This document shows positions 1 through 64,000 of a stretch of DNA of 64,000 bases, in pieces. Origin of the DNA: a bacterium (lineage in GTDB: Bacteria; Patescibacteriota; Minisyncoccia; Phycocordibacterales; SBAW01). Made by a program: the position numbers and the translations under genes. Below the pieces are notes generated by a model, which made no database searches, was not told the origin of the DNA, and saw nothing but the letters and a program-made list of their open reading frames with translations. The stretch's first letter is position 1. Each line of letters starts with the position of its first letter. The DNA lies in the NCBI GenBank assembly GCA_005239955.1, contig SBAW01000011.1, forward strand, positions 6,924-70,923, in the 5' to 3' direction.

Positions 1-36
1 GGCCGCACCATGTAGCGGCAACGCTCTCGAAGACCA

Positions 37-70
37 AGCGGCGCCTCCCCCGAGGCGCCGCTTTTGCTTT
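37..70 (+). terminator. rho-independent terminator (11-bp GC stem AGCGGCGCCTC/GAGGCGCCGCT, loop CCCC, T-run)
   Basis: Perfect inverted repeat followed by CTTTTGCTTTT, read directly from the sequence. Confidence 0.7.
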
Positions 71-112
71 TCTGTACTCGCTGCTTCGATTTGGCGAGTG
101 TATGCTTAAGGC

Positions 113-2425
113 ATGAAAACTGAGGGCCCAAAATTTTGGCAGCCTAACGACAAGGGATCGAAGCGTCGTTCGAAAAAACAAAATCCAGTAGTGCGTCCAT
201 CATACAATCCGCCTTTTGTATCAAAAAAGACAACCGTCGTATCAACCTCCGTTACCGACGAGAAGACGCCTTCAGTTTCAGCAGAGCCACACTCAAAATA
301 TGTTAACCCCTATAAGTGGGCAGATGATTTTAATACTCGTACAAAAGCCATCGAGGTAAGACAGCCGACAAAAACTCAAAATACTGAGGCCAAGGCGGCG
401 ATTCCTGGCGATTCACGCGCACACATGTCAGAAAGCGAAAGGATTGAAGAATTTACTGAAACTGGAAATTTTTCGTATCTCACACCAGCTCTCGCACGCA
501 AATTAGGCTTTGCTGTTGATGAAAACGGGGTCATCTCACTCTCTACCGAAGACGAAGATACTTTTCGGCATAACGAACTTCTTAAGCTCGGCATTGACAC
601 TGGCGCCCTTCGCAACACGTCTCCAGAATCTGCTCTCGTACAGCTCATTCCACTTGCGGCGACGCGACAAAGTTCGCACGACGATGATGGTGTCGAAAAC
701 AGAAAGTATATTGCGGAGGGTGAAATCCTCGCGCTCATCAGAGAACATCCGGAGAAATATGTCCACGCACTCTTTCGCCTCATTGATCTTAGGCATACCG
801 CTGGGCTGCAGACCATTGCGCTTGTAGATCATCTGACACACTTGATAAAGGATCACGTAACACAACTGCAGGAAGATCAGCAGAATCCGCATCTTCCAAA
901 AGCGCCTTATTATCGTAATCTTTTGAAATCGCTTGATTACATTATGAGTTCCGCAGAAGAGCTGAAAGGAAGATCTTCTTCGGAGCCGGGGGCACTGTAC
1001 TTCGTGAGTGCGAGAGCACAGGTGCTTGCTGATGAGATATTAGCGCTCGAACCTGTCAAACAAGATGTGGATCAAGTCATCCCTTTCGAACTCATAAAAG
1101 GAACATACGCGTTGTTTAGCGGCGACAAAAACCGAATCTATGTTGCTTCGCGTAGCGTATCGAAGAATGTTGCTCAAGCAATACGGACGGGGTGGACGTC
1201 GGAATTCGTAACGCGTGGCCACGACATCCCCTCTTATGATTATGAGTTTGTACCTGAGGCCGTCATCGATCTGCTCGATGATGTCCTCGACTCCGGGACA
1301 CCCATTGATCAGTATCTTGCCAGCATCCCCGCTCTTTCCGAGAAACTTACGCAGGACATGGTTGACGAATATGTTCTCATGCTTGATTCACGTATGCGAA
1401 AGATTATCGAAACTGACCTCAACATCCGGCTGCGCGATCTGTCCATTCCTGAACAACTCTATTTTCTCGAATATGCCAAAACTACGAGCCTGGGTTCGTT
1501 CGCACAACTTTCAGTATTTGTTCAAATTTACGAATCTCTTGGCCTCAGAACCTTTTTAGCCCTTGAACATTTTGATAAAAATTTTGGTGCAGACATTATT
1601 GAATATGGTAATTGGAAAGATGCTCTTGGCAATCGGGACCATGCCGATGAAGTATTCCATCGTTTCGGGAAGTTACAGGATAAAGTCAATGAAGTAAAAG
1701 AATTTCTCGTCGGACATTTTCATAAGAGTGCCGATAAAAAACTGATTTTCGATGTTCAAGAATATGTCCGTAAGCGAGCCGCGCAGTTTTTGGATGATGT
1801 GTTGAGTCATGGGCCTAGTTGGGAATCGTTCGGTAAGACAATCGAGCTGCTTAAAAAGGCCGATGAAGAAGTGGTTTTATTTACCAGTGCGACTAAATTG
1901 TTACAGAAGCGAGGTGAACTCTCACTTGAAGAAATCCAAGGAGTGTCACTTGAACAATATGAGGGTCAAACTATCTCAGAAAAAGATCGTGCCGAGATGC
2001 TTCGCATTCACGCCGAGCGATATCGCGAAAAATATCCCGCGGATCTCTATGAAACGTTGCATGGCCAACTCACCAAAGCTCTTTCGGATGATTCGTCACG
2101 TTTTTATCTCTTACGGCGCAAAGGAGAAATTGTAACCTATGTGAGGTTTGACAGTGCTGAAGAACATAAGAAAGGTGCACATGTTGCTTCCTTCATGACC
2201 GAGTCACGATTTGCGGGCGGTAATTTGGGCGAAGCGCTCTTTGAAGTCGCTCTTCAGCGCGAGCTCGCTCAAGGAAAAACGATATATGGCGAATGTGATC
2301 CACCACTCGCATCGCTCTATGAGCGGCATGGTTTCAAAGTTGTGCGAAAGTATGTCGATGCTCATGGCGTTCCGACGTCTGATATCGAATTAGCTCCCCC
2401 GTCCTCTTCTTCTGCCGCCGTTTGA
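113..2425 (+). CDS. large hypothetical protein (770 aa) with C-terminal GNAT-like acetyltransferase-fold region
   Basis: Long uninterrupted ORF. C-terminus (…GNLGEALFEVALQRELAQGKTIYGECDPPLASLYERHGFKV) resembles the GNAT acyl-CoA binding core. N-terminal two-thirds has no recognisable family. Confidence 0.55.
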   Translation: MKTEGPKFWQPNDKGSKRRSKKQNPVVRPSYNPPFVSKKTTVVSTSVTDEKTPSVSAEPHSKYVNPYKWADDFNTRTKAIEVRQPTKTQNTEAKAAIPGDSRAHMSESERIEEFTETGNFSYLTPALARKLGFAVDENGVISLSTEDEDTFRHNELLKLGIDTGALRNTSPESALVQLIPLAATRQSSHDDDGVENRKYIAEGEILALIREHPEKYVHALFRLIDLRHTAGLQTIALVDHLTHLIKDHVTQLQEDQQNPHLPKAPYYRNLLKSLDYIMSSAEELKGRSSSEPGALYFVSARAQVLADEILALEPVKQDVDQVIPFELIKGTYALFSGDKNRIYVASRSVSKNVAQAIRTGWTSEFVTRGHDIPSYDYEFVPEAVIDLLDDVLDSGTPIDQYLASIPALSEKLTQDMVDEYVLMLDSRMRKIIETDLNIRLRDLSIPEQLYFLEYAKTTSLGSFAQLSVFVQIYESLGLRTFLALEHFDKNFGADIIEYGNWKDALGNRDHADEVFHRFGKLQDKVNEVKEFLVGHFHKSADKKLIFDVQEYVRKRAAQFLDDVLSHGPSWESFGKTIELLKKADEEVVLFTSATKLLQKRGELSLEEIQGVSLEQYEGQTISEKDRAEMLRIHAERYREKYPADLYETLHGQLTKALSDDSSRFYLLRRKGEIVTYVRFDSAEEHKKGAHVASFMTESRFAGGNLGEALFEVALQRELAQGKTIYGECDPPLASLYERHGFKVVRKYVDAHGVPTSDIELAPPSSSSAAV

Positions 2426-3203
2426 ACTTTTTTCGGAATATACGCGAGAGGATTTTGCCACGTGAACTCAAAGAGCGAGCGATGCATTTCATAAATATGC
2501 TTGTCGGCGATAACGACGCCGATCATGCGGTCTCCCAAGGTGAAATAAGACACCTTGCCGTCATAAATTTGCATAACCGTACCAAATGACTGCGTCGGCC
2601 AGGGAATAAGTCGCTCTTCCGTAACGTCAGCAAAATAGTTTTCAATGGCTTTGCGGTTTTCCGGCGTATCAACGCCAATATTTTTCTTTCTGAGTCCAAG
2701 TTTGCGGCGGGCTTTTGCGAAGTCGCGACTGATTTCTGGAATCTCTCGCTCGACGGCATCGATGTCGACATATGAGTAAATATCGGTCTTCGATGTGAGT
2801 GCGTCATTCATAACTTCACGGACTCCTTCCTTATCCTCAAAAAAACGAATACCCGGTTTGCCGCCGGCGAGATTGAAGTCGCCGGTCAGCTTGTCGACAA
2901 TACCCGAGAGCGCGATGTCCGCTTGCTTGGCACGCCCCAGTCGTTTCTCGATGAGTTCCTTAAGTTTGAGCGGATGAGCTGCGGCGAAGATCGCCACTTT
3001 CTGCGGCTCTTCTTTTTTCTCAACCAGCCCCTCCGTCATCAATTGTTCGAGCACCTTATAGACAAGGGGACGCGAAATTTGGAGGCCGCCTCGGCGCGGA
3101 ATCAGGCTTGCCGGAAGCGGGCCCGTTTTTACGAGCGTTTCGTAGACACCTGCTTGATCGCTGGTGAGTCCTGTCTGAACCAATGTTTGTTCATATGCCA
3201 TAG
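2362..3203 (-). CDS. TrmB-family HTH transcriptional regulator
   Basis: N-terminal wHTH (MAYEQTLVQTGLTSDQAGVYETLVKTGPLPASLI…RPLVYKVLEQLMTEGLV) plus C-terminal TrmB-like domain. Likely start MAYEQ at 3203. Confidence 0.6.
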
Positions 3204-3322
3204 ATGGAGGATAGCAAGAATCGGACATTTTGTCAATACTGTGTGACAGTTATATCCAGTATTTCCATTCTATGCTTTACTAAAAGGCTTAAATATGGTG
3301 ACAATATAATAAATTTCTGTCA

Positions 3323-3351
3323 CCATGATATTGACATTAAGTCAAATAGCT
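3323..3351 (+). promoter_or_regulatory. sigma70-like promoter TTGACA-17bp-TATCAT
   Basis: Consensus -35 with 17-bp spacer to TATCAT in an AT-rich region. Flanked upstream by palindromes ACTGTgtgACAGT and TGGTGACA…TGTCACCA. Confidence 0.5.
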
Positions 3352-3962
3352 GCTATCATGTGTGCAGAATCAAGTTCGTTAAAGGGAGGTAATGAACGGA
3401 TCGCCCCCCATTCTCTAGGTCCTTAATTAGGACGGGCACTGCGGCCCTTCGCGAAAGCGAGCTAAGCGCAGAAAGAGGAGAGAGTGGGGATGAGAGGCAA
3501 TCCAATCAATATCTCGTTTGCCGATAACGCGCTCTGGTTTCGATGGGCCGCAAACTTCTCGAGACTATCGAGCTCTGTCTATAAGGCGAGCGTTATCACC
3601 CGTGTCCTGAAGGAGCGACAGACTTTCATGCTTCTTCGGGGAGACATCGGCGGGAGAGGAGGGACTAACCACCTCTCGTCTTCCGGAATGTCTCTACTGC
3701 TTTGGGATGCCAAAGAATGGGAGAGAGGTTTTTTGAAAACTGAATAGTGAACTAGGAATGATCGCAGAACAATAGTTTCTGTCTTATACACAGAACGACT
3801 GCATTGTTGTTCCTCGTCACCGTACTGCGGCGATAGCGTAAGAAACTTATAGCTCGGTTCGGTACGAGGGATCGCATAGCGCGATTCCAAAGAGGAGAAG
3901 AGAAACAAAAACATTACGTCACAGCTCTTCACTCCTCATGAGTTTTTGATTCAAACTTTTTA

Positions 3963-3990
3963 TTCTAGTGTTTTGCAAAACACTAGAATA
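3963..3990. promoter_or_regulatory. perfect 28-bp palindrome ATTCTAGTGTTTTGCAAAACACTAGAAT (putative operator)
   Basis: Exact inverted repeat about 100 bp upstream of the first gene of the GC-rich cassette. Confidence 0.5.
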
Positions 3991-4089
3991 AGGAGAGAAG
4001 CCGAAGTAATTTCGAAAATTCATGAGGGGCGTGTCGCTCCAGCCCATCTCGCGAGGGGGTCGCGAGCATCGAGCCATAAGGAGGGCACG

Positions 4090-4488
4090 ATGGACCAGTT
4101 TTTCGACCTACTCGGCAAAGTCGCTGACTTTGCCGGAGCCGTCGGCGGGATCATCTCCGCCGTCGGCGTACTGAAACTCCTGGCCCGGCAGGGCCAGGAA
4201 AAGCAGGACGTGCGCGTCCTGCTGACGATTCAGGGCGAGGGGAGGAGCGTCGAGCTCCCTCTCGTCTTGAAGCGGCGCGACGTGAGTCGCGCCGAGTTGC
4301 TTGGCCGCATCGGGATGCTCCCGATGCGGCAAAAGGGGGCGAGGTTTTCCCTTCGCGCCCTCTCAACCGCCGCCTTCATGGCGGCGGTCAACGAGGTCGT
4401 GGACGGGAAGTCCACCACGCTCGTCATTCCCGCCTCGCGAGAGGAGGTCGAGCAATTCGATCTTCCCGCGGGCGGGACGGCGGCCTAG
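4090..4488 (+). CDS. hypothetical protein (132 aa), N-terminal hydrophobic helix, GC-rich
   Basis: Strong RBS AAGGAGGG before the ATG. About 65% GC against roughly 50% in the flanks. No family recognised. Confidence 0.5.
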   Translation: MDQFFDLLGKVADFAGAVGGIISAVGVLKLLARQGQEKQDVRVLLTIQGEGRSVELPLVLKRRDVSRAELLGRIGMLPMRQKGARFSLRALSTAAFMAAVNEVVDGKSTTLVIPASREEVEQFDLPAGGTAA

Positions 4489-4737
4489 CGCATAGGGCCG
4501 CCGCGGAGATGTGGGGACTCCGTATTGATTCCTCACTTGGGCGACGCGCGCGTCGAGCGCGTTGTCCGTTGGAAGCTTCGGGGTCTCACGAAGGCCTCGT
4601 AGCTTCCCGAGAGTTTGCAGGTTCTCTCGCTGGTTAAAAACCTGCAACGGTTTGGGGTGAGCGTGGCTTGGTCGCTGCGCTCGCCTCCTTTTTCGAGAGC
4701 GTGGAATGGTTCGCGCACTCGAACAGAGGAGAGAGTA

Positions 4738-5130
4738 ATGATCAAAATAAAAATCCTCTCCGGACCTTACGCGGGGAAGGAGAGGGAGATAACTGAAGAG
4801 ATGGGGGTGGATCCGCACCCGCTCTTTATGGAGTTCGTGCGGTTCGGCTATCGCTGGCATGTGGACTACTCGCGCGCCAACGAGAGCGAGAAGTTCCAGT
4901 GGTGGCGAGAAGATCTCGCGGCACGCATCGTTCGCGCGCTGCGGGAAGGTCGCCCTGTATTCTTCCAAGACGTCGAATACCGCTCATCGTCCAGCAGGGA
5001 CGAGGTGTTCGAGGTCGCCGGCAAGATTGAGGATGCCATCGTCGGCAGCGGCTACTTCGTCACGGTCGGCTACGACGACGAGCGTGGCGTTCTCATCGCG
5101 ACCGGTCCGCGCGAGCACAAACTCCAATGA
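4738..5130 (+). CDS. hypothetical protein (130 aa), GC-rich cassette gene 2
   Basis: RBS AGAGGAGAGAG before the ATG. ORF MIKIKILSGPYAGKEREITEE…. No family recognised. Confidence 0.5.
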   Translation: MIKIKILSGPYAGKEREITEEMGVDPHPLFMEFVRFGYRWHVDYSRANESEKFQWWREDLAARIVRALREGRPVFFQDVEYRSSSSRDEVFEVAGKIEDAIVGSGYFVTVGYDDERGVLIATGPREHKLQ

Positions 5131-5208
5131 AAGGAGGAATAGTTTGTGCTCGCGCTTTCTATTCAGAACGCGAATGGTCGCGTCCTGATTGAAAGAAGGA
5201 GAAGAAAA

Positions 5209-5421
5209 ATGAGATCGAAATCCTCTCGCGTCGTCTTCGGCCTCGTGTTGATCGCCACAGGGGTCGCATATGCCGAATACGCGTGGCCCAAAATGGCCCA
5301 CCTCGGTTGGCTCCAGCCGACATGGATTATCCCGCCAGCCCTCATTCTGTGCGGGATCGCCCTCGGCATTTCCGCCTTCTGGAAACGCAGGGGCCCCAAA
5401 GACCCCGCCAATGATGTGTGA
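5209..5421 (+). CDS. small two-TM membrane protein (70 aa), GC-rich cassette gene 3
   Basis: RBS GAAGGAGAAG. Two hydrophobic segments (VVFGLVLIATGVAYA; IIPPALILCGIALGISAFW). Confidence 0.45.
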   Translation: MRSKSSRVVFGLVLIATGVAYAEYAWPKMAHLGWLQPTWIIPPALILCGIALGISAFWKRRGPKDPANDV

Positions 5422-5534
5422 AAGGAGTATATTCAGGACGAGCCGCAAACTGTGCGGCTCGTCCACCATATCGAGTTTTTATCCTGAGCGTAGTCGAAGG
5501 ATGAAGATTCGTCAGGGATTGCGAAAAAGAAAGT

Positions 5535-5579
5535 CCTTATTCTTATGTTCTGCAGAACTACAGAGCATCAGAATAAGGA
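5535..5579. repeat. stem-loop CCTTATTCT…(27 nt)…AGAATAAGG sharing the AGAATAAGGA motif with the 3963-3995 palindrome
   Basis: 9-bp inverted repeat. The same decamer sits at the downstream edge of the upstream palindrome, so both may mark the cassette boundaries. Confidence 0.4.
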
Positions 5580-5858
5580 TAAGGCGCGCAAATGGTTGTC
5601 AGGGCGCCTGGTGTGATATCGGAGAGAGCCGCGTTTTGGATATGTTCACGTTAGTGGAGATATTCAAAAACTCTCTCCTCGAGCCGAGCACTAAATTTTG
5701 AAAGATTTTAGTGCTCGGTAAACGCGGGTTTCTCCCCGCTGTCGCACCCGGCGTTTTGATCGCCCTATAACCATTCTCTTATTCGCACGAATAGGGGAAT
5801 GGTCTTAAGAATCTAAAAATGTTCGATAGTTTTCGCGCACCATACCGTCTGCTATAGT

Positions 5859-6074
5859 ATGCTCATGTATACAGCGATATATAAAAAAGCTCGAAGCGGC
5901 TATGTTGCTTGGATCGAGGAAATTCCTGGCGTAAACACGCAAGGTGAGACTAAGCGAGAAGCGCAAGAGAATTTGCGTGATGCGTTGAAGGAATTTCTTG
6001 TCGCACGACGCGAAATTACTCGTCGCGCACAGCAGAGCGGTACTATTTCGCGGGGGCGTCTTGCGGTCGCCTAG
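5859..6074 (+). CDS. hicB: HicB-family antitoxin
   Basis: YTAIYKKARSGYVAWIEEIPGVNTQGETKREAQENLRDALKEFL matches the HicB/UPF0150 fold. Immediately followed by hicA. Confidence 0.7.
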   Translation: MLMYTAIYKKARSGYVAWIEEIPGVNTQGETKREAQENLRDALKEFLVARREITRRAQQSGTISRGRLAVA

Positions 6075-6082
6075 CTCGTCTC

Positions 6083-6277
6083 ATGAGACGTCGGGACCTT
6101 GAGCGCCATCTGCGCTTCAACGGCTGTCGGTTCTTTCGTGAAGGCGCAAAGCACAGCGTTTACTACAACCCAAAGAATGGTTTACTCACTACCGTGCCAC
6201 GCCATGCAGAACTTAAAACCTTCCTGACGCGAAAGATATGTAAAGATCTGGGAATTCCTCCTCCAACCAGAAGATAG
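6083..6277 (+). CDS. hicA: HicA-family mRNA interferase toxin
   Basis: LRFNGCRFFREGAKHSVYYNPKNGLLTTVPRHAELKTFLTRKICKDLGI matches the YcfA/HicA motif pattern. Confidence 0.7.
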   Translation: MRRRDLERHLRFNGCRFFREGAKHSVYYNPKNGLLTTVPRHAELKTFLTRKICKDLGIPPPTRR

Positions 6278-7291
6278 TCACTGGTCCTCCAATAGCTGCA
6301 GCGTTTTTTCGTTGCGAAGCACCGATTCAACATAAATAGTTACTCGTTCGCGGTCGGCGTCTTTAAACTGCGTGAGGATGTGGTCGGCTTCGCGTTTGAT
6401 GTCCTCCGCTGGGACTTCCACTTTTTCTTCCTCGGCAATTTTGTTGAGTACCAGTTGGAGTCGCGCACGTTTCTCCGCCCCAGAGCGCCACTCTTTACGC
6501 ATCTCTTCTTCGGTTTTCTTGACGTTTTTGAGGTAATCTTCAAGCGATGAGCCGAGGTGCTTGAGGTCTTCGCGAAGCTGCCCAATCATTTTCTCCAGTT
6601 CGCTTTCAATGAAAAGATTCGGGACTTCAAGCCTCGTTTTCTCAAGGATGGCATCAGTTATGGCCGCGCGACGTTTCTCTTTACTCTCTTGCGCGCGGCG
6701 CTCGGTCAGTCCCTTTTTCGTTGTTTCTTTGAGTTCCGCCAAAGTTTTGAAGTTGCCGAGTTGCATCGCAAATGCGTCATCAATTGGCGGCACTATTTCC
6801 TTGCCCTCGGCGTCTTTGCTCTTGAGTTGCCCCTGAAACTCAACCAAGAGTTTCTCAACATCGGCGTCAATAACCGCATCGGGCTCCTTTTTCTCATGTT
6901 TTTTTGCGATCGATTTGTAATCGGGGAGTTTAATCTCGGGCATGACCGCGGTTGTTGCCGTAAATCCGACCGGATTTCCTGGCGCGAGTTTGGTGAGGGT
7001 AACGGTGGGCCGCCCGACCGCTTCAATGCTCTCTTCTTTGACGGCTTCAAGATAGAGTTCGGGGAACGCGTGCTTCACCGCTTCTTCAAGAACGCCTACT
7101 TCGCCGATGCGCTCTAAGATCATATGCTCGGGCACATGGCCTTTCCGAAACCCCGGAAGCTCGGTTTTCTCCTGCAGTTCCTTCATCGCCTTCGCGCGAA
7201 AGGGGAGGAGAACACCAAAGGGAATTTCTCCTTTGATTTCTACTTCCGAGGCAGGGAGTTTTTTTATGGAAATATTCGTTATGCGAGCCAT
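6278..7291 (-). CDS. tig: trigger factor (short form)
   Basis: N-terminal ribosome-binding domain with GFRKGHVP signature, then PPIase-like and C-terminal arm regions. Confidence 0.75.
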   Translation of the reverse strand: MARITNISIKKLPASEVEIKGEIPFGVLLPFRAKAMKELQEKTELPGFRKGHVPEHMILERIGEVGVLEEAVKHAFPELYLEAVKEESIEAVGRPTVTLTKLAPGNPVGFTATTAVMPEIKLPDYKSIAKKHEKKEPDAVIDADVEKLLVEFQGQLKSKDAEGKEIVPPIDDAFAMQLGNFKTLAELKETTKKGLTERRAQESKEKRRAAITDAILEKTRLEVPNLFIESELEKMIGQLREDLKHLGSSLEDYLKNVKKTEEEMRKEWRSGAEKRARLQLVLNKIAEEEKVEVPAEDIKREADHILTQFKDADRERVTIYVESVLRNEKTLQLLEDQ

Positions 7292-7317
7292 AAGGAAGAA
7301 AGTTTAGCACAAGGAGT

Positions 7318-7420
7318 TAGGAATTAGGAAGTTAGGATATAGTGAAACAAAATACAAAACCGGCCGCGAGAGCGGCCGGTTTTGTATCTAACTCCTATCT
7401 CCTAAATCCTATTTCCTATT
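7318..7420. repeat. symmetric array: 3× TTAGGA repeats, then hairpin AAACCGGCCGC-GAGA-GCGGCCGGTTT (7357-7383), then 4× TCCTA repeats
   Basis: Read directly. GC hairpin with flanking A/T runs (bidirectional terminator) sits inside inverted short tandem repeats. Confidence 0.6.
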
Positions 7421-7422
7421 TC

Positions 7423-7764
7423 TTACTGCAGCTCTGCTTCAGCTTGAGTTGTCCCTTCGTCAAGATTATTGAGATCGGTTGCCGAGAGGTCCGCTTCAAT
7501 GGCGCTTGCGGCGTCTGATGACCCTTGGGCGCTCAAGCGATCAGTTTTGCTATCGGGCGCATTTTCAATTTGCGCCGCCTCTTGTCGTGCTTTTTCAAGT
7601 TCGTCCTCCTTTTTCAGTTGTTCGCCCCAGAAGTAGAGGCCGCCAAGGAGAAGCACAATAATAATGATGGCGATACCGACAATAGGACCAATGCTCCCGG
7701 ATTTTTTCGGCGGCATGCCCCCGCTCACTTGAGCGGGATTCATAACAGGTTGCTGATCGTTCAT
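7423..7764 (-). CDS. hypothetical small membrane protein
   Basis: One TM segment (IGPIVGIAIIIIVLLLGGLYFW), then acidic/coiled tail. Confidence 0.45.
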   Translation of the reverse strand: MNDQQPVMNPAQVSGGMPPKKSGSIGPIVGIAIIIIVLLLGGLYFWGEQLKKEDELEKARQEAAQIENAPDSKTDRLSAQGSSDAASAIEADLSATDLNNLDEGTTQAEAELQ

Positions 7765-7782
7765 AGGAGGTTTGTAGGGTAA

Positions 7783-8508
7783 TTATGGATTCACTTGAAC
7801 ATTCATGTCAACAGAGGCATTTGCGTCAACCGAAGCGGCGTCCGCGTTTGCTTTGGCACCCCCGGCTGCTTTTACTTCGCGGATCGTAGCAACGAGCGCG
7901 GCATGCGCTTCTTTTATAGCCTCAATCGCGAGGCGGATCTTTTCCTTTACTTCCTTAAATATCTCCCCCGGTCGGTCGGCGGAAATCGTGATATCAATTG
8001 AGGCTTTGAGGGCAAGGACGGCCGCATCAGCTTCCGCAATCTCTACTTCAGCCTTCGCGAGAAGCTCTTTTGCCTTGGTCATATCAACGCCCATGTCCTC
8101 GAGTTTTTCGATACGTGCTTCAATGCGCTCCGCAAGTTTCTCAAAACGCAGGACAGCTGCAGAGAGCCGACGCACTATTTTTGCCAGATATGCTTTTGCG
8201 CGCTCCTTTGCCGCTTCGGCGATTTTTTCTCGGCGCTCAGCAGTTGTTGACGCAATTGTTTCTTTTCGTTCCTCGCGTCTCTCCTCTATTTGTTCTTTTG
8301 TTGTCGTTGAGCGGGGTCCCAACGGATTAATAAATGGTTTGGGGCGGACTTTTACGTCAGTTGAACTCGTAGCATTTACGTCTACCTGCGCCGTATCCTC
8401 CGCGCGCACAACGTTACTTGAAATGCTAAAAACCAAAATCAGCACTGCCGAGGTGACGAGAGCGACAAACAGGGCTTTTTTCTTCTGCGGGTTCACGGTA
8501 GTAACCAT
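7783..8508 (-). CDS. hypothetical secreted coiled-coil protein
   Basis: N-terminal signal/TM segment, then long Ala/Glu/Lys/Arg-rich helical repeats. Confidence 0.45.
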   Translation of the reverse strand: MVTTVNPQKKKALFVALVTSAVLILVFSISSNVVRAEDTAQVDVNATSSTDVKVRPKPFINPLGPRSTTTKEQIEERREERKETIASTTAERREKIAEAAKERAKAYLAKIVRRLSAAVLRFEKLAERIEARIEKLEDMGVDMTKAKELLAKAEVEIAEADAAVLALKASIDITISADRPGEIFKEVKEKIRLAIEAIKEAHAALVATIREVKAAGGAKANADAASVDANASVDMNVQVNP

Positions 8509-8633
8509 ACGATACTACTAATAGGTAGCGGTTAGTATATCCCTTCTTCGTCGACATGAAGAGGGGAGGTGTTCACAGACAAGGCAAAACCTTTCTTCAT
8601 GAACCCCTCACCTATGAAGACGTCAAAGGCTCC

Positions 8634-9167
8634 CTACTTCTTACCGAACTTTTCGCTATAGAGTTTTTGCGAGTGTTCCAAGGCTTTTTTGCCTTCAGCC
8701 GCCCCTTCAAAACCAGTTACTTTAACCTCCACGGGCTTGCCTTTCAGGAGTTTGATGGTTTCAAAGAAGAGCTTTATTTCGCGAAGCGTGTGTTGGTTGA
8801 GATCGGCAACATCTTTTACGTCTTCATAGCGTCGGTCATCTGCGGGAACGCCAAGGATTTTATCGTCCGACTCTCCTCCATCAATCATGCGCATAACGCC
8901 GATGATGCGGGTCGGCACAAGAACGCCGGGGAAAAACGGAAAATGCGAAAAGAGAAGCACGTCAACTGCGTCGCCGTCATCCCAGAGCGTCTGGGGTACA
9001 AAACCGTAATTGGTAGGGTAGTGCGTCGGCCCGTAATTCACGCGGTCAAGCCTCATAAGCCCCGTCTCTTTGTCGAGTTCATATTTATTCGATGAACCAG
9101 CGGGGATTTCAACAATAACGTTCAGTTCTTCAGCAGACCCAGCCTGTATGTCGTGCCACAAATTCAT
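8634..9167 (-). CDS. ppa: inorganic pyrophosphatase (family I)
   Basis: MNLWHDIQAGS…EIPAGSSNKYELDKETG…DGDAVDVL… are classic PPase active-site motifs. Confidence 0.9.
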   Translation of the reverse strand: MNLWHDIQAGSAEELNVIVEIPAGSSNKYELDKETGLMRLDRVNYGPTHYPTNYGFVPQTLWDDGDAVDVLLFSHFPFFPGVLVPTRIIGVMRMIDGGESDDKILGVPADDRRYEDVKDVADLNQHTLREIKLFFETIKLLKGKPVEVKVTGFEGAAEGKKALEHSQKLYSEKFGKK

Positions 9168-9183
9168 ATATTTATAATAACCC

Positions 9184-10398
9184 TTATTCAGCCTTTTTAG
9201 GTTTCGCCTCCTCAGCTGCCTCATGGACTTCACCAGACTCATCGGTTTGCGCAAGCTCTTTTCCTCTAATAGAGCGGATGTCTATTTTCCAGCCAGTGAG
9301 TTTTGCCGCAAGACGCACATTCTGCCCGCCTTTGCCGATTGCCAAGGACTGCTGATCTTCCGACACTTCAACCGTCGCTTTATGCTCCGCCTCGTCGAGG
9401 CTCACGGAGACGACACGCGCTGGAGAGAGCGCATCTTCAATAAACTGCGCTTGGTTGTCGGACCACTCAATGACGTCAATTTTCTCGCCGCCGAGCTCTG
9501 ACATCACGGTTGAAACGCGCACGCCGCGCTGACCCACAAGCGATCCCACCGGATCAATGTGCTGGTCAACCGAGGCAACCGCAATTTTGCTACGAGAGCC
9601 TGCTTCGCGCGCGATGGCTTTCACGAGTACTGCGCCACTCGCGATTTCCGGAGCCTCAAGCGCGAAGAGTTTTGCCAAAAATTGCGGATGGGAGCGGGAA
9701 AGACGAAGGTAAATGCCGCGCGGGGACTCTTCAACTTGGTAGAGATAGGCGCGAATGCGCTCGCCTTGGCGATAGCGTTCCCCGGGAATTTGTTCTTCAT
9801 AAGGCAAAATACCGGTCGCGCGGCCGAGGTCAACGTAGAGGTTGCCGCGCTCAACACGCTGCACCGTACCGGAGACAATATCGCCTTCGCGCTTGCCGAA
9901 CTCGGCGACAACTGACACTTTTTCGGCTTCGCGGATCTTTTGAATGATGACCTGCTTTGCGGTTTGCGCCGCAATGCGGCCGTAGGCGTCCTGCCCCCCG
10001 GCGGGCGGTTCAAGCGGGAAGATAATCTCATCATCAAGTTGCGCGTCTTTTTTGATGCGCCGCGCATCACTCATCATGATGTGGTGCTCGGGGTTAAAAC
10101 GCACCCGTTCATCCGCGGGGTCCACTTCCGCCGGCGCTTCGCCTTCAGCAAGATCGGTACGGACCATCGTCTCATCCACCACAATCTTTACTTGAGAGAA
10201 TTCAATGGTGCCGGTTGCGATATCAAACTTTGCGCGAACAATTTGTCCTTTTTTGCCGTATTCCTTTTTGTAGGCGGTTGCAAGCGCCGTTTCGATCGCT
10301 TCGATAATTTTTTCACGCGGAATACCGCGCTCCTGCTCGAGCTGATCGAGTACCGAATGAATAACTTTTAAATCCATCATGGTGGTGAGGACTGCCAT
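9184..10398 (-). CDS. nusA: transcription termination/antitermination factor NusA
   Basis: N-terminal domain (LDQLEQERGIPREKIIEAIETALATAYKK), S1 domain and KH domains. Confidence 0.9.
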   Translation of the reverse strand: MAVLTTMMDLKVIHSVLDQLEQERGIPREKIIEAIETALATAYKKEYGKKGQIVRAKFDIATGTIEFSQVKIVVDETMVRTDLAEGEAPAEVDPADERVRFNPEHHIMMSDARRIKKDAQLDDEIIFPLEPPAGGQDAYGRIAAQTAKQVIIQKIREAEKVSVVAEFGKREGDIVSGTVQRVERGNLYVDLGRATGILPYEEQIPGERYRQGERIRAYLYQVEESPRGIYLRLSRSHPQFLAKLFALEAPEIASGAVLVKAIAREAGSRSKIAVASVDQHIDPVGSLVGQRGVRVSTVMSELGGEKIDVIEWSDNQAQFIEDALSPARVVSVSLDEAEHKATVEVSEDQQSLAIGKGGQNVRLAAKLTGWKIDIRSIRGKELAQTDESGEVHEAAEEAKPKKAE

Positions 10399-10651
10399 AT
10401 GCGGCGCATACCTTTGTCGAAGCCTTCCGCTTCGCGCTCGCCGTATACACTCGATACGTCTCGCGCGGTGCTCGGCTTCTTCGCGGCCTGCATCCGCCTC
10501 TGTCAGTCCTTGTTGTTAATGAATCGCTGGTGGTTAAAAAGATATCCGCCCACTCGGGGCGGATATCAGATGATGCAACTGTAGCAAGGCGCTTCATGGT
10601 GGTCAAGTGTGTGTTGAAATCACGTAAAAATCTCAACAAAGCGCGATATAC

Positions 10652-12409
10652 TTGATTCATATGCACATTGAGGAGAAGCAGTTGCGCGTATTCCTCATCG
10701 ACTCACGGCTCGTTTCTGGCAGTGATTTTGATTCGGCGAAGAAAGAGGCGGAAGAAAAAGGGCAGGGTGTCGGCAAGATCCTCGTTTCGCGAGGGTTTTT
10801 AAGCGATGATGATTTGCGCCGCGCGGAGGCCTATGTGCTCGGCATCCCCTTCGTCTCCCTCAAGAATGAGAAGATTCCGTTTGAGGTGCTCTCGCTCATT
10901 CCGGAACCGATCGCCCGCAATCACAACATCGTTGCCTTCAGAAAAAGCGACAGCGGCCTTGAAGTTGCGATGCTCGATACCGAGGACCTCGAGGCAATCG
11001 ACTTCGTTAAGAAAAAAACAAGGCTGAAAATCTTGCCGCGCCTTACCGACAATGAATCAATGAAGGCAGTACTCCTCCAGTATCAAAAAAGTCTCAAAGC
11101 AGAATTTGGGGAACTCATTGAAAAAGAAACGGCCTCGCTCAAAATGGTCACAGAGGCGGGGGCGGAGGGCGCCTCCGAAGCCGAACTTAAAAAGCTCGCC
11201 GAGGATCTCCCCGTTGTCCGTATTGTGGACGCACTGCTGCGCCACGCCATTATTCAAAGCGCTTCCGATATTCACATTGAACCGCAGGAGAAAGAACTCC
11301 TCGTGCGCTACCGCATCGACGGACTCCTTCACGACGCCGTGACCCTTCCCAAAGGTGCGGCGGACTCTTTGACTGCACGCATCAAAGTGCTCTCGAGCCT
11401 CAAACTCGACGAAAAACGCCTTCCCCAAGACGGCCGCTTTAAGGTTGAGTCGGGGGAACAAAAAGTATCGTTTCGCGTGTCAATTCTCCCGACCTACTAT
11501 GGCGAAAAAACCGTGATGCGCTTGCTGCGGGAGAGTGGCGGCGGCTTTACGCTTGAGGGATTGGGGTTTCATGGCGAAGGCTTAGAGCGCATCCACCAGG
11601 CGACGAAACAAACGACCGGCATGATCTTAACGACGGGTCCGACCGGCTCCGGTAAGTCAACAACGCTCTACACCATCCTCGATCTTCTCAATCAGCCTGA
11701 CGTCAATATCTCCACTATTGAAGACCCGATTGAGTACCAAATGCCACGCATCAACCAAACGCAGGTGCGACCTGACATCGGGTTTAGCTTCGCCAAAGGC
11801 ATTCGGACACTTGTGCGCCAAGACCCGGACATCATTATGGTTGGTGAAATTCGCGACGGAGAAACAGCAGGGCTCGCCATTAACGCAGCCCTTACGGGCC
11901 ATCTCGTTCTCTCTACCCTCCATACCAATTCCGCCGCAGGAGCCATTCCGCGCCTTATCGACATGGGCGCGGAGCCGTTCCTCATTGTCTCGACCATTAA
12001 AGTAATCATTGGCCAGCGCCTCGTACGAAAACTTGTCGGGAAAGAAAAATATTTTCTCACGAAGGCCGAGCTTATGAAGCTCGGAGAGACGGTTGAATTG
12101 CCGAAAGTTCTCGAAGCGCTCAAGTCGGAGAAAATTGTTGAGAAAAACGCGACCTGGGACAAGATTCCGTTTTATAAACCAAAGAAAACTCCCGACTCGG
12201 AAGATGGGTACGGCGGACGGATTGGTATTCACGAAATAATGAAAATGTCGCTCACGATCAAAGAGCTTGTGATGAAAAATGCGACCTCTGACGACATTGA
12301 AAAACAAGCACGCTCCGAAGGCATGCTTACTATGCTTGAGGATGGCATATATAAATGTGTGCAGGGCGTGACGACGATTGAAGAAGTGTTGCGAGTCGTA
12401 TCGGAATAA
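10652..12409 (+). CDS. pilB: type IV pilus assembly ATPase PilB/GspE family
   Basis: GSPII_E N-terminal domains, Walker A GPTGSGKSTT, Asp box, His box. Confidence 0.9.
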   Translation: MIHMHIEEKQLRVFLIDSRLVSGSDFDSAKKEAEEKGQGVGKILVSRGFLSDDDLRRAEAYVLGIPFVSLKNEKIPFEVLSLIPEPIARNHNIVAFRKSDSGLEVAMLDTEDLEAIDFVKKKTRLKILPRLTDNESMKAVLLQYQKSLKAEFGELIEKETASLKMVTEAGAEGASEAELKKLAEDLPVVRIVDALLRHAIIQSASDIHIEPQEKELLVRYRIDGLLHDAVTLPKGAADSLTARIKVLSSLKLDEKRLPQDGRFKVESGEQKVSFRVSILPTYYGEKTVMRLLRESGGGFTLEGLGFHGEGLERIHQATKQTTGMILTTGPTGSGKSTTLYTILDLLNQPDVNISTIEDPIEYQMPRINQTQVRPDIGFSFAKGIRTLVRQDPDIIMVGEIRDGETAGLAINAALTGHLVLSTLHTNSAAGAIPRLIDMGAEPFLIVSTIKVIIGQRLVRKLVGKEKYFLTKAELMKLGETVELPKVLEALKSEKIVEKNATWDKIPFYKPKKTPDSEDGYGGRIGIHEIMKMSLTIKELVMKNATSDDIEKQARSEGMLTMLEDGIYKCVQGVTTIEEVLRVVSE

Positions 12410-12411
12410 CT

Positions 12412-13629
12412 ATGCCGCTCTTCAAATACCGCGCGCTTCGGAAAGATGGCACCTCCTACCTCGGGGAAGCAACGGTTGCCGACCGCTTTGCGGTCTATAC
12501 GCACATTCGCCAAGAAGGAGCGACCGCCCTTTCGGTTGAAGAAGTACATTCTTCCCACTGGCTTTCCTGGCAAGGCCTCAACCGACTCCTTTCAACGGTT
12601 CGATTGCAAGACAAGATTGTCTTCACGCGAAATCTTGCGGCGATGATTGAATCAGGACTCGCACTTTCCCGGGCACTCTCGATTCTCGAACGTCAAACAG
12701 GGAATCCGAAACTGAAAAGTGTTCTCGCGGAAATTGGCGCTGACATACGAAAAGGCTCTACGCTTCATGACGCGCTCGCAAAATTCCCCCGTGTCTTTTC
12801 ATCGCTGTTTGTTTCTATGGTGAAGGCGGGCGAAGAGTCTGGGTCTCTTGCTAAATCACTCCATGTTGTTGCAACACAAATGGAGCGTGCGTACCAACTA
12901 TCGCGAAAAGTGCGCGGCGCCCTTATTTATCCTGCCATTATTGTTACCGCGATGGTTGTCATTGGGATCCTTATGATGATTTACGTCGTGCCCACACTCT
13001 CCTCAACCTTTAAAGAACTTGGCATGGAACTTCCCACGTCAACGACCGTCATCATCACGGTAAGCGATTTTTTGGTCGCGAACACCTTCGTCGCACTTCT
13101 GCTCCTTCTTATCGTTGCCGGCGGACTCGTCCTCGCTTCGCGCACTAACAGAGGGAAACGTGTTCTTGAATGGGTCATCCTCCATATCCCCATCATTGGT
13201 GGAATTGTGAAAGAGGTAAATGCGGCGCGCACGGCGCGCACCCTCTCTTCGCTCCTCTCGGCAGGGGTTGAGGTTGTCTCGGCACTCCTTATCACCGAAG
13301 AAGTGCTCCAGAACTCATATTATAAAGACGTGCTTAAAGCCGCGCGCGAACTGGTGCAAAAAGGTACGCCCATTTCGGATCAATTTCTCCAGCACACCGA
13401 CATCTACCCGCTTATGTTTGGCGAAATGGTGGCGGTGGGGGAGGAAACGGGAGAATTGACTGCCATGCTGACGAAGATTGCTGATTTCTATGAAGGAGAA
13501 GTTGAACAAAAAACGAAAGATATTTCAACGGTCATTGAGCCGTTCCTCATGATTGTCATTGGCGCGGGGGTCGGATTCTTTGCCTACGCCATGGTTGTGC
13601 CGATTTACTCCATAAGTAGTGGCATCTAG
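12412..13629 (+). CDS. pilC: type IV pilus platform protein PilC/GspF family
   Basis: Two GspF repeats and a polytopic membrane domain. Starts directly after pilB. Confidence 0.85.
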   Translation: MPLFKYRALRKDGTSYLGEATVADRFAVYTHIRQEGATALSVEEVHSSHWLSWQGLNRLLSTVRLQDKIVFTRNLAAMIESGLALSRALSILERQTGNPKLKSVLAEIGADIRKGSTLHDALAKFPRVFSSLFVSMVKAGEESGSLAKSLHVVATQMERAYQLSRKVRGALIYPAIIVTAMVVIGILMMIYVVPTLSSTFKELGMELPTSTTVIITVSDFLVANTFVALLLLLIVAGGLVLASRTNRGKRVLEWVILHIPIIGGIVKEVNAARTARTLSSLLSAGVEVVSALLITEEVLQNSYYKDVLKAARELVQKGTPISDQFLQHTDIYPLMFGEMVAVGEETGELTAMLTKIADFYEGEVEQKTKDISTVIEPFLMIVIGAGVGFFAYAMVVPIYSISSGI

Positions 13630-14086
13630 TATGACGAGCTCTACACGCGGCTTTACTCTCATAGAGGTCATCATCGCAGTCCTCATTGTAGTTTTGGTCA
13701 CTGGAGTTTTTGTAGCGTCGTTTCGGTCTTTTTCTGCTCGTCGCGCACTTGATGGCGCCTCTGCCCATGTGATATCAGCCCTTGAAGTGGCACGCACACA
13801 AACACTCGATTCACTCTCCGATTCGCAGTATGGCGTCCATATTGAAGCGACACGCGTTACCATTTTTAAAGGCGCGACCTATACGCAAGGCCACGTCGAT
13901 AACCGAATCATAAATCTCTCTCCACAGGTTAGGGTCACCTCATCTCTTACCGGTGGAGTAACTGATGTTACCTTTATGCGCCTTACCGGTAAGGCAAGCG
14001 TGACCGGAACGGTTACTATTACCCTCGTGGCGGATACCTCACAAACGCGGGTTATTACTATCGCCCCCGGCGGCATAAGCTCATGA
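13619..14086 (+). CDS. type IV pilin-like protein (prepilin N-terminal cleavage/methylation domain)
   Basis: N-terminus …RGFTLIEVIIAVLIVVLVTGVF is a class III signal peptide. Confidence 0.8.
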   Translation: MASSMTSSTRGFTLIEVIIAVLIVVLVTGVFVASFRSFSARRALDGASAHVISALEVARTQTLDSLSDSQYGVHIEATRVTIFKGATYTQGHVDNRIINLSPQVRVTSSLTGGVTDVTFMRLTGKASVTGTVTITLVADTSQTRVITIAPGGISS

Positions 14087-14304
14087 ACGGATTTGATGAA
14101 AATCGCGATCTGCTTTGTTGTAGCCTCCGGCGCTCCCTCACCTTATGTTTCCATAAGGCTCAGTTCATTTCTTACAGAAACCGTACACCTTTCGGCAATC
14201 TTCTTCGCACAACTCGAACATTGCTCGAAAGGTCTTGCGAAGCTTCAGGTATTCGCTTCTCACATCGGCTACGTCGCGCATCTCATCGATTTTCATCAAA
14301 TCCG

Positions 14305-15327
14305 GTGACTCGTAGTATAACGAATCAGCGCGGTGTCACCCTTATTGAAGTTGTTATCGGCGTCGCCATTATTGCGCTTTCGTTTGTCGGCATTCTCATT
14401 GCCTCGCGCCAATATGTTGTGGTTGGCCTCGGCAATACCGAAAAACTCCAAGCCGCTTATTTTGCCGAAGAAGGGATAGAAATTGTGCGGGCACTACGCG
14501 ATCGCAGCTGGAATACGTTCGCCGCGCTCGGGACGTCAACGACCTATTACCTTGCACCGGTTGCGGGAGTGTGGGAAGCAACCACGACGCCAACTACCAC
14601 ACTTGTTGGCTTTACACGTACCGTTGCATTAGGAAGTGTCTATCGCAACAGCACGTCGCATGACATTGTTTCTGCGACATCGTCCAATAATTATCTGGAC
14701 CCCTTGGGCCGTTTCGTGAGGGTAACCGTTTCCTGGGGTGGAGGCCTTCAGACAAGTGCTGTTTCTTATGAAGGCGGTACCACTGACTCCAATCTGGCGA
14801 GCTTCCCGTCAAATAATGCGGGCGACGGTGACCCCGCGCAGAGTTTTACCACGGGGAGCGAAAGTGTCTCGGCGGGAAGTGTCGCGCTTCTTCTCAAACG
14901 AGTCGGCAGTCCCTCGAACGTGTATCTTGAAATCCGGAGTGGCAGTACGGTCGGAGTGGTCCTTGGCACTTCAGGAACGGTGGCGAGTTCGTCTATCCCC
15001 ACGTCGGCCCTCACGTGGACCTCTTTTACCTTTTCCTCACCCGTCCCTCTTGCGGCAAACACCACATACTATCTGCGACTGCGGAGCACCCCCGATTCAA
15101 CGATCGTCTTTTCGGGTTCCGCCGGCACGCTCAACTGGGGCTACCTTCAAACGGCGCAAAGCCCCTATGCAGGAGGGACGGCGTATCGCTATGTGGGGCG
15201 CCAAGGAAACCAAAGCGACCAAGGTCAGTCACTAACGCAGTATGACTTCTCATTTCGCGTTATAACTGCTGGCGGAGGAAACACAACAGAGGTACAGACG
15301 TACCTTATGCGCCTTTTCAATAACTAG
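14305..15327 (+). CDS. large minor pilin-like protein (prepilin-type N-terminus)
   Basis: QRGVTLIEVVIGVAIIALSFVGIL motif. Start uncertain: in-frame GTG at 14305, ORF open from 14083. Confidence 0.6.
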   Translation: MTRSITNQRGVTLIEVVIGVAIIALSFVGILIASRQYVVVGLGNTEKLQAAYFAEEGIEIVRALRDRSWNTFAALGTSTTYYLAPVAGVWEATTTPTTTLVGFTRTVALGSVYRNSTSHDIVSATSSNNYLDPLGRFVRVTVSWGGGLQTSAVSYEGGTTDSNLASFPSNNAGDGDPAQSFTTGSESVSAGSVALLLKRVGSPSNVYLEIRSGSTVGVVLGTSGTVASSSIPTSALTWTSFTFSSPVPLAANTTYYLRLRSTPDSTIVFSGSAGTLNWGYLQTAQSPYAGGTAYRYVGRQGNQSDQGQSLTQYDFSFRVITAGGGNTTEVQTYLMRLFNN

Positions 15328-15329
15328 AC

Positions 15330-15845
15330 ATGAGACCCCATCACTCACAACGTGGTTTCTCCCTTCTCGAAATGCTTATCTATATCAGCATTCTTGCGGT
15401 CATATCGGCGGTTGTGGTGGGGTCGCTTATTCCTCTTGCACGCTCGTATCGCCAGGTCGTGATGGCCTTGGCGATTAATAACTCCGGTTCTGCGGCGCTT
15501 GAGCGGATGGTCCGCGAAGTGCGACAGGCGACTGATGTCGGAGCAGGAAGTGTTCTCAACTCTTCACCAGGGACCCTCGTCCTTTCCTCGCTTGATAGCA
15601 CGGGCAACCCGATAACCATCACGTTTGATGTCTCGGGGGGAGCGGTGCGTATTACGGAGGGGGCGGGAACTCCCTACGCACTTACCGGCAGCGGTGTTGC
15701 GGTTTCGTCGCTCATCTTTACCTCGCAAACCAACGCGACCACCTCAAAGTTGGTTGGCATTGATCTCACATTAACGTCGACGGTTGGAGCACTTACGCGG
15801 TCGACACGATTTAAAGCAGGGGGCACGCTGCGCAATAGCTACTAA
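15330..15845 (+). CDS. pilin/pseudopilin-like protein
   Basis: SQRGFSLLEMLIYISILAVISAVVVG prepilin motif. Confidence 0.75.
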   Translation: MRPHHSQRGFSLLEMLIYISILAVISAVVVGSLIPLARSYRQVVMALAINNSGSAALERMVREVRQATDVGAGSVLNSSPGTLVLSSLDSTGNPITITFDVSGGAVRITEGAGTPYALTGSGVAVSSLIFTSQTNATTSKLVGIDLTLTSTVGALTRSTRFKAGGTLRNSY

Positions 15846-15846
15846 T

Positions 15847-17130
15847 ATGATGCACCATTCACCGTTCGAGCGAGGCCAGGCCGTTATAGGCGGCGTTCTG
15901 TTTTTCTTGGGGACTGCACTTGTGGTGGTGGGGGCTATCGCGGCACCCGTCATCAGTGGCAGTGTATCTGCACGAAGCCTCGTAACGTCAAAAGCAACCT
16001 ATGCGGGTTCGGAGGGGCTTCTTGAAGATGGGGTTTACCGCGTCATAACGGGCAAAGCACTCACGAACCCTCTGGTCATGACGGTCGGCGGTTCAACCGT
16101 CACGGTCTCTTCGCAGGATGTGGGGAGCGAGAAGGTCATTACCGCATCTGCAACGACCGATAATCGTGTGCGAAAGACGCAGGCGCGCCTGTTTCAAGGA
16201 ACCGGCGTGTCATTTTTCTATGGCGTACAAACTGATACGGGCGGCATCACCATGGTGAACTCCGCAACCGTTGAGGGAAATGTCTTTAGCAATGGTCCTG
16301 TAACAGGCGCAAACTCGAATCTGGTAAAAGGCTCGGTCGTTTCTGCCGGTCCTACCGGTCTTATCGATGGCATTAATGCGACGAGCTCCGCTTATGCCCA
16401 CACCATCCGCAATTCCGATGTTGACGGCAATGCCTACTACACGACGATTTCAAATACTTCGGTTGGCGGAACCTCTTATCCCAGTAGCCCCGATCAAGCA
16501 ACATCCACGCTCCCCATAACCGATGAAGAGATTGAGACATGGAAAACGGAAGCTGCGGCCGGCGGCACACACACCAGTCCCTGCCCCTACTCGATTACTG
16601 GCTCGGTGACACTGGGGCCACGGAAAATTAACTGCGATCTCATTATTTCAGGGAGCGCCATCATCACGCTTACTGGGCCTCTGTGGGTTGTTGGCAACAT
16701 CTCGTTTGCGAATTCTTCCGTTATCAACATCAGCTCTTCGGTGGGGAATAAAAGTATCGCGATTGTCGCCGACAATCCTAGTGATCAACTTGGTGGCAGT
16801 AGAATTACCATTTCAAACAGCACGGATTTTAATGGCAATGGCGGCGATCGCTCATACGTGCTCCTCGTCTCTCAAAATAGAAGTGCGCAGTCGGGTGGCG
16901 GCACCAAAGCAATTACGATTTCAAACAGTGCAAACGGCGATCTACTTCTCTATGCGGGTCACGGAGAGATTGAACTCAGTAACAGCATAAATCTTGCCGA
17001 AGTGAGCGCGTGGCGCATTCGCATCTCCAATAGTGCGAAGGTGATTTATAAAAGCGGACTCAGCAATCTCCTCTTTTCCTCCGGTCCATCGGGCGGTTAC
17101 AGCATCAGTAGTTGGCAAGAAACGCAGTGA
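15847..17130 (+). CDS. pilus-associated large exported protein (possible tip/minor pilin)
   Basis: N-terminal TM segment (AVIGGVLFFLGTALVVVGAIAAP), Thr/Ser/Gly-rich beta-type body. Last gene of the pilus cluster. Confidence 0.5.
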   Translation: MMHHSPFERGQAVIGGVLFFLGTALVVVGAIAAPVISGSVSARSLVTSKATYAGSEGLLEDGVYRVITGKALTNPLVMTVGGSTVTVSSQDVGSEKVITASATTDNRVRKTQARLFQGTGVSFFYGVQTDTGGITMVNSATVEGNVFSNGPVTGANSNLVKGSVVSAGPTGLIDGINATSSAYAHTIRNSDVDGNAYYTTISNTSVGGTSYPSSPDQATSTLPITDEEIETWKTEAAAGGTHTSPCPYSITGSVTLGPRKINCDLIISGSAIITLTGPLWVVGNISFANSSVINISSSVGNKSIAIVADNPSDQLGGSRITISNSTDFNGNGGDRSYVLLVSQNRSAQSGGGTKAITISNSANGDLLLYAGHGEIELSNSINLAEVSAWRIRISNSAKVIYKSGLSNLLFSSGPSGGYSISSWQETQ

Positions 17131-17191
17131 TTATTGTTGACTTTAGGTAGCGCGGGGCGTTTCATGGAGAGAACGAGTTCACCTCAACTTT

Positions 17192-17656
17192 TTGGGAAGG
17201 GAGGGGACCATGTCCCTCGAGAGAGAGTTCGATCGCATTGATGGCGACGGCAGCGACTGTGCGCCACCCTATCATGCCGCGCTATGGTCTCGTCTGGCCT
17301 CGCGCGAGGTACCGGATGCCACGTGGCAGATCATGGTGTCCGTTGGCGACGTAGCGACGTTTCATATCAGCCGGCGCCCGCATCGCGGATTTCTTCGCTT
17401 GAAGCAGAGTGGGTCAATTCGGGTGAAGAGGGGCGTTCTTGCTGAGGCGTTGCGTAATGGTAGAAGTGCGCAGCATCTTTCGAAGACTCAGCGACTGAAC
17501 GAAGTGGCCGGAAGCTGGCGTCTCAACGCGAAGATTCTGCATAGGACACTCACCCTCGTCGTCGAGCACAAACCCTTCTTCGGTCGCACGCGGTCGACAG
17601 TCTTCCACTGCAGCGAAGAGGAACAACGTCGACTATTCGAGCTGATGGAAATCTAG
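17192..17656 (+). CDS. hypothetical protein, GC-rich islet
   Basis: ORF in a roughly 58% GC stretch. Followed by hairpin GGGCGCCC-N12-GGGCGCCC at 17659-17690. Confidence 0.35.
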   Translation: MGREGTMSLEREFDRIDGDGSDCAPPYHAALWSRLASREVPDATWQIMVSVGDVATFHISRRPHRGFLRLKQSGSIRVKRGVLAEALRNGRSAQHLSKTQRLNEVAGSWRLNAKILHRTLTLVVEHKPFFGRTRSTVFHCSEEEQRRLFELMEI

Positions 17657-17890
17657 CGAGAGGGGCGCCCGATCTCCGGATTGGGCGCCCGCTTCGTGCT
17701 AATATTTCGCCATGGCGAAGCGACTGATCGTAGCTAACTGTCCCACAACGCCTGCGCTTCTGCGCAGCTGCGATGTGTGGATCCCGTCATGCTCGCAACT
17801 TCGTGCTGTACTGTCTCTCTCGCGCCGAGGCGCAGTCGAAGGGATCCGCCAACCCGCAATCGCATGTTGTGCGAGCGTGTTGGGGAGAAA

Positions 17891-18658
17891 ATGAATCGTA
17901 TGAAAAAGACACGACTTATAGTGGCTAACTGGAAGATGAATCCAGTTACATTCACGGAAGCAAAGAAAATTGTGGAAGCAACAAAGCGCGCGGCAAGCCG
18001 CGCGCGAGGCGTCTCTGTTGTTGTTTGTCCACCGGCAATCTATCTTGCCGCACTTAGGAAAGGGTCACGGGCGATGGCGTTTGGAGTCCAAGATATTGGA
18101 GCGCATGAGGCTGGGGCATTTACCGGAGAAATTTCGGCCGAGATGGCACGAAATAGTGGTGCAACCGTTGCTATAGTGGGGCATTCAGAACGTCGTCGTC
18201 TTGGCGAATCAAATGCCGTCGTTGCGAAAAAGGTGGCGGCAGCCCTTGCCGCCAAACTCACCCCCATCCTCTGTATCGGAGAGAATATACGCGACGCGGG
18301 GGGAGACTATTTAAGTGTTGTTCGTGCACAAATTATGGAAGGGCTTGCTGAAGTGTCGACTCCTCTCGTCCCCAAAGTCATCATTGCGTATGAACCGGTC
18401 TGGGCCATCGGGAAGAAAGCAGGCGATGCTATTTTGCCTGCCGACCTCCACGAGATGTCTATTTTTATAAAAAAAGTTATTGCGGAGCGTATTGATCGAG
18501 CGAAGGCGCTTAACGTCACGATTCTCTATGGCGGTTCGGTTGAGCCTGAAAACGCTCATGCGTTGTTGACGAGTGGTGATGTTGATGGATTTCTTGTTGG
18601 TCACACAAGTCTCGACACAACCGAATTCCCACTCGTCATCAAAGCCGCGGCATCATGA
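17891..18658 (+). CDS. tpiA: triosephosphate isomerase
   Basis: VANWKMN…, …GHSERR…, …GGSV… are canonical TIM motifs. Confidence 0.9.
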   Translation: MNRMKKTRLIVANWKMNPVTFTEAKKIVEATKRAASRARGVSVVVCPPAIYLAALRKGSRAMAFGVQDIGAHEAGAFTGEISAEMARNSGATVAIVGHSERRRLGESNAVVAKKVAAALAAKLTPILCIGENIRDAGGDYLSVVRAQIMEGLAEVSTPLVPKVIIAYEPVWAIGKKAGDAILPADLHEMSIFIKKVIAERIDRAKALNVTILYGGSVEPENAHALLTSGDVDGFLVGHTSLDTTEFPLVIKAAAS

Positions 18659-19803
18659 GACTCCGAAGCATCGAGGAGGCAGGAGATCTTAAAGGTAAAC
18701 GTGTACTCGTCCGTGCGGGTTTTGATTTTGATCTCGACGAAGGTGAGGTTCCGGATGACTTTCGCATGCGCGCGGTCATCCCCACAATGAAATTCATACT
18801 CGCTCGCGGCGGCTCGCTCATTGTTATCGCCCATGAAGGTCGTCCCAAAGGCTCCGTTGTCTCACAGATGAGTCAACAGCCGCTCGTGCCAATTCTCTCA
18901 GAGCTTCTCGGTACAAAAGTGACATTCATGTCATCATCCACCGGCACAGACGTGCGTGCCGCAGCGAAGGTGCTCAACAGCGGTGACGTACTTCTTCTTG
19001 AAAACCTTCGTTTTGATTCACGAGAGGAAGAAAATGACAATGGTTTTTCGAAAGAGCTCGCTTCCCTTGCCGATCTCTATGTAAACGAAGCGTTTGCCAA
19101 CATCCACCGTCCCCACGCCTCAATTATCGGTATTCCGAAATTTCTTCCGGCCTATGCAGGACTGCAGGTTGTTAAAGAAATCGCAGTGCTTGAAGAAGCG
19201 CTTTCACCTATGCACCCAGCTATTGCATTAATCGGGGGAGCAAAATTTGAGACTAAAGTTCCCCTCATGACTCGCCTCATCGAGACTTACGATGAACTGT
19301 GTGTTGCCGGAGCGCTCGCAAACGATTTTTTCAAAGTAAACGGACATGAGACAGGCATTTCGCGCATATCGGAAGAGCTTCCGTCTGGACCATTGATAAC
19401 CAACCCAAAGCTCTCACTCCCCGTCGATATTGTGACTGAGAAAGGAGAGGAATCACGAACGGCCCACATATCGGACGTGCATCCCGACGAGCGCATTGCC
19501 GACATCGGTCCCGATACCATTGCGCTTTGGCAGGAAAAAATTCGCCACGCGAAGTTCGTATTGTGGAACGGCAACGTCGGAATCTACGAGCGTGGATTTT
19601 TTACCGGCGACAGGGCAATCGCCGAGATTATCAAGAAAACGGGTGTGCGCGCCGTCATCGGAGGCGGCAATACTCTCGCATCCCTTCGGGGGATCGCGTT
19701 TGACGAAGAAAAGGTTTTTCTCTCAACGGGCGGCGGCGCGATGCTCGAATTTCTCGCGAAAGGCACGCTCCCAGGACTTGAGCCGCTCAAGAGGAGGGGT
19801 TAG
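18655..19803 (+). CDS. pgk: phosphoglycerate kinase
   Basis: N-terminal RVLVRAGFD… substrate-binding region, C-terminal GGGA nucleotide-binding motif. Overlaps the tpiA stop. Confidence 0.9.
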   Translation: MRLRSIEEAGDLKGKRVLVRAGFDFDLDEGEVPDDFRMRAVIPTMKFILARGGSLIVIAHEGRPKGSVVSQMSQQPLVPILSELLGTKVTFMSSSTGTDVRAAAKVLNSGDVLLLENLRFDSREEENDNGFSKELASLADLYVNEAFANIHRPHASIIGIPKFLPAYAGLQVVKEIAVLEEALSPMHPAIALIGGAKFETKVPLMTRLIETYDELCVAGALANDFFKVNGHETGISRISEELPSGPLITNPKLSLPVDIVTEKGEESRTAHISDVHPDERIADIGPDTIALWQEKIRHAKFVLWNGNVGIYERGFFTGDRAIAEIIKKTGVRAVIGGGNTLASLRGIAFDEEKVFLSTGGGAMLEFLAKGTLPGLEPLKRRG

Positions 19804-19821
19804 GAGCTCCCAATAGAGGAC

Positions 19822-19862
19822 GGGTTACTATTCCTATCCTATAGGATTAAAATAGTAACCTT
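19822..19862. terminator. bidirectional hairpin GTTACTATT…(ATCCTATAGGAT)…AATAGTAAC between convergent pgk and HIT
   Basis: Nested inverted repeats read directly. Confidence 0.5.
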
Positions 19863-19885
19863 CTTTCGCAACTGTACCCACTCGA

Positions 19886-20266
19886 TTATCTGAGAGCTGC
19901 ACGCAACTTTTCGGCGTTTCTGGCGAAATCTTTTTTGTCACCAACGTCGCCCTTCGTCCACGGAGAGGGGAAGAGCCACACATGCGCATGGTGGACTTCG
20001 TCGCCCATGATGCGGCTTACCACTGACTCGTTATCAAATGCCTTCTGCTGTGCTCTCGCTATTCTTTGCACAACCCTAAAATAGTCGCCAATATCCGGGT
20101 AGTCCCATACCCATCGGTAATGTTCCTTCGGGATCACTTGTACGTGGCCAGCCGATTGTGGATTGATATCGAGGAATGCCACAAAACGCTCATCTTCGTA
20201 AACCTTGTAAGAAGGTAGATCGCCTCGAACGATCTGACAAAATACGCAGTTCGTTTCGCTCGTCAT
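19886..20266 (-). CDS. HIT-family (histidine triad) hydrolase
   Basis: HVQVIP… and C-terminal HHAHVWLFP histidine triad. Confidence 0.85.
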   Translation of the reverse strand: MTSETNCVFCQIVRGDLPSYKVYEDERFVAFLDINPQSAGHVQVIPKEHYRWVWDYPDIGDYFRVVQRIARAQQKAFDNESVVSRIMGDEVHHAHVWLFPSPWTKGDVGDKKDFARNAEKLRAALR

Positions 20267-20280
20267 GCTACGATTTTAGC

Positions 20281-21999
20281 ATGGCAACCTATCAGCTTCG
20301 CGACGCGCCTTCAATTGATGCACTCGCGGAGCTTCAAGAGTACCCACCGCTTCTTGCGCACCTCCTTGCGATACGCGGTGTCAACAAAAAGACAGACGCC
20401 GAGGATTTCCTCAATCCTTCCTACGAGTCGCATATTCACGACCCATTCCTTATGCCGGACATGGAAAAGGCGGTGGAGCGAATTCTTTCTGCGATGGAGA
20501 AGCGGGAGCGCATCGTTATCTGGAGCGACTACGACTGTGACGGCATTCCCGGCGGGGCGCTTCTCCATGACTTTTTTAAGAAGGTCGGTTATCTCAATTT
20601 CCGCAACTACATCCCGCATCGCCACACGGAAGGCTATGGACTCAATGTCGCGGGATTAGAAAAACTTGCGGAAGAAGAAACGAAGCTCATCATCACCGTT
20701 GATTCAGGCATTACCGATGTTACCCCGGTTGAGCGTGCACACGAACTCGATATCGATGTGATCGTGACCGACCATCACCTTCCTGGCCCCACCCTTCCTG
20801 ACGCGTATGCGGTCATTAATGTGAAGCGTACCGATAGTACGTATCCGTTTGATGGACTCTGTGGCGCGGCAACCGCATGGAAGCTTGTCGTTGCGCTCGT
20901 CATGCGCGGAAAGGATCGGATGGGATGGAATATCCCCGTTGGTTGGGAGAAATGGCTTCTCGATTTAGCAGGGCTCGCGACCATCGCCGACATGATGCCG
21001 CTTGTTGGCGAGAATCGCGCGCTCGCGCATTTCGGACTCAAGGTAATGCGGAAAGGCCGTCGGGCGGGGTTACGAGAACTCCTCGGTGTTACCCGGACAA
21101 ATGTCCCCAATCTCTCGGAAGATGATATTGGTTTTACGGTTGCGCCACGCATCAATGCGGCCTCGCGCATGGATACGCCGGAAGATGCGTTCGAACTTTT
21201 AACAACCACTGATAGTGTACGCGCAAAGACGCTCGCCACGCACCTCAATAAAATCAACGATCAGCGTAAAGGTGTGGTCGCAGCAACCGTCAAAGAGATC
21301 AAGCACAAAGTCCGCGCTGGAGAAGAGAAGCCGCTCATCGTGATGGGGAACCCCGCGTGGCGTCCCGGCCTTTTGGGACTTGCCGCGAACTCAGTCGTTG
21401 AAGAATTCAACCGCCCCGTGTGTCTCTGGGGCAGGGAAGGCGGGGATATTATCAAAGGCTCATGTCGTTCGGACGGAAGTGTAAATGTCGTTGAACTGAT
21501 GAGTGTTGCGCGCGATGTCTTCATTGATTTTGGTGGCCACAAATTCTCTGGAGGCTTTTCCGTAACGCACGAGAATGTGCACCTCCTTGAAGAGCGGCTC
21601 ACGATAGCCTATGCGGAGGTAAAAATGCGCGAATCAGTCGAAGAGCCAACACCGATTGATGCCACGATGACGCTCGATGAGGTAACTGACGCGACCTATC
21701 GCTCCATTGAGAAGCTCGCACCCTTCGGCGAAGGAAATCCAAAACCACTCTTTCTCTTTGAAAATGTCACCGTTGAATCAGTGCGACAATTTGGAAAAGA
21801 CAATAATCACCTCGAACTTATCTTCGCTCGCGAGAATAGTCGACCAGTAAAAGCCATCGCATTTTTCGCGACGCCAGGTACCTACGACGTTGAGCTTCTG
21901 CCGGGGAAGAAAGTAAATCTTATTGCCAACTTCGAACGGTCGTTCTTTATGAATCGTCCGGAACTCCGGTTGCGGATCGTTGATATGATGGCCCCATGA
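20281..21999 (+). CDS. recJ: single-stranded-DNA-specific exonuclease RecJ (DHH/DHHA1)
   Basis: DHH motifs (DYDCDGI, DHH at …VTDHHLPG), DHHA1 C-terminal domain. Confidence 0.8.
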   Translation: MATYQLRDAPSIDALAELQEYPPLLAHLLAIRGVNKKTDAEDFLNPSYESHIHDPFLMPDMEKAVERILSAMEKRERIVIWSDYDCDGIPGGALLHDFFKKVGYLNFRNYIPHRHTEGYGLNVAGLEKLAEEETKLIITVDSGITDVTPVERAHELDIDVIVTDHHLPGPTLPDAYAVINVKRTDSTYPFDGLCGAATAWKLVVALVMRGKDRMGWNIPVGWEKWLLDLAGLATIADMMPLVGENRALAHFGLKVMRKGRRAGLRELLGVTRTNVPNLSEDDIGFTVAPRINAASRMDTPEDAFELLTTTDSVRAKTLATHLNKINDQRKGVVAATVKEIKHKVRAGEEKPLIVMGNPAWRPGLLGLAANSVVEEFNRPVCLWGREGGDIIKGSCRSDGSVNVVELMSVARDVFIDFGGHKFSGGFSVTHENVHLLEERLTIAYAEVKMRESVEEPTPIDATMTLDEVTDATYRSIEKLAPFGEGNPKPLFLFENVTVESVRQFGKDNNHLELIFARENSRPVKAIAFFATPGTYDVELLPGKKVNLIANFERSFFMNRPELRLRIVDMMAP

Positions 22000-22421
22000 A
22001 ACGCGTAACGATTTATGCGGACGGGGGGGCGAGAGGCAATCCAGGGCCAGCGGGGGCAGGAGCAGTCATTCTTGATGAAAAAGGGAAAGTGTTAAAGGAA
22101 GTCTCTTCTTATTTGGGGGAGCAGACAAACAATTTTGCGGAATACGAAGCAGTGATACAGTCTCTTACTACACTCAAAAAACTCATTCCAGAAAAAGCAC
22201 GTAAAGATCTTCCTGTTGAAGTAAAGATGGATTCAGAGCTTGTTGTCCGGCAACTCAACGGCCTCTATCAAATAAAAGAAGAGACACTCTTTCCAAAATT
22301 TATTGCCGTGCACAACATGCGGGTGAAAGATTTCCCGCGCGTCACGTTCACCCATGTGCGCCGAGAAGAAAACAAAGAAGCTGACCGGCTCGTCAACGAC
22401 GCGATTGATCGCGGATCATGA
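21996..22421 (+). CDS. rnhA: ribonuclease HI
   Basis: IYADGGARGNPGPAG…NNFAEYEAV…KEADRL carries the DEDD catalytic residues. Confidence 0.8.
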   Translation: MKRVTIYADGGARGNPGPAGAGAVILDEKGKVLKEVSSYLGEQTNNFAEYEAVIQSLTTLKKLIPEKARKDLPVEVKMDSELVVRQLNGLYQIKEETLFPKFIAVHNMRVKDFPRVTFTHVRREENKEADRLVNDAIDRGS

Positions 22422-22777
22422 ACACACCCGTCAAATCATTTGTCACAGCAACCACTTTGGCAATCGTCGCGCTTCTCGGCGTTTCGATGTGGTGGCACAA
22501 CACATGGCTTCTCATTCCGTTTCTTATCCTCTGCGGCACCCTCCTCTGGCTCCTTCGGCGTTCGCGCGAAGACATTTACCTCTATTTTTTTGTTGCTGTT
22601 ATCGGACCGCTGTTTGAAATGATCGGCATTGCCGGAGGCGCGTGGCAGTACGCGGAGCCGTCGCTCTTTACCGTTCCGCTCTGGCTCCCGTTCTTGTGGG
22701 GCGCGGCGGCGCTCTATGTACGAAACTTTCTCGCGCTCATTGAACGCCGCGCCCCATCGAAATTCCTGAAGCAATGA
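22418..22777 (+). CDS. small polytopic membrane protein (paralog A)
   Basis: 3-4 TM segments. Similar to the next ORF (…IGPLFEMIGIAGG…SLFTVPLWLPFLWGAAALY vs …IGPLIDVVSGSAG…LLSLPLWSPLLGGLAVLY). Confidence 0.5.
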   Translation: MNTPVKSFVTATTLAIVALLGVSMWWHNTWLLIPFLILCGTLLWLLRRSREDIYLYFFVAVIGPLFEMIGIAGGAWQYAEPSLFTVPLWLPFLWGAAALYVRNFLALIERRAPSKFLKQ

Positions 22778-23091
22778 AAAGAGAAACATACTTGTTTGCC
22801 GGCGCCACAGGCATCCTTGTCCTGGGGCTCACTGTGGCTTTTCTTTTTTCAAGTAACACAACAATCGTCATCGGGGCGCTTCTTCTCACCGCACTTTTTA
22901 TGTGGCTTCTTCAGCCAACGCTTGATGGACTCGCATTTTATCTTCTCATCGTCATTATTGGGCCACTCATTGATGTGGTTTCAGGCTCCGCAGGTGAAAC
23001 GCGCGAAGGGCTCCTTAGTCTTCCACTGTGGTCACCGCTTCTCGGAGGTCTTGCAGTTCTCTATCTCAAAAGCTTTCTCTTGATTCTCTAA
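22774..23091 (+). CDS. small polytopic membrane protein (paralog B, tandem duplicate)
   Basis: See paralog A. Tandem, overlapping stop/start. Confidence 0.5.
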   Translation: MKRETYLFAGATGILVLGLTVAFLFSSNTTIVIGALLLTALFMWLLQPTLDGLAFYLLIVIIGPLIDVVSGSAGETREGLLSLPLWSPLLGGLAVLYLKSFLLIL

Positions 23092-23095
23092 GCCC

Positions 23096-24604
23096 ATGGC
23101 ATCCCGTGGTGTCGGCTTATTCTACGGAGCGGCACTGGGGTTTACCCTCGGCATATTCTTCCGCTCATTTGTTGATGGAGGATTTGCACTTGGAGTTCTG
23201 GTCCTCTTTCTGGGAGCGATTATTGGCCTTCTCTCGTTTCGTGAAAAGCGTGTATTTATCATCGCATTCGTGTTGGTGGGTATAGGAGGAGGGTTCTTGC
23301 GTCTTGATATTGCTGAGTTGCGCGCACCACAAGTTCTTGAGAATCGTGTCGGTGCACGCACCGTCCTTACCGGTATTGTTACCGATGAACCCGACGAGCG
23401 AGGGAATCACACGAAGCTTGCGGTGACCATTGTAAACAATGACGGCAAAAAAGAAGGCAGGGTTCTTGTTACGACCGATGTACATCCGCGCTACGCATAC
23501 GGTGATCGGTTACGCATCGTAGGGGGAATACAACTGCCAAAAACGTTTGAAGAAGAGGGTCGCGTCTTCGATTACCCCATGTATCTGCGAAAGGAGGGGA
23601 TTTGCTGTGTGATGTACTATCCGCAGGTTGAAAAAATCGCCGAAAGTAAAGGGAATGTAATCGTCGCAACACTTTTTAACCTCAAAGATGCATTCCTTGA
23701 GCGAGTCTCTCGTGTGATCCCTGAGCCGCAAAACGCTCTTCTCGCGGGACTTGTGGTTGGGGCAAAACAATCGCTCGGCGAACAATATCTTGAGCTCTTT
23801 CGGCGGGTCGGCATCATTCATATTGTCGTGCTGTCGGGCTACAACCTTCTTGTGGTTGCCCGATTCCTCATGGGGCTACTTGAGAAACTGCGCCCCCCCG
23901 TCAAAACAGGAGTCGGTATGGTAGGAATTGTGCTTTTTGCGATCATGACTGGCGCATCAGCAACAACGGTACGAGCAAGCGCTATGGCGCTCCTCTCGCT
24001 TGCGGCACAAGCAACGTCCCGCCTTTATTTGGTGACGCGTGCGTTAGTTGTCGCAGGCCTCCTCATGCTTATCGTCAATCCGTATCTCCTCGTCTTTGAT
24101 GCATCATTTCAACTATCATTTCTCGCAACGGTGGGGCTCATTTATTTCTCGCCTTATTTTGAACGCGTCTTTTCGTGGGTCCCAAAGCGATTTGCGCTCC
24201 GCGAAATTGCGGCAGCTACTGTTGCAACACAACTTGCGGTCTTGCCGCTTCTCCTCTATCAAACCGGACTTTTTTCGCTCGTTTCGCTTCCGGTCAATCT
24301 CCTCATTCTCCCTATCATCCCCCTCACCATGTTTCTCGGATTTCTCACCGGTATGCTCGGATTTATAAGTGTGTGGCTCTCACTTCCTTTTGCTTATCTC
24401 TCGCACCTCCTCCTTTCATACATCTTTCTTATTTCGCAGTGGTTCAACAAACTGCCATTTGCAGCCTACGATCTTGGGGAATTTCCTCTTTGGGCACTCG
24501 CACTTTCATACGGCGCTCTTGTGGCGCTTGTCGTCTGGAAGCGGAAAATAGTAAGACCAACTACGAGAGCGTCAGAAAACGTTGCTCTGCCACATCCCAA
24601 TTGA
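23096..24604 (+). CDS. comEC: ComEC/Rec2 DNA internalisation channel (DUF4131 + competence domain only)
   Basis: Many TM helices. Core IIHIVVLSGYNLLVVARFLMG corresponds to the ComEC HxxxSGxH region. No C-terminal MBL domain in this ORF. Confidence 0.75.
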   Translation: MASRGVGLFYGAALGFTLGIFFRSFVDGGFALGVLVLFLGAIIGLLSFREKRVFIIAFVLVGIGGGFLRLDIAELRAPQVLENRVGARTVLTGIVTDEPDERGNHTKLAVTIVNNDGKKEGRVLVTTDVHPRYAYGDRLRIVGGIQLPKTFEEEGRVFDYPMYLRKEGICCVMYYPQVEKIAESKGNVIVATLFNLKDAFLERVSRVIPEPQNALLAGLVVGAKQSLGEQYLELFRRVGIIHIVVLSGYNLLVVARFLMGLLEKLRPPVKTGVGMVGIVLFAIMTGASATTVRASAMALLSLAAQATSRLYLVTRALVVAGLLMLIVNPYLLVFDASFQLSFLATVGLIYFSPYFERVFSWVPKRFALREIAAATVATQLAVLPLLLYQTGLFSLVSLPVNLLILPIIPLTMFLGFLTGMLGFISVWLSLPFAYLSHLLLSYIFLISQWFNKLPFAAYDLGEFPLWALALSYGALVALVVWKRKIVRPTTRASENVALPHPN

Positions 24605-25142
24605 GGTTTTTGAAAAATGCCTCAATATAATTTTTCTTTTCTGCCGGCGTGTAGTCAACCATGTAGGCATGCTCCCACATGTCCATGGCAAGGATGACGG
24701 GAAGCCCGGCGAGCTGTCCAAGTTCGTGATCACCCACCCACGCGCTATGAAATTTTTTTACCTTGGGGTCGAAATACAAAATTGTCCATCCAATGCCGCG
24801 CGTCATGCCCACTGCTTTAAAGTGTCCGAGCCACGTTTCAAACGAGCCGTGTTGGGCGCCAAGCGCCGCCTGGAGACGTGATGCATCGGGGTTCACCCCT
24901 TTCTCCCACTGCGAGAAGTAATATTCGTGCATGCGCATACCATCAAATTCAAACGGGAGACGGCGGTGCACCTCGCCAAGCGCGTAGGCATTTTTCTCGG
25001 CATCTTTCATGAGATCTTTCTCAACATCAAGAAGGGTGTTGAGAAATTTCACGTAGCCGCCATAGAGCTTGAGGTGTACGTCGAGCTGCTTTTGCGAGAT
25101 ACCCTCAAGCGCCGGAAGATCGAATTTTTGTTCCTGGTACAT
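24561..25142 (-). CDS. sodA: Fe/Mn-family superoxide dismutase (divergent)
   Basis: C-terminal DMWEHAYMVDY metal-ligand motif, N-terminal LPALEGIS…VHLKLY. The usual first His pair is partly diverged. Confidence 0.7.
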   Translation of the reverse strand: MYQEQKFDLPALEGISQKQLDVHLKLYGGYVKFLNTLLDVEKDLMKDAEKNAYALGEVHRRLPFEFDGMRMHEYYFSQWEKGVNPDASRLQAALGAQHGSFETWLGHFKAVGMTRGIGWTILYFDPKVKKFHSAWVGDHELGQLAGLPVILAMDMWEHAYMVDYTPAEKKNYIEAFFKNLNWDVAEQRFLTLS

Positions 25143-25169
25143 AGTCTCGTAGAAGGTGATAGGTTATAG

Positions 25170-26069
25170 GTGTTAGCAGTATATCAAATGGTCCGAATTA
25201 GGCGTTTCCTGAAAACTTTTGAGTCCTATGCCGCGCTTGTTATTTTCATTATCTTATTCTGTGCCGCTTTTATTATCGCGGTTCACGCATTCGGAAATGC
25301 GGGAAGTGGGAGGCTCGCCGTTGCCTTCCTCGACGTGGGGCAGGGGGACGCGATCTATATTGAATCGCCGACCGGAGTACAGGTGCTTATTGATGGCGGT
25401 CCCGACAAATCAGTGCTCGCGGAACTAAGCAGCGTGATGCCATTCTTTGACCGCTCGCTCGACGCTCTTGTTGTCACGAATCCGGATCAGGATCATTTTG
25501 CGGGATTTATTGATGTGCTCAATCGCTACGATGTCAGCACATTCATTGAGCCGGGCGTAGAAAAACTGTCGGGGAGCTGGGAAGATTTAGAGCGTCGTGT
25601 TGGTGAGGAGGGCGCGGCGCGCGTTGTTGCGCGCCGCGGGCAATCGATTGATATCGGTGGGGGAGCGGTCATTGATATTTTGTTTCCCGACCGAGATGTT
25701 GCGGGTGTCGAGTCAAATACCGGCTCCATCATCGCGCGACTGCGCTATGGCGCGAGCAGTGTTCTACTTATGGGCGATTCGGTGAAAGGGGTTGAGGAAT
25801 ATCTGGTGTCACTTGATGGTCCGCATCTTCGAAGCGATATCCTTAAAATCGGCCATCACGGTTCGCGCACATCGACCTCCGACGCGCTTCTCTTTGCCGC
25901 GACACCCGCAATTGCGATCATCTCTGCCGGCAAAGACAACCGCTACGGCCATCCGCACCAAGAAGTCATAGATACACTCAGACGTTTCAACGTTGAAACA
26001 CTTATTACCGCGAACGAAAACACCGTCCTCTTTGAGAGCGATGGTGTTTTGTTTCGAAGAATCGATTGA
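25170..26069 (+). CDS. metallo-beta-lactamase domain protein, ComEC C-terminal domain-like (separate gene)
   Basis: AVAFLDVGQGDAIYIE…DALVVTNPDQDHFAG…LKIGHHGSRTSTS matches the ComEC MBL domain. Confidence 0.75.
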   Translation: MLAVYQMVRIRRFLKTFESYAALVIFIILFCAAFIIAVHAFGNAGSGRLAVAFLDVGQGDAIYIESPTGVQVLIDGGPDKSVLAELSSVMPFFDRSLDALVVTNPDQDHFAGFIDVLNRYDVSTFIEPGVEKLSGSWEDLERRVGEEGAARVVARRGQSIDIGGGAVIDILFPDRDVAGVESNTGSIIARLRYGASSVLLMGDSVKGVEEYLVSLDGPHLRSDILKIGHHGSRTSTSDALLFAATPAIAIISAGKDNRYGHPHQEVIDTLRRFNVETLITANENTVLFESDGVLFRRID

Positions 26070-26072
26070 GGC

Positions 26073-26315
26073 CTAGATAACCCCCGCCTCTTTGAGTGCG
26101 CGATAGGCACCCTTCTTGTTGATGGTCTTAATCCCGCGGGCAGAGAGCGTCAACGTAAAGGTACGCTTTAACTCCGGCACATAAATGCGCTTTTTTTGGA
26201 AATTGGCATGCTTCCGAAGATTGCCGCCAGGGTTAAATTTCGTGGCGCGGATACGGTTGCTGTAGCGACCGCCGACCATCGAGCTTTGTTTGGTGATGGG
26301 ACAGATTTTGGCCAT
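26073..26315 (-). CDS. rpmB: 50S ribosomal protein L28
   Basis: MAKICPITKQSSMVGGRYSNRIRATKF…RTFTLTLSARGIKTINKKG. Confidence 0.85.
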   Translation of the reverse strand: MAKICPITKQSSMVGGRYSNRIRATKFNPGGNLRKHANFQKKRIYVPELKRTFTLTLSARGIKTINKKGAYRALKEAGVI

Positions 26316-26378
26316 AGAAAGTACCGCGCATGGTATCATCCTTAAGTACGGTGCGCAACGTTTGTAGAATCCTGCTCT

Positions 26379-27014
26379 ATGGAAATTATTTTTATCGTTG
26401 TCGTCCTCGTCCTCTCGGTCATCATTCACGAAGTCTCACACGGCTACGCGGCTGCGCTTCTTGGTGACCCCACTGCCCGCCTCGCGGGGCGCCTCACCCT
26501 TAACCCCATCCCACATATCGACCTGTTCGGATCAATCCTTCTTCCGGCACTCCTCCTTTTTACGAACTCCGGATTTCTCATTGGGTGGGCAAAACCGGTT
26601 CCCTATAACCCGCACAACCTAAGGTGGCCACACATGGGCGAGGCGGTCGTTGCCGCGGCAGGGCCTTTGGTTAATCTTGCGATCGCGCTTATCTCAGGGC
26701 TCCTTATTCGTGCGAGCGACAGCCTTGCGTTTATTACCCCGGGCACGATTGAGCTTCTTTCAACCATTGTCTCGATCAACATCATTCTCGCGCTCTTTAA
26801 CCTCGTCCCCATTCCACCCCTTGATGGTTCAAAAGTCCTTGCGGCAATCCTCCCGTACTCCCTCGCGAGGGTTTACAACAATTTCCTTCGGTTTGTTGAG
26901 GGGTACGGCTTTTTTGCCGCCATTGCGTTCGTTCTGCTTTTTCTCTACCTTTTTTCGGCTCCTTTTACCGCACTCATTCGTTCCATATTTACCCTCTTTA
27001 CGGGTCTACCTTAG
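26379..27014 (+). CDS. site-2 protease family (peptidase M50) membrane metalloprotease
   Basis: HEVSH zinc motif in the first TM helix, multiple TM segments, LDGS-type second motif (PPLDGSKVL). Confidence 0.75.
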   Translation: MEIIFIVVVLVLSVIIHEVSHGYAAALLGDPTARLAGRLTLNPIPHIDLFGSILLPALLLFTNSGFLIGWAKPVPYNPHNLRWPHMGEAVVAAAGPLVNLAIALISGLLIRASDSLAFITPGTIELLSTIVSINIILALFNLVPIPPLDGSKVLAAILPYSLARVYNNFLRFVEGYGFFAAIAFVLLFLYLFSAPFTALIRSIFTLFTGLP

Positions 27015-27142
27015 AAGTTGCGCCACAGAAGGCTCATATAGTAGAGTAAGCGAGCGCGAGAGCGCGTTTTTCGTTGAAGATTAAGAAGCCGAGAGGCGAC
27101 TATAATCTTCACGACCCTGTTAAATCCTTTCAAATTTGGCAA

Positions 27143-27412
27143 ATGTATCACTATACGTATGTGCTCTTGTCGAGGAAAGACGGCAAGTTCTATACGGGGT
27201 ATACCAAAGATTTGAAAGGACGATTTGAGGAACATCACCGTGGTGGAGTGAAGTCGACTAAAGATCGACGTCCACTCGAGCTTATATACTACGAGGCGTG
27301 TCGAGATCGCAACGACGCTCGACATCGCGAACAGTATTTGAAGACTCATCACGGCAAGATGTTCTTGCATAATCGTCTCAAATCGTATTTAACAGGGTCT
27401 AAGAGCTTCTAA
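27143..27412 (+). CDS. GIY-YIG nuclease superfamily protein
   Basis: YTYVLLSRKDGKFYTGYTKDLKGRFEEHHRGG…YYEAC…ARHREQYLK is the GIY-YIG core. The ORF could extend to 27074. Confidence 0.75.
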   Translation: MYHYTYVLLSRKDGKFYTGYTKDLKGRFEEHHRGGVKSTKDRRPLELIYYEACRDRNDARHREQYLKTHHGKMFLHNRLKSYLTGSKSF

Positions 27413-27442
27413 GCTCGTTTTCGCTCGCAAAGAATCTCTAAG

Positions 27443-27850
27443 ATGGCAACACTCAATCAACTCGTACGGAAGGGACGCAGGTTGGTCCCGACCAAATCAA
27501 AAGCGGTGGCTCTTAGCCGCGGTTTTAACGTGCTTACCAACCGCCCGACGTTTTACCCTAGCCCCTTTAAGCGTGGGGTCTGTACGAAGGTAACAACCAC
27601 AACTCCCCGCAAACCAAACTCTGCTATTCGAAAAATTGCTCGTGTCCGCCTCACCAATGGTCAAGAAATCACGGCCTACATTCCGGGCATTGGGCACAAC
27701 CTTCAGGAACACTCGGTCGTCGTCGTGCGCGGTGGTCGCGTGAAGGATATTAACGTTCGCTACCAAATCGTTCGCGGCAAACTGGACGCCGCACCTGTTG
27801 AGAACCGCAAGAAGGGTCGCAGCAATTACGGCGTGAAAAGAGCTAAATAG
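27443..27850 (+). CDS. rpsL: 30S ribosomal protein S12
   Basis: [12 protein letters not shown]…[45 protein letters not shown]. Confidence 0.95.
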
Positions 27851-27853
27851 CCC

Positions 27854-28330
27854 ATGCGACGCAAACTCAAAGAAAAAGAAAAGCGACGCGCCGAGCCTGA
27901 CTTTAAATACGGCTCCGACAAGCTCGAGAAATTTATTAATACCGTCATGAAAGACGGCAAAAAGCACACCGCGCGCATGGTGGTGTATCGCGCACTCGAC
28001 TCTATTAAAGAGAAAGAGAAAACAGAAAATCCGATCGAGGTATTTGATAATGCGCTCAAAAATGTGGGGCCGGTCATGGAAGTTCGCTCACGCCGTGTTG
28101 GTGGCGCAAACTATCAGGTGCCACGCGAAGTGCGCCCCGAGCGTCGCCAAGCCCTTTCCATGAAATGGATTATTGACGCCGCATTCGCAAAGAAAGGTGT
28201 CCCCATGCACGAGCGTCTGGCAGAAGAACTTATCGCCGCCAGCAAAAACGAAGGGGTGGCAGTCAAGAAACGCGAGGATACGCACAAGATGGCAGAGTCA
28301 AACAAAGCTTTTGCGCACTTTGCGTGGTAG
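27854..28330 (+). CDS. rpsG: 30S ribosomal protein S7
   Basis: Follows rpsL. FINTVMKDGKKHTARMVVYRALD… signature. Confidence 0.95.
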   Translation: MRRKLKEKEKRRAEPDFKYGSDKLEKFINTVMKDGKKHTARMVVYRALDSIKEKEKTENPIEVFDNALKNVGPVMEVRSRRVGGANYQVPREVRPERRQALSMKWIIDAAFAKKGVPMHERLAEELIAASKNEGVAVKKREDTHKMAESNKAFAHFAW

Positions 28331-28336
28331 TTATCT

Positions 28337-30484
28337 ATGGAGCGTGATTATCCTCTTGAACGAGTAAGGAATTTCGGCATTATCGCCCACATCGACGCGG
28401 GGAAGACGACGACGTCTGAGCGCGTTCTTTTCTATACCGGCATGACCCATAAGATCGGCGAGGTCCATGAAGGTGAGACGGTGACCGACTGGATGGAGCA
28501 GGAGCGCGAGCGCGGCATTACGATTACTGCCGCTGCCATTACCTGTTTTTGGACACCGACCTATGAAGCCAATAAGACCGACAAGAGCAAAAAATATCGC
28601 TTCAATATTATCGATACTCCCGGACACATCGACTTTACCGTTGAAGTAAAACGCTCACTTCGGGTGCTCGACGGGGCGGTGGTGGTGTTTGACGGCGTTG
28701 CGGGTGTTGAGCCACAGTCGGAAACGAACTGGCGCTACGCCGACGAAGCGCAGGTGCCACGCATCTGCTTCATCAACAAGCTTGACCGCACGGGCGCCTC
28801 ATTTGAAAAATCCTACGCCTCAATTCTTGACCGCCTTTCCAAATACGCGGTTCGCCTCCAGATTCCGATTGGCGCCGAAGACAAACTTGAAGGCGTTATT
28901 GATCTTTTGACGCGCAAAGCCTACAAATTTGAAGGAAACATGGGCCAAGAAGTAATACCCTACGACGTTCCGGAATCCCACAAAGCCGAAATGGAGAAAT
29001 ATCGTGCGGAACTTGTCGAAAAAATTGTCGAACACGACGACAAGATGATGAACGAGTACCTCGAGGGCAAGGAAGCGTCGGTTGAAGATCTCAAAAAAAT
29101 TCTTCGCAAAGCAGTTATCGCCAACAAGATTTTCCCGGTCATGACCGGCTCCGCGCTCAAAAACAAAGGCGTGCAGCTCGTTTTGGATGCGGTTGTCGAC
29201 TACCTGCCGAGCCCGCTTGATATTGCCGCAGTCAAAGGTACTGATCCCAAGACCGGTCTCCAGATTGAGCGCCATCCGTCGGATTCGGAACCTTTTGCGG
29301 CACTTGCCTTTAAACTCCAAGCGGATCCTTTTGTCGGACAGCTTACCTTCTTCCGTGTGTACTCCGGAACGGTAGAGGCGGGAAGCTATATCTACAACGC
29401 CACAACCGGAAGCAAAGAGCGTCTCGGCCGCATCGTGCGCCTTCAAGCTGATAAGCGCGAAGAAGTGAAGAAAGTATTTGCGGGAGAAATTGCTGCCGCG
29501 GTTGGCCTTAAGGACACCCGTACGTCGCACACCCTCTGCGATGAAAACAAACCGATTGTGCTCGAGCAGATTAAATTCCCCGAGCCGGTTATCTCAATGC
29601 GCATTGAGCCCAAGACCAAGGCCGACCAAGAGCGTATGGGCATGGCAATGAAAAAACTTGCTGACGAAGATCCCACTTTTAAAGTTTCAACGGATCAAGA
29701 AACTGCCGAGACCTTGATTGCGGGAATGGGTGAGCTCCACCTCGAGATCATTGTCGACCGTATGAAGCGTGAGTTTAACGTCGAGGCGAACGTCGGGAAA
29801 CCTCAAGTTGCCTACCGTGAGACCATTCAAGGTACTGCGGAGGCGGAAGGAAAGTACATCAAGCAAACCGGCGGGCGCGGCCAGTACGGCCATGTGCGCA
29901 TTCGCATGAAGCCGCTTGAACCAGTGGTAGAAGGAAAGAAAATTGCGAAGAATACGACGCGCGAAGACCACTTCGAATTCATCAACAGCATTAAAGGTGG
30001 CGTGGTCCCGCAGGAATTCATTCCCGCCGTTGAAAAAGGAGTGCGTGAAGCCATGGAGCGCGGCATTGTGGCGGGCTTTAAGATGGTCGATATTTCAATC
30101 GAACTTTACGACGGCTCCTACCACGACGTCGACTCCTCTGAAATCGCCTTTAAGATCGCAGCGTCAATGGCGTTTCAAGATGCTGCTAAAGCGTCGCGCC
30201 CCGTTCTCCTTGAGCCCATTATGAAAGTTGAGATTGTCACACCCGAAAAATTCATGGGGGATGTGAACGGCTCCATTAACGGGAAACGTGGCCTTATTGA
30301 AGGTATGGAAGAGCGCGGACTTGCCCGTGCCATTAAGGCGAAAGTTCCGCTCTCTGAAATGTTCGGCTACACGACGCAACTCCGGAGTATGACCGAGGGC
30401 CGAGCCTCCTTCACCATGGAATTTGACCACTACGAGGTTGTACCACCCAATGTGGCAAAAGATATTATTGAGTCTCGAAAGTAA
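28337..30484 (+). CDS. fusA: elongation factor G
   Basis: G-domain motifs [21 protein letters not shown]. Domains II-V. Confidence 0.95.
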
Positions 30485-30545
30485 TCAGGGTACCCTGTTG
30501 CCGAACGCCTGCCCCGTAGTAAGTCCGAAGGATTTTCCTACTGGG

Positions 30546-30578
30546 GTCGCGAAGGAAATCATTGAGTCTCGCAAATAA
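30546..30578. repeat. diverged duplicate of the fusA 3' coding end (encodes VAKEIIESRK* vs genuine [10 protein letters not shown])
   Basis: 33-nt segment 61 bp downstream of the fusA stop aligns to fusA 30452-30484 with about 8 mismatches, same reading frame and stop. Confidence 0.6.
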
Positions 30579-30735
30579 GAATATCCTCGCTGCCGGCACG
30601 GGAATATTCTTTTTGCCGTCGCTCGCTCGAAAAAGAACACGGGTGCTCTTTTCCCTCGCTTCACTAGGCAATAGTCTTTGACTTCAGGGAGTAAAGCGCT
30701 TCAATAGAGAAAGTGGGCAACCGGAGGAGGCGACT

Positions 30736-31254
30736 ATGTACGCCGCAAATCCGCTTTCTACAATTGTCGCGACCCTCAAACAGGTGTGGGACATCGCCCC
30801 CTCGCAGTGGGGGGAGACGCGGTTTGTTTCAGAGTTCAGCGGCAGGTGGGGTGAGTTCTACACGCTTGAAGCAAGTTGGTACCAGTATTTCGCAGACAAA
30901 AAGAAGGGCCGACTTGTCCTCGAATACTACCTCCCGTTCTGTCTCATGCCGCGGAGCGATTCCGCGAAGATTGCACGCTTCATGCGGGTCATGAACGAAG
31001 GGGTGCGTCGCTACAAACTCATGACACTGGCTTTTCGGACGGCGCGCCGGCAATTCTGTTTTTCGCGAGAGCGTGAGACTGAGGCGCCTTATGTGGAAGG
31101 GCCAAGCGAAAGCGTGAAAGAGTCGCTGTACCACGAGATATGCTTTACGCAGCTCTCTTACCCCTTGTGGACGAGATTTCTCCGGGAGGAAGAACTTGTT
31201 GCGGCCTTCGTCGATTTCGCCTATATGGCGGCGGCAAGCGACTACAATATGTGA
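30736..31254 (+). CDS. hypothetical protein (172 aa), GC-rich insert between fusA and tuf
   Basis: ORF preceded by GGAGGAGG RBS. About 58% GC. No family recognised. Confidence 0.45.
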   Translation: MYAANPLSTIVATLKQVWDIAPSQWGETRFVSEFSGRWGEFYTLEASWYQYFADKKKGRLVLEYYLPFCLMPRSDSAKIARFMRVMNEGVRRYKLMTLAFRTARRQFCFSRERETEAPYVEGPSESVKESLYHEICFTQLSYPLWTRFLREEELVAAFVDFAYMAAASDYNM

Positions 31255-31263
31255 AGGAAGAAC

Positions 31264-31290
31264 CCGGCCGCTGCCAAGCGGCCGGGTCTT
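31264..31290. terminator. GC hairpin ACCCGGCCGC-TGCCAA-GCGGCCGGGT
   Basis: Inverted repeat right after the 30736..31254 ORF. Confidence 0.5.
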
Positions 31291-31383
31291 CGCGTTTGTT
31301 GACACGTCGCGGAAAGAGTGTAGAACAATGATTAGAGAATTGCGCGCAGAAACAGTTTTTGAAAGGGAAGGAACCCCGACCAT

Positions 31384-31768
31384 GACAGCCACTACAGTGC
31401 CGTTCGGCTTCGACTACCTCGCCGCTTTCGACGCGGCGAAGGACGCTTTGCGGCGAACGCTCGGTGACCTCGGCCCGCGCACCAGAGCGATCCTCAATGC
31501 CGGGGCTGGCGACTACCAGATGGTTTTCGCTGCGGCGGCCGAGGAATCGCCAGACACCATGGTCGCTTCGATCGAGGCGACCAATGCTGACGAACGTGCC
31601 GAGTGGGCGTACTGGGGAGCTCGTTTTCTTCGCCCCGGCCCGCTTCGCGACCGACTCCTCACCGTCATCGCCAGGTCCCCCAGTCCGATGGTGAAATGGT
31701 GGGCATTGACGACGATCGACGGCATCTCCCCCGAGATTGCGGCCCTGTTCCAGAAAGAGGCCCGCTGA
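31384..31768 (+). CDS. hypothetical protein (128 aa), GC-rich insert between fusA and tuf
   Basis: ORF MTATTVPFGFDYLAAFDAAKDALRR…. Ala/Arg-rich, no family recognised. Confidence 0.4.
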
Positions 31769-31777
31769 AAGGAATGA

Positions 31778-31803
31778 CCCGGCCGCACCCTGCGGCCGGG
31801 TCA
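31778..31803. terminator. GC hairpin ACCCGGCCGC-ACCCT-GCGGCCGGGT (near-copy of the 31264 hairpin)
   Basis: Same 10-bp stem as the 31264 hairpin. Directly after the ORF stop. Confidence 0.5.
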
Positions 31804-32005
31804 TGATACTTTTCGCCTTCATTCATTGACTGTTTTTAACCTTCGCAGTAGGATAACTGCTACGCAGAAATGCGTCGTTTTTATTCTGGGATAGTCCTCC
31901 CGAATAAAAACCATCTGTGCGAGCATCGACAGGGGGTGCACGCAAAATTATTTATAACGATTATAAAAAACGGAGACGTCCCTGGTCCGCTCCGGAAGAA
32001 TTATT

Positions 32006-33196
32006 ATGGCAACATTTGATCGCAGTAAGCCCCACGTCAACGTCGGCACTATTGGTCACGTCGACCACGGCAAGACGACGCTCACGGCAGCAATTCTTAA
32101 TGTGCTTAACCTCGCTGGTCAGGAGGTGAAGCTCAAAAAAGTCGACGAGATCGACAGCGCACCGGAAGAGAAGGCACGCGGTATTACGATTGCGCTCTCG
32201 CACAACGAATACTCAACAGCAAATCGTCACTACGCACACATTGACGCACCGGGACATGCGGACTACATCAAAAACATGATCACCGGTGCCGCACAGATGG
32301 ACGGCGCAATCCTCGTGGTCGCGGCAACTGACGGCGTCATGCCCCAGACCCGCGAGCACATTCTCCTCGCCAAGCAAGTTGGCGTTCCAAAAGTCATCGT
32401 CTTCCTCAACAAGGTAGACATGGTTGACGACAAAGACCTCGTGGACCTCGTTGAAGAGGAAGTCCGCGAACTCCTCACGAAGCAAGGCTACGACGGCAAA
32501 GAAGCCCCGGTTATTCGCGGCTCAGGGCTTAAGGCCCTTGAAGCAAAAGACGTCAACGATGAGTGGGCGAAGAAAGTCCTCGAGCTTGCCAAAGCACTCG
32601 ATGAATACATTCCGCTTCCGCAGCGCGAAACCGACAAGCCCTTCATCATGCCAATTGAAGACATCTTCTCGATTGAAGGTCGTGGCACTGTTGTGACCGG
32701 CCGTATTGAGCGCGGCAAGGTGAAAGTCGGTGAGGAAGTTGAAATTGTTGGCCTGAAGCCTACCGCAAAGACCACCATCACCGGTATCGAAATGTTCAAC
32801 AAGCAGCTTGACGAAGGCCTCGCTGGCGACAACGCAGGCATCCTTCTTCGCGGTACCAAGAAAGAAGACGTCACCCGCGGCCAAGTTATCGCAAAACCTG
32901 GCTCCGTCACTCCTCACACTGATTTTGAGTCGGAAGTCTACATCCTCAACAAAGACGAAGGCGGCCGTCACACGCCGTTCTTCACCGGCTACAAGCCGCA
33001 ATTCTACGTCCGCACCACCGACGTGACCGGCGAAGTAACCCTTCCTACGGGAACCGAGATGGTTATGCCGGGCGATACGATTACCTTCAAGGTAAAGCTC
33101 GTTGCTCCGGTTGCACTTGAAGAGAAGCAGCGCTTCGCGATCCGCGAGGGCGGCAAGACCGTTGGCGCGGGTGTGGTTACGAAAATTGTGGCGTAG
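32006..33196 (+). CDS. tuf: elongation factor Tu
   Basis: [22 protein letters not shown] motifs. 396 aa. Confidence 0.97.
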
Positions 33197-33230
33197 AATC
33201 TTGTGAGCGTAGCGAGTTAGATTCCTACGC

Positions 33231-33286
33231 CACCCTGTTAAATCCCGCCTTCAGCGGGTCGGCCAAAGGCCGAATTTAACAGGGTG
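33231..33286. promoter_or_regulatory. three-way-junction-like element: outer stem CACCCTGTTAAAT/ATTTAACAGGGTG enclosing hairpins CCCGC…GCGGG and CGGCC…GGCCG
   Basis: Nested inverted repeats between the tuf stop and the rpsJ start. Could be a terminator, attenuator or S10-leader-like element. Confidence 0.45.
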
Positions 33287-33320
33287 AGATTCCTCAGTCA
33301 CCTCGTTCCTTCGAAATCTC

Positions 33321-33707
33321 ATGGTCACTAAAGAAAAAACAAAGCCAGTAAAAAAGACTATCGCACCAAAGCGTAAAGCTGCGGTAGCGAAAGAAGAGCC
33401 AGTCCAGAAGCTGCGCATCAAAGTCCGTGCGTACGAGCACAAAATTCTCGACGCCTCGGTGCGCCAGATTATGGACACCGCGCTTCGCTATGACGCCACG
33501 ATTGTGGGGCCGGTGCCGCTTCCAACTGAAATCAAAAAATATACCGTCAACCGCTCGGCATTTATCTATAAAGATGCACGCGAGCAGTTCGAGATGCGCG
33601 TCCATAAACGTGTTATCGACATCGTAAATCCTGCCCCCAAGGTCATTGAAGCGCTGACCAATTTGTCACTGCCTTCTGGTGTCACTATCGACGTCAAGAT
33701 GATGTAG
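33321..33707 (+). CDS. rpsJ: 30S ribosomal protein S10 (with ~27-aa Lys-rich N-terminal extension)
   Basis: Core [16 protein letters not shown]…[10 protein letters not shown]…. Confidence 0.9.
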
Positions 33708-33734
33708 AAGTGGCAAGCAGCGGGAATGCGAAAA

Positions 33735-33763
33735 ACTGCCCATCATAAATGGGCAGTTTTTTG
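33735..33763 (+). terminator. rho-independent terminator ACTGCCCAT-CATAA-ATGGGCAGT + T6
   Basis: Perfect 9-bp stem and U-run 28 bp after the rpsJ stop, inside the S10 operon. Confidence 0.65.
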
Positions 33764-34002
33764 TTATGGAAATGAAATCCTGTGGAAATCGTTGAGAAAT
33801 GCCAATCTGAACCGAATCTAGATGCCATTGGGGGGCGATGGCAAAAGGACATCAAATCAGAGGACCTCCTTGCTTTTATTAATCCAATCCAGTAAGGTGT
33901 TTCCACGCTACGTTCCGCCGGAATACCGGAGAGGAACCAATGGCATGAATCCTCGAATTGAAGCGAGGACGCGCCATTGATGGCGCAATTTTCATTTAAA
34001 CC

Positions 34003-34614
34003 GTGAAGTTTATCCTCGGCACAAAGGAATACATGACGCAGATCTTCGATAAGGAAGGTCGTGTTCACGCAGCTACGGTCATTGCCGCAGGCCCGCTTGT
34101 CGTGACGCAGGTCAAATCGAAAGATAAGGACGGCTACGAGGCGGTCCAGGTTGGTTTTGGGGAGCGCAAACTCACGCGTATCAATAAAGCGCAGCAGGGA
34201 CACAATAAAGATCTCGGCAATTTCCGCTTCACACGAGAATTCCGCACCCTTCCCGCAAACACCGAGCGTGGCACAAAAATTGATGTTTCAGCATTTGCGC
34301 CAGGTGACGTGGTTACCGTCTCCTCAATTTCAAAAGGCAAGGGATTCCAAGGTGTGGTGAAGCGCCACAAATTTAAAGGCGATTCTCGCACGCACGGCCG
34401 CAAACATTCTGAGCGCGCCCCAGGATCAATTGGCGGCGGCGGACGTGCCGGTGGTCGCGTTATTAAAGGCATGCGCATGGCCGGCCGCATGGGTGGTGAG
34501 CGTGTGACAGTGAAGAATCTCAAAGTACTTCAGGTTGACTCGGCACAGCATCTTTTGGTAATCAAAGGAGCAATTCCTGGTCGCCAAGGAACGCTCGTCG
34601 AAGTTGTTGCATAA
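34003..34614 (+). CDS. rplC: 50S ribosomal protein L3
   Basis: MKFILGTKEYMTQIFDKEG… parallels MKGLIGRKVGMTRIF. Confidence 0.95.
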   Translation: MKFILGTKEYMTQIFDKEGRVHAATVIAAGPLVVTQVKSKDKDGYEAVQVGFGERKLTRINKAQQGHNKDLGNFRFTREFRTLPANTERGTKIDVSAFAPGDVVTVSSISKGKGFQGVVKRHKFKGDSRTHGRKHSERAPGSIGGGGRAGGRVIKGMRMAGRMGGERVTVKNLKVLQVDSAQHLLVIKGAIPGRQGTLVEVVA

Positions 34615-34635
34615 CGCGGTACGGAGTAACGAATT

Positions 34636-35298
34636 ATGGAAGCCAAAATTTACAACACAAAAGGTTCGGCGGTCGGGGAAGTGAAGCTTCCTGACTCGGT
34701 CTTTGGCGTGGCGTTTAAATCTGACGTCGTACATCAAGTGGTGATGGCCATTCGCGAAAATATGCGCCCGGCTGTGGCGCACACTAAAGACCGCGGTGAG
34801 GTTCGCGGTGGCGGCCGAAAGCCATGGCAGCAAAAAGGTACCGGTCGCGCACGCCACGGCTCATCTCGCTCCCCAATTTGGGTAGGCGGCGGTATCACCC
34901 ACGGGCCTCGAAGCGAAAAGCGCTATGCACACAAAGCAAATCGCTCCATGAAAGCGAAAGCATTGGCGATGGTGCTTTCACGAAAGATGAAAGACGGTGA
35001 GATGCTCTTTGTTGACGAACTCATCATTGGTACTCCGAAGACCAAAGACGCCAAAGCGGCACTCCTCGGCCTCGGAAAAATCAAAGGCTACGAGGGAGTT
35101 GCAACAAAGACACGTAATGCCACTCTCATTGCCGTACCGACGCGCACCCCAGCACTCGTTAAAAGTTTTCAGAATTTCGGCAACGTTGCGGTTGAAGAAG
35201 TCCGTAACCTCAACCCTCTTGACGTCCTCACTTACCGCCACGTGGTGGTTGTCGACCCCGAAAAATCAGTCGAGATGCTTGCGTCTCGCATGAATTAA
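34636..35298 (+). CDS. rplD: 50S ribosomal protein L4
   Basis: Position and motifs (…RGGGRKPWQQKGTGRARHGS…). Confidence 0.95.
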   Translation: MEAKIYNTKGSAVGEVKLPDSVFGVAFKSDVVHQVVMAIRENMRPAVAHTKDRGEVRGGGRKPWQQKGTGRARHGSSRSPIWVGGGITHGPRSEKRYAHKANRSMKAKALAMVLSRKMKDGEMLFVDELIIGTPKTKDAKAALLGLGKIKGYEGVATKTRNATLIAVPTRTPALVKSFQNFGNVAVEEVRNLNPLDVLTYRHVVVVDPEKSVEMLASRMN

Positions 35299-35303
35299 CT
35301 ACC

Positions 35304-35717
35304 ATGGCGCTTTTCTCAAGAAAAAAGAAAGAAACTACTGCTCAAGCTACTGTTGCTCCCGCTAAGGTAGCAAAGAAGGAAGAGAAGGTAGACACAAAGG
35401 AAGCAAAGATTTCCAAAGCCTTGGTGGTTCGCAAACGCGGACTCGACTCAGTGCTTCTCTCGCCGCGCATTACAGAGAAGGCAACGGGGGGAAACGCCAT
35501 TGGGTGCTATGTTTTCGATATTCCCCGCGGGGCTGGAAAGCGTGATGTCCGTGAAGCTGTTATCGCGCGCTATGGGGTGACTCCGCGACAAATCCGCACA
35601 ACGAAAGTAATGGCAAAGAATGTCCTGACACGCGGTTCCCGCAAATCGGGAGTTAAAGCAGGCGGAAAGAAAGCGTACGTGTACCTCAAAGCAGGCGACA
35701 AGATTGAGCTCGTATAA
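35304..35717 (+). CDS. rplW: 50S ribosomal protein L23 (N-terminal Ala/Lys-rich extension)
   Basis: Core …LLSPRITEKAT…YVFDI… after a ~45-aa extension. Confidence 0.9.
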   Translation: MALFSRKKKETTAQATVAPAKVAKKEEKVDTKEAKISKALVVRKRGLDSVLLSPRITEKATGGNAIGCYVFDIPRGAGKRDVREAVIARYGVTPRQIRTTKVMAKNVLTRGSRKSGVKAGGKKAYVYLKAGDKIELV

Positions 35718-35745
35718 ATCACAACGTCACAAGATCAGAAAAGAT

Positions 35746-36597
35746 ATGAAACACTTTAAACCATACACCAAGTCTCGCCGGCACATGTCGACCATTGAGT
35801 TCGGCAAGTATCTCTCCGGTGACCGACCGTTTAAGGCGCTCACTGTCGGCGGCAAGCGTGATGTCGGCCGCAATAACGCAGGCCGCATCACCATGCGCCA
35901 CAAAGGGGGTGGTCATAAGCGCCGCAACCGCCTTGTCGACTTTCTGTTTGACAAAAAGGATGTTCCCGCACGCGTTGAGACGATTGAGTACGACCCCAAT
36001 CGCTCTGCATTTATCGCGCTCGTCGTATATCGAGACGGTGAACGCCGCTACGTACTTGTCCCCTCAACTCTCAAAGTCGGTAGCACATTCCTCGTTTCGG
36101 AAAAAGCACCCGTGACTCCCGGCAACCGTCTCCCGCTTCGCAGTATTCCGGTTGGTACCTTCATCTACAACATTGAACTAAAGCCCGGTGGCGGTGCAAA
36201 AATCGGCCGCTCGGCAGGAAACTATGCTGAAGTCGTGGCGCACGATGCGGGGTACGTTGATATCAAACTTCCGTCAACCGAAATTCGAAAAGTTCCCGAG
36301 AATTGCTGGGCATCAGTTGGTACCGTTTCAAACGACGAGCACAAACTCGTCACGATTGGCAAAGCGGGGCGCTCTCGCTGGATGGGCATTCGCCCGACCG
36401 TTCGTGGTTCTGCCATGAACCCCGTTGACCACCCGTACGGCGGTGGAGAAGGGCGTCAAGGACGAGGAACGAGGCGCGCGAAGACCAAGTGGGGCAAGCC
36501 CTCCGGCAAAGGCCAGAAGACACGCCGCCGTAAAAAGTACTCCAACCGCCTTATTGTATCTCGCCGCTGGGTCGGCAAACGCAAACAAGCCCAATAG
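35746..36597 (+). CDS. rplB: 50S ribosomal protein L2
   Basis: MKHFKPYTKSRRHM…, GGGHKRR, …MNPVDHPYGGGEG…. Confidence 0.95.
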   Translation: MKHFKPYTKSRRHMSTIEFGKYLSGDRPFKALTVGGKRDVGRNNAGRITMRHKGGGHKRRNRLVDFLFDKKDVPARVETIEYDPNRSAFIALVVYRDGERRYVLVPSTLKVGSTFLVSEKAPVTPGNRLPLRSIPVGTFIYNIELKPGGGAKIGRSAGNYAEVVAHDAGYVDIKLPSTEIRKVPENCWASVGTVSNDEHKLVTIGKAGRSRWMGIRPTVRGSAMNPVDHPYGGGEGRQGRGTRRAKTKWGKPSGKGQKTRRRKKYSNRLIVSRRWVGKRKQAQ

Positions 36598-36615
36598 ACT
36601 TTCGCTCCCGCCTTT

Positions 36616-37345
36616 ATGTGCTCAACCCGGGTTGAGCACATTTAGTGTATGCTGAGAGCGTGACAAAACTTCGCAGTGTAGAGTCGGGAGAGTATTACCA
36701 CCTCTTCAATCGTGGAGCTTTGCGTGGGAATATTTTTCGAGAAAAAAACGATTGGTTGCGTTTTCTTTTTCTTGTTTTGTATAGCCAGTCACCTGTTTCG
36801 TTTAAGAATGTGAAGCGAGTTATTCAACCTACCGCTACCGATGAAGGCTTTGCAGTTCCTCTTGAACAGCAAAGTGAGATTATTGCAAATCGTTTCGTTG
36901 GGCTTACCGCGTTTTGTTTTATGCCAAACCATTTTCATCTCCTTGTGCGACAGATTGAGGACCATGGTATCGCACGGTACATGCAGCGGGTAATTAAAGG
37001 ATACACAGAATATTTCAACACTAAGTACGAGACATCAGGTCATTTGTTCCAAGGCCGATATAAAAGTACGCATGTCTCCGATAACCGTCAGTTACTCTAT
37101 CTCTCTGCGTACATCCATCGAAATTCTCGCGAGCTTCGAAACTGGACAGGAAAGGAAGAACACTACCCTTACTCTTCGTTGCAGGATTATGTTAATAAAA
37201 ATCGTTGGGGAAGCGTCCTTGAAACGGACCTTATTTCTAATCAATTCGACCAATCAGAATCATTAAGTTATCGGGAATTTGTTCGAACCAGCACGGCAAA
37301 AGACTTTAAACGGGAAAATGTGCTCAACCCGGGTTGAGCACATTT
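36616..37345 (+). mobile_element. IS200/IS605-family or RAYT-like minimal element: Y1 (HUH) transposase gene bounded by identical 28-bp palindromes ATGTGCTCAACCCGGGTTGAGCACATTT (36616-36643, 37318-37345)
   Basis: Identical hairpin-forming repeats flank a single ORF with HUH and catalytic-Tyr motifs. Located between rplB and rpsS. Confidence 0.75.
36645..37337 (+). CDS. tnpA: IS200-like / REP-associated tyrosine (Y1, HUH) transposase
   Basis: [14 protein letters not shown]…DWLRFLFL (Y1_Tnp N-term), …[11 protein letters not shown] (HUH), …[10 protein letters not shown] (catalytic Tyr region). GTG start. Stop codon lies inside the right-end hairpin. Confidence 0.75.
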
Positions 37346-37426
37346 GACACTCGAACAAAGGTTGACAGAGGGAGTAGTGGGAGAGTAGGATGCGGGCACG
37401 CTCGGAATCGGGCGTTTTCATTTCTC

Positions 37427-37786
37427 ATGTCACGATCGCTTAAAAAAGGACCCTACGTCGACCAAAAGTTGATGAAGAAAATTACCGGCAAACGGCCGGC
37501 TTCTACCCCTGTTATTAATACCTGGGCGCGCCGGAGCCAAATTGCTCCTGAAATGGTTGGGTTTAAATTTGGGGTTTATAACGGTAAGAGCCATATTGAG
37601 GTCCTCGTTTCAGAAGACATGGTGGGGCATAGGCTCGGGGAATTTTCTCCAACTAAAAAATTCCAGCGCCACGGCGGTAAGATGCAGAAGGAACTCGAGC
37701 AAAAAAAGAAAGAGGCCGAAATTGCAGCCGCACAAGCGGCAAAAGCTGCTTCGAGTGAAGGCGCTGCGAAACCGCCGGCAAAATAA
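37427..37786 (+). CDS. rpsS: 30S ribosomal protein S19 (C-terminal Lys/Ala-rich extension)
   Basis: [19 protein letters not shown]…[10 protein letters not shown]…. Confidence 0.95.
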
Positions 37787-37801
37787 TCATTTCTGTCATT
37801 T

Positions 37802-38137
37802 TTGAATATGAAAGCCTCTCTCTCACACTATCGACAATCGCCGCGCAAGGTCCGTTTGGTAACTGACCTTGTCAAAGGCAAGAGTGTTCGAGAGGCGCTT
37901 GCCATTCTTTCGGTGATGCCCAAGCGAGCGGTACTGCCGCTTGAACGCCTCATTAGGTCGGCAGTTGCCAATAGCGGCGTCTCAAAAGAAGAGGGTGATC
38001 GCCTCATCATCAAGAGCATTACGGTCAATAAAGGGCTTGTTTTCAAGCGTTTCAATCCGGTTTCGCGCGGTCGCGCACACCCAATCAAGAAACGCACCAG
38101 TCACGTGGACATCATGCTTTCCAAGCTTTCAAAATAG
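37802..38137 (+). CDS. rplV: 50S ribosomal protein L22
   Basis: …SPRKVRLVTDLVKGKSVREALAIL…. Confidence 0.95.
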   Translation: MNMKASLSHYRQSPRKVRLVTDLVKGKSVREALAILSVMPKRAVLPLERLIRSAVANSGVSKEEGDRLIIKSITVNKGLVFKRFNPVSRGRAHPIKKRTSHVDIMLSKLSK

Positions 38138-38807
38138 TATGTCGCATACCGTACATCCATACGCACATAGGCTAGGTATTCTCCGCGATTGGAAAAGTCG
38201 TTGGTTTGCGCGTGACGCAAAGTTCCGCGAGTTCCTCAAGACCGACGTCCTCCTTCGCCGCTATCTCCAGATGCGACTTCGTGGCATGTACGTCAGCGGG
38301 ATTGAATTTGAACGAAACGAAAAGAATCTCCGCGTCATCATCAAGACGTCTCGCCCGGGCGTCATTATTGGTCGCTCAGGTGAAGGCTCCACACGCCTCA
38401 AGAACGATATTGCAGAATTTTTGCGCCGCAAGGCAAAAATGAAAGTTCCTGAAATTCGCCTCGATATTGAAGAGGTGCGCTCTCCGGAGAGTAATGCCGC
38501 AATCATCGGTCACATGGTGGTGGAGGCTCTCGAGAAACGTCTGCCGTTTCGTCGCGTTCTTAAACAAACGGTTGAGAAGGCAATGGCCAATCGCGACGTG
38601 AAAGGAGTGCGCATTGCACTTGCGGGGCGCCTGGGGGGCGCTGACATGGCTCGCAAAGAGGAACTAAAGAAAGGACGCATTCCACTCCAAACCTTCCGCG
38701 CCGATATCGATTTTGCACGCGTTGAGGCCCGACTGCCCTTGGGGATCATTGGCATCAAAGTATGGGTCTACCGCGGAGACGTCTTTGAAGACGAAAAGAA
38801 AAAATAG
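38138..38807 (+). CDS. rpsC: 30S ribosomal protein S3
   Basis: KH domain …GVIIGRSGEGSTRL…, C-terminal domain. Confidence 0.95.
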
Positions 38808-38810
38808 CGT

Positions 38811-39242
38811 ATGTCGATGCTTTTCCCAAAAAAAGTAAAGTTCCGCAAATCCTTCACGTTCCGCCGGAACCCCAATAAAGTGCGCATCGCAACGCGCGGC
38901 ATTGAGCTGTCGTTTGGCTCATTTGGACTGAAGGCCATGAGTGAAGCGCGCGTGCGAAGCAACCAGCTTGAATCGGCACGTAAAGTTATTTCTCGCACGC
39001 TCGGGAAAACCGGCAAAGTGTGGATTCGTGTGTTTCCGGACAAACCATTCACCAAGAAACCGCCCGAAGTGAAAATGGGAAAGGGGAAAGGGGATCCCGT
39101 TGGCTACGAAGTGGAAGTACTTCCGGGCCGCATCATGTTTGAAATTGATGGTATTGAAGAGGTAATGGCACGCGAGGCGCTTCGCAAGGCAGGCACCAAA
39201 CTGCCGCTTAAGACCAAAGTCGTCGCGCGCAACGTACACTAA
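38811..39242 (+). CDS. rplP: 50S ribosomal protein L16
   Basis: …KFRKSF…RGIELSFGSFGLKA…. Confidence 0.95.
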   Translation: MSMLFPKKVKFRKSFTFRRNPNKVRIATRGIELSFGSFGLKAMSEARVRSNQLESARKVISRTLGKTGKVWIRVFPDKPFTKKPPEVKMGKGKGDPVGYEVEVLPGRIMFEIDGIEEVMAREALRKAGTKLPLKTKVVARNVH

Positions 39243-39243
39243 T

Positions 39244-39441
39244 ATGGCCTCAGAATACAAGGACAAAACAGTTTCTGACCTCACGGGGCTTCTTGCAGAG
39301 AAGCGCAAGGCCTTCGCGAATTTCCGTTTCGCGATTGCCGGAAGCAAAACCCGCAACACGAAAGAGGGCAAGGGACTTCGCCGCGAAATTGCGCGCATTC
39401 AAACAGAGCTTGCAAAGCGAGAGGGTAATAAGGCACGATAG
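39244..39441 (+). CDS. rpmC: 50S ribosomal protein L29
   Basis: 65 aa, position between L16 and S17. Confidence 0.9.
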   Translation: MASEYKDKTVSDLTGLLAEKRKAFANFRFAIAGSKTRNTKEGKGLRREIARIQTELAKREGNKAR

Positions 39442-39450
39442 GAAACTTCT

Positions 39451-39699
39451 ATGGCAGACGCAACCACAAAACGAAAAACACTCACCGGAACGGTCGTATC
39501 GACCAAGATGAAAGACACCGTGGTTGTTAAAGTTGACCGCTACGTGAAGCACTCCAAGTACGAGAAATTTATGAGGCGAAGCAAGCGTTTTCTCGCGCAT
39601 GACCCTGGCAATACCGCAAAAGAAGGCGAGAAAGTAACATTGCGCTCGATACGCCCCAAGTCGAAGAATAAAGTCTTCGAGATCGTTCGTACGGCATAA
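39451..39699 (+). CDS. rpsQ: 30S ribosomal protein S17
   Basis: …RKTLTGTVVSTKMKDTVVVKVDR…. Confidence 0.95.
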   Translation: MADATTKRKTLTGTVVSTKMKDTVVVKVDRYVKHSKYEKFMRRSKRFLAHDPGNTAKEGEKVTLRSIRPKSKNKVFEIVRTA

Positions 39700-39708
39700 A
39701 CCACCTCT

Positions 39709-40080
39709 ATGATTCAACCACGCACCATTGTAAAGATTTGTGACAACACCGGCGGCAAAATTGGCCGCATCTTCAAAGTGCTTGGCGGTTCAAAGAAGCG
39801 CTACGCGGAAATCGGCGACATTGTCGTCCTTTCCGTACAAACCGCAGAGCCCAGGAAGCAGGTCAAGAAAAAGGATGTCCTCCACGCGATTGTGGTACGC
39901 ACCAGGAAGCCTCTCCGTCGCAAAGATGGTTCCTATGTACGTTTTGATGAGAACGCCGTGGTGATTATCGACAAAGATAAGATGGAGCCTCGTGGCGCCC
40001 GTGTGTTCGGCCCTATTCCTCGCGAAATCGGCGAGCGCGGCTACCAGAAGATTATTTCGCTTGCCCCCGAAGTCGTTTAA
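39709..40080 (+). CDS. rplN: 50S ribosomal protein L14
   Basis: MIQPRTIVKICDNTGGK…. Confidence 0.95.
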   Translation: MIQPRTIVKICDNTGGKIGRIFKVLGGSKKRYAEIGDIVVLSVQTAEPRKQVKKKDVLHAIVVRTRKPLRRKDGSYVRFDENAVVIIDKDKMEPRGARVFGPIPREIGERGYQKIISLAPEVV

Positions 40081-40089
40081 ATTACTCTC

Positions 40090-40311
40090 ATGCATGTAAA
40101 GAAGGGAGACATGGTGGTCGTTACCACCGGCAAAGATAAGGGAAAAAGCGGAAAAATAATTCGCGCGTTCCCGCGTAAAGACCTCGTCCTTGTTGAGGGC
40201 ATCAATCTTCGCAAGAAGCATGAGCGCCCCCGCAAAACGAACCAGAAAGGACAGATTGTGGAGAAGGTAATGCCGATTCACGTCTCAAACGTTCGCAAGA
40301 AGAAAGAATAG
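40090..40311 (+). CDS. rplX: 50S ribosomal protein L24
   Basis: [23 protein letters not shown]… (KOW). Confidence 0.95.
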
Positions 40312-40324
40312 ACCGAAAATAGAT

Positions 40325-40864
40325 ATGGAACTCATTCAAGACAAACAAAAAAAAGCATTCGAAGCTCTCAAAGATCGCTTCCACTACCGCAACCCTATGC
40401 AAACCCCGCGCCTCCTCAAAGCGGTGGTGGCTGTCGGTGTGGGGTCCCTTCGCGATAAAAAGAAAATTGAACTCGTGGAAGACCGTCTTGCCAAGATTAC
40501 GGGGCAAAAAGCAGCGCCGCGCGGAGCCAAGAAAGCAATCGCAACATTTAAAACGCGTCAGGGAGACATTGTGGGGCTTCAGGTCACTCTTCGCGGCAAG
40601 CGCATGGAAGATTTCGTAAACAAACTCCTTCATATCGCACTGCCGCGCACTAAAGACTTCAAAGGGATAACTCCCGATATTGTGGACGTGGTTGGTAATG
40701 CAACGGTGGGCATCAAGGAGCACATCGTTTTCCCCGAAACCTCTGATGAAGAGCTTAAAGACGTCTTTGGCATGGGGGTCACGATTGTAACGACCGCCAA
40801 AAAACCAGAGGAAGCAAAAGCGTATCTCGAATACCTCGGGTTCCCCTTCAAAAAGAAGCAATAA
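40325..40864 (+). CDS. rplE: 50S ribosomal protein L5
   Basis: …NPMQTPRLLKAVVAVGVG…. Confidence 0.95.
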   Translation: MELIQDKQKKAFEALKDRFHYRNPMQTPRLLKAVVAVGVGSLRDKKKIELVEDRLAKITGQKAAPRGAKKAIATFKTRQGDIVGLQVTLRGKRMEDFVNKLLHIALPRTKDFKGITPDIVDVVGNATVGIKEHIVFPETSDEELKDVFGMGVTIVTTAKKPEEAKAYLEYLGFPFKKKQ

Positions 40865-40868
40865 TCGC

Positions 40869-40896
40869 AAAAAACGGCCCCAGGCCGTTTTTTGTT
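40869..40896 (+). terminator. terminator hairpin AACGGCC-CCA-GGCCGTT + T6 immediately after rplE
   Basis: 7-bp GC stem flanked by A5 and T6. Lies inside the spc operon before rpsZ. Confidence 0.55.
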
Positions 40897-41070
40897 TGAC
40901 AAGGGAGAAGCGAAAAAGTAGTATGAGCGCCAAGCACAGCGAGTGCTTTTTTGTTTGAACTGCGTAGTGTGGGTACGGGTATCTCGCCCTCCCGAAGCGT
41001 GCAGCTCAGACAAGTTCGCGGCAGGTAAGAATAGAACCCGAGGGAAACTTCCGGCGGGTTCACATCCATC

Positions 41071-41256
41071 ATGGCAAAGACATCTGTCATAGTTCGCAGT
41101 AAACGCAAACCCAAATTTAAATCGCGGGTTGTTCGCCGCTGCTTTAAGTGTGGGAGGAAGCGTAGCTACATGCGCGACTTTGATATGTGCCGCATTTGTT
41201 TCCGTGAACTCGCAAACGAAGGCATGATACCGGGTATTAAGAAATCCTCATGGTAA
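41071..41256 (+). CDS. rpsZ: 30S ribosomal protein S14 type Z (zinc-binding)
   Basis: 61 aa, CxxC…CxxC ([23 protein letters not shown]). Confidence 0.95.
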
Positions 41257-41642
41257 GCGATACGATTGGAGATCTCATAAACCACCTTAAAACTGCGAAC
41301 CGCGCGGGGAAGCAGATGGTTTCCGTACCCTACTCCGGCCATCGTCTTGCCGTGGTGAAACTTCTCGCGAAAGAAAAATATATCGCGAGCGCCACGAAGC
41401 GTGGCAAAAAGGTGCGCAAATACATTGACGTTGAACTCGCCTACGATGGTGAGTCGCCCCGCATCAATGGTGCGCGTCGCATTTCACGCCCCTCACGCCG
41501 TCTCTACCGCTCTGCGCGAGAGCTTCGACCAGCTGCCGGAGCTCATCGCATTACAGTACTCTCAACACCAAAAGGCATTCTCACTGACCGCGACGCCAAA
41601 AAGCAAAGTGTCGGCGGCGAAGTTATGTTTGAAATGTGGTAA
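41250..41642 (+). CDS. rpsH: 30S ribosomal protein S8
   Basis: [16 protein letters not shown]…. Confidence 0.95.
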
Positions 41643-41644
41643 CC

Positions 41645-42178
41645 ATGAGTCGTATCGCAAAAAAACCTATTGTAGTCCCTCAAGGCGTAACGGTGACCGT
41701 TGCGGGAGGAAATGTTTCGGTGAAAGGACCGCAAGGAGAACTCTCGCGCCCCCTTCACCCCGATATGGCTGTCGCGGTTGCCGAGGGAGCCGTTTCGGTA
41801 ACGCCTCATGTTGAGACGAAGCGCACCAAAGCACTCTGGGGAACGACAGCCGCTCATATCAAAAATATGCTGGAGGGTGTTGTGAAGCCCTATGAAAAGC
41901 GCCTCCTCATCGAGGGCGTGGGGTATCGCTGGGAAGTGGCGGGCACGAAGATGAATCTTTCGCTCGGTTTCTCTCACCCCGTCTCAGTTGAAATTCCGAA
42001 AGGACTTAAGGTAACGATTGAGAAGGGAGTTTTGGTTATTGCAGGCATCGACAAAGATGTGGTCGGACAATTTGCCGCAAACATTCGCGCCCTCAAAAAG
42101 CCGGAGCCGTATAAGGGCAAGGGTATTCGCTACAGCGACGAGGTCATTCGCCGCAAGCAAGGTAAGAAGACAGCCTAG
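41645..42178 (+). CDS. rplF: 50S ribosomal protein L6
   Basis: MSRIAKKPIVVPQGVTV…. Confidence 0.95.
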   Translation: MSRIAKKPIVVPQGVTVTVAGGNVSVKGPQGELSRPLHPDMAVAVAEGAVSVTPHVETKRTKALWGTTAAHIKNMLEGVVKPYEKRLLIEGVGYRWEVAGTKMNLSLGFSHPVSVEIPKGLKVTIEKGVLVIAGIDKDVVGQFAANIRALKKPEPYKGKGIRYSDEVIRRKQGKKTA

Positions 42179-42192
42179 CTGTCAAAATTGAT

Positions 42193-42549
42193 ATGGCACA
42201 AACAATTTCACAAAAAAAGAAGGCCTCGAGGGAGCGACGACACAAGAAAATTCGCACGCGTGTCCGTGGTACAGCCGAAAAACCTCGTTTGTCAGTATTT
42301 AAATCCAATCGTCGCATCGTCGCACAGCTCATTGACGATGAACGGGGAGCAACGATTGTCGCCACCCACGTGGCAGGGGCGAAAGGCAAAAATAAAACGC
42401 AGGCAGCCAAGGATGCAGGGATGGAGCTTGCGAAACAAGCACTTGCGAAGGGCATCAAGGTGGCAGCGTTTGATCGGGGCGGCTTTCGCTACACCGGTCG
42501 CATTGCCGCATTTGCCGATGGTGCGCGAGAAGGAGGGCTCAAAGTATAA
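42193..42549 (+). CDS. rplR: 50S ribosomal protein L18
   Basis: …RKKIRTRVRGTAEKPRLSVFKSNRRIVAQLIDD…. Confidence 0.95.
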   Translation: MAQTISQKKKASRERRHKKIRTRVRGTAEKPRLSVFKSNRRIVAQLIDDERGATIVATHVAGAKGKNKTQAAKDAGMELAKQALAKGIKVAAFDRGGFRYTGRIAAFADGAREGGLKV

Positions 42550-42555
42550 ACGTAT

Positions 42556-43125
42556 ATGAACGACACAGCACAAAACACACCAAAGCCGGTAGAGACGAAA
42601 GAGGCTCCTCGTACTCGTTCAGACGGGCGTGGAGGAGAGCGCCGTGGTGGACGCCCCGAGCGCGGCCGCCGTACGCCTCGCCCTGAGCGCGCGAGAAGCG
42701 AGTACGATCAAAAGATGATTTCTATTCGTCGCGTTGCCCGCGTGGTTGCCGGCGGCCGCCGCTTCAGTTTCTCTGTCGCGATGGTGCTTGGTGACCGCAA
42801 GGGGAAGGTAGGGGTAGGCTTAGGGAAAGGGGGCGACACCGCGCTCGCAATTGAAAAAGCAACTCGCGATGCAAAGAAAAATATGATCAAAGTGCGTCTC
42901 ACCAAAGACAGCTCCATCGCACATTCGGTCTACGCAAAATACGCCGCTTCGGAACTTTCCATGCTCCCGGTCAGGGGTCGCGGACTTGTTGCGGGAAGCT
43001 CGGTGCGCACTGTCCTCGATCTGGCTGGCATCACCAACATCTCAGCGAAACTCCTTACGCGCAGCAAGAACCCCGTCAATAATGCGCACGCTACCATCAA
43101 GGCACTTCGCGGCCTTAAAGCGTAA
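42556..43125 (+). CDS. rpsE: 30S ribosomal protein S5 (Arg/Gly/Glu-rich N-terminal extension)
   Basis: Core …ISIRRVARVVAGGRRFSFSVAMVLGD… Followed directly by rplO; no rpmD (L30) in between. Confidence 0.95.
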   Translation: MNDTAQNTPKPVETKEAPRTRSDGRGGERRGGRPERGRRTPRPERARSEYDQKMISIRRVARVVAGGRRFSFSVAMVLGDRKGKVGVGLGKGGDTALAIEKATRDAKKNMIKVRLTKDSSIAHSVYAKYAASELSMLPVRGRGLVAGSSVRTVLDLAGITNISAKLLTRSKNPVNNAHATIKALRGLKA

Positions 43126-43137
43126 TTAATTACTTCC

Positions 43138-43608
43138 ATGCAGCTTCACGAACTCAAACGAACACACCCTCTCACCAAAAAGGTCCGTGTAGGCCGTGGT
43201 GGGAAGCGCGGGAAGACCTCCGGACGAGGCGGCAAGGGGCAGAGCGCGCGTGCCGGTAATAAAATTCGTCCCGCTATCCGCGACGTCATTAAGAAACTTC
43301 CGAAACTGCGAGGCTACCGTTTCAAGAGTTTCCGCTCTAAACCAGTAGTGGTCAATATTGCGGCACTGGAGAAGAAATACACGGCAGGAGAAGTCGTAAG
43401 CCCGCAGACGCTCGCAGCGAAAGGAATCATTGATATGCGAAAAGGGAGCACGTTCTCGGTGAAACTCCTCGGGGATGGGGAACTCACGAAGAAACTAAGC
43501 GTAGAAGGATGTTTTGTTTCTGGAAGCGCTCTGCAAAAAATAACCGCAGCCGGTGGAACCATAACCCCTCTCAATGGATCGGGTAGTAGAATTTCGGCTC
43601 GCACATAG
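43138..43608 (+). CDS. rplO: 50S ribosomal protein L15
   Basis: MQLHELKRTHPLTKKVRVGRGGKRGKTSGRGGKGQ…. Confidence 0.95.
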   Translation: MQLHELKRTHPLTKKVRVGRGGKRGKTSGRGGKGQSARAGNKIRPAIRDVIKKLPKLRGYRFKSFRSKPVVVNIAALEKKYTAGEVVSPQTLAAKGIIDMRKGSTFSVKLLGDGELTKKLSVEGCFVSGSALQKITAAGGTITPLNGSGSRISART

Positions 43609-43704
43609 TGCTGTTTAGTGTGAATCTGACCGAAGTCACCATCATGAACTTACACCACGAAACCGAATCAAGTAGAATCAACAAGCCGAAATTTCACTAA
43701 CCCG

Positions 43705-44976
43705 ATGGATACATTTCTCACCAAACTGAAGCTTCTTGTTACCGATACGACGCTCCGCAATCGGATCCTGTTTGTGCTCGGTGCCTTGGCGCTCTTTCGT
43801 GTGCTCGCGGCAATTCCCATTCCTGGCGTTAACGTTGCTCAGCTTGAACAATTCTTCGCCAATAACCAATTCCTGGGACTTCTTAATATTTTCTCGGGCG
43901 GCGGGCTCTCAAATCTCTCCATCGTCCTTCTCGGCGTTGGTCCCTACATCACCGCCTCCATCATCATGCAGCTTCTCACCATCATGATCCCGAAGCTCAA
44001 AGCGCTCTACCAAGAGGAGGGAGAAGCGGGACGCAAACGCTTTGCACAGTACTCGCGCCTCCTCACCCTTCCCATGGCGCTTCTCCAGGGGTTTGGATTC
44101 TTGGTTCTCTTTGAACGCCAAGGACTCGTGGATTCACTCGGGACATTTAACTTTGTCGTAAATCTCGGCATCATTACGGCAGGCTCACTTCTCCTTATGT
44201 GGATTGGTGAACTTATTTCGGAATTTGGTATTGGAAACGGCGTCTCGCTTCTCATCTTTGCTGGTATCGTGGCGAGCTTCCCACAAACCATAAGTCGGCT
44301 CGTCTTTTCCTTCGATGTTTCCCAAGTCCCGCTTTACCTCGGATTCCTCGTGGTGGGGCTCATTATTATTGGGGGGGTCGTTACCATGACCGAGGCTGAG
44401 CGCCCGGTTCCCGTGACCTACGCCAAGCGGGTGCGTGGCATGAGGGTGTATGGAGGTACTGCAACGTATCTTCCCCTTCGCGTCAATCAGGCGGGCGTTA
44501 TCCCGATCATCTTCGCACTCTCCATTCTTCTGTTTCCACAAATGATTTTCAACTTCCTTGCAGGCCTCAATATTCCGGCCATTAACGCCATTGCGACGAC
44601 CGTTCTCGCCGGACTCCAAAATAGCCTCGTCTATGGGCTCATCTACTTCATTCTGGTCTTCCTCTTTACCTACTTCTACACGGCAGTGACGTTTGATCCC
44701 GACACGATTGCCAATAATCTCCAGAAAAGTGGGGCATTTATTCCCGGCGTTCGTCCTGGTCCCTCAACTTCGCAGTATCTGGGGAACGTTCTTACGCGCA
44801 TTACGCTTGTGGGCGCGCTTTTCCTTGGCTTCATTGCGGTCCTGCCGATTGTGATGCAGTCCATAACCGGTATTCAAGCGCTGGCACTTGGTGGTACCGC
44901 GCTCCTCATCGTGGTGTCAGTGGTCTTGGACTTGGTACGAAGAATCGACGCTCAGATTTCGATCAGAGAATACTAG
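43705..44976 (+). CDS. secY: preprotein translocase subunit SecY
   Basis: 10-TM profile, conserved …LGVGPYITASIIMQLL… and …IPGVRPG… motifs. Confidence 0.95.
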   Translation: MDTFLTKLKLLVTDTTLRNRILFVLGALALFRVLAAIPIPGVNVAQLEQFFANNQFLGLLNIFSGGGLSNLSIVLLGVGPYITASIIMQLLTIMIPKLKALYQEEGEAGRKRFAQYSRLLTLPMALLQGFGFLVLFERQGLVDSLGTFNFVVNLGIITAGSLLLMWIGELISEFGIGNGVSLLIFAGIVASFPQTISRLVFSFDVSQVPLYLGFLVVGLIIIGGVVTMTEAERPVPVTYAKRVRGMRVYGGTATYLPLRVNQAGVIPIIFALSILLFPQMIFNFLAGLNIPAINAIATTVLAGLQNSLVYGLIYFILVFLFTYFYTAVTFDPDTIANNLQKSGAFIPGVRPGPSTSQYLGNVLTRITLVGALFLGFIAVLPIVMQSITGIQALALGGTALLIVVSVVLDLVRRIDAQISIREY

Positions 44977-45539
44977 GCTGCCCACTTTTTGTAGGAATCC
45001 AGGACAATAGCAATAACCTGCGCTAAATTGTTTTTCTTCGTGTCAACGAGGAGATCAAATGGCGAAGTGTCGGTGGTGTCGATACCATAAAGATTCATAT
45101 AGCGCTTGCGCTCACTGGTGACTCGAATATCAATATTCTTTCGAACTTCTTCGACTGATTGTGCCTCCTGACTCACACGGCCCTCCGTCACAATGTGATT
45201 ATAAATTCGCTCTGCCGCCGTATCGGGGTCAAGCGATAGATAAACCTTAAATGACTCAGGCATCCAATGGAAAGCGAGTCGTGAATCAATAACAAACTCA
45301 CTCTCTTCTCGCCCCATTTTTTGAAGCAGTTCGTCGACTTGATGATCGATCTCTTTCTGCTCTTCTGCGGTGAGATTAATCGCTTCAATGGAGAGCCCGC
45401 GCTCCTTTGCGATTTTCCGAAAAAGGTCCCCTGAAGAAAAATGACGAAACCCCAGTTTTTGTGCGACACCTTTGGCAGTTGATGATTTACCACTACCGAC
45501 CGCCCCCGCGAGCGTAATAATGCGCTTTTGATTTTCCAT
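44973..45539 (-). CDS. cmk: cytidylate kinase
   Basis: P-loop GAVGSGKSST, NMP-binding …FSSGDLFR…. Opposite strand between secY and adk. Confidence 0.75.
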   Translation of the reverse strand: MENQKRIITLAGAVGSGKSSTAKGVAQKLGFRHFSSGDLFRKIAKERGLSIEAINLTAEEQKEIDHQVDELLQKMGREESEFVIDSRLAFHWMPESFKVYLSLDPDTAAERIYNHIVTEGRVSQEAQSVEEVRKNIDIRVTSERKRYMNLYGIDTTDTSPFDLLVDTKKNNLAQVIAIVLDSYKKWAA

Positions 45540-45612
45540 AGACGTCGCGATTGTACCACGCTTCATCGTAAAAAACCTTGTTATTCTTAGGTTTCTTAGC
45601 TATAGTACCGCC

Positions 45613-46215
45613 GTGAACGCGCGAACCATCATCTTTATTGGCTCTCAAGGATCGGGGAAAGGAACCCAAGCGGATCTTCTCAAAGCCGCACTTGAAAAAT
45701 CATCTCCGAATTTTGCTGTTATGAAGCACGACACTGGTGCATCCTTCCGCGCCTTTTGTAAGGAACATCCCGGAAATTACACGGTGAAGATGGTTGAAGA
45801 GTCGCTCAATAAAGGCAATCTTCAGCCCTCTTTTCTTCCGATTTATCTCTGGACGAAAGATTTTATCGATCACCTGCGCGGAGAAAAAACACACGTTGTT
45901 ATCGACGGCTCGCCGCGCACCACGCTTCAAGCAGATACCCTTGATGAGGCTCTCACCTTCTATGGCCGAGAGAATGTCTCGGTCATATATCTGGTGCTAT
46001 CTCCAGATTTATCGGTAAAACGACTACTCTTGAGAGGTCGCGCCGATGACACCGAAGTCTCCATTCGTCGTCGTCTCGCGCTCTATGAGAAGCAAACCAA
46101 ACCAATCCTCGATTATTTCAAATCGCATCCGCGCTACGACATTCTTGAAATAAACGGCGATCAGACTGTCGAAGCAATTCACGCCGAAATCAAACAAAAA
46201 CTGGCACTGCCGTAA
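45613..46215 (+). CDS. adk: adenylate kinase
   Basis: P-loop GSQGSGKGTQ. LID and NMP regions recognisable. Confidence 0.85.
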   Translation: MNARTIIFIGSQGSGKGTQADLLKAALEKSSPNFAVMKHDTGASFRAFCKEHPGNYTVKMVEESLNKGNLQPSFLPIYLWTKDFIDHLRGEKTHVVIDGSPRTTLQADTLDEALTFYGRENVSVIYLVLSPDLSVKRLLLRGRADDTEVSIRRRLALYEKQTKPILDYFKSHPRYDILEINGDQTVEAIHAEIKQKLALP

Positions 46216-46275
46216 GAATGTTGTTAGTACGATATATCGTACTAATTCCACTTCTCAACTGGTGACACTAACACA

Positions 46276-47046
46276 ATGAGTATTCTCACGAAGAAAGAAG
46301 ATATTGCTGCCTTGCGTGAGGCGGGTCGGCGACTCGCACGCATTCTTGATGTGCTTGCGGGAGAAGTGAAACCGGGAGTGCGTGCCGTAGATCTTGATCG
46401 CAAAGCGCAGGCGCTTATTGAAGCAGGAGGCGATACGCCCGCCTTTTTAGGCTACACACCCTGGGGCGCAAAGCGCCCGTACCCGGCAACCCTCTGCGTT
46501 TCGATAAACGATGAAGTAGTGCATGGTATTCCCAACGAATCGGAAAAAATTCTCAAAGAGGGTGACATTGTTGCCCTCGACGTCGGTCTCGTCCATAAAG
46601 GCCTTTACGCAGATATGGCCACCTCGGTAGCGGTTGGGCATGTTGATGCGAAGAGTAAGAAGCTTATACAAGCGACAAAAGAAGCGCTTGATAAAGGCAT
46701 TGCCGCAGCAGGTCCGGGTGCCTACCTCGGCGATATTGGGGCGGCAATTGAGGCGGTCGCCAAGTCGTATGGTTTTCGTGTTGTTGAAGAGCTTGGCGGG
46801 CATGGCATTGGCAAAGTGCTTCACGATGAGCCGCATGTCCCCAATTACGGAGTGAAGGGAGAGGGAGTTGAGCTTGTGCCGGGTATGGCGCTTGCGCTTG
46901 AGCCGATTTTTAACGCGGGGAAGAAAGACGTGAAACTCATGCGCGATGGCTACACCTATAAAACAGTAGACGGTTCGCGTAGTGCCCATGTCGAGCATAC
47001 GATCCTCATAACTCCAAACGGTTCGGAAGTCGTCACAAAAATCTGA
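46276..47046 (+). CDS. map: type I methionine aminopeptidase
   Basis: Pita-bread fold motifs …DIVALDVG…, …GHGIG…HDEP…, …LEPIF…. Confidence 0.9.
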   Translation: MSILTKKEDIAALREAGRRLARILDVLAGEVKPGVRAVDLDRKAQALIEAGGDTPAFLGYTPWGAKRPYPATLCVSINDEVVHGIPNESEKILKEGDIVALDVGLVHKGLYADMATSVAVGHVDAKSKKLIQATKEALDKGIAAAGPGAYLGDIGAAIEAVAKSYGFRVVEELGGHGIGKVLHDEPHVPNYGVKGEGVELVPGMALALEPIFNAGKKDVKLMRDGYTYKTVDGSRSAHVEHTILITPNGSEVVTKI

Positions 47047-47060
47047 GATATAATTAGAGA

Positions 47061-49829
47061 ATGGAAAAACGGGAGCGACTTCTCCCCACATCTCCTGAAG
47101 CGCGTGCGGAGCTTGAGGCTCTTCGCGCTGAAGTAAAACGGCGCGAAGAGGCGCTCCGTCTTGAGGGTGAACGGGAACCACGCTCTCAAGCAGTAAAAGA
47201 GACCGTTGCGGCTGTACGCGAACCTATCGCAAAGGATATCCCCGCGCCGGAGGGTATTGTGCTCAAACTCTCTCCGGAGGTACATGATACCCGCATGGGA
47301 GAACTTATCGGAGTGCTCCAGGAAAAGGGTATCAAAAAAGCATTCGAGGAAGTACTCTCAACCCGAAATCCGCATCTTATCGACGACTTCCATCGCGTCC
47401 TCGTAGAGTATCTCCACGAAGGGCACCCATCAGATATCGCGCCGCGAAGTAGGGCGGGCCGGGAACTCGCCATGGTCCTCTACGAAGTGTCGCTTCCTGA
47501 AGTTGCGAAGAAAGAAGAGCAGGAGAAAAAGCCCCTCAAAGAGCTCGTCTCCTCTATGGAGCAGTTTTATCAAGGCATGATTGCGGTTGGGGGAGGAGGG
47601 GGCTCGCACCACTTTTCCATTGAACTTGCGGTCCCCAACAGCGGCGAGCGCCTCTCCTTTTACGTCGCCGTTCCTCGGGAGAAAGTAGAGCTCTTTGAAA
47701 AGCAGATTGTATCCATTTTCCCGCACGCAAAAATTCGCGTCCATCAAGACGATTACAACATTTTCAATGAAGAGGGAAGTACGGTTGGCGCTGAAGCAAC
47801 GTACGGGAAGCGCATGATTTTTTCACTCAAAGGCTACGACGAGTTTGATTACGATCCCCTCAACGCCATTCTCTCCTCGTTTGCCAAACTCGCGAAGGTA
47901 GGTGAAGGGGCTGCCATACAACTCGTCGTAAGCCCGCGGCGCGGCGACTGGTATTTACGCAAATTCCAGCACGCGCTCCACCGCATCCATCGGGGAGTTA
48001 TCTTCCAGCGTGCAACCGATGTTCGGACCTCTTTCCTCGGGCAATTGTGGGTTGGTTTTAAGGATTTCTTCTTTAACGATAAACGCAAACGCCACAGCCA
48101 GTATGAGGAGGGCATGGATCAGGCTGATAAAAAGAAAGCGGAGAACATTGAGAAAAAAACCAGTAGCCCCATCGTTCTCGCAAACCTCCGCATTCTTGTC
48201 TCAACGTCCTCAGTTGGCCGCAGCCGCGCCGTCCTTGCCGATCTTGCCGCAAGCTTCAACCAATTTGAGGACACTTTTGGCAACAAGCTCTATTTCAACG
48301 AGTACTCGGGCGGGAGGCTGCGAAAACTTGCGCAAGATTTTATCTTTCGGCGGTTCACGAGGGGTTCTGCGCTTCCGCTTTCAACCAAAGAAGCGACGAC
48401 CATGATCCACTTCCCGCCGATTGGCATTGAAACTGCGCCTGAGCTCAAACAAGCAAAAGCGGGAGTCGCAGCAGCTCCTGTTGAGATTCCTCAAGAAGGG
48501 GTGCATCTTGGCGTCAATAAGTTTCGCGCAAAAGACACGCAAATTTATCTCACACCCCCCGATCGCCTGCGGCATTTTTATGTTATTGGTCAAACCGGTA
48601 CCGGCAAATCGACACTTCTTAAAAATATGGTTATTCAAGATATCGAGGCAGGGAAGGGGGTGTGCATGATTGATCCTCACGGCACCGATATTGTGGAAGT
48701 GCTCTCGCGCGTCCCCAAAGAGCGCTACGAGGATGTTATTTACTTTGATCCAGCGGCAACGGAGCGTCCCATGGGACTTAACATGCTCGAGTACGACACG
48801 CGCTTCCCTGACCTCAAGACGTTTGTGGTGAACGAAATGTTCGGCATCTTTAAGAAGCTCTACAAAGATGTGCCCGAGAGCATGGGTCCCCTCTTTGAGC
48901 AGTATTTCCGGAACGCTACGATGCTCGTCATTGAAGATCCCGAAACAGGCTCAACCCTTCTTGATATTTCTCGCGTCATGGCAGACGCGGATTTCCGTGC
49001 GCTGAAACTTTCCCGCTGCAAAAATCCCATTGTCATTCAGTTTTGGCGCGACATTGCTGAAAAAACGGGCGGCGAACACGCGCTTCAGAATATGGTGCCG
49101 TGGATCACCTCAAAGTTTGATGTGTTCCTCAGTAACGACATCATGCGCCCGATTGTGGTTCAAGAAAAATCAGCCTTCAACTTCCGCGAGATTATGGATG
49201 ACAAGAAAATCCTCTTAGTAAATCTTGCCAAAGGACGCCTCGGTGATATTAATGCCAACCTCCTTGGTCTCATTATTGTGGGGAAGATCCTTATGGCGGC
49301 GCTGTCGCGCGTTGATTCCTTTGGGAAAGAGTTGCCGCCGTTTTATCTCTACATCGACGAGTTCCAGAACTTTACGACTGATTCCATTGCTACCATTTTC
49401 TCTGAAGCCAGAAAGTACGGCCTCTCGCTTACCGTGGCGCATCAGTTTATCGCGCAGCTTGAGGAAAAAATTCGCGATGCGGTATTTGGGAACGTGGGGT
49501 CGCTCTGTTCCTTTCGTGTTGGTCCCGAGGATGCCGAGTTTCTGGAAAAACAATTCGGACCGACCTTTACAAAAAACGACATTATGAATCTTGATAACCA
49601 CAACGCATATGTACGTCTCCTGGTTCGCGGCAGACCCGAGAAACCATTTAACTTCGAAACACTTCCTTTCTCGGTGGGGAACCTCGCGACTGTTGACAGC
49701 CTCAAAGAGTTGTCGTATCTTAAATACGGCCGAAGTCGGAGCGAAATCGAAGCTGAAATCTCTGCTCGATACGAAGATCGATCAGTGCTTGATGAGCTCG
49801 ACGAGACACCTGCCATGGGCATTCAGTAA
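47061..49829 (+). CDS. TraD/VirD4/TraG-type coupling-protein-like AAA (DUF87/HerA-like) ATPase, 922 aa
   Basis: Walker A FYVIGQTGTGKSTLLKNMVIQDIEAGKGVCMIDPHGT (DUF87/TrwB pattern), Walker B …LYIDEFQNF…, …EARKYGLSLTVAHQFIAQL… (TraG-D_C-like). Long unique N-terminal half. Confidence 0.6.
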   Translation: MEKRERLLPTSPEARAELEALRAEVKRREEALRLEGEREPRSQAVKETVAAVREPIAKDIPAPEGIVLKLSPEVHDTRMGELIGVLQEKGIKKAFEEVLSTRNPHLIDDFHRVLVEYLHEGHPSDIAPRSRAGRELAMVLYEVSLPEVAKKEEQEKKPLKELVSSMEQFYQGMIAVGGGGGSHHFSIELAVPNSGERLSFYVAVPREKVELFEKQIVSIFPHAKIRVHQDDYNIFNEEGSTVGAEATYGKRMIFSLKGYDEFDYDPLNAILSSFAKLAKVGEGAAIQLVVSPRRGDWYLRKFQHALHRIHRGVIFQRATDVRTSFLGQLWVGFKDFFFNDKRKRHSQYEEGMDQADKKKAENIEKKTSSPIVLANLRILVSTSSVGRSRAVLADLAASFNQFEDTFGNKLYFNEYSGGRLRKLAQDFIFRRFTRGSALPLSTKEATTMIHFPPIGIETAPELKQAKAGVAAAPVEIPQEGVHLGVNKFRAKDTQIYLTPPDRLRHFYVIGQTGTGKSTLLKNMVIQDIEAGKGVCMIDPHGTDIVEVLSRVPKERYEDVIYFDPAATERPMGLNMLEYDTRFPDLKTFVVNEMFGIFKKLYKDVPESMGPLFEQYFRNATMLVIEDPETGSTLLDISRVMADADFRALKLSRCKNPIVIQFWRDIAEKTGGEHALQNMVPWITSKFDVFLSNDIMRPIVVQEKSAFNFREIMDDKKILLVNLAKGRLGDINANLLGLIIVGKILMAALSRVDSFGKELPPFYLYIDEFQNFTTDSIATIFSEARKYGLSLTVAHQFIAQLEEKIRDAVFGNVGSLCSFRVGPEDAEFLEKQFGPTFTKNDIMNLDNHNAYVRLLVRGRPEKPFNFETLPFSVGNLATVDSLKELSYLKYGRSRSEIEAEISARYEDRSVLDELDETPAMGIQ

Positions 49830-50000
49830 ATCCGCTCGGCAATTTCCCTCAAAAGCACACATATTTCGTTGCTACGAAATTGCTCCGCTCGCGCCGTCGC
49901 GCTCCGCGAGGCTTTTTAGTGAAACAGCCTCACTCTGGTGTGAAGACAAGAGATGCCTGATAAACTAAGCTAATTAACCTCTCCACTGTTTGAAACGAAT

Positions 50001-50594
50001 ATGCCCAAAATACATAATCCGAAAGAAGAAAAAACGTTTTTGATCATTAAGCCTGATGGCGTTCGTAAAGGACTCATTGGCGAAGTTATTAAACGACTTG
50101 AACAGCGCGACCTCAAAGTAGTCGCGCTTGAGATGTTTCATCCCAACCGCGCGGAGATGGACAATCACTATCCGAAAGACGAGAAATGGATTCGTCGCCT
50201 CGGAGAAAAGACCATGGCGACCTACGTGAAGTACGGTTATGACATTAAGAAAGATTTTGGTACGAGCGATCTTCTGCGTGTCGGGAAAACCGTTCGCGGG
50301 TGGCTTGTGGAGTTCATGATTTCGGCCCCGATGGTGAAGATGGTTGTCCAGGGCGTTCACGCAGTCGATATTGTGCGAAAAATTGTCGGTAAAACCATGC
50401 CATATGAAGCGGAAATGGGCACGATTCGTGGGGATTTCTCGGCCGATTCTCCGGCGCTCGCGAATACCGAGCGACGTGCCGTCTTTAACCTTGTTCATGC
50501 ATCAGAAACGCCGGAAGAGGCCAAGTACGAAATTAAACACTGGTTCCCCGGGCAGAAAATCTTTTCCTATAAACGCTTCGGGGTTGACGAATAA
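50001..50594 (+). CDS. ndk: nucleoside diphosphate kinase (with insertion)
   Basis: EKTFLIIKPDGVRKGLIGEVIKRLE…, active-site region …NLVHASET…. Confidence 0.85.
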   Translation: MPKIHNPKEEKTFLIIKPDGVRKGLIGEVIKRLEQRDLKVVALEMFHPNRAEMDNHYPKDEKWIRRLGEKTMATYVKYGYDIKKDFGTSDLLRVGKTVRGWLVEFMISAPMVKMVVQGVHAVDIVRKIVGKTMPYEAEMGTIRGDFSADSPALANTERRAVFNLVHASETPEEAKYEIKHWFPGQKIFSYKRFGVDE

Positions 50595-51042
50595 AAAGAT
50601 TCACTCTTGGGGCATGGGGTTTCAATGAAGCCAGGAAGCTTACCGTAGAAGCCTTTTCTCTCGGAGCCTATTGACGCGAGTGTCGCTTTTGTTTCTCATT
50701 TGCAAATAACGCTACTCAACTACGCACCTCTTGCTATACTTTTTGTAGGGTTACGTGGGGTTAAGTCTACTTTAACCCTTAGTCAGGGAGCTCTATATTT
50801 GGCAGTTGCTGACACTGGCGATTGCCGTGCGGGCACCCACCTGGTAATAATCGGGGACTAACTTCAGGTAACCCACCACAAGAACTTCTGGCTAGCGCCA
50901 GGAGTTTTTGTTTCTCCGGTCACTGATTTTGGCGTTTGATATTCTGCGGCGCCATCAATGTTCATGAGGGTCGAGTACTGCGTATAACTCCTTTATACAT
51001 CTGAACACGAACAGGCCATTTGCGCCGTTACGGCAAAATCCT

Positions 51043-51474
51043 GTGCACGGGATTTTTCTGATACACTCAATTCGCATGCTGCGAACACCGTACTTCAAAC
51101 TATTCTTTTCGGCTATGGTTCTCTGGGGCGTTCTCAATCAGTTTGCTATTGAACTGCATTGGTACTGGACATTCTGGTGGTTCGATATCCTCATGCATGC
51201 CATGGGTGGGTTTATTGTGGCACTCGGCGGCCTCATCTTTTTTATTTCCTCTCCTCTTGTTGACCGACTGCTCCTGCGCCGCTCGCCACTTTTTGCTGCG
51301 GTCATCGGTTCTGGAGGCATGGGGCTCCTGTGGGAAGCGTACGAAGCGATGGTCGGCATTATTGATCTTCCGGAATATCTCCCCGACAGTGTTTTTGATG
51401 TCAGCGCAGGACTTGCCGGTGGTCTTGTTGCCTATCTCCTCATTGTTCACCACCGTCGCGCCGTATCGCCATGA
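51043..51474 (+). CDS. hypothetical polytopic membrane protein
   Basis: 4 predicted TM helices. Overlaps the start of the next gene. Confidence 0.45.
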   Translation: MHGIFLIHSIRMLRTPYFKLFFSAMVLWGVLNQFAIELHWYWTFWWFDILMHAMGGFIVALGGLIFFISSPLVDRLLLRRSPLFAAVIGSGGMGLLWEAYEAMVGIIDLPEYLPDSVFDVSAGLAGGLVAYLLIVHHRRAVSP

Positions 51475-52817
51475 AACTTACTTTCGTAAGTGGCGCAGGA
51501 ACCGTTACGGGGGCTAATTTTCTTCTTGAAGATGGAGCGGAAAAGTACCTCGTTGATTGCGGACTACTGCAGGGGTGTGCGTACTGCGAACCGCATAACT
51601 ACGATCCCTTCCCCTATGATCCTGCATCCATTACCGCCCTCTTTGTCACCCATGCACATGTCGATCATATTGGCAGGATTCCCAAGCTCGTGCGGGATGG
51701 TTTCCGCGGTACCATTTACTCAACTGCGGCAACGCGCGACCTCGCCACGCTTATGCTTGCCGATACACTCGACATTCTCGGAATGGAGGCACGCCAGTCT
51801 CATCGCCCACCGCTCTTTCATCGGACGGATATTGATATGGCTCTCTCGCTCTGGAAAGAAATAGAATATGACAAGCTCATTGCACTTCATAACAATCTTT
51901 TGGCGACATTTCTCGACGCGGGACATATTCTCGGCTCCGCCATGGTCCGTATAGCGCGCGGGAAGCGCTCAATCCTTTTTTCTGGCGATATCGGGAACCA
52001 CCATGCGGCACTCCTCCCTGAAGCCGACGTTGTCTCTGATGCAACCTATCTGGTGATGGAAAGTGTGTATGGCAATCGCTCACACGACACGAGCGCTTCA
52101 CGAACCGAGCGGCTTTTGCGTGCAGTAAAGGGCGGGATTTCGCGCGGGGGCACCATTCTTATCCCTGCATTTTCTATGGAGCGTACCCAAGATATCCTCT
52201 TTGATCTCCGCACGCTCATTGAATCGAAAAATCTTCCGCCCATTCCGGTATACGTCGATTCACCGCTTGCAGCCGCCGTAACGGAAGTCTTCGAGCATCA
52301 TCGGACCCTGCTGCGACCCGACATTGCCTCCCGAAAAGGGCCTCTTTTTTCGTTTCCTGGCCTCACCATAGTAGGGGATAACGATAAATCGCACGCGATC
52401 CGTACACGCGGAAATCCCAAAATAATTCTCGCCGGGTCAGGGATGTCTCAGGGTGGGCGGGTGCTTTCTCATGAAGCAGCACTTCTGCCACACCAGGAGA
52501 ATTCACTCGTACTGGTTGGGTACCAGGCCGCCGGAAGTCTCGGGCGAACCCTTGAAGAGGGAGCAAAACGAGTCTCTATTTTGGGGAGGGATGTTCGGGT
52601 AAAAGCTCATGTCGAGCGTATTACCGGCTATTCCGGCCATCGCGATCAACACGGCCTCGTTGAATTTGTTGAACCTCTCACAAAAAGCCTTGAGCGGGTA
52701 TTTGTGGTCATGGGAGAGCCGGGAGCGTCACTCCATCTCGCGCAACGACTCCATGATTACCTCGGCATGAATGTCCATGTCCCCGAAAAAGGGGGAAGCG
52801 TTGATATCGATCTCTAG
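51471..52817 (+). CDS. MBL-fold beta-CASP family RNA-metabolising hydrolase
   Basis: HAHVDHIG zinc motif, beta-CASP motifs, …ITGYSGHRDQHGLVEFVE… C-terminal signature. Confidence 0.75.
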   Translation: MKLTFVSGAGTVTGANFLLEDGAEKYLVDCGLLQGCAYCEPHNYDPFPYDPASITALFVTHAHVDHIGRIPKLVRDGFRGTIYSTAATRDLATLMLADTLDILGMEARQSHRPPLFHRTDIDMALSLWKEIEYDKLIALHNNLLATFLDAGHILGSAMVRIARGKRSILFSGDIGNHHAALLPEADVVSDATYLVMESVYGNRSHDTSASRTERLLRAVKGGISRGGTILIPAFSMERTQDILFDLRTLIESKNLPPIPVYVDSPLAAAVTEVFEHHRTLLRPDIASRKGPLFSFPGLTIVGDNDKSHAIRTRGNPKIILAGSGMSQGGRVLSHEAALLPHQENSLVLVGYQAAGSLGRTLEEGAKRVSILGRDVRVKAHVERITGYSGHRDQHGLVEFVEPLTKSLERVFVVMGEPGASLHLAQRLHDYLGMNVHVPEKGGSVDIDL

Positions 52818-52844
52818 TTTTGTGGTACGATTGTTGCCATTGGT

Positions 52845-53459
52845 ATGGCTGAAGGGAAAAGAGAACACCGAAAAATTAAACTGTGCGTTTCTGGTGCGGC
52901 GTCAACCGGCCACTGCGGCCTCAATGCGTATGAAAAAGGAAAGGAACTTGGGCGCGAAATTGTGCGCCAGGGCGGCATTCTCATTACCGGCGCCACGACC
53001 GGCTTCCCCCTGTGGTCCGCGATAGGCGCGAAGGAAGAGGGCGGCTTTAGCTTAGGTTTTTCACCGGCGGTTTCTGAGCGCGAGCATCTTGAAGTCTACA
53101 ATCTGCCACTCGATTACCTCGATGTGGTGGTCTATACCGGCTCGGGATTTGCCGGGCGTGACCTTCTCTTGGTGCGAAGCTCGGATGCCGTGCTGTTTGG
53201 CTGCGGCAGAATCGGGACACTCCATGAATTTTTGGTTTCCTACGTTGATAAAAAGCCGATCGGTATCCTTGAAGCGGAATGGGAGACTGACGAAGTTATC
53301 AAAACAATCGTGAAAAGCGGTCACTACGAAACGTCAAATATTATTTTTGATACCGACCCGAAAAAACTCGTCGAGCGTGTCACCGCGCTTGTGGAGGACA
53401 ATCGGAGGAAGGAGAAGCCGCTTGCGGCGCGACGCCTGCCCGGGCTTGTAGAAGCCTGA
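52845..53459 (+). CDS. LOG/TIGR00725-family (SLOG) Rossmann-fold protein
   Basis: …VSGAASTGHCG…GGILITGATTG…VVYTGSGFAGRD…LFGCGRIGTLHE… matches the PF03641-like pattern. Confidence 0.6.
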   Translation: MAEGKREHRKIKLCVSGAASTGHCGLNAYEKGKELGREIVRQGGILITGATTGFPLWSAIGAKEEGGFSLGFSPAVSEREHLEVYNLPLDYLDVVVYTGSGFAGRDLLLVRSSDAVLFGCGRIGTLHEFLVSYVDKKPIGILEAEWETDEVIKTIVKSGHYETSNIIFDTDPKKLVERVTALVEDNRRKEKPLAARRLPGLVEA

Positions 53460-53478
53460 CGCGGAGCTTAATGGACCA

Positions 53479-53521
53479 CAAACGCCGCCCTTCGACTATG
53501 CTCAGGGCGGCGTTTGTGTTT
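53479..53521. terminator. bidirectional terminator: 13-bp stem ACAAACGCCGCCC/GGGCGGCGTTTGT, then T-run
   Basis: Between the convergent LOG-like gene and rplT. Confidence 0.7.
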
Positions 53522-53526
53522 TTTGG

Positions 53527-53871
53527 TTAACGAACAGCCGCGAGAACTGCCTTAAAAGATGAGGGTGAGACTTCGGCGAGTTCTGAAAGCATCTTTCGAT
53601 TGAGCGCAATCTTATGCTTTTTTAGTGCGCCAATGAATTTGCTGTAGTTCATGCCTTCCGTTCGAAGGGCGGCATTGAGACGGATGTTCCACAGTGTACG
53701 AAAATCATTCTTTTTGACGCGTCGATGGGCGAACGCGTATTTACCCGCATGGACGATAGCCTCCTTTGCCGCGCGTTCTTTCTTTGAACGGGCAAAGCGA
53801 TAGCCTTTTACCTGTCGCAGAACATTGCGACGACGTTTTTGTGATGTGACTCCTCCTTTGACGCGTGCCAT
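53527..53871 (-). CDS. rplT: 50S ribosomal protein L20
   Basis: MARVKGGVTSQKRRRNVLRQVKGYRF…. Confidence 0.95.
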   Translation of the reverse strand: MARVKGGVTSQKRRRNVLRQVKGYRFARSKKERAAKEAIVHAGKYAFAHRRVKKNDFRTLWNIRLNAALRTEGMNYSKFIGALKKHKIALNRKMLSELAEVSPSSFKAVLAAVR

Positions 53872-53907
53872 AAAAGCTAGGTGTTAGGTAATAGGTAATG
53901 GGCAGAA

Positions 53908-54096
53908 CTAAAATTGACTAGGAAGAAAGCGGCGTTTCCGTTTGCCGGTCATGACAAGATGCACCGTCTTTTTCTTCCCCAGACGGTTGGTTTGTGAATC
54001 CTTGGCATTGAAATGGTTTTGGCCAGCCTTTCTGGCAATGATCTTGCCACGGCGGGTTACCTTGAGCCTTTTGGTGAATGATTTGTTTGTTTTCAT
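53908..54096 (-). CDS. rpmI: 50S ribosomal protein L35
   Basis: MKTNKSFTKRLKVTRRGKIIARKAGQNHFNAK…. Confidence 0.9.
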   Translation of the reverse strand: MKTNKSFTKRLKVTRRGKIIARKAGQNHFNAKDSQTNRLGKKKTVHLVMTGKRKRRFLPSQF

Positions 54097-54100
54097 GGCT

Positions 54101-54610
54101 TTATTTCGCCGCTTTCTCGATGATGGTCATGTAGCCCTTGAGGCTCTTCTCGGCGGGTGTGGCAATCTTATATGGCGCAGGGATTATTTTCAAGAACCGC
54201 TCCAATCGCTCCTTAAGAAAAGCCGGCTCCATGTATTTGTAGCGACCCCACAAGAAAAGGTCGATTTTTACCCGGTGACCTTCCCCAAGCCACTCTGACG
54301 CCCGTTTTGCTTTAAGCGCGAGATCATGTTCTCCCGTCCCGATCTTAATCTGGACGCTCTTGGTCTCAGTTACATGCGCTTTGGCTTTGGCCGCCTTTGC
54401 TTTTTTGTTCTCCGCATACTGATATTTCCCAAAATCCATGATTTTGGCGATCGGAGGAACCGCTGTTGGCGAGATTTCAATGAGATCGAGACCTGCGTCC
54501 TCCGCTTTTTGGAGCGCGTCGGAGAGGGATATCACACCGAAATTGGCGCCGTCAGCGCCAATAACCCGGAGTTCCCGTGCTCGTATTTGGTGATTTACTC
54601 GTACTCTATC
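54101..54610 (-). CDS. infC: translation initiation factor IF-3
   Basis: …IRARELRVIGADGANFGVISLSDALQKAEDAGLDLIEI… Start probably non-ATG (typical for infC); the ORF is open to 54679. Confidence 0.85.
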   Translation of the reverse strand, partial: DRVRVNHQIRARELRVIGADGANFGVISLSDALQKAEDAGLDLIEISPTAVPPIAKIMDFGKYQYAENKKAKAAKAKAHVTETKSVQIKIGTGEHDLALKAKRASEWLGEGHRVKIDLFLWGRYKYMEPAFLKERLERFLKIIPAPYKIATPAEKSLKGYMTIIEKAAK

Positions 54611-54831
54611 TGCCAACGCGCAAAAACTATAGCACCCCGCCCCACATTTTGCCAGCAAAATGTGGGGCGGGGTTGACACCGTTTCACTTTTTTATCTTTA
54701 TGTTATCCCCATTGTCGAGAGTATCTTTTTATGCGACGGTTGCCTATAGGGGACCGTTCCTCCCGGTCCCGGACGTGCGTTGAACTTTTTATAACGTGCA
54801 TTAGAGGAACCTCAAACAAAAGGGGCAAGTC

Positions 54832-55296
54832 ATGAGGCACATGCTTCGACTACTACTGCTTGTCGCCGTGGCGGTCTGCGCGTCGATGGGCCCGACCCCG
54901 GCCAATGCCCACAAGGAGTGGAACTGGATCGCCGAGGGCGACTGGCGTAACGAGGTGGAAAACAAAGGCTGCTGTACGCCGGACAACTGCCACGCTGGCG
55001 AGATTCTCGGTTGGCGGTGCGTTACCGAGAATGATGCCCGGGTCTGCTTCGTCACGATGCAGATGAAGGAAGGGCCGTTCGCGGGGAAGGATCCGGTCAG
55101 GATCCGCGTCGACGAAAGCGGCTTCCATAGGTATTCGGAAGACCGCGACCGGGTCTGCCACCTCGATCAGGCCATGGACGCGACCAAGTACTTCAGCCAC
55201 TATGGCACCTGCGTGTTCCGGATTCCGCGCATCGGCGAGAAACCGGATTCGCCACCGAATGGCCGCCCGATGCAAACCAAGTGGCACCACAACTAG
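54832..55296 (+). CDS. hypothetical secreted Cys-rich protein (154 aa), GC-rich islet
   Basis: Signal peptide MRHMLRLLLLVAVAVCASMGPTPANA, 8 Cys, about 62% GC. No family recognised. Confidence 0.45.
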   Translation: MRHMLRLLLLVAVAVCASMGPTPANAHKEWNWIAEGDWRNEVENKGCCTPDNCHAGEILGWRCVTENDARVCFVTMQMKEGPFAGKDPVRIRVDESGFHRYSEDRDRVCHLDQAMDATKYFSHYGTCVFRIPRIGEKPDSPPNGRPMQTKWHHN

Positions 55297-55406
55297 GCGT
55301 CAACGAGGAAGTGCCATGACCACTATTGGACACCGACCGGGCCCGCTCCGCGATCAACTTGATCGCATCGACAAAGGAGCGGGCCCGTATCGTTTTTTTA
55401 AATAAC

Positions 55407-55437
55407 AAAAGAACTCCGCGAGCGGAGTTCTTTTGTT
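55407..55437. terminator. bidirectional terminator AAAAGAACTCCGC-GA-GCGGAGTTCTTTT
   Basis: 9-bp stem flanked by A- and T-runs. Confidence 0.65.
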
Positions 55438-55439
55438 TC

Positions 55440-55461
55440 TGGTGGAGATGGGCGGAATCGA
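55440..55461 (-). repeat. 22-nt exact direct copy of the tmRNA 3' end (TCGATTCCGCCCATCTCCACCA on the minus strand)
   Basis: Identical to 55616-55637. Lies 154 bp downstream (minus sense) of the genuine tmRNA terminus. Confidence 0.7.
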
Positions 55462-55615
55462 CATACCAAGTCGCTAATTCACTCCGCTCATAAGCGCTTG
55501 CCGGCCCGCCTCGCGGTCGCGGTGCGACCTCGCTGCGGCCGTTCGATTCCAACGAATGCGTCGCATTCTCCCATCGACAAATGAAAAAGCCCCCAGAAGG
55601 GAGCTTTTTCATTTG

Positions 55616-56010
55616 TGGTGGAGATGGGCGGAATCGAACCGCCGTTCAATGATGATTACCAGTGCGATCTTCAGTGTATAGATTGTCTTATATCTTTCAG
55701 CCTATCCTGTGAGAGACAATCAGAACCAGGATAGGCTAAAGTCCTTAGTCTCGACGCCGTGCGCGGACAACACGGTTCGCAGCCTCATGATATTACGCCC
55801 AGTCAAAGCTATGAGGCGTTGCCTTGATAGACGTCACTTAGGCCGTAGCGTAAGCGAAAGCAAAGCTGTTCCCCGAGAAATACGGAGAAACAAGTGATTT
55901 TGCCCGTGAAACTAGATTGTTTGCACGTGTGGTTTCCGGATTTTTACGAAGTTCCGGACTTCGACACTGCACGCAGGAGGTGCACGTCATTGTCTAGGCC
56001 GATCATCCCC
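55616..56010 (-). ncRNA. ssrA: tmRNA (SsrA), about 395 nt
   Basis: Minus strand: 5' GGGGAUG pairs with 3' CAUCUCC-A-CCA (G3·U70). Canonical T-arm GGCGG-UUCGAUU-CCGCC, encoded CCA. In-frame tag-like segment …GGG AAC AGC UUU GCU UUC GCU UAC GCU ACG GCC UAA (G N S F A F A Y A T A *) at about 55838-55873. smpB lies 120 bp away. Terminator hairpin AGCUCCC-UUCU-GGGGGCU + U-run follows the 3' end. Confidence 0.7.
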
Positions 56011-56132
56011 CGAGCGGGATCGACGATCAATGCTATTGATGATTCTCGCGATTCTTGTTCTGTCAGAAATGATCAGTTGTTCAGAATAATCGGAGAGTGA
56101 ATCCCACTCGGCGAACGGCCGGCCTAGATAAT

Positions 56133-56579
56133 TTAGTATTTCGTTTTCAACGAACGCTCCATAGATCGCTTTTCTTCCCGCGCCGCAATAGTCTGACGTT
56201 TGTCGTGCTTTTTCTTTCCTCGCACAACCGCGATCTGGAGTTTCAACTTGTGCCCCTTATTATACACCGAAACAGGGATAATTGTCAATCCCTTTTGGTG
56301 CTCATAGCCCCCCAGCTCCCCAATCTCCTTTTTGGTAAGGAGGAGGCGCCTGGGACGCGCCTCATCATAACTCTGCGGAGTGTTTTTCGGCTGATAGGGG
56401 GGAATGGCCATTCCCACAACAAACACCTCACCGCCGCGCACGAGTACCCGGCCACCTTCAAGTTTTCCATGCTTGTCTCGGAGTGCTTTCACCTCAAAGC
56501 CAAAAAGCTCTACACCGGCATCGTACTCGGCGAGAAATTCGTAGTTAAGGCGCGCTTTCTTGTTTTCTATCAGGCTCAT
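56133..56579 (-). CDS. smpB: SsrA-binding protein SmpB
   Basis: …NKKARLNYEFLAEYDAGVELFGFEVKALR…RPRRLLLTKKEI…GKKKHDKRQ… canonical SmpB. Confidence 0.9.
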   Translation of the reverse strand: MSLIENKKARLNYEFLAEYDAGVELFGFEVKALRDKHGKLEGGRVLVRGGEVFVVGMAIPPYQPKNTPQSYDEARPRRLLLTKKEIGELGGYEHQKGLTIIPVSVYNKGHKLKLQIAVVRGKKKHDKRQTIAAREEKRSMERSLKTKY

Positions 56580-56744
56580 CCGGTAGTGAAATTTCTGCTT
56601 AGTAAATTAACGGCACTTCTGTGTACACGGAGTACCGGCGTACCTCTCAAAAATCGAGCTCAATCACTTACTGCACTTCGTGCGAGCCGAAATTCTACTA
56701 CCGGACTCACGCGCTGAATATAGCACGGCTTTTAAGACGGATGA

Positions 56745-57605
56745 CTAGCCGAGGAGACTGATCAACTCTTTCCGATATCGCATGGCGTCACTGATACCAG
56801 CACCAAACGAGAGCTGCAGTTTTTCTTTGTTACGTGTTGTGACATGAGCGGGCAGACGGTCGGCCGTCACACACAAAGTAGCGCCCGCTTCTTGGCACGG
56901 TGTTAAGGAAGCGAGGTCGTGCGAGATGGCGCGACGAAGACCTGGTGAAGAGAAAAGCCCATACAGGTGCAGCGCATACTGTACGAGCCGCCCTGCGTGG
57001 CGGTGGTCGTCAACAACCACAATTGAAGTTGCGCCGCGTCGCCTCGCTTCTCTGATATGGTCAGAAAGTGTGGGGCCGATTTCCCCATCGATATAGCGCC
57101 GTCCTTTCAATGTAATTTTTTTCCCGTAGAGATAAGGAATAGCTTTTGCTGCTCGCAAGAGTTCAAAGGGGTCGACAAGGCCGCTTCTCCAGTACTGCGT
57201 TTTCCCCGTTTTGGCGTTAGTGGTCGGGATGAGGCAGATGCTTTTTGTTTTCTCGAGCGCCGCAACGTCAAGTGGCAACCGTTTCTTGAATACCTCATCA
57301 ATCAAATAGTCGACGTCCATGATATGGCGAAGGCGGCGAAATGAAATAAAATCGGGCGCCCACGTGTCGTACTCCGTCCAAATCGAGCGCAAATAATCGT
57401 ACTGTCCGGCCGCAAAATAGAGAGCGTTCCCCGCATTCCCCGATGTTCCAATAAGGATATCGGGCGCCGTAATGCCAAGTTCCGCACCGAGGCAATAGAG
57501 GAATCCGGCGCCATGGGCGCTCCGCATGCCGCCCCCGGTGAGAATAAGCGCTGTCTTGCCGCGGTCAGAACCCATAATGGCGCAATGTACGGAAATTAAG
57601 GGCAC
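56745..57605 (-). CDS. patatin-like phospholipase family protein
   Basis: LTGGGMRSAHGAG oxyanion motif, GTSGN (GxSxG), catalytic Asp in YIDGEIG. Confidence 0.7.
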   Translation of the reverse strand: MPLISVHCAIMGSDRGKTALILTGGGMRSAHGAGFLYCLGAELGITAPDILIGTSGNAGNALYFAAGQYDYLRSIWTEYDTWAPDFISFRRLRHIMDVDYLIDEVFKKRLPLDVAALEKTKSICLIPTTNAKTGKTQYWRSGLVDPFELLRAAKAIPYLYGKKITLKGRRYIDGEIGPTLSDHIREARRRGATSIVVVDDHRHAGRLVQYALHLYGLFSSPGLRRAISHDLASLTPCQEAGATLCVTADRLPAHVTTRNKEKLQLSFGAGISDAMRYRKELISLLG

Positions 57606-57996
57606 TGTTGAGATAAAAACTCATGAACCCGGCGACAATGGATGCGGCAACGCGAGCGATATATACGTTTACCGCAAAAAATTCAACGAGTAGGGTGACA
57701 GTCGAAAGGACAAGAAGAAGGCTCGAGAAAAGGATAAGGAGAAAATATACATATCCAGTTCCAAGTGGTCGGGGACTGCCGCGAAACACCCATGCGCGGC
57801 ATAACCCATAGTGAGCCGTTGCCGCAATCACAAACGCGAGTGGTACCGCCACATAATAGGGAAGCGAGAGCAGGGTTATGAAAAAATATAAAAGGGTGAG
57901 ATCAAAAAGAAAGGATGAGATGCCGGAGGCTCCATAACGAACCAGCTGATGGAGAATTGAAAAAAGGTTACGAAGTGGCATTGCGGCGACTTTCAT
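57565..57996 (-). CDS. GtrA-family small membrane protein
   Basis: LVRYGASGISSFLFDLTLLYFF…, 4 TM helices, …RAWVF… motif. Confidence 0.6.
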   Translation of the reverse strand: MKVAAMPLRNLFSILHQLVRYGASGISSFLFDLTLLYFFITLLSLPYYVAVPLAFVIAATAHYGLCRAWVFRGSPRPLGTGYVYFLLILFSSLLLVLSTVTLLVEFFAVNVYIARVAASIVAGFMSFYLNSALNFRTLRHYGF

Positions 57997-58057
57997 CGTC
58001 GGTATTGGGCGAGACTGTTAAATGTAGAAAAATACGATATAGTACACTCCATTCTCT

Positions 58058-60001
58058 ATGGAAACTCCCCCAAATCATAGCCCGAAAAGCCCAAAAACAC
58101 CCCGCGGGAGGGGGAAGCTGTCCTTACCGCCCCGTCAACCCTTCTGGGTCAATTTTGGGTCAACCATCCTCATTTTCCTCCTTCTGGTGAGTCTCTACTC
58201 ATTCCTTTCCGACCGTGGTGAAGAGACGCAAGTCGTCCCTCTCTCGCAACTCGCGAGCGATATCACTTCCGGCTCTGTAACGAGCGTTAAAGTTTCAGGC
58301 GACGATCTCACCATTATCTACCAAGACGCCACCGAGAAGACATCAAAGAAGGAACCAGGGACGGCACTCTCCGACACGCTCTCAAACTATGGCGTAACGG
58401 CTGAATCACTGAAGAGTGTGGCGATCTCCATTGAAGAGGAAGGCGGTTTCCGGTTTTGGTTCCTGAGTCTAGCACCCTTCCTTCTGCCACTTCTTCTTAT
58501 TGGATTCTTTTTGTGGTTTCTCTCGCGGCAAGTGCGAGGTGCCGGCATGCAGGCGTTCACCTTCGGACAAAGCAAGGCGCGCGTCATTGACCCCAACGAC
58601 AAAAATCAGCGGGTGACCTTTAAAGATGTTGCGGGCGCAAAAGAAGCAAAAGAAGAACTCACCGAAATTGTTGACTTTCTCAAAAATCCTAAAAAATTTC
58701 TCGACATTGGTGCGCGGATCCCCAAAGGCATCCTTCTTATGGGTGCCCCGGGAACCGGAAAGACCTTGCTTGCGCGCGCGGTTGCGGGAGAGGCGGGTGT
58801 ACCATTCTTTTCTATCTCTGGTTCTGAGTTCGTTGAAATGTTTGTTGGTGTCGGCGCATCACGCGTCCGCGATCTCTTTAAACTCGCGAAAAAAGCCGCG
58901 CCCGCGATTATTTTCGTTGATGAAATTGACGCGGTGGGGCGCGTGCGCGGCACGGGAGTAGGGGGCGGCAACGATGAGCGTGAACAAACACTCAACCAAA
59001 TTCTCGTTGAGATGGACGGCTTTGAGCCCAATGAAAAAGTCATTGTCATGGCGGCAACGAACCGCCCCGACGTGCTTGACCCAGCACTCCTGCGGCCCGG
59101 CCGCTTTGACCGACGCGTCACGATTGACCTTCCTGACAGAGGTGACCGCGAAGAAATTCTCGCCATTCACACCCGCGAGAAGCCTTTGGGTGAAGATGTG
59201 AACCTTAAGGTTATTGCCGAGCGCACCCCCGGGTTCTCCGGCGCCGATCTTTACTCCCTTATGAACGAAGGAGCCATCCTTGCGGCACGCGAGAATCGCA
59301 AACAAGTGACGCAGTACGACCTCATTCGCTCAATTGAAAAGGTGATGCTCGGGCCCGAGCGCAAATCCCACGTCATGAATAAGAAGGAAAAGGAGATTAC
59401 CGCGTACCACGAAGGTGGGCACGCGCTCGTCTCCTCGGTTCTTTCCTATGCCGACCCGGTTCATAAAATTTCAATCATTTCTCGCGGCCGTGCTGCGGGG
59501 TATACGCTGAAGCTCCCCTTTGAAGACAAAAAAATGCAAAGCAAACGAGAGTTTCTCGACGACATTGCGTCTGCCTTGGGCGGCTACGTCGCCGAAGAGC
59601 TTACTTTTGGCGATATTACAACTGGTCCTCACAACGATCTTCAAGTTGCGACGGCGCTTGCGCGCGACATGGTGACGCGCTACGGCATGTCAGGAAAGGT
59701 GGGTGCCATGGCGCTTGAGGGAGAAGGGGGTCGCGCACTTTTTGGCCGTGGTATTCCCGAGCGCGGCGAATACTCAGAAAAAATGTCTGCGGAAATTGAC
59801 GGGGAAGTAAAGCGGATCATGGATGAAGCGCACAAGCGTGCAACAGACATCATCACGAAGCATCGCGATGCACTCAAAGCCATTGCCAGAAAACTTACTG
59901 AAGTAGAAACTATTGAACGCGAGGAATTCGAGAAGATTCTCGTGCTTCACGGCATTGAGCCGAAGCGTAAGTTAGACATCGAACACCAACCTATCGCTTG
60001 A
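58058..60001 (+). CDS. ftsH: ATP-dependent zinc metalloprotease FtsH
   Basis: Two N-terminal TM helices, AAA Walker [17 protein letters not shown] zinc motif. Confidence 0.95.
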
Positions 60002-60502
60002 TAAATACAAGCGCGGCCAGGACCCATAGGGTCCCGGCCGCTTGCGGCTTTCCCGCCTCGGTATCGTCACCCGAGGCGATGCAGGGCGTAGGCGGTGAAA
60101 AGAGCGTAGACGATCCCGGCGTAGGTGAGCACCTCCTTTGCCTCGGCACTCCCGACTGCCGCCCATCGGGCACCGGCGAGGCCAGCGGTCACGAGAGCGA
60201 GCAAGCCCGCAAAAGCGACAATCGTCCACCATATTCTGTTGCGCAGTTTCTTTTCGCCGACGAGCTGGACGACGCGAATCCACCACAGCAGAATGAGAAG
60301 GATGGGTGGCGGTTGCCACGAAGGTTGCCTGCCATCAGGCTCCTCTTCTCTCCGTCTGGTATCCACGAACAGGAACATCTCTCCTCTCCCTGTTTGACAC
60401 GTTATTCCTGACCATACCAACTTGATCCTCTTACCGTCAATCTTTGGTGTGCCCGCTTGGATTCGAACCATGGTATCATAGTCACTGATACTATTATTCA
60501 AC

Positions 60503-61186
60503 ATGGCACGGATCGAAGACAGAAACAAAGCTATCGCTCTTCGGCTGAAGGGGATGAGTTATTCCCAGATAAAGGAAAAGCTCGCTGCAAGTAAAAGCAC
60601 ACTGCATTACTGGCTTCGTGAGTATCCCTTACCGGAAGAGAGAATCAGACAGCTGAGAGATTGGAATGCGCAGCGGATAGAGCGTTTTCGTCAGACTATG
60701 GCTGAGAAACGAGAGTTGCGACAGTTAAATGTTCTAAAAGCAGTTGGGAGAAAAATTGGAGCTATTTCCCATCGCGAACTATTCATCGCAGGACTCTTCT
60801 TATATTGGGCTGAAGGAAGCAAGACTTCGCGCTATTCGATTTCGCTTACGAACACCGATCCTGCGATGCTCCGTTTTTTCATTCAATGGCTGAAAGCCCT
60901 TGGTGTCGACATTACGAGACTTCACGGGCGGCTTCATCTTTACACTGACATGGATGTCCGTAAACAAACTTTATTCTGGGCAAAACAACTCAATCTTCCC
61001 ATTTCAGCTTTTCGAAACCCATACATCAAACGGAGTGACTCAACTAAACGTCGCAATTACAAAGGACGTTTTGGCCAAGGAACCTGCTGTCTTCGTTTTT
61101 ATAGTCGAGACTTGGATGACCTCGTCTCTATGGGGGTAAAGGAACTACAGATGCGTTATTCCCTCAATACATTGAATATCAATTAA
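60503..61186 (+). CDS. HTH + degenerate LAGLIDADG homing-endonuclease-like protein
   Basis: N-terminal resolvase/Hin-type HTH (KAIALRLKGMSYSQIKEKLAASKSTLHYWL). …FIAGLFLYWAEGSKTSRYSISLTNTDPAMLRFFIQWLKALGV… parallels LAGLIDGDGS…SLT…L…L..G in I-CreI-type enzymes. Confidence 0.5.
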   Translation: MARIEDRNKAIALRLKGMSYSQIKEKLAASKSTLHYWLREYPLPEERIRQLRDWNAQRIERFRQTMAEKRELRQLNVLKAVGRKIGAISHRELFIAGLFLYWAEGSKTSRYSISLTNTDPAMLRFFIQWLKALGVDITRLHGRLHLYTDMDVRKQTLFWAKQLNLPISAFRNPYIKRSDSTKRRNYKGRFGQGTCCLRFYSRDLDDLVSMGVKELQMRYSLNTLNIN

Positions 61187-61206
61187 AGGGCGGGTAAAGT
61201 GTGAGT

Positions 61207-61279
61207 GCGCCCATAGCTCAATGGTAGAGCATCCGACTTATACTCGGACGGTTTGCAGGTTCGAGTCCTGCTGGGCGCA
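61207..61279 (+). tRNA. tRNA-Ile (anticodon UAU, decodes AUA)
   Basis: Cloverleaf: acceptor GCGCCCA/UGGGCGC, D-arm GCUC/GAGC, anticodon arm UCCGA-CUUAUAC-UCGGA, T-arm GCAGG-UUCGAGU-CCUGC, discriminator A. CCA not encoded. Confidence 0.8.
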
Positions 61280-61283
61280 CCCC

Positions 61284-63440
61284 TCATTCGAAATGAAGCG
61301 TTTTGCGCTTGCGAGACACCTCTTCCGCAAGGTGAGGATACGTTGAGAGATCCGCATCCTTCTCAAGGGCTTCGTGTGCTTCTTCGCGCGCGGCTTTGAC
61401 CATGGCCATGTTCTTTAAGGCTTCCATTGCAACGTCTGAGAGTCCCCATTGCTTCCTACCATAGAGCTCTCCCGCACCACGCAGTTCAAGATCTTTTTCC
61501 GCGAGTTCAAATCCGTTAGCACTTTTTTCAAACGCCTTGAGCCGGAGGCTTACTGACTTCGTATCAATAAACGCAAAGCAGTGGGGTTGGTAGGTTGAGC
61601 GTTGTACACGTCCGCGCAGCTGATGAAGCTGCGCAAGACCAAAGCGGTCGGCGCCCTCAATAATGATGACCGTTGCATTGGGGACATTGACACCCACTTC
61701 AACCACGGAAGTTGCAACCAGAATATCGATCTCGTGGGCAAGAAAGCGCGCCATAATATCGTCCTTTTCTTTGGGCTTCATTTTGCTGTGAAGAATGGCA
61801 ATCCGCTGCCCCGGGAATATCTCTTTTTTGAGTCGTTCTGCTTCTGCCTTTACTGACTTTGCTTGGAGTGCCAATTCTTTTGCCGGATCAGGTTCATCAA
61901 TACGCGGACAAATAACGTAGGCTTGTCTTCCGCTCTTTAATTCTTCGCGCACTTTTGCATACACCCGCTCGCGATCCTGGGGGAGCGTAATTTCTGTTGC
62001 CACAATGCGTCGCCCCGCCGGAAGTTCGTCAAGAAGCGAGAGATCAAGGTCGCCGTAAACGGTGAGCGCCAAGCTTCGAGGAATCGGGGTCGCAGTCATG
62101 GAGAGAAGGTGGGGCGCCACTGCATCTTTTCTGACAAGTTCTTTCCGTTGAAGAGTCCCAAAACGATGCTGCTCGTCAATAACCACGTAGGCGAGGTTTT
62201 TAAACTTTACAGACTTTTGTATAAGCGCATGGGTGCCGATAAGGATCGGGATCTCGCCACTTCCGATCCATTTAAGAAGCTGCGAACGTGATATATCCGT
62301 GGCTCCTCCCGGATTTACTTTGGAGGGAAATTTCTTGCAGCCAGCCCCAGTTAAAAGACCAATGTTGACGGGCATATGACGGAAAAAGCTAATGAAGGAT
62401 TCAAAGTGCTGCTTGGCGAGAATTTCGGTTGGTGCCATGTAGGCAACTTGGAGGCGTGCAGACGGTGCGTCCTTGGGGCTCGTAATAACCGTTGCATAGG
62501 CGGTTGCCGCCGCAACGGCGGTTTTACCACTCCCTACGTCTCCCTCAAGAAGCCGTGCCATAGGTTTTCCACTTCGCATGTCAGCGAAGATGTCTTCAAT
62601 TGAGCGCCGCTGCGCACCCGTTGGCTCAAACGGGAATCGTCCAATAAACGCTTCAACTTCCTCAGGGCTCGGATCAATGACGACTGATTTGTTTGCCTCA
62701 AACGCTCGCCGATCTTGGCCTTTGGCGAGCTGAATAAGAAACACTTCCTCAAACGCAAAACGTTTACGGGCCGCCACGGCATCGGTGTCTTTCCGTGGCG
62801 TGTGAACCCACACAAGCGCCGTTTTGAGTGACGGAAGATTGTAGCGCTTCCGAATCTCTTCCGGGATGGGATCTTCAAGATTGTCGAGTATGCCACTTTT
62901 AAACGCTTTTTGTATCGCATGAAAAAACCAAAGACTTGTTACACCACGACTTTCCGGGTATACGGGGGCGATCGTCGCCTCGCCGCTGCTGTTTTGATTG
63001 CCTTGAAAAAGAGATTCGGCGGGGAGCGAAGAAGCATCGCCTCTCTCAACCGATGGATTCGCGACGTAGAGTTTCCCTGGTGTGCCAGCAATTTTGCCAG
63101 TCACTTTCACTACTGCCCCATCAGAGAGCATCTTGGCAAGATACGGCTGGTTAAACCAAATAATTTTTATTTTTCCCGAGGCGTCCGTGAGATACCCCTC
63201 CGCAATCGGCGTTTTTCTCTTCCACGCTTTACGCATTTTAAGTCCTGAGAGCGTGCCCACGAGTATTGCCTCCGTACCTTTTTCGAGACTCGCGACACTT
63301 TTCATGTCGCTTGTTTTGTCATAGCGAACTGGCAGGTGATACAGAAGGTCGCGCACACTCTCTATACCCAATTTTTTAAGTGCTCGCCGATGGATTTCGG
63401 AGAGCCGAAAATGGTTGCCGAGAGCATCGTGAGGATTCAT
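61284..63440 (-). CDS. recG: ATP-dependent DNA helicase RecG
   Basis: Wedge domain, helicase motifs (GDVGSGKT, DEQHRFG, TATPIPR), 718 aa. Confidence 0.9.
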   Translation of the reverse strand: MNPHDALGNHFRLSEIHRRALKKLGIESVRDLLYHLPVRYDKTSDMKSVASLEKGTEAILVGTLSGLKMRKAWKRKTPIAEGYLTDASGKIKIIWFNQPYLAKMLSDGAVVKVTGKIAGTPGKLYVANPSVERGDASSLPAESLFQGNQNSSGEATIAPVYPESRGVTSLWFFHAIQKAFKSGILDNLEDPIPEEIRKRYNLPSLKTALVWVHTPRKDTDAVAARKRFAFEEVFLIQLAKGQDRRAFEANKSVVIDPSPEEVEAFIGRFPFEPTGAQRRSIEDIFADMRSGKPMARLLEGDVGSGKTAVAAATAYATVITSPKDAPSARLQVAYMAPTEILAKQHFESFISFFRHMPVNIGLLTGAGCKKFPSKVNPGGATDISRSQLLKWIGSGEIPILIGTHALIQKSVKFKNLAYVVIDEQHRFGTLQRKELVRKDAVAPHLLSMTATPIPRSLALTVYGDLDLSLLDELPAGRRIVATEITLPQDRERVYAKVREELKSGRQAYVICPRIDEPDPAKELALQAKSVKAEAERLKKEIFPGQRIAILHSKMKPKEKDDIMARFLAHEIDILVATSVVEVGVNVPNATVIIIEGADRFGLAQLHQLRGRVQRSTYQPHCFAFIDTKSVSLRLKAFEKSANGFELAEKDLELRGAGELYGRKQWGLSDVAMEALKNMAMVKAAREEAHEALEKDADLSTYPHLAEEVSRKRKTLHFE

Positions 63441-63477
63441 GTGCCACAGTATAGCCCGCTAGTGTATACTCTTTGCC

Positions 63478-64000
63478 ATGCCTGATTTTGGTAAACGCTC
63501 AATCGAGCTCCATCGGAAATTGCGCGGCAAGATTACCATTGAGAGTAAAGCGTCGATTCGCTCGCGCAAAGATCTCTCCCTCTTCTACACACCAGGTGTG
63601 GGAAGTGTGGCGAGTTACCTTGCGAAGCACAAAAAAGAAACAGACGCCCTGACGTGGCGGGGGAACACGGTTGCTATTGTGACTGATGGTTCGGCGGTAC
63701 TGGGGCTCGGTAACATTGGCCCCGAAGGAGCGCTTCCGGTTATGGAAGGGAAAGCGATGATCTTTCGGGAGTTCGCGGGAATAAACGGTGTTCCGATTGT
63801 GCTTTCAACACAAGACGTGGAGAAGATAGTGGTTGCGGTTAAAGCCATTGCTCCCTCTTTTGGTGCCATCAATCTTGAAGATATTGGTGCACCGCGCTGT
63901 TTTGAGATAGAAGAGCGCTTGAAACGCGAACTCAATATTCCCGTTATGCACGACGATCAGCATGGAACCGCCATTGTTATTCTTGCAGGACTTATGAACG
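63478..64000 (+). CDS. NAD(P)-dependent malic enzyme (N-terminal part, runs off the window)
   Basis: …LSLFYTPGVG…, …IVTDGSAVLGLGNIGPEGALPVMEGKAMIF… conserved malic-enzyme motifs. Confidence 0.85.
   Translation, partial: MPDFGKRSIELHRKLRGKITIESKASIRSRKDLSLFYTPGVGSVASYLAKHKKETDALTWRGNTVAIVTDGSAVLGLGNIGPEGALPVMEGKAMIFREFAGINGVPIVLSTQDVEKIVVAVKAIAPSFGAINLEDIGAPRCFEIEERLKRELNIPVMHDDQHGTAIVILAGLMN

Follow-up and report, generated by a model that had tools for sequence, protein, structure and literature searches.

A Csx23-like gene among GC-rich cargo at a recurrent site behind a TrmB-like regulator and a structured leader RNA

Csx23 effectors and ORF1

Csx23, a rare and recently characterised family, serves type III CRISPR systems as a membrane effector that binds cA4; the characterised V. 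cholerae example lies in a type III-B locus (PMC11014256), and the family was found in 4 of 1113 type III loci (PMC11229360). In the V. cholerae protein, R95, R110 and F111 contact cA4 and E97 is an inter-subunit residue; R95 and R110 are essential for both cA4 binding and immunity, and PB1 is the nearest fold reported (PMC11014256).

ORF1 (132 aa; 4090-4488, + strand) is the first of three small ORFs in an island of the 64-kb stretch of DNA analysed here (the window). A preliminary description assigned none of the three proteins to a recognisable family; for ORF1 this does not hold. The protein matches the PADLOC Csx23 profile PDLC01550 at E = 4.4e-22, covering 101 of its 102 positions, and phmmer aligns it with the solved domain of V. 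cholerae Csx23 (PDB 8qjk_A; E = 3.4e-6), bringing the SRAE...RF motifs of the two proteins into register. In this alignment, R67, E69, R85 and F86 of ORF1 correspond to R95, E97, R110 and F111; R67, E69 and R85 do not vary among 52 homologues, and F86 is nearly invariant (at least 90%). Judged by its sequence, ORF1 is a Csx23-family protein with conserved ligand-contact residues, and a defence-type function is plausible.

Like V. cholerae Csx23, ORF1 combines an N-terminal membrane helix with a small cytoplasmic C-terminal domain, here predicted to be of the cA4-binding type. The two proteins differ in the membrane part: the V. cholerae tetramer model has eight transmembrane (TM) helices, thus two per protomer (Gruschow et al., NAR 2024, PMC11014256), whereas one per protomer is predicted for ORF1. 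Its hydropathy exceeds 1.5 in a single N-terminal hydrophobic helix (residues 7-33), and the AF2 model (pLDDT 91.5) has one long helix, not two, at residues 2-37. The same model suggests a beta-grasp/PB1-like domain; a Foldseek search with the full-length model gives PB1/ubiquitin-like proteins as best matches, at E = 0.2-0.4, and does not retrieve 8qjk. The binding loop is 3 residues longer in the ORF1 clade than in V. cholerae Csx23.

Distant homologues (30-40% identity) adjoin Cas10, Cas7 and Cas5 of type III-B and III-D systems. The Csx23-like genes of loci L013-L036, which belong to type III-D and III-B loci of Chloroflexi, Chlorobi, cyanobacteria and others, share with ORF1 a length class (~125 aa), the PADLOC model ("CAS-III-D associated") and the conserved motifs. 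Most are 30-40% identical to it (42-51% for L013, L014, L020 and L026) and, unlike members of the ORF1 clade, their genes have a GC content equal to or below that of the host. They also differ at the RNA level. Within the ORF1 coding sequence lies a 12-bp hairpin, GCCGCAUCGGGA-UGC-UCCCGAUGCGGC (4304-4330, + strand), of which many of the closest homologues (at least 50% identity) retain 11-12 of the 12 pairs through paired synonymous third-position changes; its covariation score is 0.170 against 0.086 after shuffling, and none of 500 shuffles reaches 0.170. In the CRISPR-linked homologues the hairpin is degraded to 4-9 of 12 pairs. Given the low identity to these relatives and the longer binding loop, the ligand of the ORF1 clade could differ from theirs. 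Csx23-like genes were not found in phage collections, plasmid collections or IMG/VR.

The island, the recurrent site and its leader RNA

The island stands apart from its surroundings by composition. Positions 4030-5470 have a GC content of 0.607, as compared to a mean of 0.516 (sd 0.023; z = 4.0) for 1.4-kb windows across the 64 kb, and form the only segment that reaches 0.575 at this scale. The cassette had been described as about 65% GC on a background of roughly 50%: the enrichment stands, but the figure fits ORF1 alone (0.657; ORF2, 0.593; ORF3, 0.601). GC3 is 0.835, 0.756 and 0.732 in ORF1, ORF2 and ORF3, respectively, above the maximum among host genes (0.645; mean 0.544 +/- 0.048), and GC2 is lower in each ORF. 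High GC3 with lower GC2 is a coding signature, and each of the three consecutive ORFs has, as noted earlier, a Shine-Dalgarno site: AAGGAGG for ORF1, GGAGAGAG for ORF2 and AAGGAG for ORF3. Together with the variability of the site, these values bear out the proposed foreign origin and support the view that 4030-5470 is compositionally foreign accessory cargo.

The borders are marked by hairpins, neither of them assigned to a strand. On the left, a 94-nt composite hairpin (3934-4027; -44.4 kcal/mol, z = -8.95) contains a perfect palindrome of 32 bp (3960-3991) that terminates in AGAATAAGGA (3985-3994); the palindrome had been reported correctly, its length (28 bp) had not. On the right, an inverted repeat (5534-5579; -25 kcal/mol, z = -6.2) has the arms TCCTTATTCT and AGAATAAGGA. 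The decamer AGAATAAGGA occurs in three exact copies on both strands of the 64 kb, every one at these two hairpins, confirming that the downstream stem-loop repeats the upstream element. When one mismatch is allowed, 11 matches are found (3.1 expected), a count reached by none of 100 shuffles. The evidence thus supports border palindromes that are real and non-random. Do such repeats recur as island borders, as had been suggested? The decamer is absent from the borders of the other loci compared, and the junction repeat of locus L005 is peculiar to that genome; thus there is no universal border sequence.

What recurs is the setting. A gene for a TrmB-like winged-helix regulator (2362-3228, - strand; Pfam TrmB E = 1.6e-10) diverges from the island, and in at least 11 loci a TrmB-like homologue lies upstream of a Csx23-like gene or of different cargo. 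The adjacent gene (113-2425, + strand) encodes a 770-aa protein whose C-terminal part holds a GNAT acetyltransferase domain (residues 628-741; Pfam Acetyltransf_1 E = 3.5e-6); very divergent homologues (15-20% identity) at the matching position in L005, L010, L011 and L037 mark it as a syntenic anchor of a hot spot. The cargo behind the TrmB-like gene varies between loci and has a GC3 of 0.55-0.82, versus 0.25-0.42 for the anchor genes. The Csx23-like gene itself has a GC content of 0.55-0.73 in most clade loci versus 0.35-0.53 for the host; in two clade loci it is 0.43-0.44, yet still above that of their own loci. Loci with this TrmB-like and Csx23-like context are apparently of CPR type, and the genome of the window looks like that of a CPR bacterium. 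A variable-cargo hot spot of this kind is apparently undescribed and may explain accessory-gene exchange among CPR genomes.

Toxin-antitoxin genes occupy the distal end in three loci: the window, L005 and L037. Here they are hicB (5859-6074; Pfam HicB/UPF0150 E = 5.4e-9) and hicA (6083-6277; HicA_toxin E = 9e-11), both on the + strand, 8 nt apart and with a host-like GC content of 0.50. The pair does adjoin the cassette, as originally reported, but no functional tie between the two was seen. Other toxin-antitoxin types take the equivalent distal position in L005 and L037.

The architecture calls to mind sedentary chromosomal integrons, a likeness of layout and not of membership: same-strand foreign ORFs behind one promoter, a divergent gene adjoining that promoter, toxin-antitoxin genes in or at the end of the row, and border hairpins that are imperfect, their outer arms conserved and their centres variable (in the window and L005). 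Unlike integron cassettes, the island genes are separated by long spacers (200-500 bp) that hold further repeated modules. No integrase was found: the adjoining genes encode the TrmB-like regulator and the GNAT-domain protein, and there is no integrase family among the best 25 Pfam families listed for 92 neighbouring proteins. The R'/R'' core consensus of attC sites is GTTRRRY. The border hairpins were considered as attC sites and rejected: the arms of neither the window (TTATTCT/AGAATAA) nor L005 (TTCCAGAA/TTCTGAAA) fit this consensus, and they have no Rfam match.

How is the cargo expressed? A sigma-70-type promoter (TTGACA-17-TATCAT; 3331-3359, + strand) with 11 of 12 consensus matches faces the island. 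Of 12 loci, 11 have a promoter of this pattern at the corresponding position. When the 12 loci are aligned, the TGACA core does not vary, and the other positions of the -35 and -10 elements are nearly invariant. The palindrome TTGACattaaGTCAA overlies the -35 element and may be an operator for the TrmB-like protein. On the opposite strand, a promoter-like site (3236-3208) overlaps the annotated start of the TrmB-like gene, the true start of which is probably the Met codon at 3201. The conserved promoter, 730 nt upstream of ORF1 and common to it and the leader RNA described below, is the only strong one; none was found directly upstream of ORF1. Aligning the 75 nt that directly precede the first cargo gene gave no informative result.

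Between promoter and cargo lies a structured leader or non-coding RNA (3474-3760, + strand; outer limits approximate) flanked by GGAGAGAG motifs. It comprises a GUUUGC/GCAAAC hairpin (3516-3555, + strand), a pseudoknot in which the loop at 3523-3530 (GAUAACGC) pairs with 3590-3597 (GCGUUAUC), and a three-helix hairpin with a UAACCAC loop (3636-3701, + strand). Of 19 predicted pairs, 13 show compensatory changes among six sequences, and the pseudoknot helix varies in sequence while pairing is kept in six loci. The covariance model R1 finds the leader in L045 and L051, both outside its seed; in all, the RNA is present in eight loci, one of them without a Csx23-like gene. Searches with cmscan at E <= 1 (window positions 2500-7000) and E <= 0.1 (L005, L010 and L037) gave no Rfam match for the leader, only chance-level matches, none of them over the leader motif. 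This covarying pseudoknotted RNA upstream of cargo is apparently undescribed. An 87-aa ORF (3484-3747) was not accepted as a gene: it lacks a coding-type GC pattern and a homologue, and overlaps the covarying RNA. A loose DNA pattern for the leader motif matched at least 120 viral stretches; the 80 of these that were fetched all failed the covariance model, and the matches were dismissed as chance.

Origin of the signal

The site carries compositionally foreign cargo in which ORF1 is probably a cA4-type membrane sensor and ORF2 and ORF3 are probably separate passengers. The TrmB-like gene is read one way, and the conserved promoter and the ~300-nt pseudoknotted leader RNA the other way, followed by interchangeable GC-rich genes; a toxin-antitoxin pair closes the row, here and in two other long loci. 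The cargo in the window consists of a Csx23-family gene, the stump of a gene X, an ORF2-family gene and a very small membrane ORF with two helices. Transcription from the promoter, which the TrmB-like protein probably controls, is likely to run on through the leader into the cargo; this assumes passage across the 94-nt hairpin. ORF1 would form a membrane-anchored tetramer, the cytoplasmic domains of which would close round a cyclic oligoadenylate, most likely cA4, through R67, R85 and F86; ligand binding would perturb the TM helices, so that the membrane would be damaged or depolarised and phage spread stopped. ORF2 and ORF3 would be drawn from the same cargo pool, not obligate partners of ORF1.

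If ORF1 responds to cA4, where does the signal come from? Whereas V. cholerae Csx23 sits in a type III-B system, ORF1 has no cognate type III system within the 64-kb window, which contains neither a CRISPR array nor a match to Cas10, RAMP, CARF or CD-NTase; the gene lies instead in a variable island of high GC content, preceded by a TrmB-like gene and a leader RNA. CBASS and Panoptes mCpol systems, which resemble it in having a cyclic-nucleotide-sensing membrane effector with no Cas10 beside it, encode their own cyclase next to the effector; no cyclase is detectable near ORF1. With no Cas10 or other cyclase nearby, the signal has to be produced in another part of the genome or by another source.

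The first of these options makes ORF1 an ordinary type III ancillary gene at a distance, answering the cA4 of a Cas10 system on another contig. Its membership in the Csx23 family and its retained binding residues agree with this, as does the CRISPR linkage of all characterised and all distant homologues; moreover, 64-76 kb of genome is covered, the contig measuring 76 kb, and a type III system could lie elsewhere. We nevertheless consider it unlikely. Beyond the lack of cas genes in the window, the longer loci of the clade with at least 50% identity share, within about 8 kb on either side, no cas family with the CRISPR-linked loci, and no cas family appears among the best 25 of 103 PADLOC families listed for the clade neighbours; the clade also has a conserved context of its own, the TrmB-like gene and leader RNA, unlike its CRISPR-linked relatives. 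CPR genomes rarely carry CRISPR-Cas, which also counts against this option. There appears to be a coherent Csx23 clade that is not tied to CRISPR loci and is found in small genomes poor in CRISPR, always as DNA of foreign composition at one regulated site, which turns the origin of the signal into a testable question. What is newest about the locus is its leader RNA and the hot spot; should Cas10 be encoded elsewhere in these genomes, ORF1 would be an ordinary distal ancillary gene and these two would remain notable.

A wider proposal, which we put forward only tentatively and consider as improbable as the last, is that the site is one case of a widespread CPR cassette platform that works without an integrase: a TrmB-like repressor and the pseudoknotted leader would drive exchangeable cassettes of unrecognised content and persistently high GC, toxin-antitoxin genes would close the row, and a CPR-specific Csx23 clade would sense cyclic oligoadenylates uncoupled from Cas10. 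The leader would then represent a new RNA class, possibly ligand-sensing, and the signal could be made within the cargo pool by a synthase that has escaped recognition (family X or other proteins of 400-580 aa), or could reach the cell from outside, an episymbiont receiving it from its bacterial host, for instance.

It is more doubtful still that the Csx23 fold has been repurposed as a non-defence sensor of another nucleotide or metabolite in a membrane response controlled by the TrmB-like protein and the leader RNA, the site being a regulon. The stable link with one regulator type and the leader RNA across many genomes fits such a sensor, no signal generator was found nearby, and the clade-specific covarying hairpin within the gene suggests extra regulation. 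Against it stand the retained cA4-contact residues (R67 and R85 invariant, F86 nearly so), a cargo whose variability and foreign composition would be unusual for a housekeeping regulon, and terminal toxin-antitoxin genes typical of mobile or defence islands.

ORF2, ORF3 and the question of a module

The spacer between ORF1 and ORF2 holds traces of another gene. A frame translation of 4489-4602 (+ strand), SVLIPHLGDARVERVV, matches the C-termini of two family X proteins, L038_211 (73% over 15 aa, E = 0.008) and L040_407 (E = 0.017), and the nucleotide alignment agrees; these matches identify the spacer as what is left of the C-terminal end of a lost gene X, a loss that hints at possible decay of the local module. 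Family X proteins have 400-550 aa in relatives, where their genes precede an ORF2-like gene (L038 and L040) or come after a Csx23-like one (L010 and L012). Neither they nor the other cargo proteins match a Pfam, PADLOC, PHROGs or NCBIfam family or contain a GGDD-type cyclase motif, the sole exception being weak DHH signs in L037_398. The relic is followed by a terminator-like hairpin with a 14-bp stem and a T-run (4654-4697, + strand); the regions upstream of the ORF2-like genes in L038 and L040 also have tandem strong hairpins, of different sequence. No Csx23-like gene is seen in these two loci, in which the sequence ends close upstream.

ORF2 (130 aa; 4738-5130, + strand), a soluble protein with no hydrophobic segment, belongs to a conserved, uncharacterised family of 180 clusters. 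The family is seen by exhaustive HMMER search alone: word-index protein searches, with the single sequence or a profile, return almost nothing. Its model is confident and has no solved-fold match, and the ORF2 profile finds only chance-level matches among PDB sequences; a small protein family of this kind is apparently undescribed. ORF2 was not found in phage or plasmid collections. Its alignments offer no stretch conserved enough for a pattern-based locus search.

The preliminary description saw in ORF1, ORF2 and ORF3 (membrane anchor, soluble effector-like protein and tiny membrane protein) a possibly undescribed defence or addiction module under an operator of its own. A self-contained module made of these three proteins is very unlikely. 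The three genes share one strand, close spacing and foreign GC, are bracketed exactly by the matching hairpins, and have parallels in L010 and L055, where an ORF2-like gene also lies near a Csx23-like one, but such proximity is seen in only 3 of ~60 Csx23-like loci, many of them short, two other genes part the pair in L010, L037 has an ORF2-like gene without a Csx23-like one, the fetched loci hold no relative of ORF3, and the terminator-like hairpin and gene X relic separate ORF1 from ORF2. The three genes are neither a conserved triplet nor one fixed module.

A perfect 15-bp hairpin (5109-5155, + strand) extends over the stop codon of ORF2 and an AAGGAGG site. ORF3 (70 aa; 5209-5421, + strand) has two hydrophobic segments by hydropathy and could alternatively start at the GTG at 5146, giving 91 aa; its matches are all at chance level (Pfam, E = 0.17; PHROGs, E = 0.011 and 0.012), with no significant family, and it is presumably a real gene. 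On its 3' side, a GC-rich hairpin, GGACGAGCCGCA/UGCGGCUCGUCC (5433-5480, + strand), is followed a few bases later by TTTTT and is the likely end of an ORF2-ORF3 transcript; the terminator scan missed it because the T-run begins more than 2 nt past the stem.

The GC-rich island and its borders

The segment at 4030-5470 of the window is the most GC-rich of the 64 kb (0.607 against a mean of 0.516, sd 0.023, in 1.4-kb windows; z = 4.0), although the figure of about 65% in the preliminary description holds for ORF1 only. Three small ORFs lie here on the + strand, ORF1 (4090-4488), ORF2 (4738-5130) and ORF3 (5209-5421), each preceded by a purine-rich ribosome-binding site. Their GC3 values (0.835, 0.756 and 0.732, in each case with a lower GC2, against 0.544 +/- 0.048 and a maximum of 0.645 in 24 host genes) follow the pattern expected of real genes of GC-rich origin; this pattern is not found in the long antisense ORFs (201 and 161 aa). 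Hydropathy gives one hydrophobic helix in ORF1 (N-terminal), none in ORF2 and two in ORF3. Upstream of ORF1, a palindrome that is perfect over 32 bp (3960-3991) sits within a larger 94-nt hairpin, and the right inverted repeat (5534-5579), downstream of ORF3, has outer arms identical to those of the upstream hairpin; exact AGAATAAGGA occurs in only three copies in the 64 kb, all within these two border hairpins. The adjoining hicB and hicA are both backed by Pfam matches. Apart from the 65% figure, these checks of GC, ORFs, palindromes and hicBA thus confirm the original observation.

A long imperfect hairpin (5621-5735; GGAGAGAGCCGCGTTT...AAACGCGGGTTTCTCC), with a perfect 12-bp inner stem (5684-5718), separates the right border repeat from hicB. 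Farther along the window are a tmRNA gene (55616-56010) and a tRNA-Ile gene with anticodon TAT (61206-61282).

ORF1 as a probable Csx23-type sensor

ORF1, initially thought to fit no recognizable family, matches Csx23 in PADLOC (E = 4.4e-22) and the solved C-terminal domain of Vibrio cholerae Csx23 (8qjk; E = 3.4e-6). Csx23 forms tetramers in the membrane and binds cyclic tetra-adenylate (cA4) through its cytoplasmic domain; binding and immunity both require R95 and R110, F111 stacks on adenine, and E97 bridges subunits (PMC11014256). In the alignment to 8qjk, ORF1 R67, R85, F86 and E69 correspond to R95, R110, F111 and E97; among 52 homologs, R67, E69 and R85 never vary and F86 almost never does. 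A confident AF2 model of ORF1 (pLDDT 91.5) shows a single long helix at the N-terminus, followed by a small alpha/beta domain; its closest solved folds, at weak scores, are PB1/ubiquitin-like, the fold class reported for Csx23 (PMC11014256). ORF1 belongs to a known family, in a context not previously described; a literature search found no link of Csx23 to Candidate Phyla Radiation (CPR) genomes or to a TrmB/leader RNA site.

Csx23-like relatives are encoded in 30 genome and 34 metagenome loci. Those with ~30-40% identity, from Chloroflexi, Chlorobi, cyanobacteria and other groups, adjoin Cas10, fused Cas7 and Cas5 of type III-D and III-B systems, and their GC equals or falls below that of the host. 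Relatives with at least 50% identity are labelled Parcubacteria, Saccharibacteria and Kaiserbacteria, a few probably mis-binned; their loci share no cas gene family with the CRISPR-linked loci and have none among the PADLOC families listed (the best 25 of 103). In most of them gene GC is 0.55-0.73 vs 0.35-0.53 for the host; two genes at 0.43-0.44 still exceed their own loci. A 12-bp hairpin within the Csx23-like coding sequence (4304-4330) is kept through paired synonymous third-position changes in many sequences with at least 50% identity and is degraded in CRISPR-linked homologs. Across ~20 loci, GC3 of the CPR-clade gene is 0.63-0.92 in most hosts of GC 0.35-0.53, with no drift in composition towards the host even at conserved synteny.

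How, then, is this Csx23 homolog to be understood? In the best-supported reading, ORF1 is an orphan cyclic-oligoadenylate sensor that forms part of the cargo of a regulated variable site and would perturb the membrane once its ligand appears. The 64-kb window contains no CRISPR array, and models of Cas10, RAMP, CARF and CD-NTase gave no matches in it; searches of IMG/VR and of phage and plasmid collections turned up no Csx23-like relatives. That a Cas10 system lies in another part of the genome, of which the sequence examined spans 64-76 kb, is unlikely; that ORF1 is a sensor repurposed for another ligand is improbable.

In one related locus (L002), a ~250-nt GC-rich segment that lacks an ORF and ends in a terminator-like hairpin (9500-9790) sits between rpsI and a Csx23-like gene with its own promoter and 140-nt leader. 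The segment may represent a further non-coding RNA. Just downstream of this Csx23-like gene and grpE are four tandem paralogous genes (11080-17982; 551-575 aa) with no Pfam family.

A conserved site with a structured leader RNA

Two anchor genes, common to the window, L005, L010, L011 and L037, lie ahead of the cargo: the first encodes a large protein, with a C-terminal GNAT domain in the window copy, and the second a divergent TrmB-like regulator, found upstream of the Csx23-like gene in at least 11 loci. Of 12 loci, 11 have a promoter, TTGACA-17-TATACT, directed at the cargo, its -35 element often covered by the palindrome TTGAC-N-GTCAA. In the window, the two divergent promoters at 3208-3236 (-) and 3331-3359 (+), each with TG before the -10 element, are near mirror images (a 29-nt inverted repeat, 72% complementary).

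Covariation reveals a structured leader RNA (3474-3760) that separates the TrmB-like gene from the cargo and is present also in L008, L010, L037, L045, L046, L051 and L053. About 280 nt downstream of the promoter is a 66-nt three-helix hairpin whose loop reads UAACCAC, with compensatory changes in 13 of its 19 pairs; a covariance model trained on six sequences retrieved two additional loci in 667 kb and no other hits. Upstream of it, the loop of an invariant GUUUGC/GCAAAC hairpin pairs with a downstream segment, forming a pseudoknot whose partners differ yet remain complementary in six loci (GAUAACGC/GCGUUAUC, GAUAGCG/CGCUAUC, GAUGCGC/GCGCAUC, GAUGCAG/UUGCAUC, AGGCGUGG/UUGCGCCU and GCAGG/CCUGC). 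The RNA has no Rfam match, and its presence in L037, whose cargo begins with a gene other than a Csx23-like one, means that it belongs to the site rather than to Csx23. Neither this RNA nor the ORF2 family nor the hot spot itself appears to have been described within the libraries searched.

Variable cargo

The cargo differs from locus to locus, with GC3 of 0.55-0.82 vs 0.25-0.42 for the anchor genes, and is followed by toxin-antitoxin genes: HicBA in the window, MNT/HEPN and CopG in L005, AbiEii/DUF6922 in L037. In L005, a junction module, TTTTCCAGAAMAT...CTGAAAATTGG, recurs in the spacers between cargo ORFs, and a scan of the whole locus places it only in the island; in the window, the two identical-armed border hairpins bracket the cargo in an analogous way. 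The overall arrangement recalls an integron array; unlike one, the site has yielded neither an integrase nor an attC-type core, and the comparison is therefore an analogy only. GC-rich rows of same-strand ORFs separated by AT-rich spacers (L005 7800-16000, L010 10400-13600) have a cassette-like layout without an integrase; these spacers repeat whole modules (83-205 nt, up to 97-100% identity) and contain imperfect inverted repeats, TTCCAGAA..TTCTGAAA.

Do ORF1, ORF2 and ORF3 travel together? A terminator-like hairpin (4654-4697; 14-bp stem and T-run) lies 3' of ORF1, and the ORF1-ORF2 spacer, in a frame ending at 4602, translates to ...SVLIPHLGDARVERVV..., matching the C-termini of family X. 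Genes of this family, whose products are 400-550 aa long, immediately precede ORF2-like genes in L038 and L040 and immediately follow Csx23-like genes in L010 and L012. A gene has therefore been deleted here. ORF2-like genes have a Csx23-like gene nearby in just three cases, the window, L010 and L055, and occur without one in L037 and elsewhere; none of the fetched loci contains a relative of ORF3. With hairpin and relic intervening, ORF2 occurring separately and ORF3 standing alone, the three ORFs do not make up a single module, and the self-contained triplet of the preliminary description is highly improbable.

In L037, the ORF2-like gene is beside one for a protein with weakly supported DHH phosphoesterase motifs. 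Proteins with DHH motifs are encoded immediately ahead of ORF2-like genes at L037 6635-7831 (where DPDPDG also occurs) and L041 1491-3230, with a Pfam score below the curated cut-off; they may be a phosphoesterase link to nucleotide signaling.

Follow-up and report, generated by a model that had tools for sequence, protein, structure and literature searches.

How did a second copy of the end of fusA come to lie beyond that gene's own stop codon, and how did the DNA that now separates fusA from tuf assemble there? We addressed this in a stretch of 64,000 nt from a Patescibacteria genome (GCA_005239955.1 SBAW01000011.1:6924-70923; hereafter the window), in which fusA, the conserved gene with the duplicated 3′ end, encodes an EF-G of 715 aa (ORF call at 28337..30484; plus strand, as for all features below unless stated) and tuf, encoding EF-Tu, was called at 32006..33196. 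This fusA showed 83% identity to that of one Minisyncoccia genome and had matches at 160 other Patescibacteria loci. The original prediction held that the two genes are normally adjacent and had been parted by a GC-rich cassette of two genes. Adjacency proved to be rare in this clade: the gap had a median of 865 nt (range 104 to 4,829) over 91 loci, and at 25 further loci tuf was not found within 3 kb of fusA. Cargo in this position included MNT/HepT, YafQ/RelB and ParE modules, and the fusA-tuf junction appears to be a generally permissive slot for accessory genes in this group. The GC content of 30452-31810 was 56.7% against 51.5% for the window, which sustains the predicted excess at slightly below the 58% proposed; by ORF, the first stood at 55% and the second at 64%, and only the second was clearly high.

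The last ten residues of EF-G and the stop codon, which form the present working terminus (copy 1, 30452..30484, located by alignment), recur at 30546..30578 as VAKEIIESRK followed by a stop codon (copy 2, located by alignment and codon usage), with a spacer of 61 nt between them (30485..30545, alignment and folding). The copies were equal at 26 of 33 positions, whereas the best 33-mer match in 300 shuffles of the gap did not exceed 21 of 33, which is far from chance expectation and confirms the diverged fusA end that had been proposed 61 nt past the stop. All seven mismatches (G/C, A/G, A/G, T/A, T/C, A/C, G/A) fell at third codon positions (P = 0.0008 for random substitutions altering at most one amino acid), and copy 2 lies in the +1 frame relative to fusA. 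The fusA frame reads through to the end of copy 1, which is a normal EF-G end for the clade, and the predicted replacement terminus keeps fusA intact. Similar pairs with a hairpin between the copies were seen in related lineages. In the seven pairs of this type, 7 to 11 nt differed with 0 to 2 residues changed, and one pair contained an AGC/TCT serine switch. Because the differences were silent in seven of seven pairs, each with P ≤ 0.0008, both copies appear to have behaved as coding sequence during divergence. The duplicate does resemble the trace expected when DNA enters a gene at its 3′ end and brings a replacement terminus.

We then compared the copies with the host to determine which is the original. 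GC3 was 0.60 in copy 2, equal to the host, 0.59 in the rest of fusA and 0.30 in copy 1. Copy 2 matched the native fusA end of a relative (L010) at 29 of 33 positions, and its stop codon is covered by a terminator-like hairpin with a U-run (30571..30616, by folding; -16 kcal/mol, z = -2). Given this host-like codon usage and a stop codon inside a terminator-like hairpin, copy 2 is probably the displaced original fusA end, and copy 1 probably the incoming replacement. A second lineage, L006, showed the same polarity. There, a strong terminator lies downstream of copy 2, which matched the native ends of relatives at 26-30 of 33 positions (copy 1, 21-24), and GC3 was 0.8 in copy 2 (host 0.73) and about 0.3 in copy 1 together with some 20 codons upstream of it. 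Over the last 20-30 codons of the L006 fusA, GC3 was 3-5 per 10 codons as against 6-10 further upstream, with lower identity to relatives; in the window the atypical stretch comprises the last 10 fusA codons only. Polarity was ambiguous in L042 and L146. In the window, the evidence on polarity consists of ten codons and a modest terminator.

The spacer contains a conserved hairpin, GCCCCGUAG...CUACUGGGG, which spans 30511-30546 (fold energy -25 kcal/mol) and overlaps copy 2 by a single base, its final G. A GCCCCG…UGGGG hairpin was the sole insert between the copies in six lineages, the window included, with inserts of 37-81 nt. Across seven instances in these lineages the outer stem GCCCCG/UGGGGU was invariant and the inner stems differed, and the fusA proteins of the six lineages differ by 20-30%. 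The motif occurs once in the 64-kb window; it was seen at fusA only in 1.6 Mb, and never without a copy in 1.5 Mb of related DNA. One relative (L036) carries two tandem units of 114 nt, in which the hairpins are about 96% identical and the adjacent copies only 70%, suggesting that the hairpin is specifically conserved or itself mobile; L006 carries the hairpin unit with no cargo gene at all. A search of 30380-30740 against Rfam gave no match at E ≤ 10, and at gathering thresholds the whole window yielded the tmRNA and one tRNA only.

The only DNA enclosed by the repeat pair in the window is the 61-nt hairpin spacer, and the two ORFs lie outside it. Of the insertion scar proposed for the fusA 3′ end, the replacement terminus was upheld, and the two-gene cassette as its content was not. 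The ORFs themselves were called as predicted, ORF1 at 30736..31254 (172 aa) and ORF2 at 31382..31768 (128 aa), and had no Pfam, PHROG, NCBIfam or PADLOC match. In a coding-frame test the frame of ORF1 was the best of six, and that of ORF2 was also the best. Both ORFs are preceded by a -35-like box and a ribosome-binding site of their own; the region upstream of ORF1 (30676..30735, defined by alignment with the sister lineage L083) contains TTGACT at 30678-30683 and GGAGGAG, and the ORF2 module contains TTGACA at 31299-31304. Among some 15 billion proteins ORF1 had one homolog, P0003 (45% identity over the full length), which occupies the same position between fusA and tuf in L083. The two orthologs showed a dN of 0.52 with saturated dS (flanking fusA: dS about 1.1, dN 0.012), and the upstream region aligned with L083 intergenic DNA despite near-saturated synonymous sites in the flanking genes. 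Given an ortholog in place in L083, and conservation of both the upstream region and the hairpin, ORF1 did not arrive recently; it is a real, fast-evolving orphan gene and an old resident of the slot.

ORF2 has a different history. A search of 5.8 billion protein clusters returned the self match only, its GC3 was 0.76, and its AlphaFold model (all-alpha, pLDDT 71.5) had no PDB match by fold. The module that contains it (31295..31812) is absent from L083 as one alignment gap, and a direct repeat of a stop codon and a hairpin bounds it, with TGAAGGAAGA-hairpin on one side and TGAAAGGAATG-hairpin on the other. The left repeat comprises the ORF1 stop codon, hairpin H1 and CTTCGCG (31252..31294, alignment and folding), which places the insertion point 7 nt beyond H1. 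Relative to L083, ORF2 is a later, GC-rich insertion. The cassette had been taken for one insert, with both ORFs as conserved core genes of normal GC in relatives as the contrary outcome; instead ORF1 was old and syntenic, and ORF2 alone, absent from L083, was the later indel.

Twin hairpins after the ORFs had also been predicted, and were borne out. H1 (ACCCGGCCGC-N6-GCGGCCGGGT, 31262-31287) and H2 (its N5 version, 31777-31801) are perfect 10-bp palindromic GC stems, identical to each other, one after each ORF, with fold energies of -31 and -33 kcal/mol and z-scores of -5.6 and -6.8; none of 100 shuffled sequences gave such a match. H2 was called terminator-like (14 pairs, then GATACTTTTC), and H1 has the same stem with a weak tail, CTTCGCGTTTGTT. 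As GC-rich stem-loops followed by a U-run, weak in H1, both are predicted intrinsic terminators. The H1 stem was identical to the L083 hairpin at 20 of 20 positions and the loop was wholly different. A stem kept across dS > 1 with a free loop suggests a constraint beyond thermodynamics alone.

Codon-aware copies of the fusA end downstream of fusA were found in about 12 independent lineages (L006, L036 with its two tandem units, L042, L049, L059, L011, L120, L146, L152, L124/L126/L020 and the window), with 37 nt to 3.2 kb between the copies. Repeats were 10, 11 or 14 codons long, and 23-30 codons in cases without the hairpin. Cargo between the copies comprised a toxin-antitoxin pair (HigB/ParE, L152), unknown ORFs (L120) and a PG-binding protein (L011). 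No recombinase or integrase was found in any of the roughly 12 repeat-flanked inserts examined, these three included. A blind scan of 2,578 ORFs in 1.6 Mb for copies of the C-terminal decapeptide and stop codon returned 14 copies, 11 at fusA, one at rpsG and two elsewhere. The rpsG repeat, seen in one relative, flanks a membrane-protein gene and differs at third positions. In the window, the 3′ end and terminator of the tmRNA (55637-55584, minus strand) are repeated 176 nt downstream (55461-55408; the whole at 55408..55637, by alignment), with the same geometry as at fusA, so that the predicted parallel between the two loci holds. Since the signature is also present at rpsG and tmRNA, a single dedicated element family is not required.

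How, then, did the duplication arise? The reading that we favour, at somewhat short of an even chance, is that foreign DNA entered through recombination with its anchor inside the conserved gene, and that the original end of the gene was displaced as a result. The locus would be a layered insertion hot spot behind fusA, built of DNA from related lineages with no self-encoded recombinase. Its first layer would be a short foreign patch made up of a related lineage's fusA terminus (30452-30484), the stop codon and 61 nt ending in the hairpin, perhaps with some upstream fusA codons as well. On the left the patch would have entered by a homologous crossover inside the highly conserved fusA body, and on the right its end would have been fused immediately before the ten terminal codons of the resident gene, leaving EF-G intact with a new end and moving the old end (30546-78) with its terminator 94 nt downstream, untranslated. 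The copies would differ only at silent sites because both were working gene ends in different lineages, and short, silently diverged repeats would survive because long or identical ones would recombine and delete the insert. Once formed, the unit could spread to naive relatives by ordinary homologous recombination, in which fusA would provide the long arm and the displaced copy a short one on the right. ORF1 would be the second layer, an older slot resident with its own upstream signals and hairpin terminator, and ORF2 the third, acquired later between the repeats of stop codon and hairpin. We infer the recombination pathway, the direction of transfer in the window and the spread by homology arms, and the mechanism assumes natural competence of the organism. 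No donor sequence for the incoming patch was found. Random illegitimate joins should not place one hairpin at the exact junction in six lineages, which counts against our reading; a shared hairpin junction requires that a single founding event was followed by spread, or else that the mechanism is directed by the hairpin. It is also doubtful that an arm of 33 nt with 75-80% identity would recombine efficiently, except between close relatives.

A hairpin-directed mechanism is what miniature non-autonomous site-specific elements of about 70-115 nt would offer, inserted by a recombinase encoded elsewhere, and we regard this explanation as unlikely, though of appreciable weight. Each element would combine a replacement fusA terminus with a variable spacer and the conserved terminal hairpin, with its site upstream of the last 10-14 codons; a tyrosine integrase, an integron-like enzyme or a hairpin-recognising HUH enzyme are candidates for its mobilisation, and elements would stack in tandem, as in CIME/ICE accretion at fda or SCC arrays at rlmH. 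The position of the hairpin at the exact junction in six lineages (between ..UGGG and GU..), the near-identical hairpins beside different copies in the L036 tandem, the confinement of the motif to fusA in 1.6 Mb and the L006 unit without other cargo all argue for such elements. Archaeal casposons hit the 3′ end of the homologous aEF-2 gene (PMC4046053). Hairpin-dependent enzymes also exist in this gene pool, as L106 carries directly after fusA an IS200-like Y1 transposase flanked by palindromes, a REP/RAYT-like unit; the palindrome sequence, however, is unrelated to the junction hairpin. Against these elements, an autonomous version was not seen in the 160 loci, no recombinase lies in or beside the dozen inserts, repeat length varies, and hairpin-free inserts exist as well as the rpsG and tmRNA cases. 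Moreover, the atypical tract reaching some 20 codons upstream of copy 1 in L006 is what a homologous crossover would be expected to leave, and not a precise insertion. It is rather improbable, in our estimate, that the GCCCCGUAG...CUACUGGGG units are an undescribed class of miniature mobile element (about 70-115 nt) homing to the last 10-14 EF-G codons in Patescibacteria, with silently recoded codons that make insertion harmless, tandem stacking, and movement by a hairpin-recognising enzyme encoded elsewhere or by homology-driven, arm-carrying spread.

Selection could also have kept copy 2 coding if it formed, with the hairpin, a functional RNA element in the fusA 3′ UTR, such as one that stabilises the mRNA, serves as a processing site or lets ribosomes skip the first stop and terminate on copy 2. 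Copy 2 retains 8-10 of 10 residues in every lineage, the inner stems vary yet still pair around the invariant outer stem, and a further 2-3 pairs of the hairpin involve the opening codons of copy 2. We consider this very unlikely, as copy 2 lies in frame 0, +1 or +2 with respect to fusA depending on the lineage, it has no start codon, in-frame stops precede it in the spacers of L006 and L036, and matched take-off and landing codons are absent. There is no Rfam family match, only 6 of about 160 lineages have the element, and a protein terminated on copy 2 would equal normal EF-G, or nearly so, and hence bring no evident benefit. Three further accounts together seem barely credible: a local tandem duplication, through replication slippage or template switching, that then drifted; an artefact of assembly; and a resemblance due to chance. 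Direct repeats near strong hairpins are typical slippage products, the long near-identical repeats of L059 and L152 could be recent local duplications, and all sequences are metagenome assemblies; but an untranslated copy would drift at all codon positions, at odds with the silent divergence of the seven pairs, and the shuffles stayed below the observed match. The window arrangement was the same in two independent Logan assemblies (100% and 99.98%), and the pattern recurs across unrelated studies and assemblers. These readings are largely refuted.

The favoured recombination anchored in fusA resembles homology-facilitated illegitimate recombination, which is reportedly established in transformable bacteria. 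It is known from Acinetobacter, Pseudomonas stutzeri and Streptococcus pneumoniae. In that process, as in the pathway proposed here, one end would have a long homologous anchor and the other would be joined at little or no homology, border duplications or deletions would be small, and no element recombinase would take part. What is known of the process, however, comes from laboratory crosses, not from a natural pattern that recurs where genes end, and it predicts neither a conserved junction hairpin nor tandem units. Repeat length and insert size vary widely, yet six cases share one hairpin junction, which plain illegitimate joining would not predict.

Elements that integrate at gene 3′ ends include phage 21 and e14 in icd, ICESt1/ICESt3 and CIMEs in fda, and SCCmec in rlmH. 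As at fusA, the gene stays intact with a supplied terminus, the displaced end remains as a direct repeat that differs mainly silently, accretion occurs in tandem, and integrase-less forms can be mobilised in trans. Unlike the fusA units, they have a dedicated integrase and kilobase-scale DNA between the repeats, as against 37-81 nt in the hairpin cases, with the ORF cassette outside. Tested as such an element, the window locus showed direct repeats of a gene end (61-nt spacer) and a functional terminus, and no recombinase gene was found in ORF1, ORF2 or the inserts of L011, L120 and L152.

Casposons target the 3′-distal region of aEF-2 in Thaumarchaeota (PMC4046053). The likeness is that a homologous translocase gene (EF-2/EF-G), or tRNA genes, are entered at the 3′ end with no loss of integrity. 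Casposons measure 8-20 kb, encode Cas1 and PolB, carry terminal inverted repeats and produce target duplications of about 14-15 bp whose copies are at first identical (PMC4046053). None of those hallmarks is present at fusA, where the 33-nt repeats differ at 7 silent sites, and a casposon was rejected, the gap holding just two orphan ORFs beside non-identical repeats.

The tycheposon islands of Prochlorococcus are degenerate tRNA/tmRNA-linked islands with arrays of partial target repeats. The tmRNA locus of the window is alike in its partial 3′-end repeat beside small integrase-free cargo, and both occur in streamlined genomes with few classical mobile elements. Such islands derive, however, from integrase-bearing elements, whereas the targets here include protein genes with codon-aware divergence. 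Beyond the tmRNA repeat lies an orphan ORF with a GC3 of 0.81 (54832-55296).

The hairpins with conserved stem ends and a free loop after each ORF, and ORF2 as an added unit of ORF and hairpin, recall integron cassettes. Unlike these, H1 and H2 show neither the R/L boxes nor the extrahelical bases of attC, upstream signals are present separately for the two ORFs, and the insertion lies past the hairpin and not inside it. Neither intI nor attI was found in the fusA-tuf gap. An integron cassette array was rejected on its perfect palindromic stems, the lack of intI in the gap and ORFs not of the promoterless type. We also rejected a diversity-generating retroelement, as the mismatches are not adenine-specific and the gap ORFs contain no reverse transcriptase domain, and REP/RAYT palindromes, as 64 kb contained a single junction hairpin and two copies of the CCCGGCCGC hairpin.

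Patescibacteria have tiny genomes, few recognisable mobile elements and highly variable gene content. A codon-aware copy of a conserved gene's last codons past the real stop offers a searchable signature of gene gain in them, marking small recombinase-free insertions behind fusA, rpsG and tmRNA, and its recurrence points to repeated recombinase-free entry of foreign DNA behind conserved genes. If the proposed mechanism is true, it would explain how foreign DNA enters harmlessly beside essential, highly expressed genes and would provide a handle on recent transfers in metagenome-assembled genomes; if the junction hairpin is an active element, it would represent a new kind of very small mobile DNA. 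The slot between fusA and tuf holds toxin-antitoxin pairs, orphan genes and a REP/RAYT-like unit. Its conserved right flank (31813..32005), which contains a tuf promoter-like site (TTGACT-17-TAGGAT, 31826-31854) and a structured leader, showed 86% identity with L083 across 181 nt, of which 61 nt form one unbroken identical stretch. Three hairpins were predicted in the leader, one of them with 2 compensatory pairs.

The fusA gene, which encodes EF-G (28337-30484, + strand), ends 1,521 nt before tuf (32006-33196, + strand). Directly after fusA come a 61-nt spacer and then, at 30546-30578, a second 33-nt version of the gene's end. Next are a terminator-like hairpin, ORF1 (30736-31254, 172 aa) with hairpin H1, ORF2 (31382-31768, 128 aa) with hairpin H2, and finally a tuf leader of roughly 190 nt. 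The fusA protein, with a best match of 83% identity, places the host among the Patescibacteria (Paceibacteria/Minisyncoccia-like). An identical gene arrangement was seen in two independent Logan assemblies (100% and 99.98% identity), and searching for exact copies of the fusA or tuf protein brought no additional contigs.

Comparison of the present fusA terminus (30452-30484) with the downstream copy showed that 26 of 33 positions match, against 21 of 33 for the best alignment in 300 shuffled gaps, confirming that the proposed duplicate is real. All seven mismatches fall at third codon positions and only one residue is changed (D to E), a pattern that random substitutions would produce with P = 0.0008. 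Such silent-only divergence implies that both copies were once working gene ends in different lineages, and were later brought together.

A second copy of the last 10–30 fusA codons with the stop codon was also present 3′ of the true stop in a series of related loci. In five of these, as in the window, the spacer ends in a hairpin at the copy (the junction hairpin); the copy lies 37 nt (L049), 62 nt (L006), 71 nt (L042) or 89 nt (L146) from the fusA stop, and L036 carries two tandem 114-nt units. Nearly all differences within these hairpin-type pairs are silent (P ≤ 0.0008 for each pair), and one pair shows an AGC/TCT serine switch. The copy is found 186 nt from the stop in L059, where it spans at least 23 codons, 1,530 nt away in L120 and 3,190 nt away in L011. 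In L152 the copy is 601 nt from the stop, and a HigB/ParE-type toxin gene, with a small partner ORF upstream of it, sits exactly between the two direct repeats of the fusA terminus, each ∼90 nt long (5612-6300); this is the clearest example of repeat-enclosed gene cargo. A more complex arrangement, with sense, antisense and then sense copies at 119–164 nt, was seen in L124 (5600-5900), L126 and L020. The EF-G of these lineages ends in a long acidic tail (..RGVKDIEEEA), and fusA is followed by a terminator (duplicated too in L124), an antisense copy of about the last 8 codons, 60–100 nt, and the sense copy; either sense copy could base-pair with the antisense one. When 2,578 ORFs from 1.6 Mb were scanned blind, 11 copies of this kind turned up at fusA, one at rpsG and two at other places.

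The rpsG case is in L084 (1990-2650), where the 3′ end of the gene (..KAFAHFAW*) recurs 583 nt downstream, differing at third positions, and the repeats flank a membrane-protein gene (164 aa) inserted between rpsG and fusA. The parallel drawn by the original prediction with the tmRNA locus of the window also held: the tmRNA 3′ end and terminator are repeated 176 nt downstream (55408-55637, minus strand; 22–24 nt identical), adjoining an orphan ORF (54832-55296, + strand, 154 aa) with a GC3 of 0.81, a signal-peptide-like N-terminus and no family match in profile-library searches. As judged by eye, part of the T-arm is present in inverted form in the spacer of this duplicate, and the tmRNA tag is long, at 28 residues (ANNLVSRAKSLVSPYFSGNSFAFAYATA).

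We then asked which of the two is the original end. Native fusA ends of relatives agree with the downstream copy of L006 at 26–30 of 33 positions, against 21–24 of 33 for its functional end; in this locus GC3 is 0.8 in the downstream copy and 0.73 in the host, and near 0.3 in the functional end and ∼20 codons upstream of it. The corresponding GC3 values in the window are 0.60, 0.59 and, for the functional end, 0.30. A strong terminator lies 3′ of the downstream copy in L006, and the stop codon of the window copy falls within a hairpin bearing a U-run. On these observations, the downstream ‘pseudo-duplicate’ is most likely the displaced original fusA end, and the terminus now in use the newcomer; polarity is ambiguous in L042 and L146. 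Translation of the downstream copy by readthrough or frameshifting was rejected, since its frame relative to fusA varies by lineage (0, +1 or +2), it has no start codon, and the spacer of some lineages contains in-frame stops.

None of the inserts examined yielded a recombinase, the inserts range from 37 nt to 3.2 kb and the repeats from 26 to ∼90 nt, three conserved genes (fusA, rpsG and tmRNA) carry the signature, and in L006 a foreign-looking tract reaches upstream into fusA. These features fit homology-facilitated illegitimate recombination (HFIR), known from transformable bacteria, in which recombination with DNA of a related lineage would be anchored in a conserved gene, with the other junction formed at or close to the resident gene's end. 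We favor this reading tentatively, at a little less than an even chance. We infer that the survivors of such events would be short, silently diverged repeats, because long identical ones would delete the insert, and that a repeat-flanked insert could then reach naive relatives through an ordinary double crossover in which the displaced copy acts as the right arm. The observation behind the original prediction is confirmed, and its interpretation, that inserted DNA had supplied a replacement fusA end, is partly supported: the displaced copy agrees with it, but an integrating enzyme was found in none of the inserts examined.

The junction hairpin is not explained by any simple scar model. It ends the spacer in the window, L006, L036 (twice), L042, L049 and L146, and its final G doubles as the first base of the copy. 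The outer stem (GCCCCG/UGGGGU) is the same in all of them, and the inner stems vary among lineages yet still pair; in L036 the two hairpins are ∼96% identical whereas the copies next to them share only 70% identity. The hairpin occurs once in the window, matched no Rfam family and, across 1.5 Mb of related DNA, was never found without an adjoining copy. Its sharing among lineages argues for an ingredient beyond plain recombination, which could be either a single founding event followed by spread or an enzyme that is directed by the hairpin and acts in trans. The enzyme is the main rival to HFIR; the presence of one hairpin in several lineages speaks for it, but the failure to find a recombinase in any insert speaks against it, and we consider it rather unlikely. 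A circular or excised form of the 94-nt unit (30452-30545) would join the hairpin end ..CCTACTGGG to GTGGCAAAAG.

Other origins were rejected or gained no support. Differences between the copies are not adenine-specific, as a DGR-type template/variable repeat pair would require; no tRNA genes were present in any fusA-tuf gap among 60 loci, ruling against a tRNA-derived hairpin; and a role as a DNA-uptake sequence was dismissed because the hairpin 9-mers do not recur anywhere in the 64 kb. A viral or plasmid origin was not supported by scans, whose matches were to coding sequence by chance, to ordinary terminators and to a tRNA, and local alignments of the spacer to upstream fusA sequence, of which it might have been a decayed form, were no better than shuffles. 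A further hairpin candidate (26468-26490, minus strand) was a chance match inside an M50-protease-like ORF.

Among known systems, the nearest are phage 21 in icd, ICESt1/CIME in fda and SCCmec in rlmH, elements that enter the 3′ end of a gene and supply a replacement terminus. Also close are degenerate tRNA/tmRNA islands with partial repeats, and casposons, which target the 3′ end of the homologous archaeal gene, aEF-2 (PMC4046053). Unlike these systems, the present case has no recombinase in the inserts examined, includes some extremely small inserts, has a hairpin conserved at the junction and is found in Patescibacteria.

Beyond the duplicate, the gap had been described as a GC-rich cassette of two unrecognizable genes. 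GC content of the flagged region is 56.7% (not 58%) compared to 51.5% for the window, and only ORF2 is clearly atypical (GC 64%, GC3 0.76). The annotated frame scored best for both ORFs, neither of which matched Pfam, PHROGs, PADLOC or NCBIfam, and word-indexed searches returned self matches only. An exhaustive HMMER search identified a full-length homolog of ORF1 (P0003, 45% identity), the only one among ∼15 billion proteins, whose gene is placed between fusA and tuf on L083, a locus from a sister lineage. L083 and the window have in common the ORF1 upstream region, the hairpin stem (20/20 identical, with a different loop) and the tuf leader; between them, fusA shows a dS of ∼1.1 and a dN of 0.012, and ORF1 a dN of 0.52. 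This synteny and these rates indicate that ORF1 is a real, fast-evolving and long-resident gene. Absent from L083 are 190 nt containing the spacer and copy, and the entire ORF2 module (31295-31812), which begins 7 nt past H1 and has H2 at its end. By this comparison the supposed two-gene cassette resolves into separate layers, with ORF2 as the part missing from the relative.

The twin hairpins H1 and H2 proved genuine, with an exact match that had no counterpart in 100 shuffles and folding z-scores of −5.6 and −6.8 (very stable). The surroundings of H2 (TGAAAGGAATG + stem) are a repeat of those of H1 (TGAAGGAAGA + stem), so that a direct repeat of the ‘stop codon + hairpin’ belonging to the gene before it bounds ORF2 as well. 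A hairpin of this type (CCCGGCCGC...GCGGCCGGG) lies just 5′ of fusA in L012 (5907-5928), a Kaiserbacteria relative, and the stem may be a terminator type shared within the group. The AlphaFold model of ORF1 was too poor for use (pLDDT 42), and that of ORF2, an eight-helix bundle, had no fold match in the PDB. Our guess, made because of the cargo seen in relatives, is that ORF1 and ORF2 might be small accessory or conflict-related proteins.

The premise that fusA and tuf are normally adjacent fails in this clade. Among 160 related loci from genomes and metagenomes, fusA is followed by tuf in 91, with gaps of 104–4,829 nt (median 865 nt; ≤300 nt in only 13), and a further 25 extend at least 3 kb beyond fusA without tuf. 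Cargo in these gaps includes toxin-antitoxin modules (MNT/HepT, YafQ/RelB, ParE and HigB), ORF6N, DUF5663 and PG-binding proteins, and, in L106, an IS200-like Y1 transposase between 30-nt palindromes. Given this range of gap sizes and variety of cargo, the fusA-tuf junction is a general accessory slot in the clade. The L106 transposase gene (5724-6474; borderline Pfam score of 23 bits) is immediately 3′ of fusA, and the palindrome TCCACCAGTCAACCTGCCAGGTTGACTGGTGGA on both sides makes it a REP/RAYT-like unit.

Conservation of the tuf leader (31826-32005) exceeds that of silent sites, with a 61-nt run identical to L083 despite the fusA dS of ∼1.1. A promoter-like TTGACT-17-TAGGAT is present in the leader, and of its three predicted hairpins one has two compensatory pairs; it may be a cis-regulatory RNA of an uncharacterized kind 5′ of EF-Tu. 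At the other end of the locus, a gene for a GIY-YIG nuclease-domain protein (27074-27412, + strand, 112 aa; Pfam E = 1.4e-15) lies directly 5′ of rpsL and heads the rpsL-rpsG-fusA cluster. The window also carries a tRNA-Ile gene (61206-61282, + strand) with the anticodon TAT, which is uncommon among bacteria.

What the first reader, a model, noticed from the sequence alone, without database searches (positions are those of the whole stretch)
36600..37430. IS200/RAYT-like Y1 transposase with identical 28-bp palindromes inserted inside the S10 operon between rplB and rpsS
A single 230-aa ORF carries the Y1/HUH transposase hallmarks: YHLFNRG…, [15 protein letters not shown]. It is bracketed by two exact copies of the hairpin-forming palindrome ATGTGCTCAACCCGGGTTGAGCACATTT. 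The right copy even encodes the protein's last residues and stop. The element sits in the rplB-rpsS intergenic space of the most conserved ribosomal operon. Insertions are rare there because read-through transcription of rpsS-rplV-rpsC… must be maintained. A tnpA-only cassette with identical GC hairpins at both ends resembles REP/RAYT domestication more than a classical IS200 with distinct left and right ends.
Basis: partly seen in the sequence, partly recalled or inferred. Interest (0 to 1): 0.7.

Follow-up and report, generated by a model that had tools for sequence, protein, structure and literature searches.

The report
Hairpin-flanked RAYT-like gene upstream of rpsS
A single-copy gene for a hairpin-cutting DNA enzyme, flanked by two identical DNA hairpins, sits between ribosomal genes rplB and rpsS, and this is a long-standing, mostly inherited resident of a natural operon boundary in one group of tiny (CPR) bacteria, not a fresh jump.

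Summary
A 225-230 aa ORF (36645/36660-37337) hits Pfam Y1_Tnp. It is bracketed by two exact copies of a 28-nt hairpin palindrome found nowhere else in the 64 kb, between rplB and rpsS.

The protein is RAYT-type (class 2 TnpA-Y1), not IS200-type. Its motifs are NHFH, FQ, YIHRN(P/S) and a YPYSS tail. Its best structural match is E. coli TnpA-REP bound to a REP hairpin.

The context changes the story. All 16 close homologues with flanks recovered (48-72% identity) lie in the same rplB-rpsS gap, on either strand, with a hairpin at or within about 10 nt of the rpsS -35 where checked. They form one clade. Its tree is largely congruent with the ribosomal-protein tree (Mantel r 0.46, p 0.004), with one apparent cassette replacement.

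In this lineage the gap looks like an operon boundary. rplB usually ends in a terminator, and rpsS has its own consensus promoter and leader hairpin. The gap ranges from 70 to about 6000 bp with unrelated cargo.

So this is a resident REPtron/TIRtron-like cassette, not an operon-breaking IS200. No REP-like dispersal was seen. Many distant relatives carry a third, in-frame copy of their hairpin inside the gene.

The parts
35746..36597 (+). rplB (ribosomal protein L2), upstream neighbour. Its stop codon lies 18 nt before the left hairpin.
   Evidence: Pfam Ribosomal_L2_N and Ribosomal_L2_C, E 5e-33 and 2e-51; sequence.
36616..36643 (.). Left hairpin (H1): the 28-nt repeat copy. The perfect palindrome spans 36616-36641, with 13-nt arms. 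It is the probable binding or cleavage site of the Y1 protein, and it may also serve as a terminator or insulator after rplB.
   Evidence: Exact repeat, 0 expected by chance. ssDNA fold of the 50-nt region -10.9 kcal/mol, z -5.4, MFE stem 11 bp with a 4-nt loop. Relatives carry equivalent hairpins, with compensatory changes between WIN and L002.
36645..37337 (+). Class-2 (RAYT-type) Y1 HUH nuclease/transposase gene. The maximal ORF is 230 aa; the probable start is GTG 36660 (225 aa). Key motifs are HUH at H96-F-H98, the catalytic Tyr at Y156 (YIHRNS), and the SS tail motif at S177-S178.
   Evidence: Pfam Y1_Tnp. Family alignment A1. AlphaFold pLDDT 90. Best PDB fold match 4ER8 TnpA-REP. Motif table of PMC6006769.
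37316..37345 (.). Right hairpin (H3): a perfect 30-nt palindrome that contains the second 28-nt repeat copy (37318-37345). It overlaps the last codons and the stop codon of the Y1 gene. A first TTGAC overlaps its 3' end.
   Evidence: ssDNA fold of the 50-nt region -13.2 kcal/mol, z -6.1.
37362..37391 (+). Sigma-70-type promoter of rpsS: TTGACA, 18 nt, TAGGAT. It is a host feature, not part of the cassette, and it explains why the cassette is tolerated here.
   Evidence: Promoter scan, 10 of 12 matches. The same -35/-10 arrangement lies upstream of rpsS in relatives with and without the Y1 gene.
37398..37425 (+). rpsS leader: a small GC hairpin (37398-37415) followed by a T-run, starting about 7 nt after the -10. 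It is conserved in structure but not in sequence across relatives.
   Evidence: Terminator-like hit. RNA fold -11.5 kcal/mol. Present in 33 of 41 loci under strict criteria, against 17% of shuffles. No Rfam family matches.
37427..37786 (+). rpsS (ribosomal protein S19), downstream neighbour.
   Evidence: Pfam Ribosomal_S19, E 1e-31.

Best explanation
Positions 36616-37345 are a REPtron/TIRtron-like cassette. It holds one gene for a class-2 (RAYT-type, subclass-2.1-like) Y1 HUH single-strand DNA nuclease/transposase, bracketed by its own cognate hairpins.

It is not a recent IS200 hop into an operon. It belongs to a large, monophyletic clade of Patescibacteria (Paceibacteria-like) genes that always sit in the rplB-rpsS gap. 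In every locus where this was examined, a cassette hairpin lies at or within about 10 nt of the rpsS -35 box, whichever strand the gene is on.

In this lineage the S10 cluster appears to be split at this point. rplB usually ends with a terminator, rpsS has its own promoter and a 5' leader hairpin, and the space between is a variable cargo slot. The cassette therefore probably interrupts no transcription unit.

The clade is mostly inherited vertically. The gene orientation has flipped rarely, and occasionally the whole cassette (gene plus hairpins) has been replaced at the same site.

Shown here:
- the domain, fold and catalytic motifs;
- the hairpins, and that they vary with the gene across loci;
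- the fidelity to this site;
- the conserved promoter and leader consensus;
- partial co-phylogeny with the host;
- a strain-level homology break exactly at a hairpin foot.

Inferred, not shown:
- The protein binds and cuts the hairpins on single-stranded DNA. This rests on analogy with E. coli TnpA-REP/REP and IS608.
- The palindromes mediate inversion, deletion and cassette exchange.
- In this window H1 and H3 also act as terminators or insulators for rplB and for the Y1 gene.
For: Protein identity:
- Pfam Y1_Tnp hit.
- The motifs NHFH, FQ, YIHRN(P/S) and YPYSS, and the length of 225-230 aa, match subclass 2.1 in the table of PMC6006769.
- The AlphaFold model (pLDDT 90) best matches 4ER8, TnpA-REP bound to a REP hairpin (E 2e-5), ahead of the ISDra2 and IS608 TnpA structures.

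The hairpins belong to the gene:
- At least 33 of about 80 family loci, in unrelated genomic contexts, carry matching locus-specific hairpins on both sides.
- Hairpin type follows the protein clade.
- WIN and L002 differ by compensatory changes in the stem.
- Y1-free gaps carry only ordinary terminators.

Site fidelity:
- All 16 close homologues with flanks recovered lie in the rplB-rpsS gap. These are L002, L003, L004, L007, L008, L009, L012, L014, L017, L166, L169, L172, L175, L177, L178 and L179 (L017 has only the rpsS side on its contig).
- Seven of these (P0012, P0025, P0029, P0088, P0072, P0028, P0041) were looked up as a prediction test, and all seven were in the gap.
- They form one clade.

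Vertical descent:
- The Y1 and S19+L22+S3 distance matrices correlate (Mantel r 0.46, p 0.004), and most subclades are shared between the two trees.
- Gene orientation is conserved within host subclades.

Operon boundary:
- A TTGAC -35, a 17-18 nt spacer, a -10 box and then a 5' hairpin with a T-run lie upstream of rpsS in relatives with and without the Y1 gene.
- Gap length ranges from 70 to 5983 bp, with unrelated cargo including DAGK, a histidine kinase, DUF3298 and PKD/CARDB proteins.

The hairpin as a recombination boundary:
- L166 and L167 are 96-98.7% identical strains carrying the same Y1 gene.
- They lose homology exactly at the 5' foot of H1. Between the rplB stop and H1 they hold unrelated genes.

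Single copy:
- No second copy of the gene or the hairpin exists in the 64 kb.
Against: - The host distribution is patchy. In an L2-based sample of 41 relatives' gaps, none carried a clade-A Y1 gene and one carried a distant Y1. Vertical descent therefore requires many losses, or else transfers.
- The Y1 gene is lower in GC than its surroundings in 11 of 13 clade-A loci. This could reflect foreign origin.
- L003 has r-proteins about 95% identical to L009 but a Y1 only 59% identical. This shows at least one replacement.
- Two unrelated Y1 lineages occupy the gap: clade A and the L105/L136 lineage. This is compatible with repeated insertion.
- No activity, transcript or cleavage data exist.
- Genome-wide copy number of the hairpin in this organism could not be checked.
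- The subclass-2.1 assignment rests on motifs, not on the authors' HMMs. That subclass was described as lacking REP-like hairpins.
Confidence: 0.7

Rival explanations
1. A still-mobile, site-specific element. The hairpin-gene-hairpin unit transposes or is transferred horizontally, and repeatedly targets the junction just upstream of the rpsS promoter (a terminator hairpin, or the TTGAC motif). On this reading the shared position reflects target choice rather than descent.
For: - The gene occurs on both strands, with a hairpin always close to the rpsS TTGAC.
- A second, unrelated Y1 lineage (L105/L136) also lies in the gap, and a distant Y1 lies just upstream of rpsJ in L051.
- The host distribution is patchy.
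- Y1 genes are lower in GC than their surroundings.
- L003 and L009 show a cassette-level replacement.
- Y1 plus the spacer to rpsS show 0 differences in 799 nt between L166 and L167, against about 0.6% in the adjacent genes.
Against: - Orientation is conserved within host subclades, and the trees are largely congruent.
- There is one copy per locus, and no other copy in 64 kb.
- TTGAC is too common a motif to explain a unique site.
- The L105/L136 Y1 sits next to rplB rather than next to the rpsS promoter, so the gap looks permissive rather than precisely targeted.
- Several opposite-strand members have lost the second hairpin. That would disable a two-ended element.
- No close relatives occur on plasmids or phages.
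Confidence: 0.17
2. A recent insertion of an ordinary IS200/IS605-type insertion sequence into the S10 operon of this one organism.
For: - The ORF hits Pfam Y1_Tnp, the 'Transposase IS200 like' family.
- The unit is about 730 bp, close to the length of IS200 as recalled from memory.
- Its GC content is low compared with the flanks.
Against: - The Y motif is YIHRN(P/S), which is class 2, not the Y---Q of IS200. The protein is 225 aa with a C-terminal tail, not a core-only protein of about 150 aa.
- The best fold match is TnpA-REP.
- The two ends are identical, there is no tnpB, and there is no second copy in 64 kb.
- Homologues only 48-72% identical occupy the same site in 16 other organisms.
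Confidence: 0.05
3. The palindromes are host regulatory hairpins (terminators or RNA-processing sites) of the rplB-rpsS spacer, and the ORF merely landed between them.
For: - Y1-free relatives have a terminator hairpin directly before the rpsS -35, in the position that H3 occupies here.
- H1 is followed by TTT and lies just after the rplB stop.
Against: - Y1-free gaps have A-tract/GC-stem/T-tract terminators, not TGTGC...GCACA palindromes.
- Family members far from any ribosomal gene are flanked by the same kind of hairpin, with sequences that track the protein clade.
- In L003 and L009 rplB keeps its own classical terminator as well as the two cassette hairpins.
Confidence: 0.03

Closest known systems
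TnpA-Y1 subclass 2.1 of Quentin et al. 2018 (PMC6006769), equal to Bertels Group 1 RAYTs (PMC5581495) and largely to the TIRYT/TIRtron elements of Di Nocera et al. 2013 (PMC3733652)
   Same: - HuH motif NH[YF]H (here NHFH).
- FQ in place of WQ/WE.
- Y motif Y[IV]H.NP (here YIHRNP in the family, YIHRNS in this window).
- A proximal C-terminal tail with conserved SS (here YPYSS).
- Length about 238 aa (here 225-230).
- Low copy number.
- The gene is flanked by inverted repeats. Some TIRs were described as partly or wholly self-complementary.
   Different: - Subclass 2.1 was reported to have no REP-like secondary structures next to the gene, and its TIRs share GGGGWSAS. Here the flanks are strong perfect hairpins, typically TGTGC...GCACA, with no GGGGWSAS.
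- No HTH or DnaA_C tail was detected by Pfam.
- The hosts are Patescibacteria, which were not listed among the taxa in the parts of those surveys I read.
- One clade has a fixed chromosomal address, between rplB and rpsS.
- Many relatives carry a third, in-frame hairpin inside the gene.
E. coli TnpA-REP (RAYT) and its REPtron (PDB 4ER8; subclass 2.2)
   Same: - It is the best structural match (Foldseek E 2e-5, TM 0.67 on the target).
- It is a single-copy gene bracketed by its cognate hairpins.
- It has the class-2 Y---NP motif.
- It is largely vertically inherited (PMC5581495).
   Different: - Sequence similarity is weak: profile E 0.04, and NCBIfam REP_Tyr_transpos 33.5 bits against a cutoff of 80.
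- The hairpins lack the 5' GT[AG]G foot.
- No dispersed REP/REPIN population was seen in 64 kb.
- This protein has an extra C-terminal tail of about 70 aa.
IS200 (IS200/IS605 family, subclass 1.1)
   Same: - HUH/Y1 catalytic core.
- A tnpA-only unit of about 0.7 kb, with a hairpin just upstream of the gene. From memory of IS200 biology, this hairpin could shield the gene from read-through transcription.
   Different: - The Y motif is not Y---Q.
- The protein is about 75 aa longer.
- The ends are identical palindromes rather than distinct left and right ends.
- It is single-copy, syntenic across species, and co-diverges with its host.

Membership tests
HUH/Y1 superfamily (Pfam PF01797 Y1_Tnp) | Profile match above the curated threshold | tested here: met
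   E 7e-10, 39.5 bits against a cutoff of 23.
HUH/Y1 superfamily (Pfam PF01797 Y1_Tnp) | HUH motif on a beta strand, and a single catalytic Tyr on the following long helix | tested here: met
   H96-F-H98 and Y156 are invariant in 36 family members. In the model, the strand at 96-103 and the helix at 147-163 hold these residues. The fold matches the TnpA structures.
IS200/IS605 insertion sequence (TnpA-Y1 subclass 1.1) | Y---Q motif and a core-only protein of about 150 aa | tested here: not met
   The motif is YIHRN(S/P), and the protein is 225-230 aa with a conserved C-terminal tail.
IS200/IS605 insertion sequence (TnpA-Y1 subclass 1.1) | Several near-identical copies per genome; distinct subterminal left-end and right-end hairpins; often a tnpB partner | tested here: not met
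   There is one copy in 64 kb, the flanking hairpins are identical, and there is no tnpB in the gap. Whole-genome copy number could not be tested.
RAYT / REPtron (class 2 TnpA-REP) | Class-2 Y motif Y---NP | tested here: met
   The family consensus is YIHRNP. This window has YIHRNS, with P161 replaced by S. Motif definition from PMC6006769.
RAYT / REPtron (class 2 TnpA-REP) | Gene flanked by its cognate hairpin repeats | tested here: met
   Exact 28-nt copies lie on both sides here. Matching flanking hairpins occur in at least 33 family loci, 14 as direct repeats, 16 as inverted repeats and 3 as perfect palindromes.
RAYT / REPtron (class 2 TnpA-REP) | Hairpins carry a 5' GT[AG]G foot and are dispersed in many copies through the genome (REP/REPIN population) | tested here: not met
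   The foot reads ATGTGC, with no GT[AG]G. There are no further copies in 64 kb even with 3 mismatches. In relatives, only a few loci show extra nearby copies: L015, L016, L080 and L085. The whole genome of this organism was not available.
RAYT / REPtron (class 2 TnpA-REP) | NCBIfam equivalog NF047646 (REP_Tyr_transpos) at or above its cutoff | tested here: not met
   33.5 bits against a cutoff of 80.
TnpA-Y1 subclass 2.1 / TIRYT (TIRtron) | Motif set NH[YF]H, FQ, Y[IV]H.NP and an SS tail motif; median length about 238 aa | tested here: met
   NHFH, FQ, YIHRNP and YPYSS are present, and the length is 225-230 aa (one search compared with Table 1 of PMC6006769). This was tested by motif comparison only, because the authors' HMMs were not available.
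TnpA-Y1 subclass 2.1 / TIRYT (TIRtron) | Flanking terminal inverted repeats, many with GGGGWSAS; no REP-like hairpins; a C-terminal HTH or DnaA_C-like domain | tested here: inconclusive
   The two palindromes are inverted repeats of each other, but they are strong hairpins and lack GGGGWSAS. Pfam finds no HTH or DnaA_C domain even at E<=1. The model has three short C-terminal helices, which were not analysed further.

The most novel reading that the evidence does not exclude
The clade-A Y1 protein may be a domesticated hairpin nuclease with a host-level role tied to its fixed address. In every clade-A locus examined for this, its cognate hairpin lies within about 10 nt of the rpsS -35 box, whichever strand the gene is on.

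Two roles are conceivable. It could modulate the rpsS-operon promoter or terminator junction by binding the hairpin. Or it could act as an integron-like recombinase that swaps cargo genes in the rplB-rpsS slot at the hairpin foot, as the L166/L167 junction hints.

A related unexplained feature is the third, in-frame copy of the locus-specific hairpin inside the gene in many relatives. It could be a self-cleavage or autoregulatory site.
Probability: 0.15. Interest if true: 0.8.

Novelty: new variant of a known kind. Interest (0 to 1): 0.55.

Why it matters
What RAYT-type Y1 proteins do for their hosts is still not established. [quoted passage not shown]

This work identifies a large Patescibacteria clade of such genes with three useful properties:
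- a fixed, easily recognised chromosomal address, just upstream of the rpsS promoter;
- a minimal system of one gene and one or two perfect hairpins;
- natural variants in both orientations, with one or two hairpins, and with different neighbouring cargo.

That makes hairpin recognition, cleavage and any effect on the adjacent promoter directly testable in vitro or in a surrogate host.

It also shows that the most conserved bacterial gene cluster appears to be split at rplB|rpsS in this lineage and is used as a variable gene slot. This matters for operon models and for marker-gene synteny assumptions in CPR genomes. The conserved rpsS leader hairpin is a candidate new cis-regulatory element.

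Tried and rejected
- Rfam at E<=1 over 31000-45000: no family matches the hairpins or the rpsS leader.
- NCBIfam: only REP_Tyr_transpos, far below its cutoff.
- Pfam at E<=1: no second domain, neither HTH nor DnaA_C.
- tblastn against plasmids and phages: only distant partial matches at 26-36% identity, so there is no evidence for a plasmid or phage vehicle.
- Extra copies of the 26-mer in the window: none with up to 3 mismatches. Among the 174 fetched loci, the 16-nt core occurs only in L001 (the same organism) and L002.
- Genome-wide REP test for this organism: not possible.
- A clean empty site in a very close relative: none found. The nearest Y1-free hosts (L109, L115) carry other cargo, so the exact insertion boundaries cannot be set.
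- A promoter for the Y1 gene itself: only -10-like TATAnT boxes between H1 and the start codon in several loci, by eye. No convincing -35 box, so this was left open.
- The idea that same-strand members keep two hairpins and opposite-strand members keep one: mostly true, but L177 (opposite strand) keeps both, so it is not a rule.
- TTGAC as a specific target sequence: rejected as too common. The L105/L136 Y1 also sits at the rplB end of the gap.
- Literature searches for a Y1 gene or insertion hot spot at rplB-rpsS in CPR bacteria: nothing relevant.
Full report
**1. What is there**

The window carries the usual str/S10/spc gene order: tuf, rpsJ, rplC, rplD, rplW, rplB, then an extra ORF, then rpsS, rplV, rpsC, rplP and onward.
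- The extra ORF is 36645-37337 on the + strand, 230 aa as a maximal ORF.
- It hits Pfam Y1_Tnp at 39.5 bits against a cutoff of 23.
- The 28-mer ATGTGCTCAACCCGGGTTGAGCACATTT occurs exactly at 36616-36643 and 37318-37345. It occurs nowhere else in 64 kb, even with three mismatches, and 0 copies are expected by chance.
- The right copy is part of a perfect 30-nt palindrome that encodes the last residues and the stop codon.
- Both copies fold as strong hairpins on single-stranded DNA, with z-scores of -5.4 and -6.1.

- The likely start is GTG 36660. MTKLR... then matches the family N-terminus.
- The catalytic tyrosine is Y156 in SAYIHRNS, not the Y of GRYKS. This follows the published class-2 motif Y---NP and the predicted helix at 147-163.

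**2. What kind of Y1 protein**

A search of about 5.8 billion proteins gave 1538 relatives. The few named ones are from Patescibacteria, Paceibacterota or Kaiserbacteria. An alignment of 36 members (A1) shows these invariant or near-invariant features:
- N95-H96-F-H98;
- G132-x-x-F135-Q;
- S154-A-Y156-I-H158-R-N-P;
- Y-P-[YW]-S177-S178;
- N186-R-W-G.

Against the classification of Quentin et al. 2018 (PMC6006769) this is class 2 (TnpA-REP/RAYT type). Its motif set and length match subclass 2.1, which is Bertels Group 1 and the TIRYTs of Di Nocera et al.. It does not match IS200 (subclass 1.1: Y---Q, about 150 aa).

The AlphaFold model is confident (pLDDT 90, pTM 0.87). Its best PDB match is 4ER8, E. 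coli TnpA-REP bound to a REP hairpin (E 2e-5), ahead of the ISDra2, IS608 and IS200 transposases. By sequence alone the links are weak:
- profile against PDB gave E 0.006 for ISDra2 and 0.04 for 4ER8;
- NCBIfam REP_Tyr_transpos scored 33.5 bits against a cutoff of 80.

I therefore file it as RAYT-like and subclass-2.1-like, not as an equivalog of the E. coli RAYT.

**3. The hairpins belong to the gene**

I fetched 80 family loci from species-representative genomes, and more by exact protein look-up.
- At least 33 loci have matching hairpins on both sides of the gene. The sequence is locus-specific but the design is shared, typically TGTnnnnnnn-loop-nnnnnnnACA.
- WIN and its closest relative L002 (72% identity) differ in the stem by compensatory changes: GTGCTCAACC...GGTTGAGCAC against GTTCTCAACC...GGTTGAGAAC.
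- Hairpin types follow the protein clades.
- Where the loop is asymmetric, the two copies are direct repeats in 14 loci and inverted repeats in 16. The palindromes therefore flip freely over evolutionary time.
- rplB-rpsS gaps without a Y1 gene carry ordinary A-tract/GC-stem/T-tract terminators and no hairpins of this type. The one exception is an orphan doublet in L157.

**4. The position is conserved**

This was the main surprise.
- The first three homologues I looked up (P0002, P0008, P0007; 59-72% identity) were all between rplB and rpsS.
- Among the genome loci, L007, L008, L009, L012, L014 and L017 were there too.
- In a neighbour-joining tree of the family, all gap residents except one distant pair form a single clade, which I call clade A.
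- I then used this as a prediction. P0012, P0025, P0029, P0088, P0072, P0028 and P0041 (52-62% identity) were looked up, and all seven lie in the gap.

In total 17 distinct loci, counting the window, share the address (L017 has only the rpsS side on its contig).
- Six have the gene on the operon strand: WIN, L002, L003, L009, L166 and L175.
- Eleven have it on the opposite strand.

Where sequences were examined, a cassette hairpin lies within about 10 nt of the -35 box of the rpsS promoter. This is H3 in same-strand loci and H1 in opposite-strand loci. Any other cargo lies between rplB and the cassette.

More distant family members are scattered in unrelated contexts.

**5. Why the site tolerates it**

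An L2-based sample of metagenome loci gave 41 rplB-rpsS gaps from relatives.
- Their length ranges from 70 to 3893 bp in that sample, and up to 5983 bp in L003.
- The short gaps consist of three parts in order: a terminator after rplB; a TTGAC(T/A) -35 with a 17-nt spacer and a TAnnAT -10; and, about 7 nt later, a small GC hairpin plus a T-run before the rpsS start.
- The window has the same layout. TTGACA lies at 37362, followed by an 18-nt spacer and TAGGAT ending at 37391. The hairpin is at 37398-37415, followed by TTTCATTTCT.
- With strict criteria the leader hairpin is present in 33 of 41 loci, against 17% of shuffles. The stems differ between loci (AGCTC, CCCGC, GCGCG, CCGCC), so it is the structure that is conserved.
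- The longer gaps hold unrelated genes: a diacylglycerol kinase, a histidine kinase, a DUF3298 protein, PKD/CARDB surface proteins and unknowns.

So in this lineage rplB|rpsS appears to be an operon boundary and a variable gene slot. These promoter and terminator assignments are consensus matches conserved across loci; no transcript data exist.

**6. Descent or repeated insertion?**

For 16 clade-A loci, the Y1 and S19+L22+S3 distance matrices correlate (Mantel r 0.46, p 0.004).
- Most subclades are shared between the two trees: L008/L012/L014/L017, L004/L007/L169, L009/L175, WIN/L166, and L177 basal.
- Gene orientation is uniform within host subclades.

This favours long residence with vertical inheritance and rare inversions. 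There are also signs of exchange.
- L003 has r-proteins about 95% identical to L009, but its Y1 is only 59% identical. L003's hairpin resembles that of the L004 group, so the whole cassette appears to have been replaced.
- The host distribution is patchy. WIN and L002 sit among Y1-free relatives in the L2+S19 tree, and 0 of 41 unbiased gaps carry clade A.
- Y1 GC is below the locus GC in 11 of 13 loci.
- A second, unrelated Y1 lineage (L105/L136) occupies the rplB end of the gap, and another distant member lies just upstream of rpsJ.

I therefore give 0.7 to the resident, mostly vertical cassette and 0.17 to a site-specific element that is still mobile.

**7. A hint of activity at the hairpin foot**

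P0012 is encoded by identical DNA in strains L166 and L167.
- These strains are 96.1% identical to the left of the gap and 98.65% identical to the right.
- Between the rplB stop codon and H1 they carry unrelated sequences: a 182-aa ORF in one and a 135-aa ORF in the other, with different terminators.
- Homology resumes exactly at the first base of H1.

This is what one would expect if the hairpin foot is a recombination or cleavage point. It is a single case.

**8. Mechanism, and which steps are shown**

Shown:
- a conserved HUH/Y1 enzyme with an intact catalytic set;
- cognate hairpins that vary with the gene;
- one copy in 64 kb;
- a fixed address next to a conserved consensus promoter.

Inferred by analogy with TnpA-REP/REP (4ER8) and IS608:
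- the protein recognises the hairpin on single-stranded DNA and cuts at its foot.

Inferred from the sequence patterns:
- recombination between the two palindromes, which are at once direct and inverted repeats, accounts for the inversions, the deletions that leave orphan hairpins, and the cassette or cargo swaps.

Also inferred:
- In this window H1 lies 18 nt after the rplB stop and is followed by TTT, and H3 overlaps the Y1 stop codon. They may serve as terminators or insulators.
- In the RNA fold, the sequence just upstream of GTG 36660 (GAGAGC) pairs with 36603-36608 around H1. This could sequester the ribosome-binding site in read-through transcripts. IS200 has a comparable arrangement, recalled from memory rather than tested.

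**9. Comparison and novelty**

The kind of element is known: RAYT/REPtron and TIRYT/TIRtron. What differs is as follows.
- A subclass-2.1-like protein has strong REP-like flanking hairpins, whereas that subclass was described as lacking them.
- The hosts are Patescibacteria.
- A large clade has a fixed address in the ribosomal gene cluster.
- In at least 22 more distant relatives, a third copy of the locus-specific hairpin lies in frame inside the gene at about codon 50, and covaries with the flanking copies. Clade A lacks this internal copy.

[quoted passage not shown] I found no paper describing any of this for CPR bacteria. Hence my verdict is a new variant of a known kind, of moderate interest.

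Noticed in passing
window 37362-37425; also L086-L165 upstream of rpsS: A conserved rpsS promoter (TTGAC, 17-18 nt spacer, TAnnAT) is followed at the transcript 5' end by a small GC hairpin plus a U-run. The stems differ between loci (AGCTC, CCCGC, GCGCG, CCGCC). No Rfam family matches. It may be an unrecognised ribosomal-protein leader or attenuator in Paceibacteria.
   Followed up: partly
L011 4750, L013 797, L016 6156, L021 3423, L022 5973, L023 6156, L028 6174, L032 6143, L035 4968, L038 6143, L042 3740, L044 6175, L049 1218, L055 1711 and others: In at least 22 family members outside clade A, a third copy of the locus-specific flanking hairpin lies in frame inside the Y1 gene at about codon 45-60. 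It covaries with the flanking copies and dictates the local peptide (for example FVKHSVFN or FVQSRALD). Its function is unknown.
   Followed up: partly
L086-L165, L003, L009, L175 (rplB-rpsS gaps): The rplB-rpsS spacer of these Patescibacteria is a variable gene slot of 70-5983 bp. Its unrelated cargo includes a diacylglycerol kinase, a histidine kinase, a DUF3298 protein, large PKD/CARDB proteins and many unknowns.
   Followed up: partly
L166 3272-3961 against L167 3382-3961: Two strains, 96-98.7% identical and carrying an identical Y1 gene, hold unrelated cargo between the rplB stop and the upstream hairpin. Homology resumes at the first base of the hairpin. Y1 plus the spacer to rpsS show 0 differences in 799 nt, whereas the adjacent S19, L22 and S3 genes show 9 differences in 1473 nt.
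   Followed up: yes
L157, rplB-rpsS gap (positions about 96-160 of the gap): An orphan pair of hairpins (CAGCCACAGGTCCGACCTGTGGCTG and AGCCACAGGTCGGACCTGTGGCT), 42 nt apart with inverted loops, lies in a gap without a Y1 gene. It resembles a REPIN or the scar left by a deleted cassette.
   Followed up: no
L015, L016, L080, L085, L041, L060, L066: A few family loci have additional copies of their hairpin up to several kb from the gene. Some are adjacent doublets (also seen in L051, L071 and L083). This hints at limited REP-like spread in some genomes.
   Followed up: no
L001 (Logan contig of SRR6943130), equal to window 36616-37650: An independent assembly of the same organism starts exactly at the first base of the left hairpin. 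This could reflect population heterogeneity at that junction, or an assembly effect of the palindrome.
   Followed up: no
L105 and L136 (Y1 next to the rplB terminator); L051 3221-3823 (Y1 upstream of rpsJ): Distant Y1 lineages (33-44% identity to the window ORF) independently occupy boundaries of ribosomal-protein transcription units. Each has its own AAGGTCnGACCTT-type hairpins.
   Followed up: partly
window 37427-37786: S19 is 119 aa. The Pfam S19 domain covers residues 3-82, and a Lys/Ala/Glu-rich C-terminal extension follows ([32 protein letters not shown]).
   Followed up: no
window 1200-2200: This is the only other stretch of the window with GC as low as the Y1 gene (about 42-43.6%). 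It lies inside the 770-aa ORF at 113-2425.
   Followed up: no
window 55408-55461 and 55584-55637: A 54-nt direct repeat (78% identity) occurs twice, 176 nt apart. Each copy starts with a terminator-like hairpin followed by GTGGAGATGGGCGGAATCGA. It was not examined.
   Followed up: no
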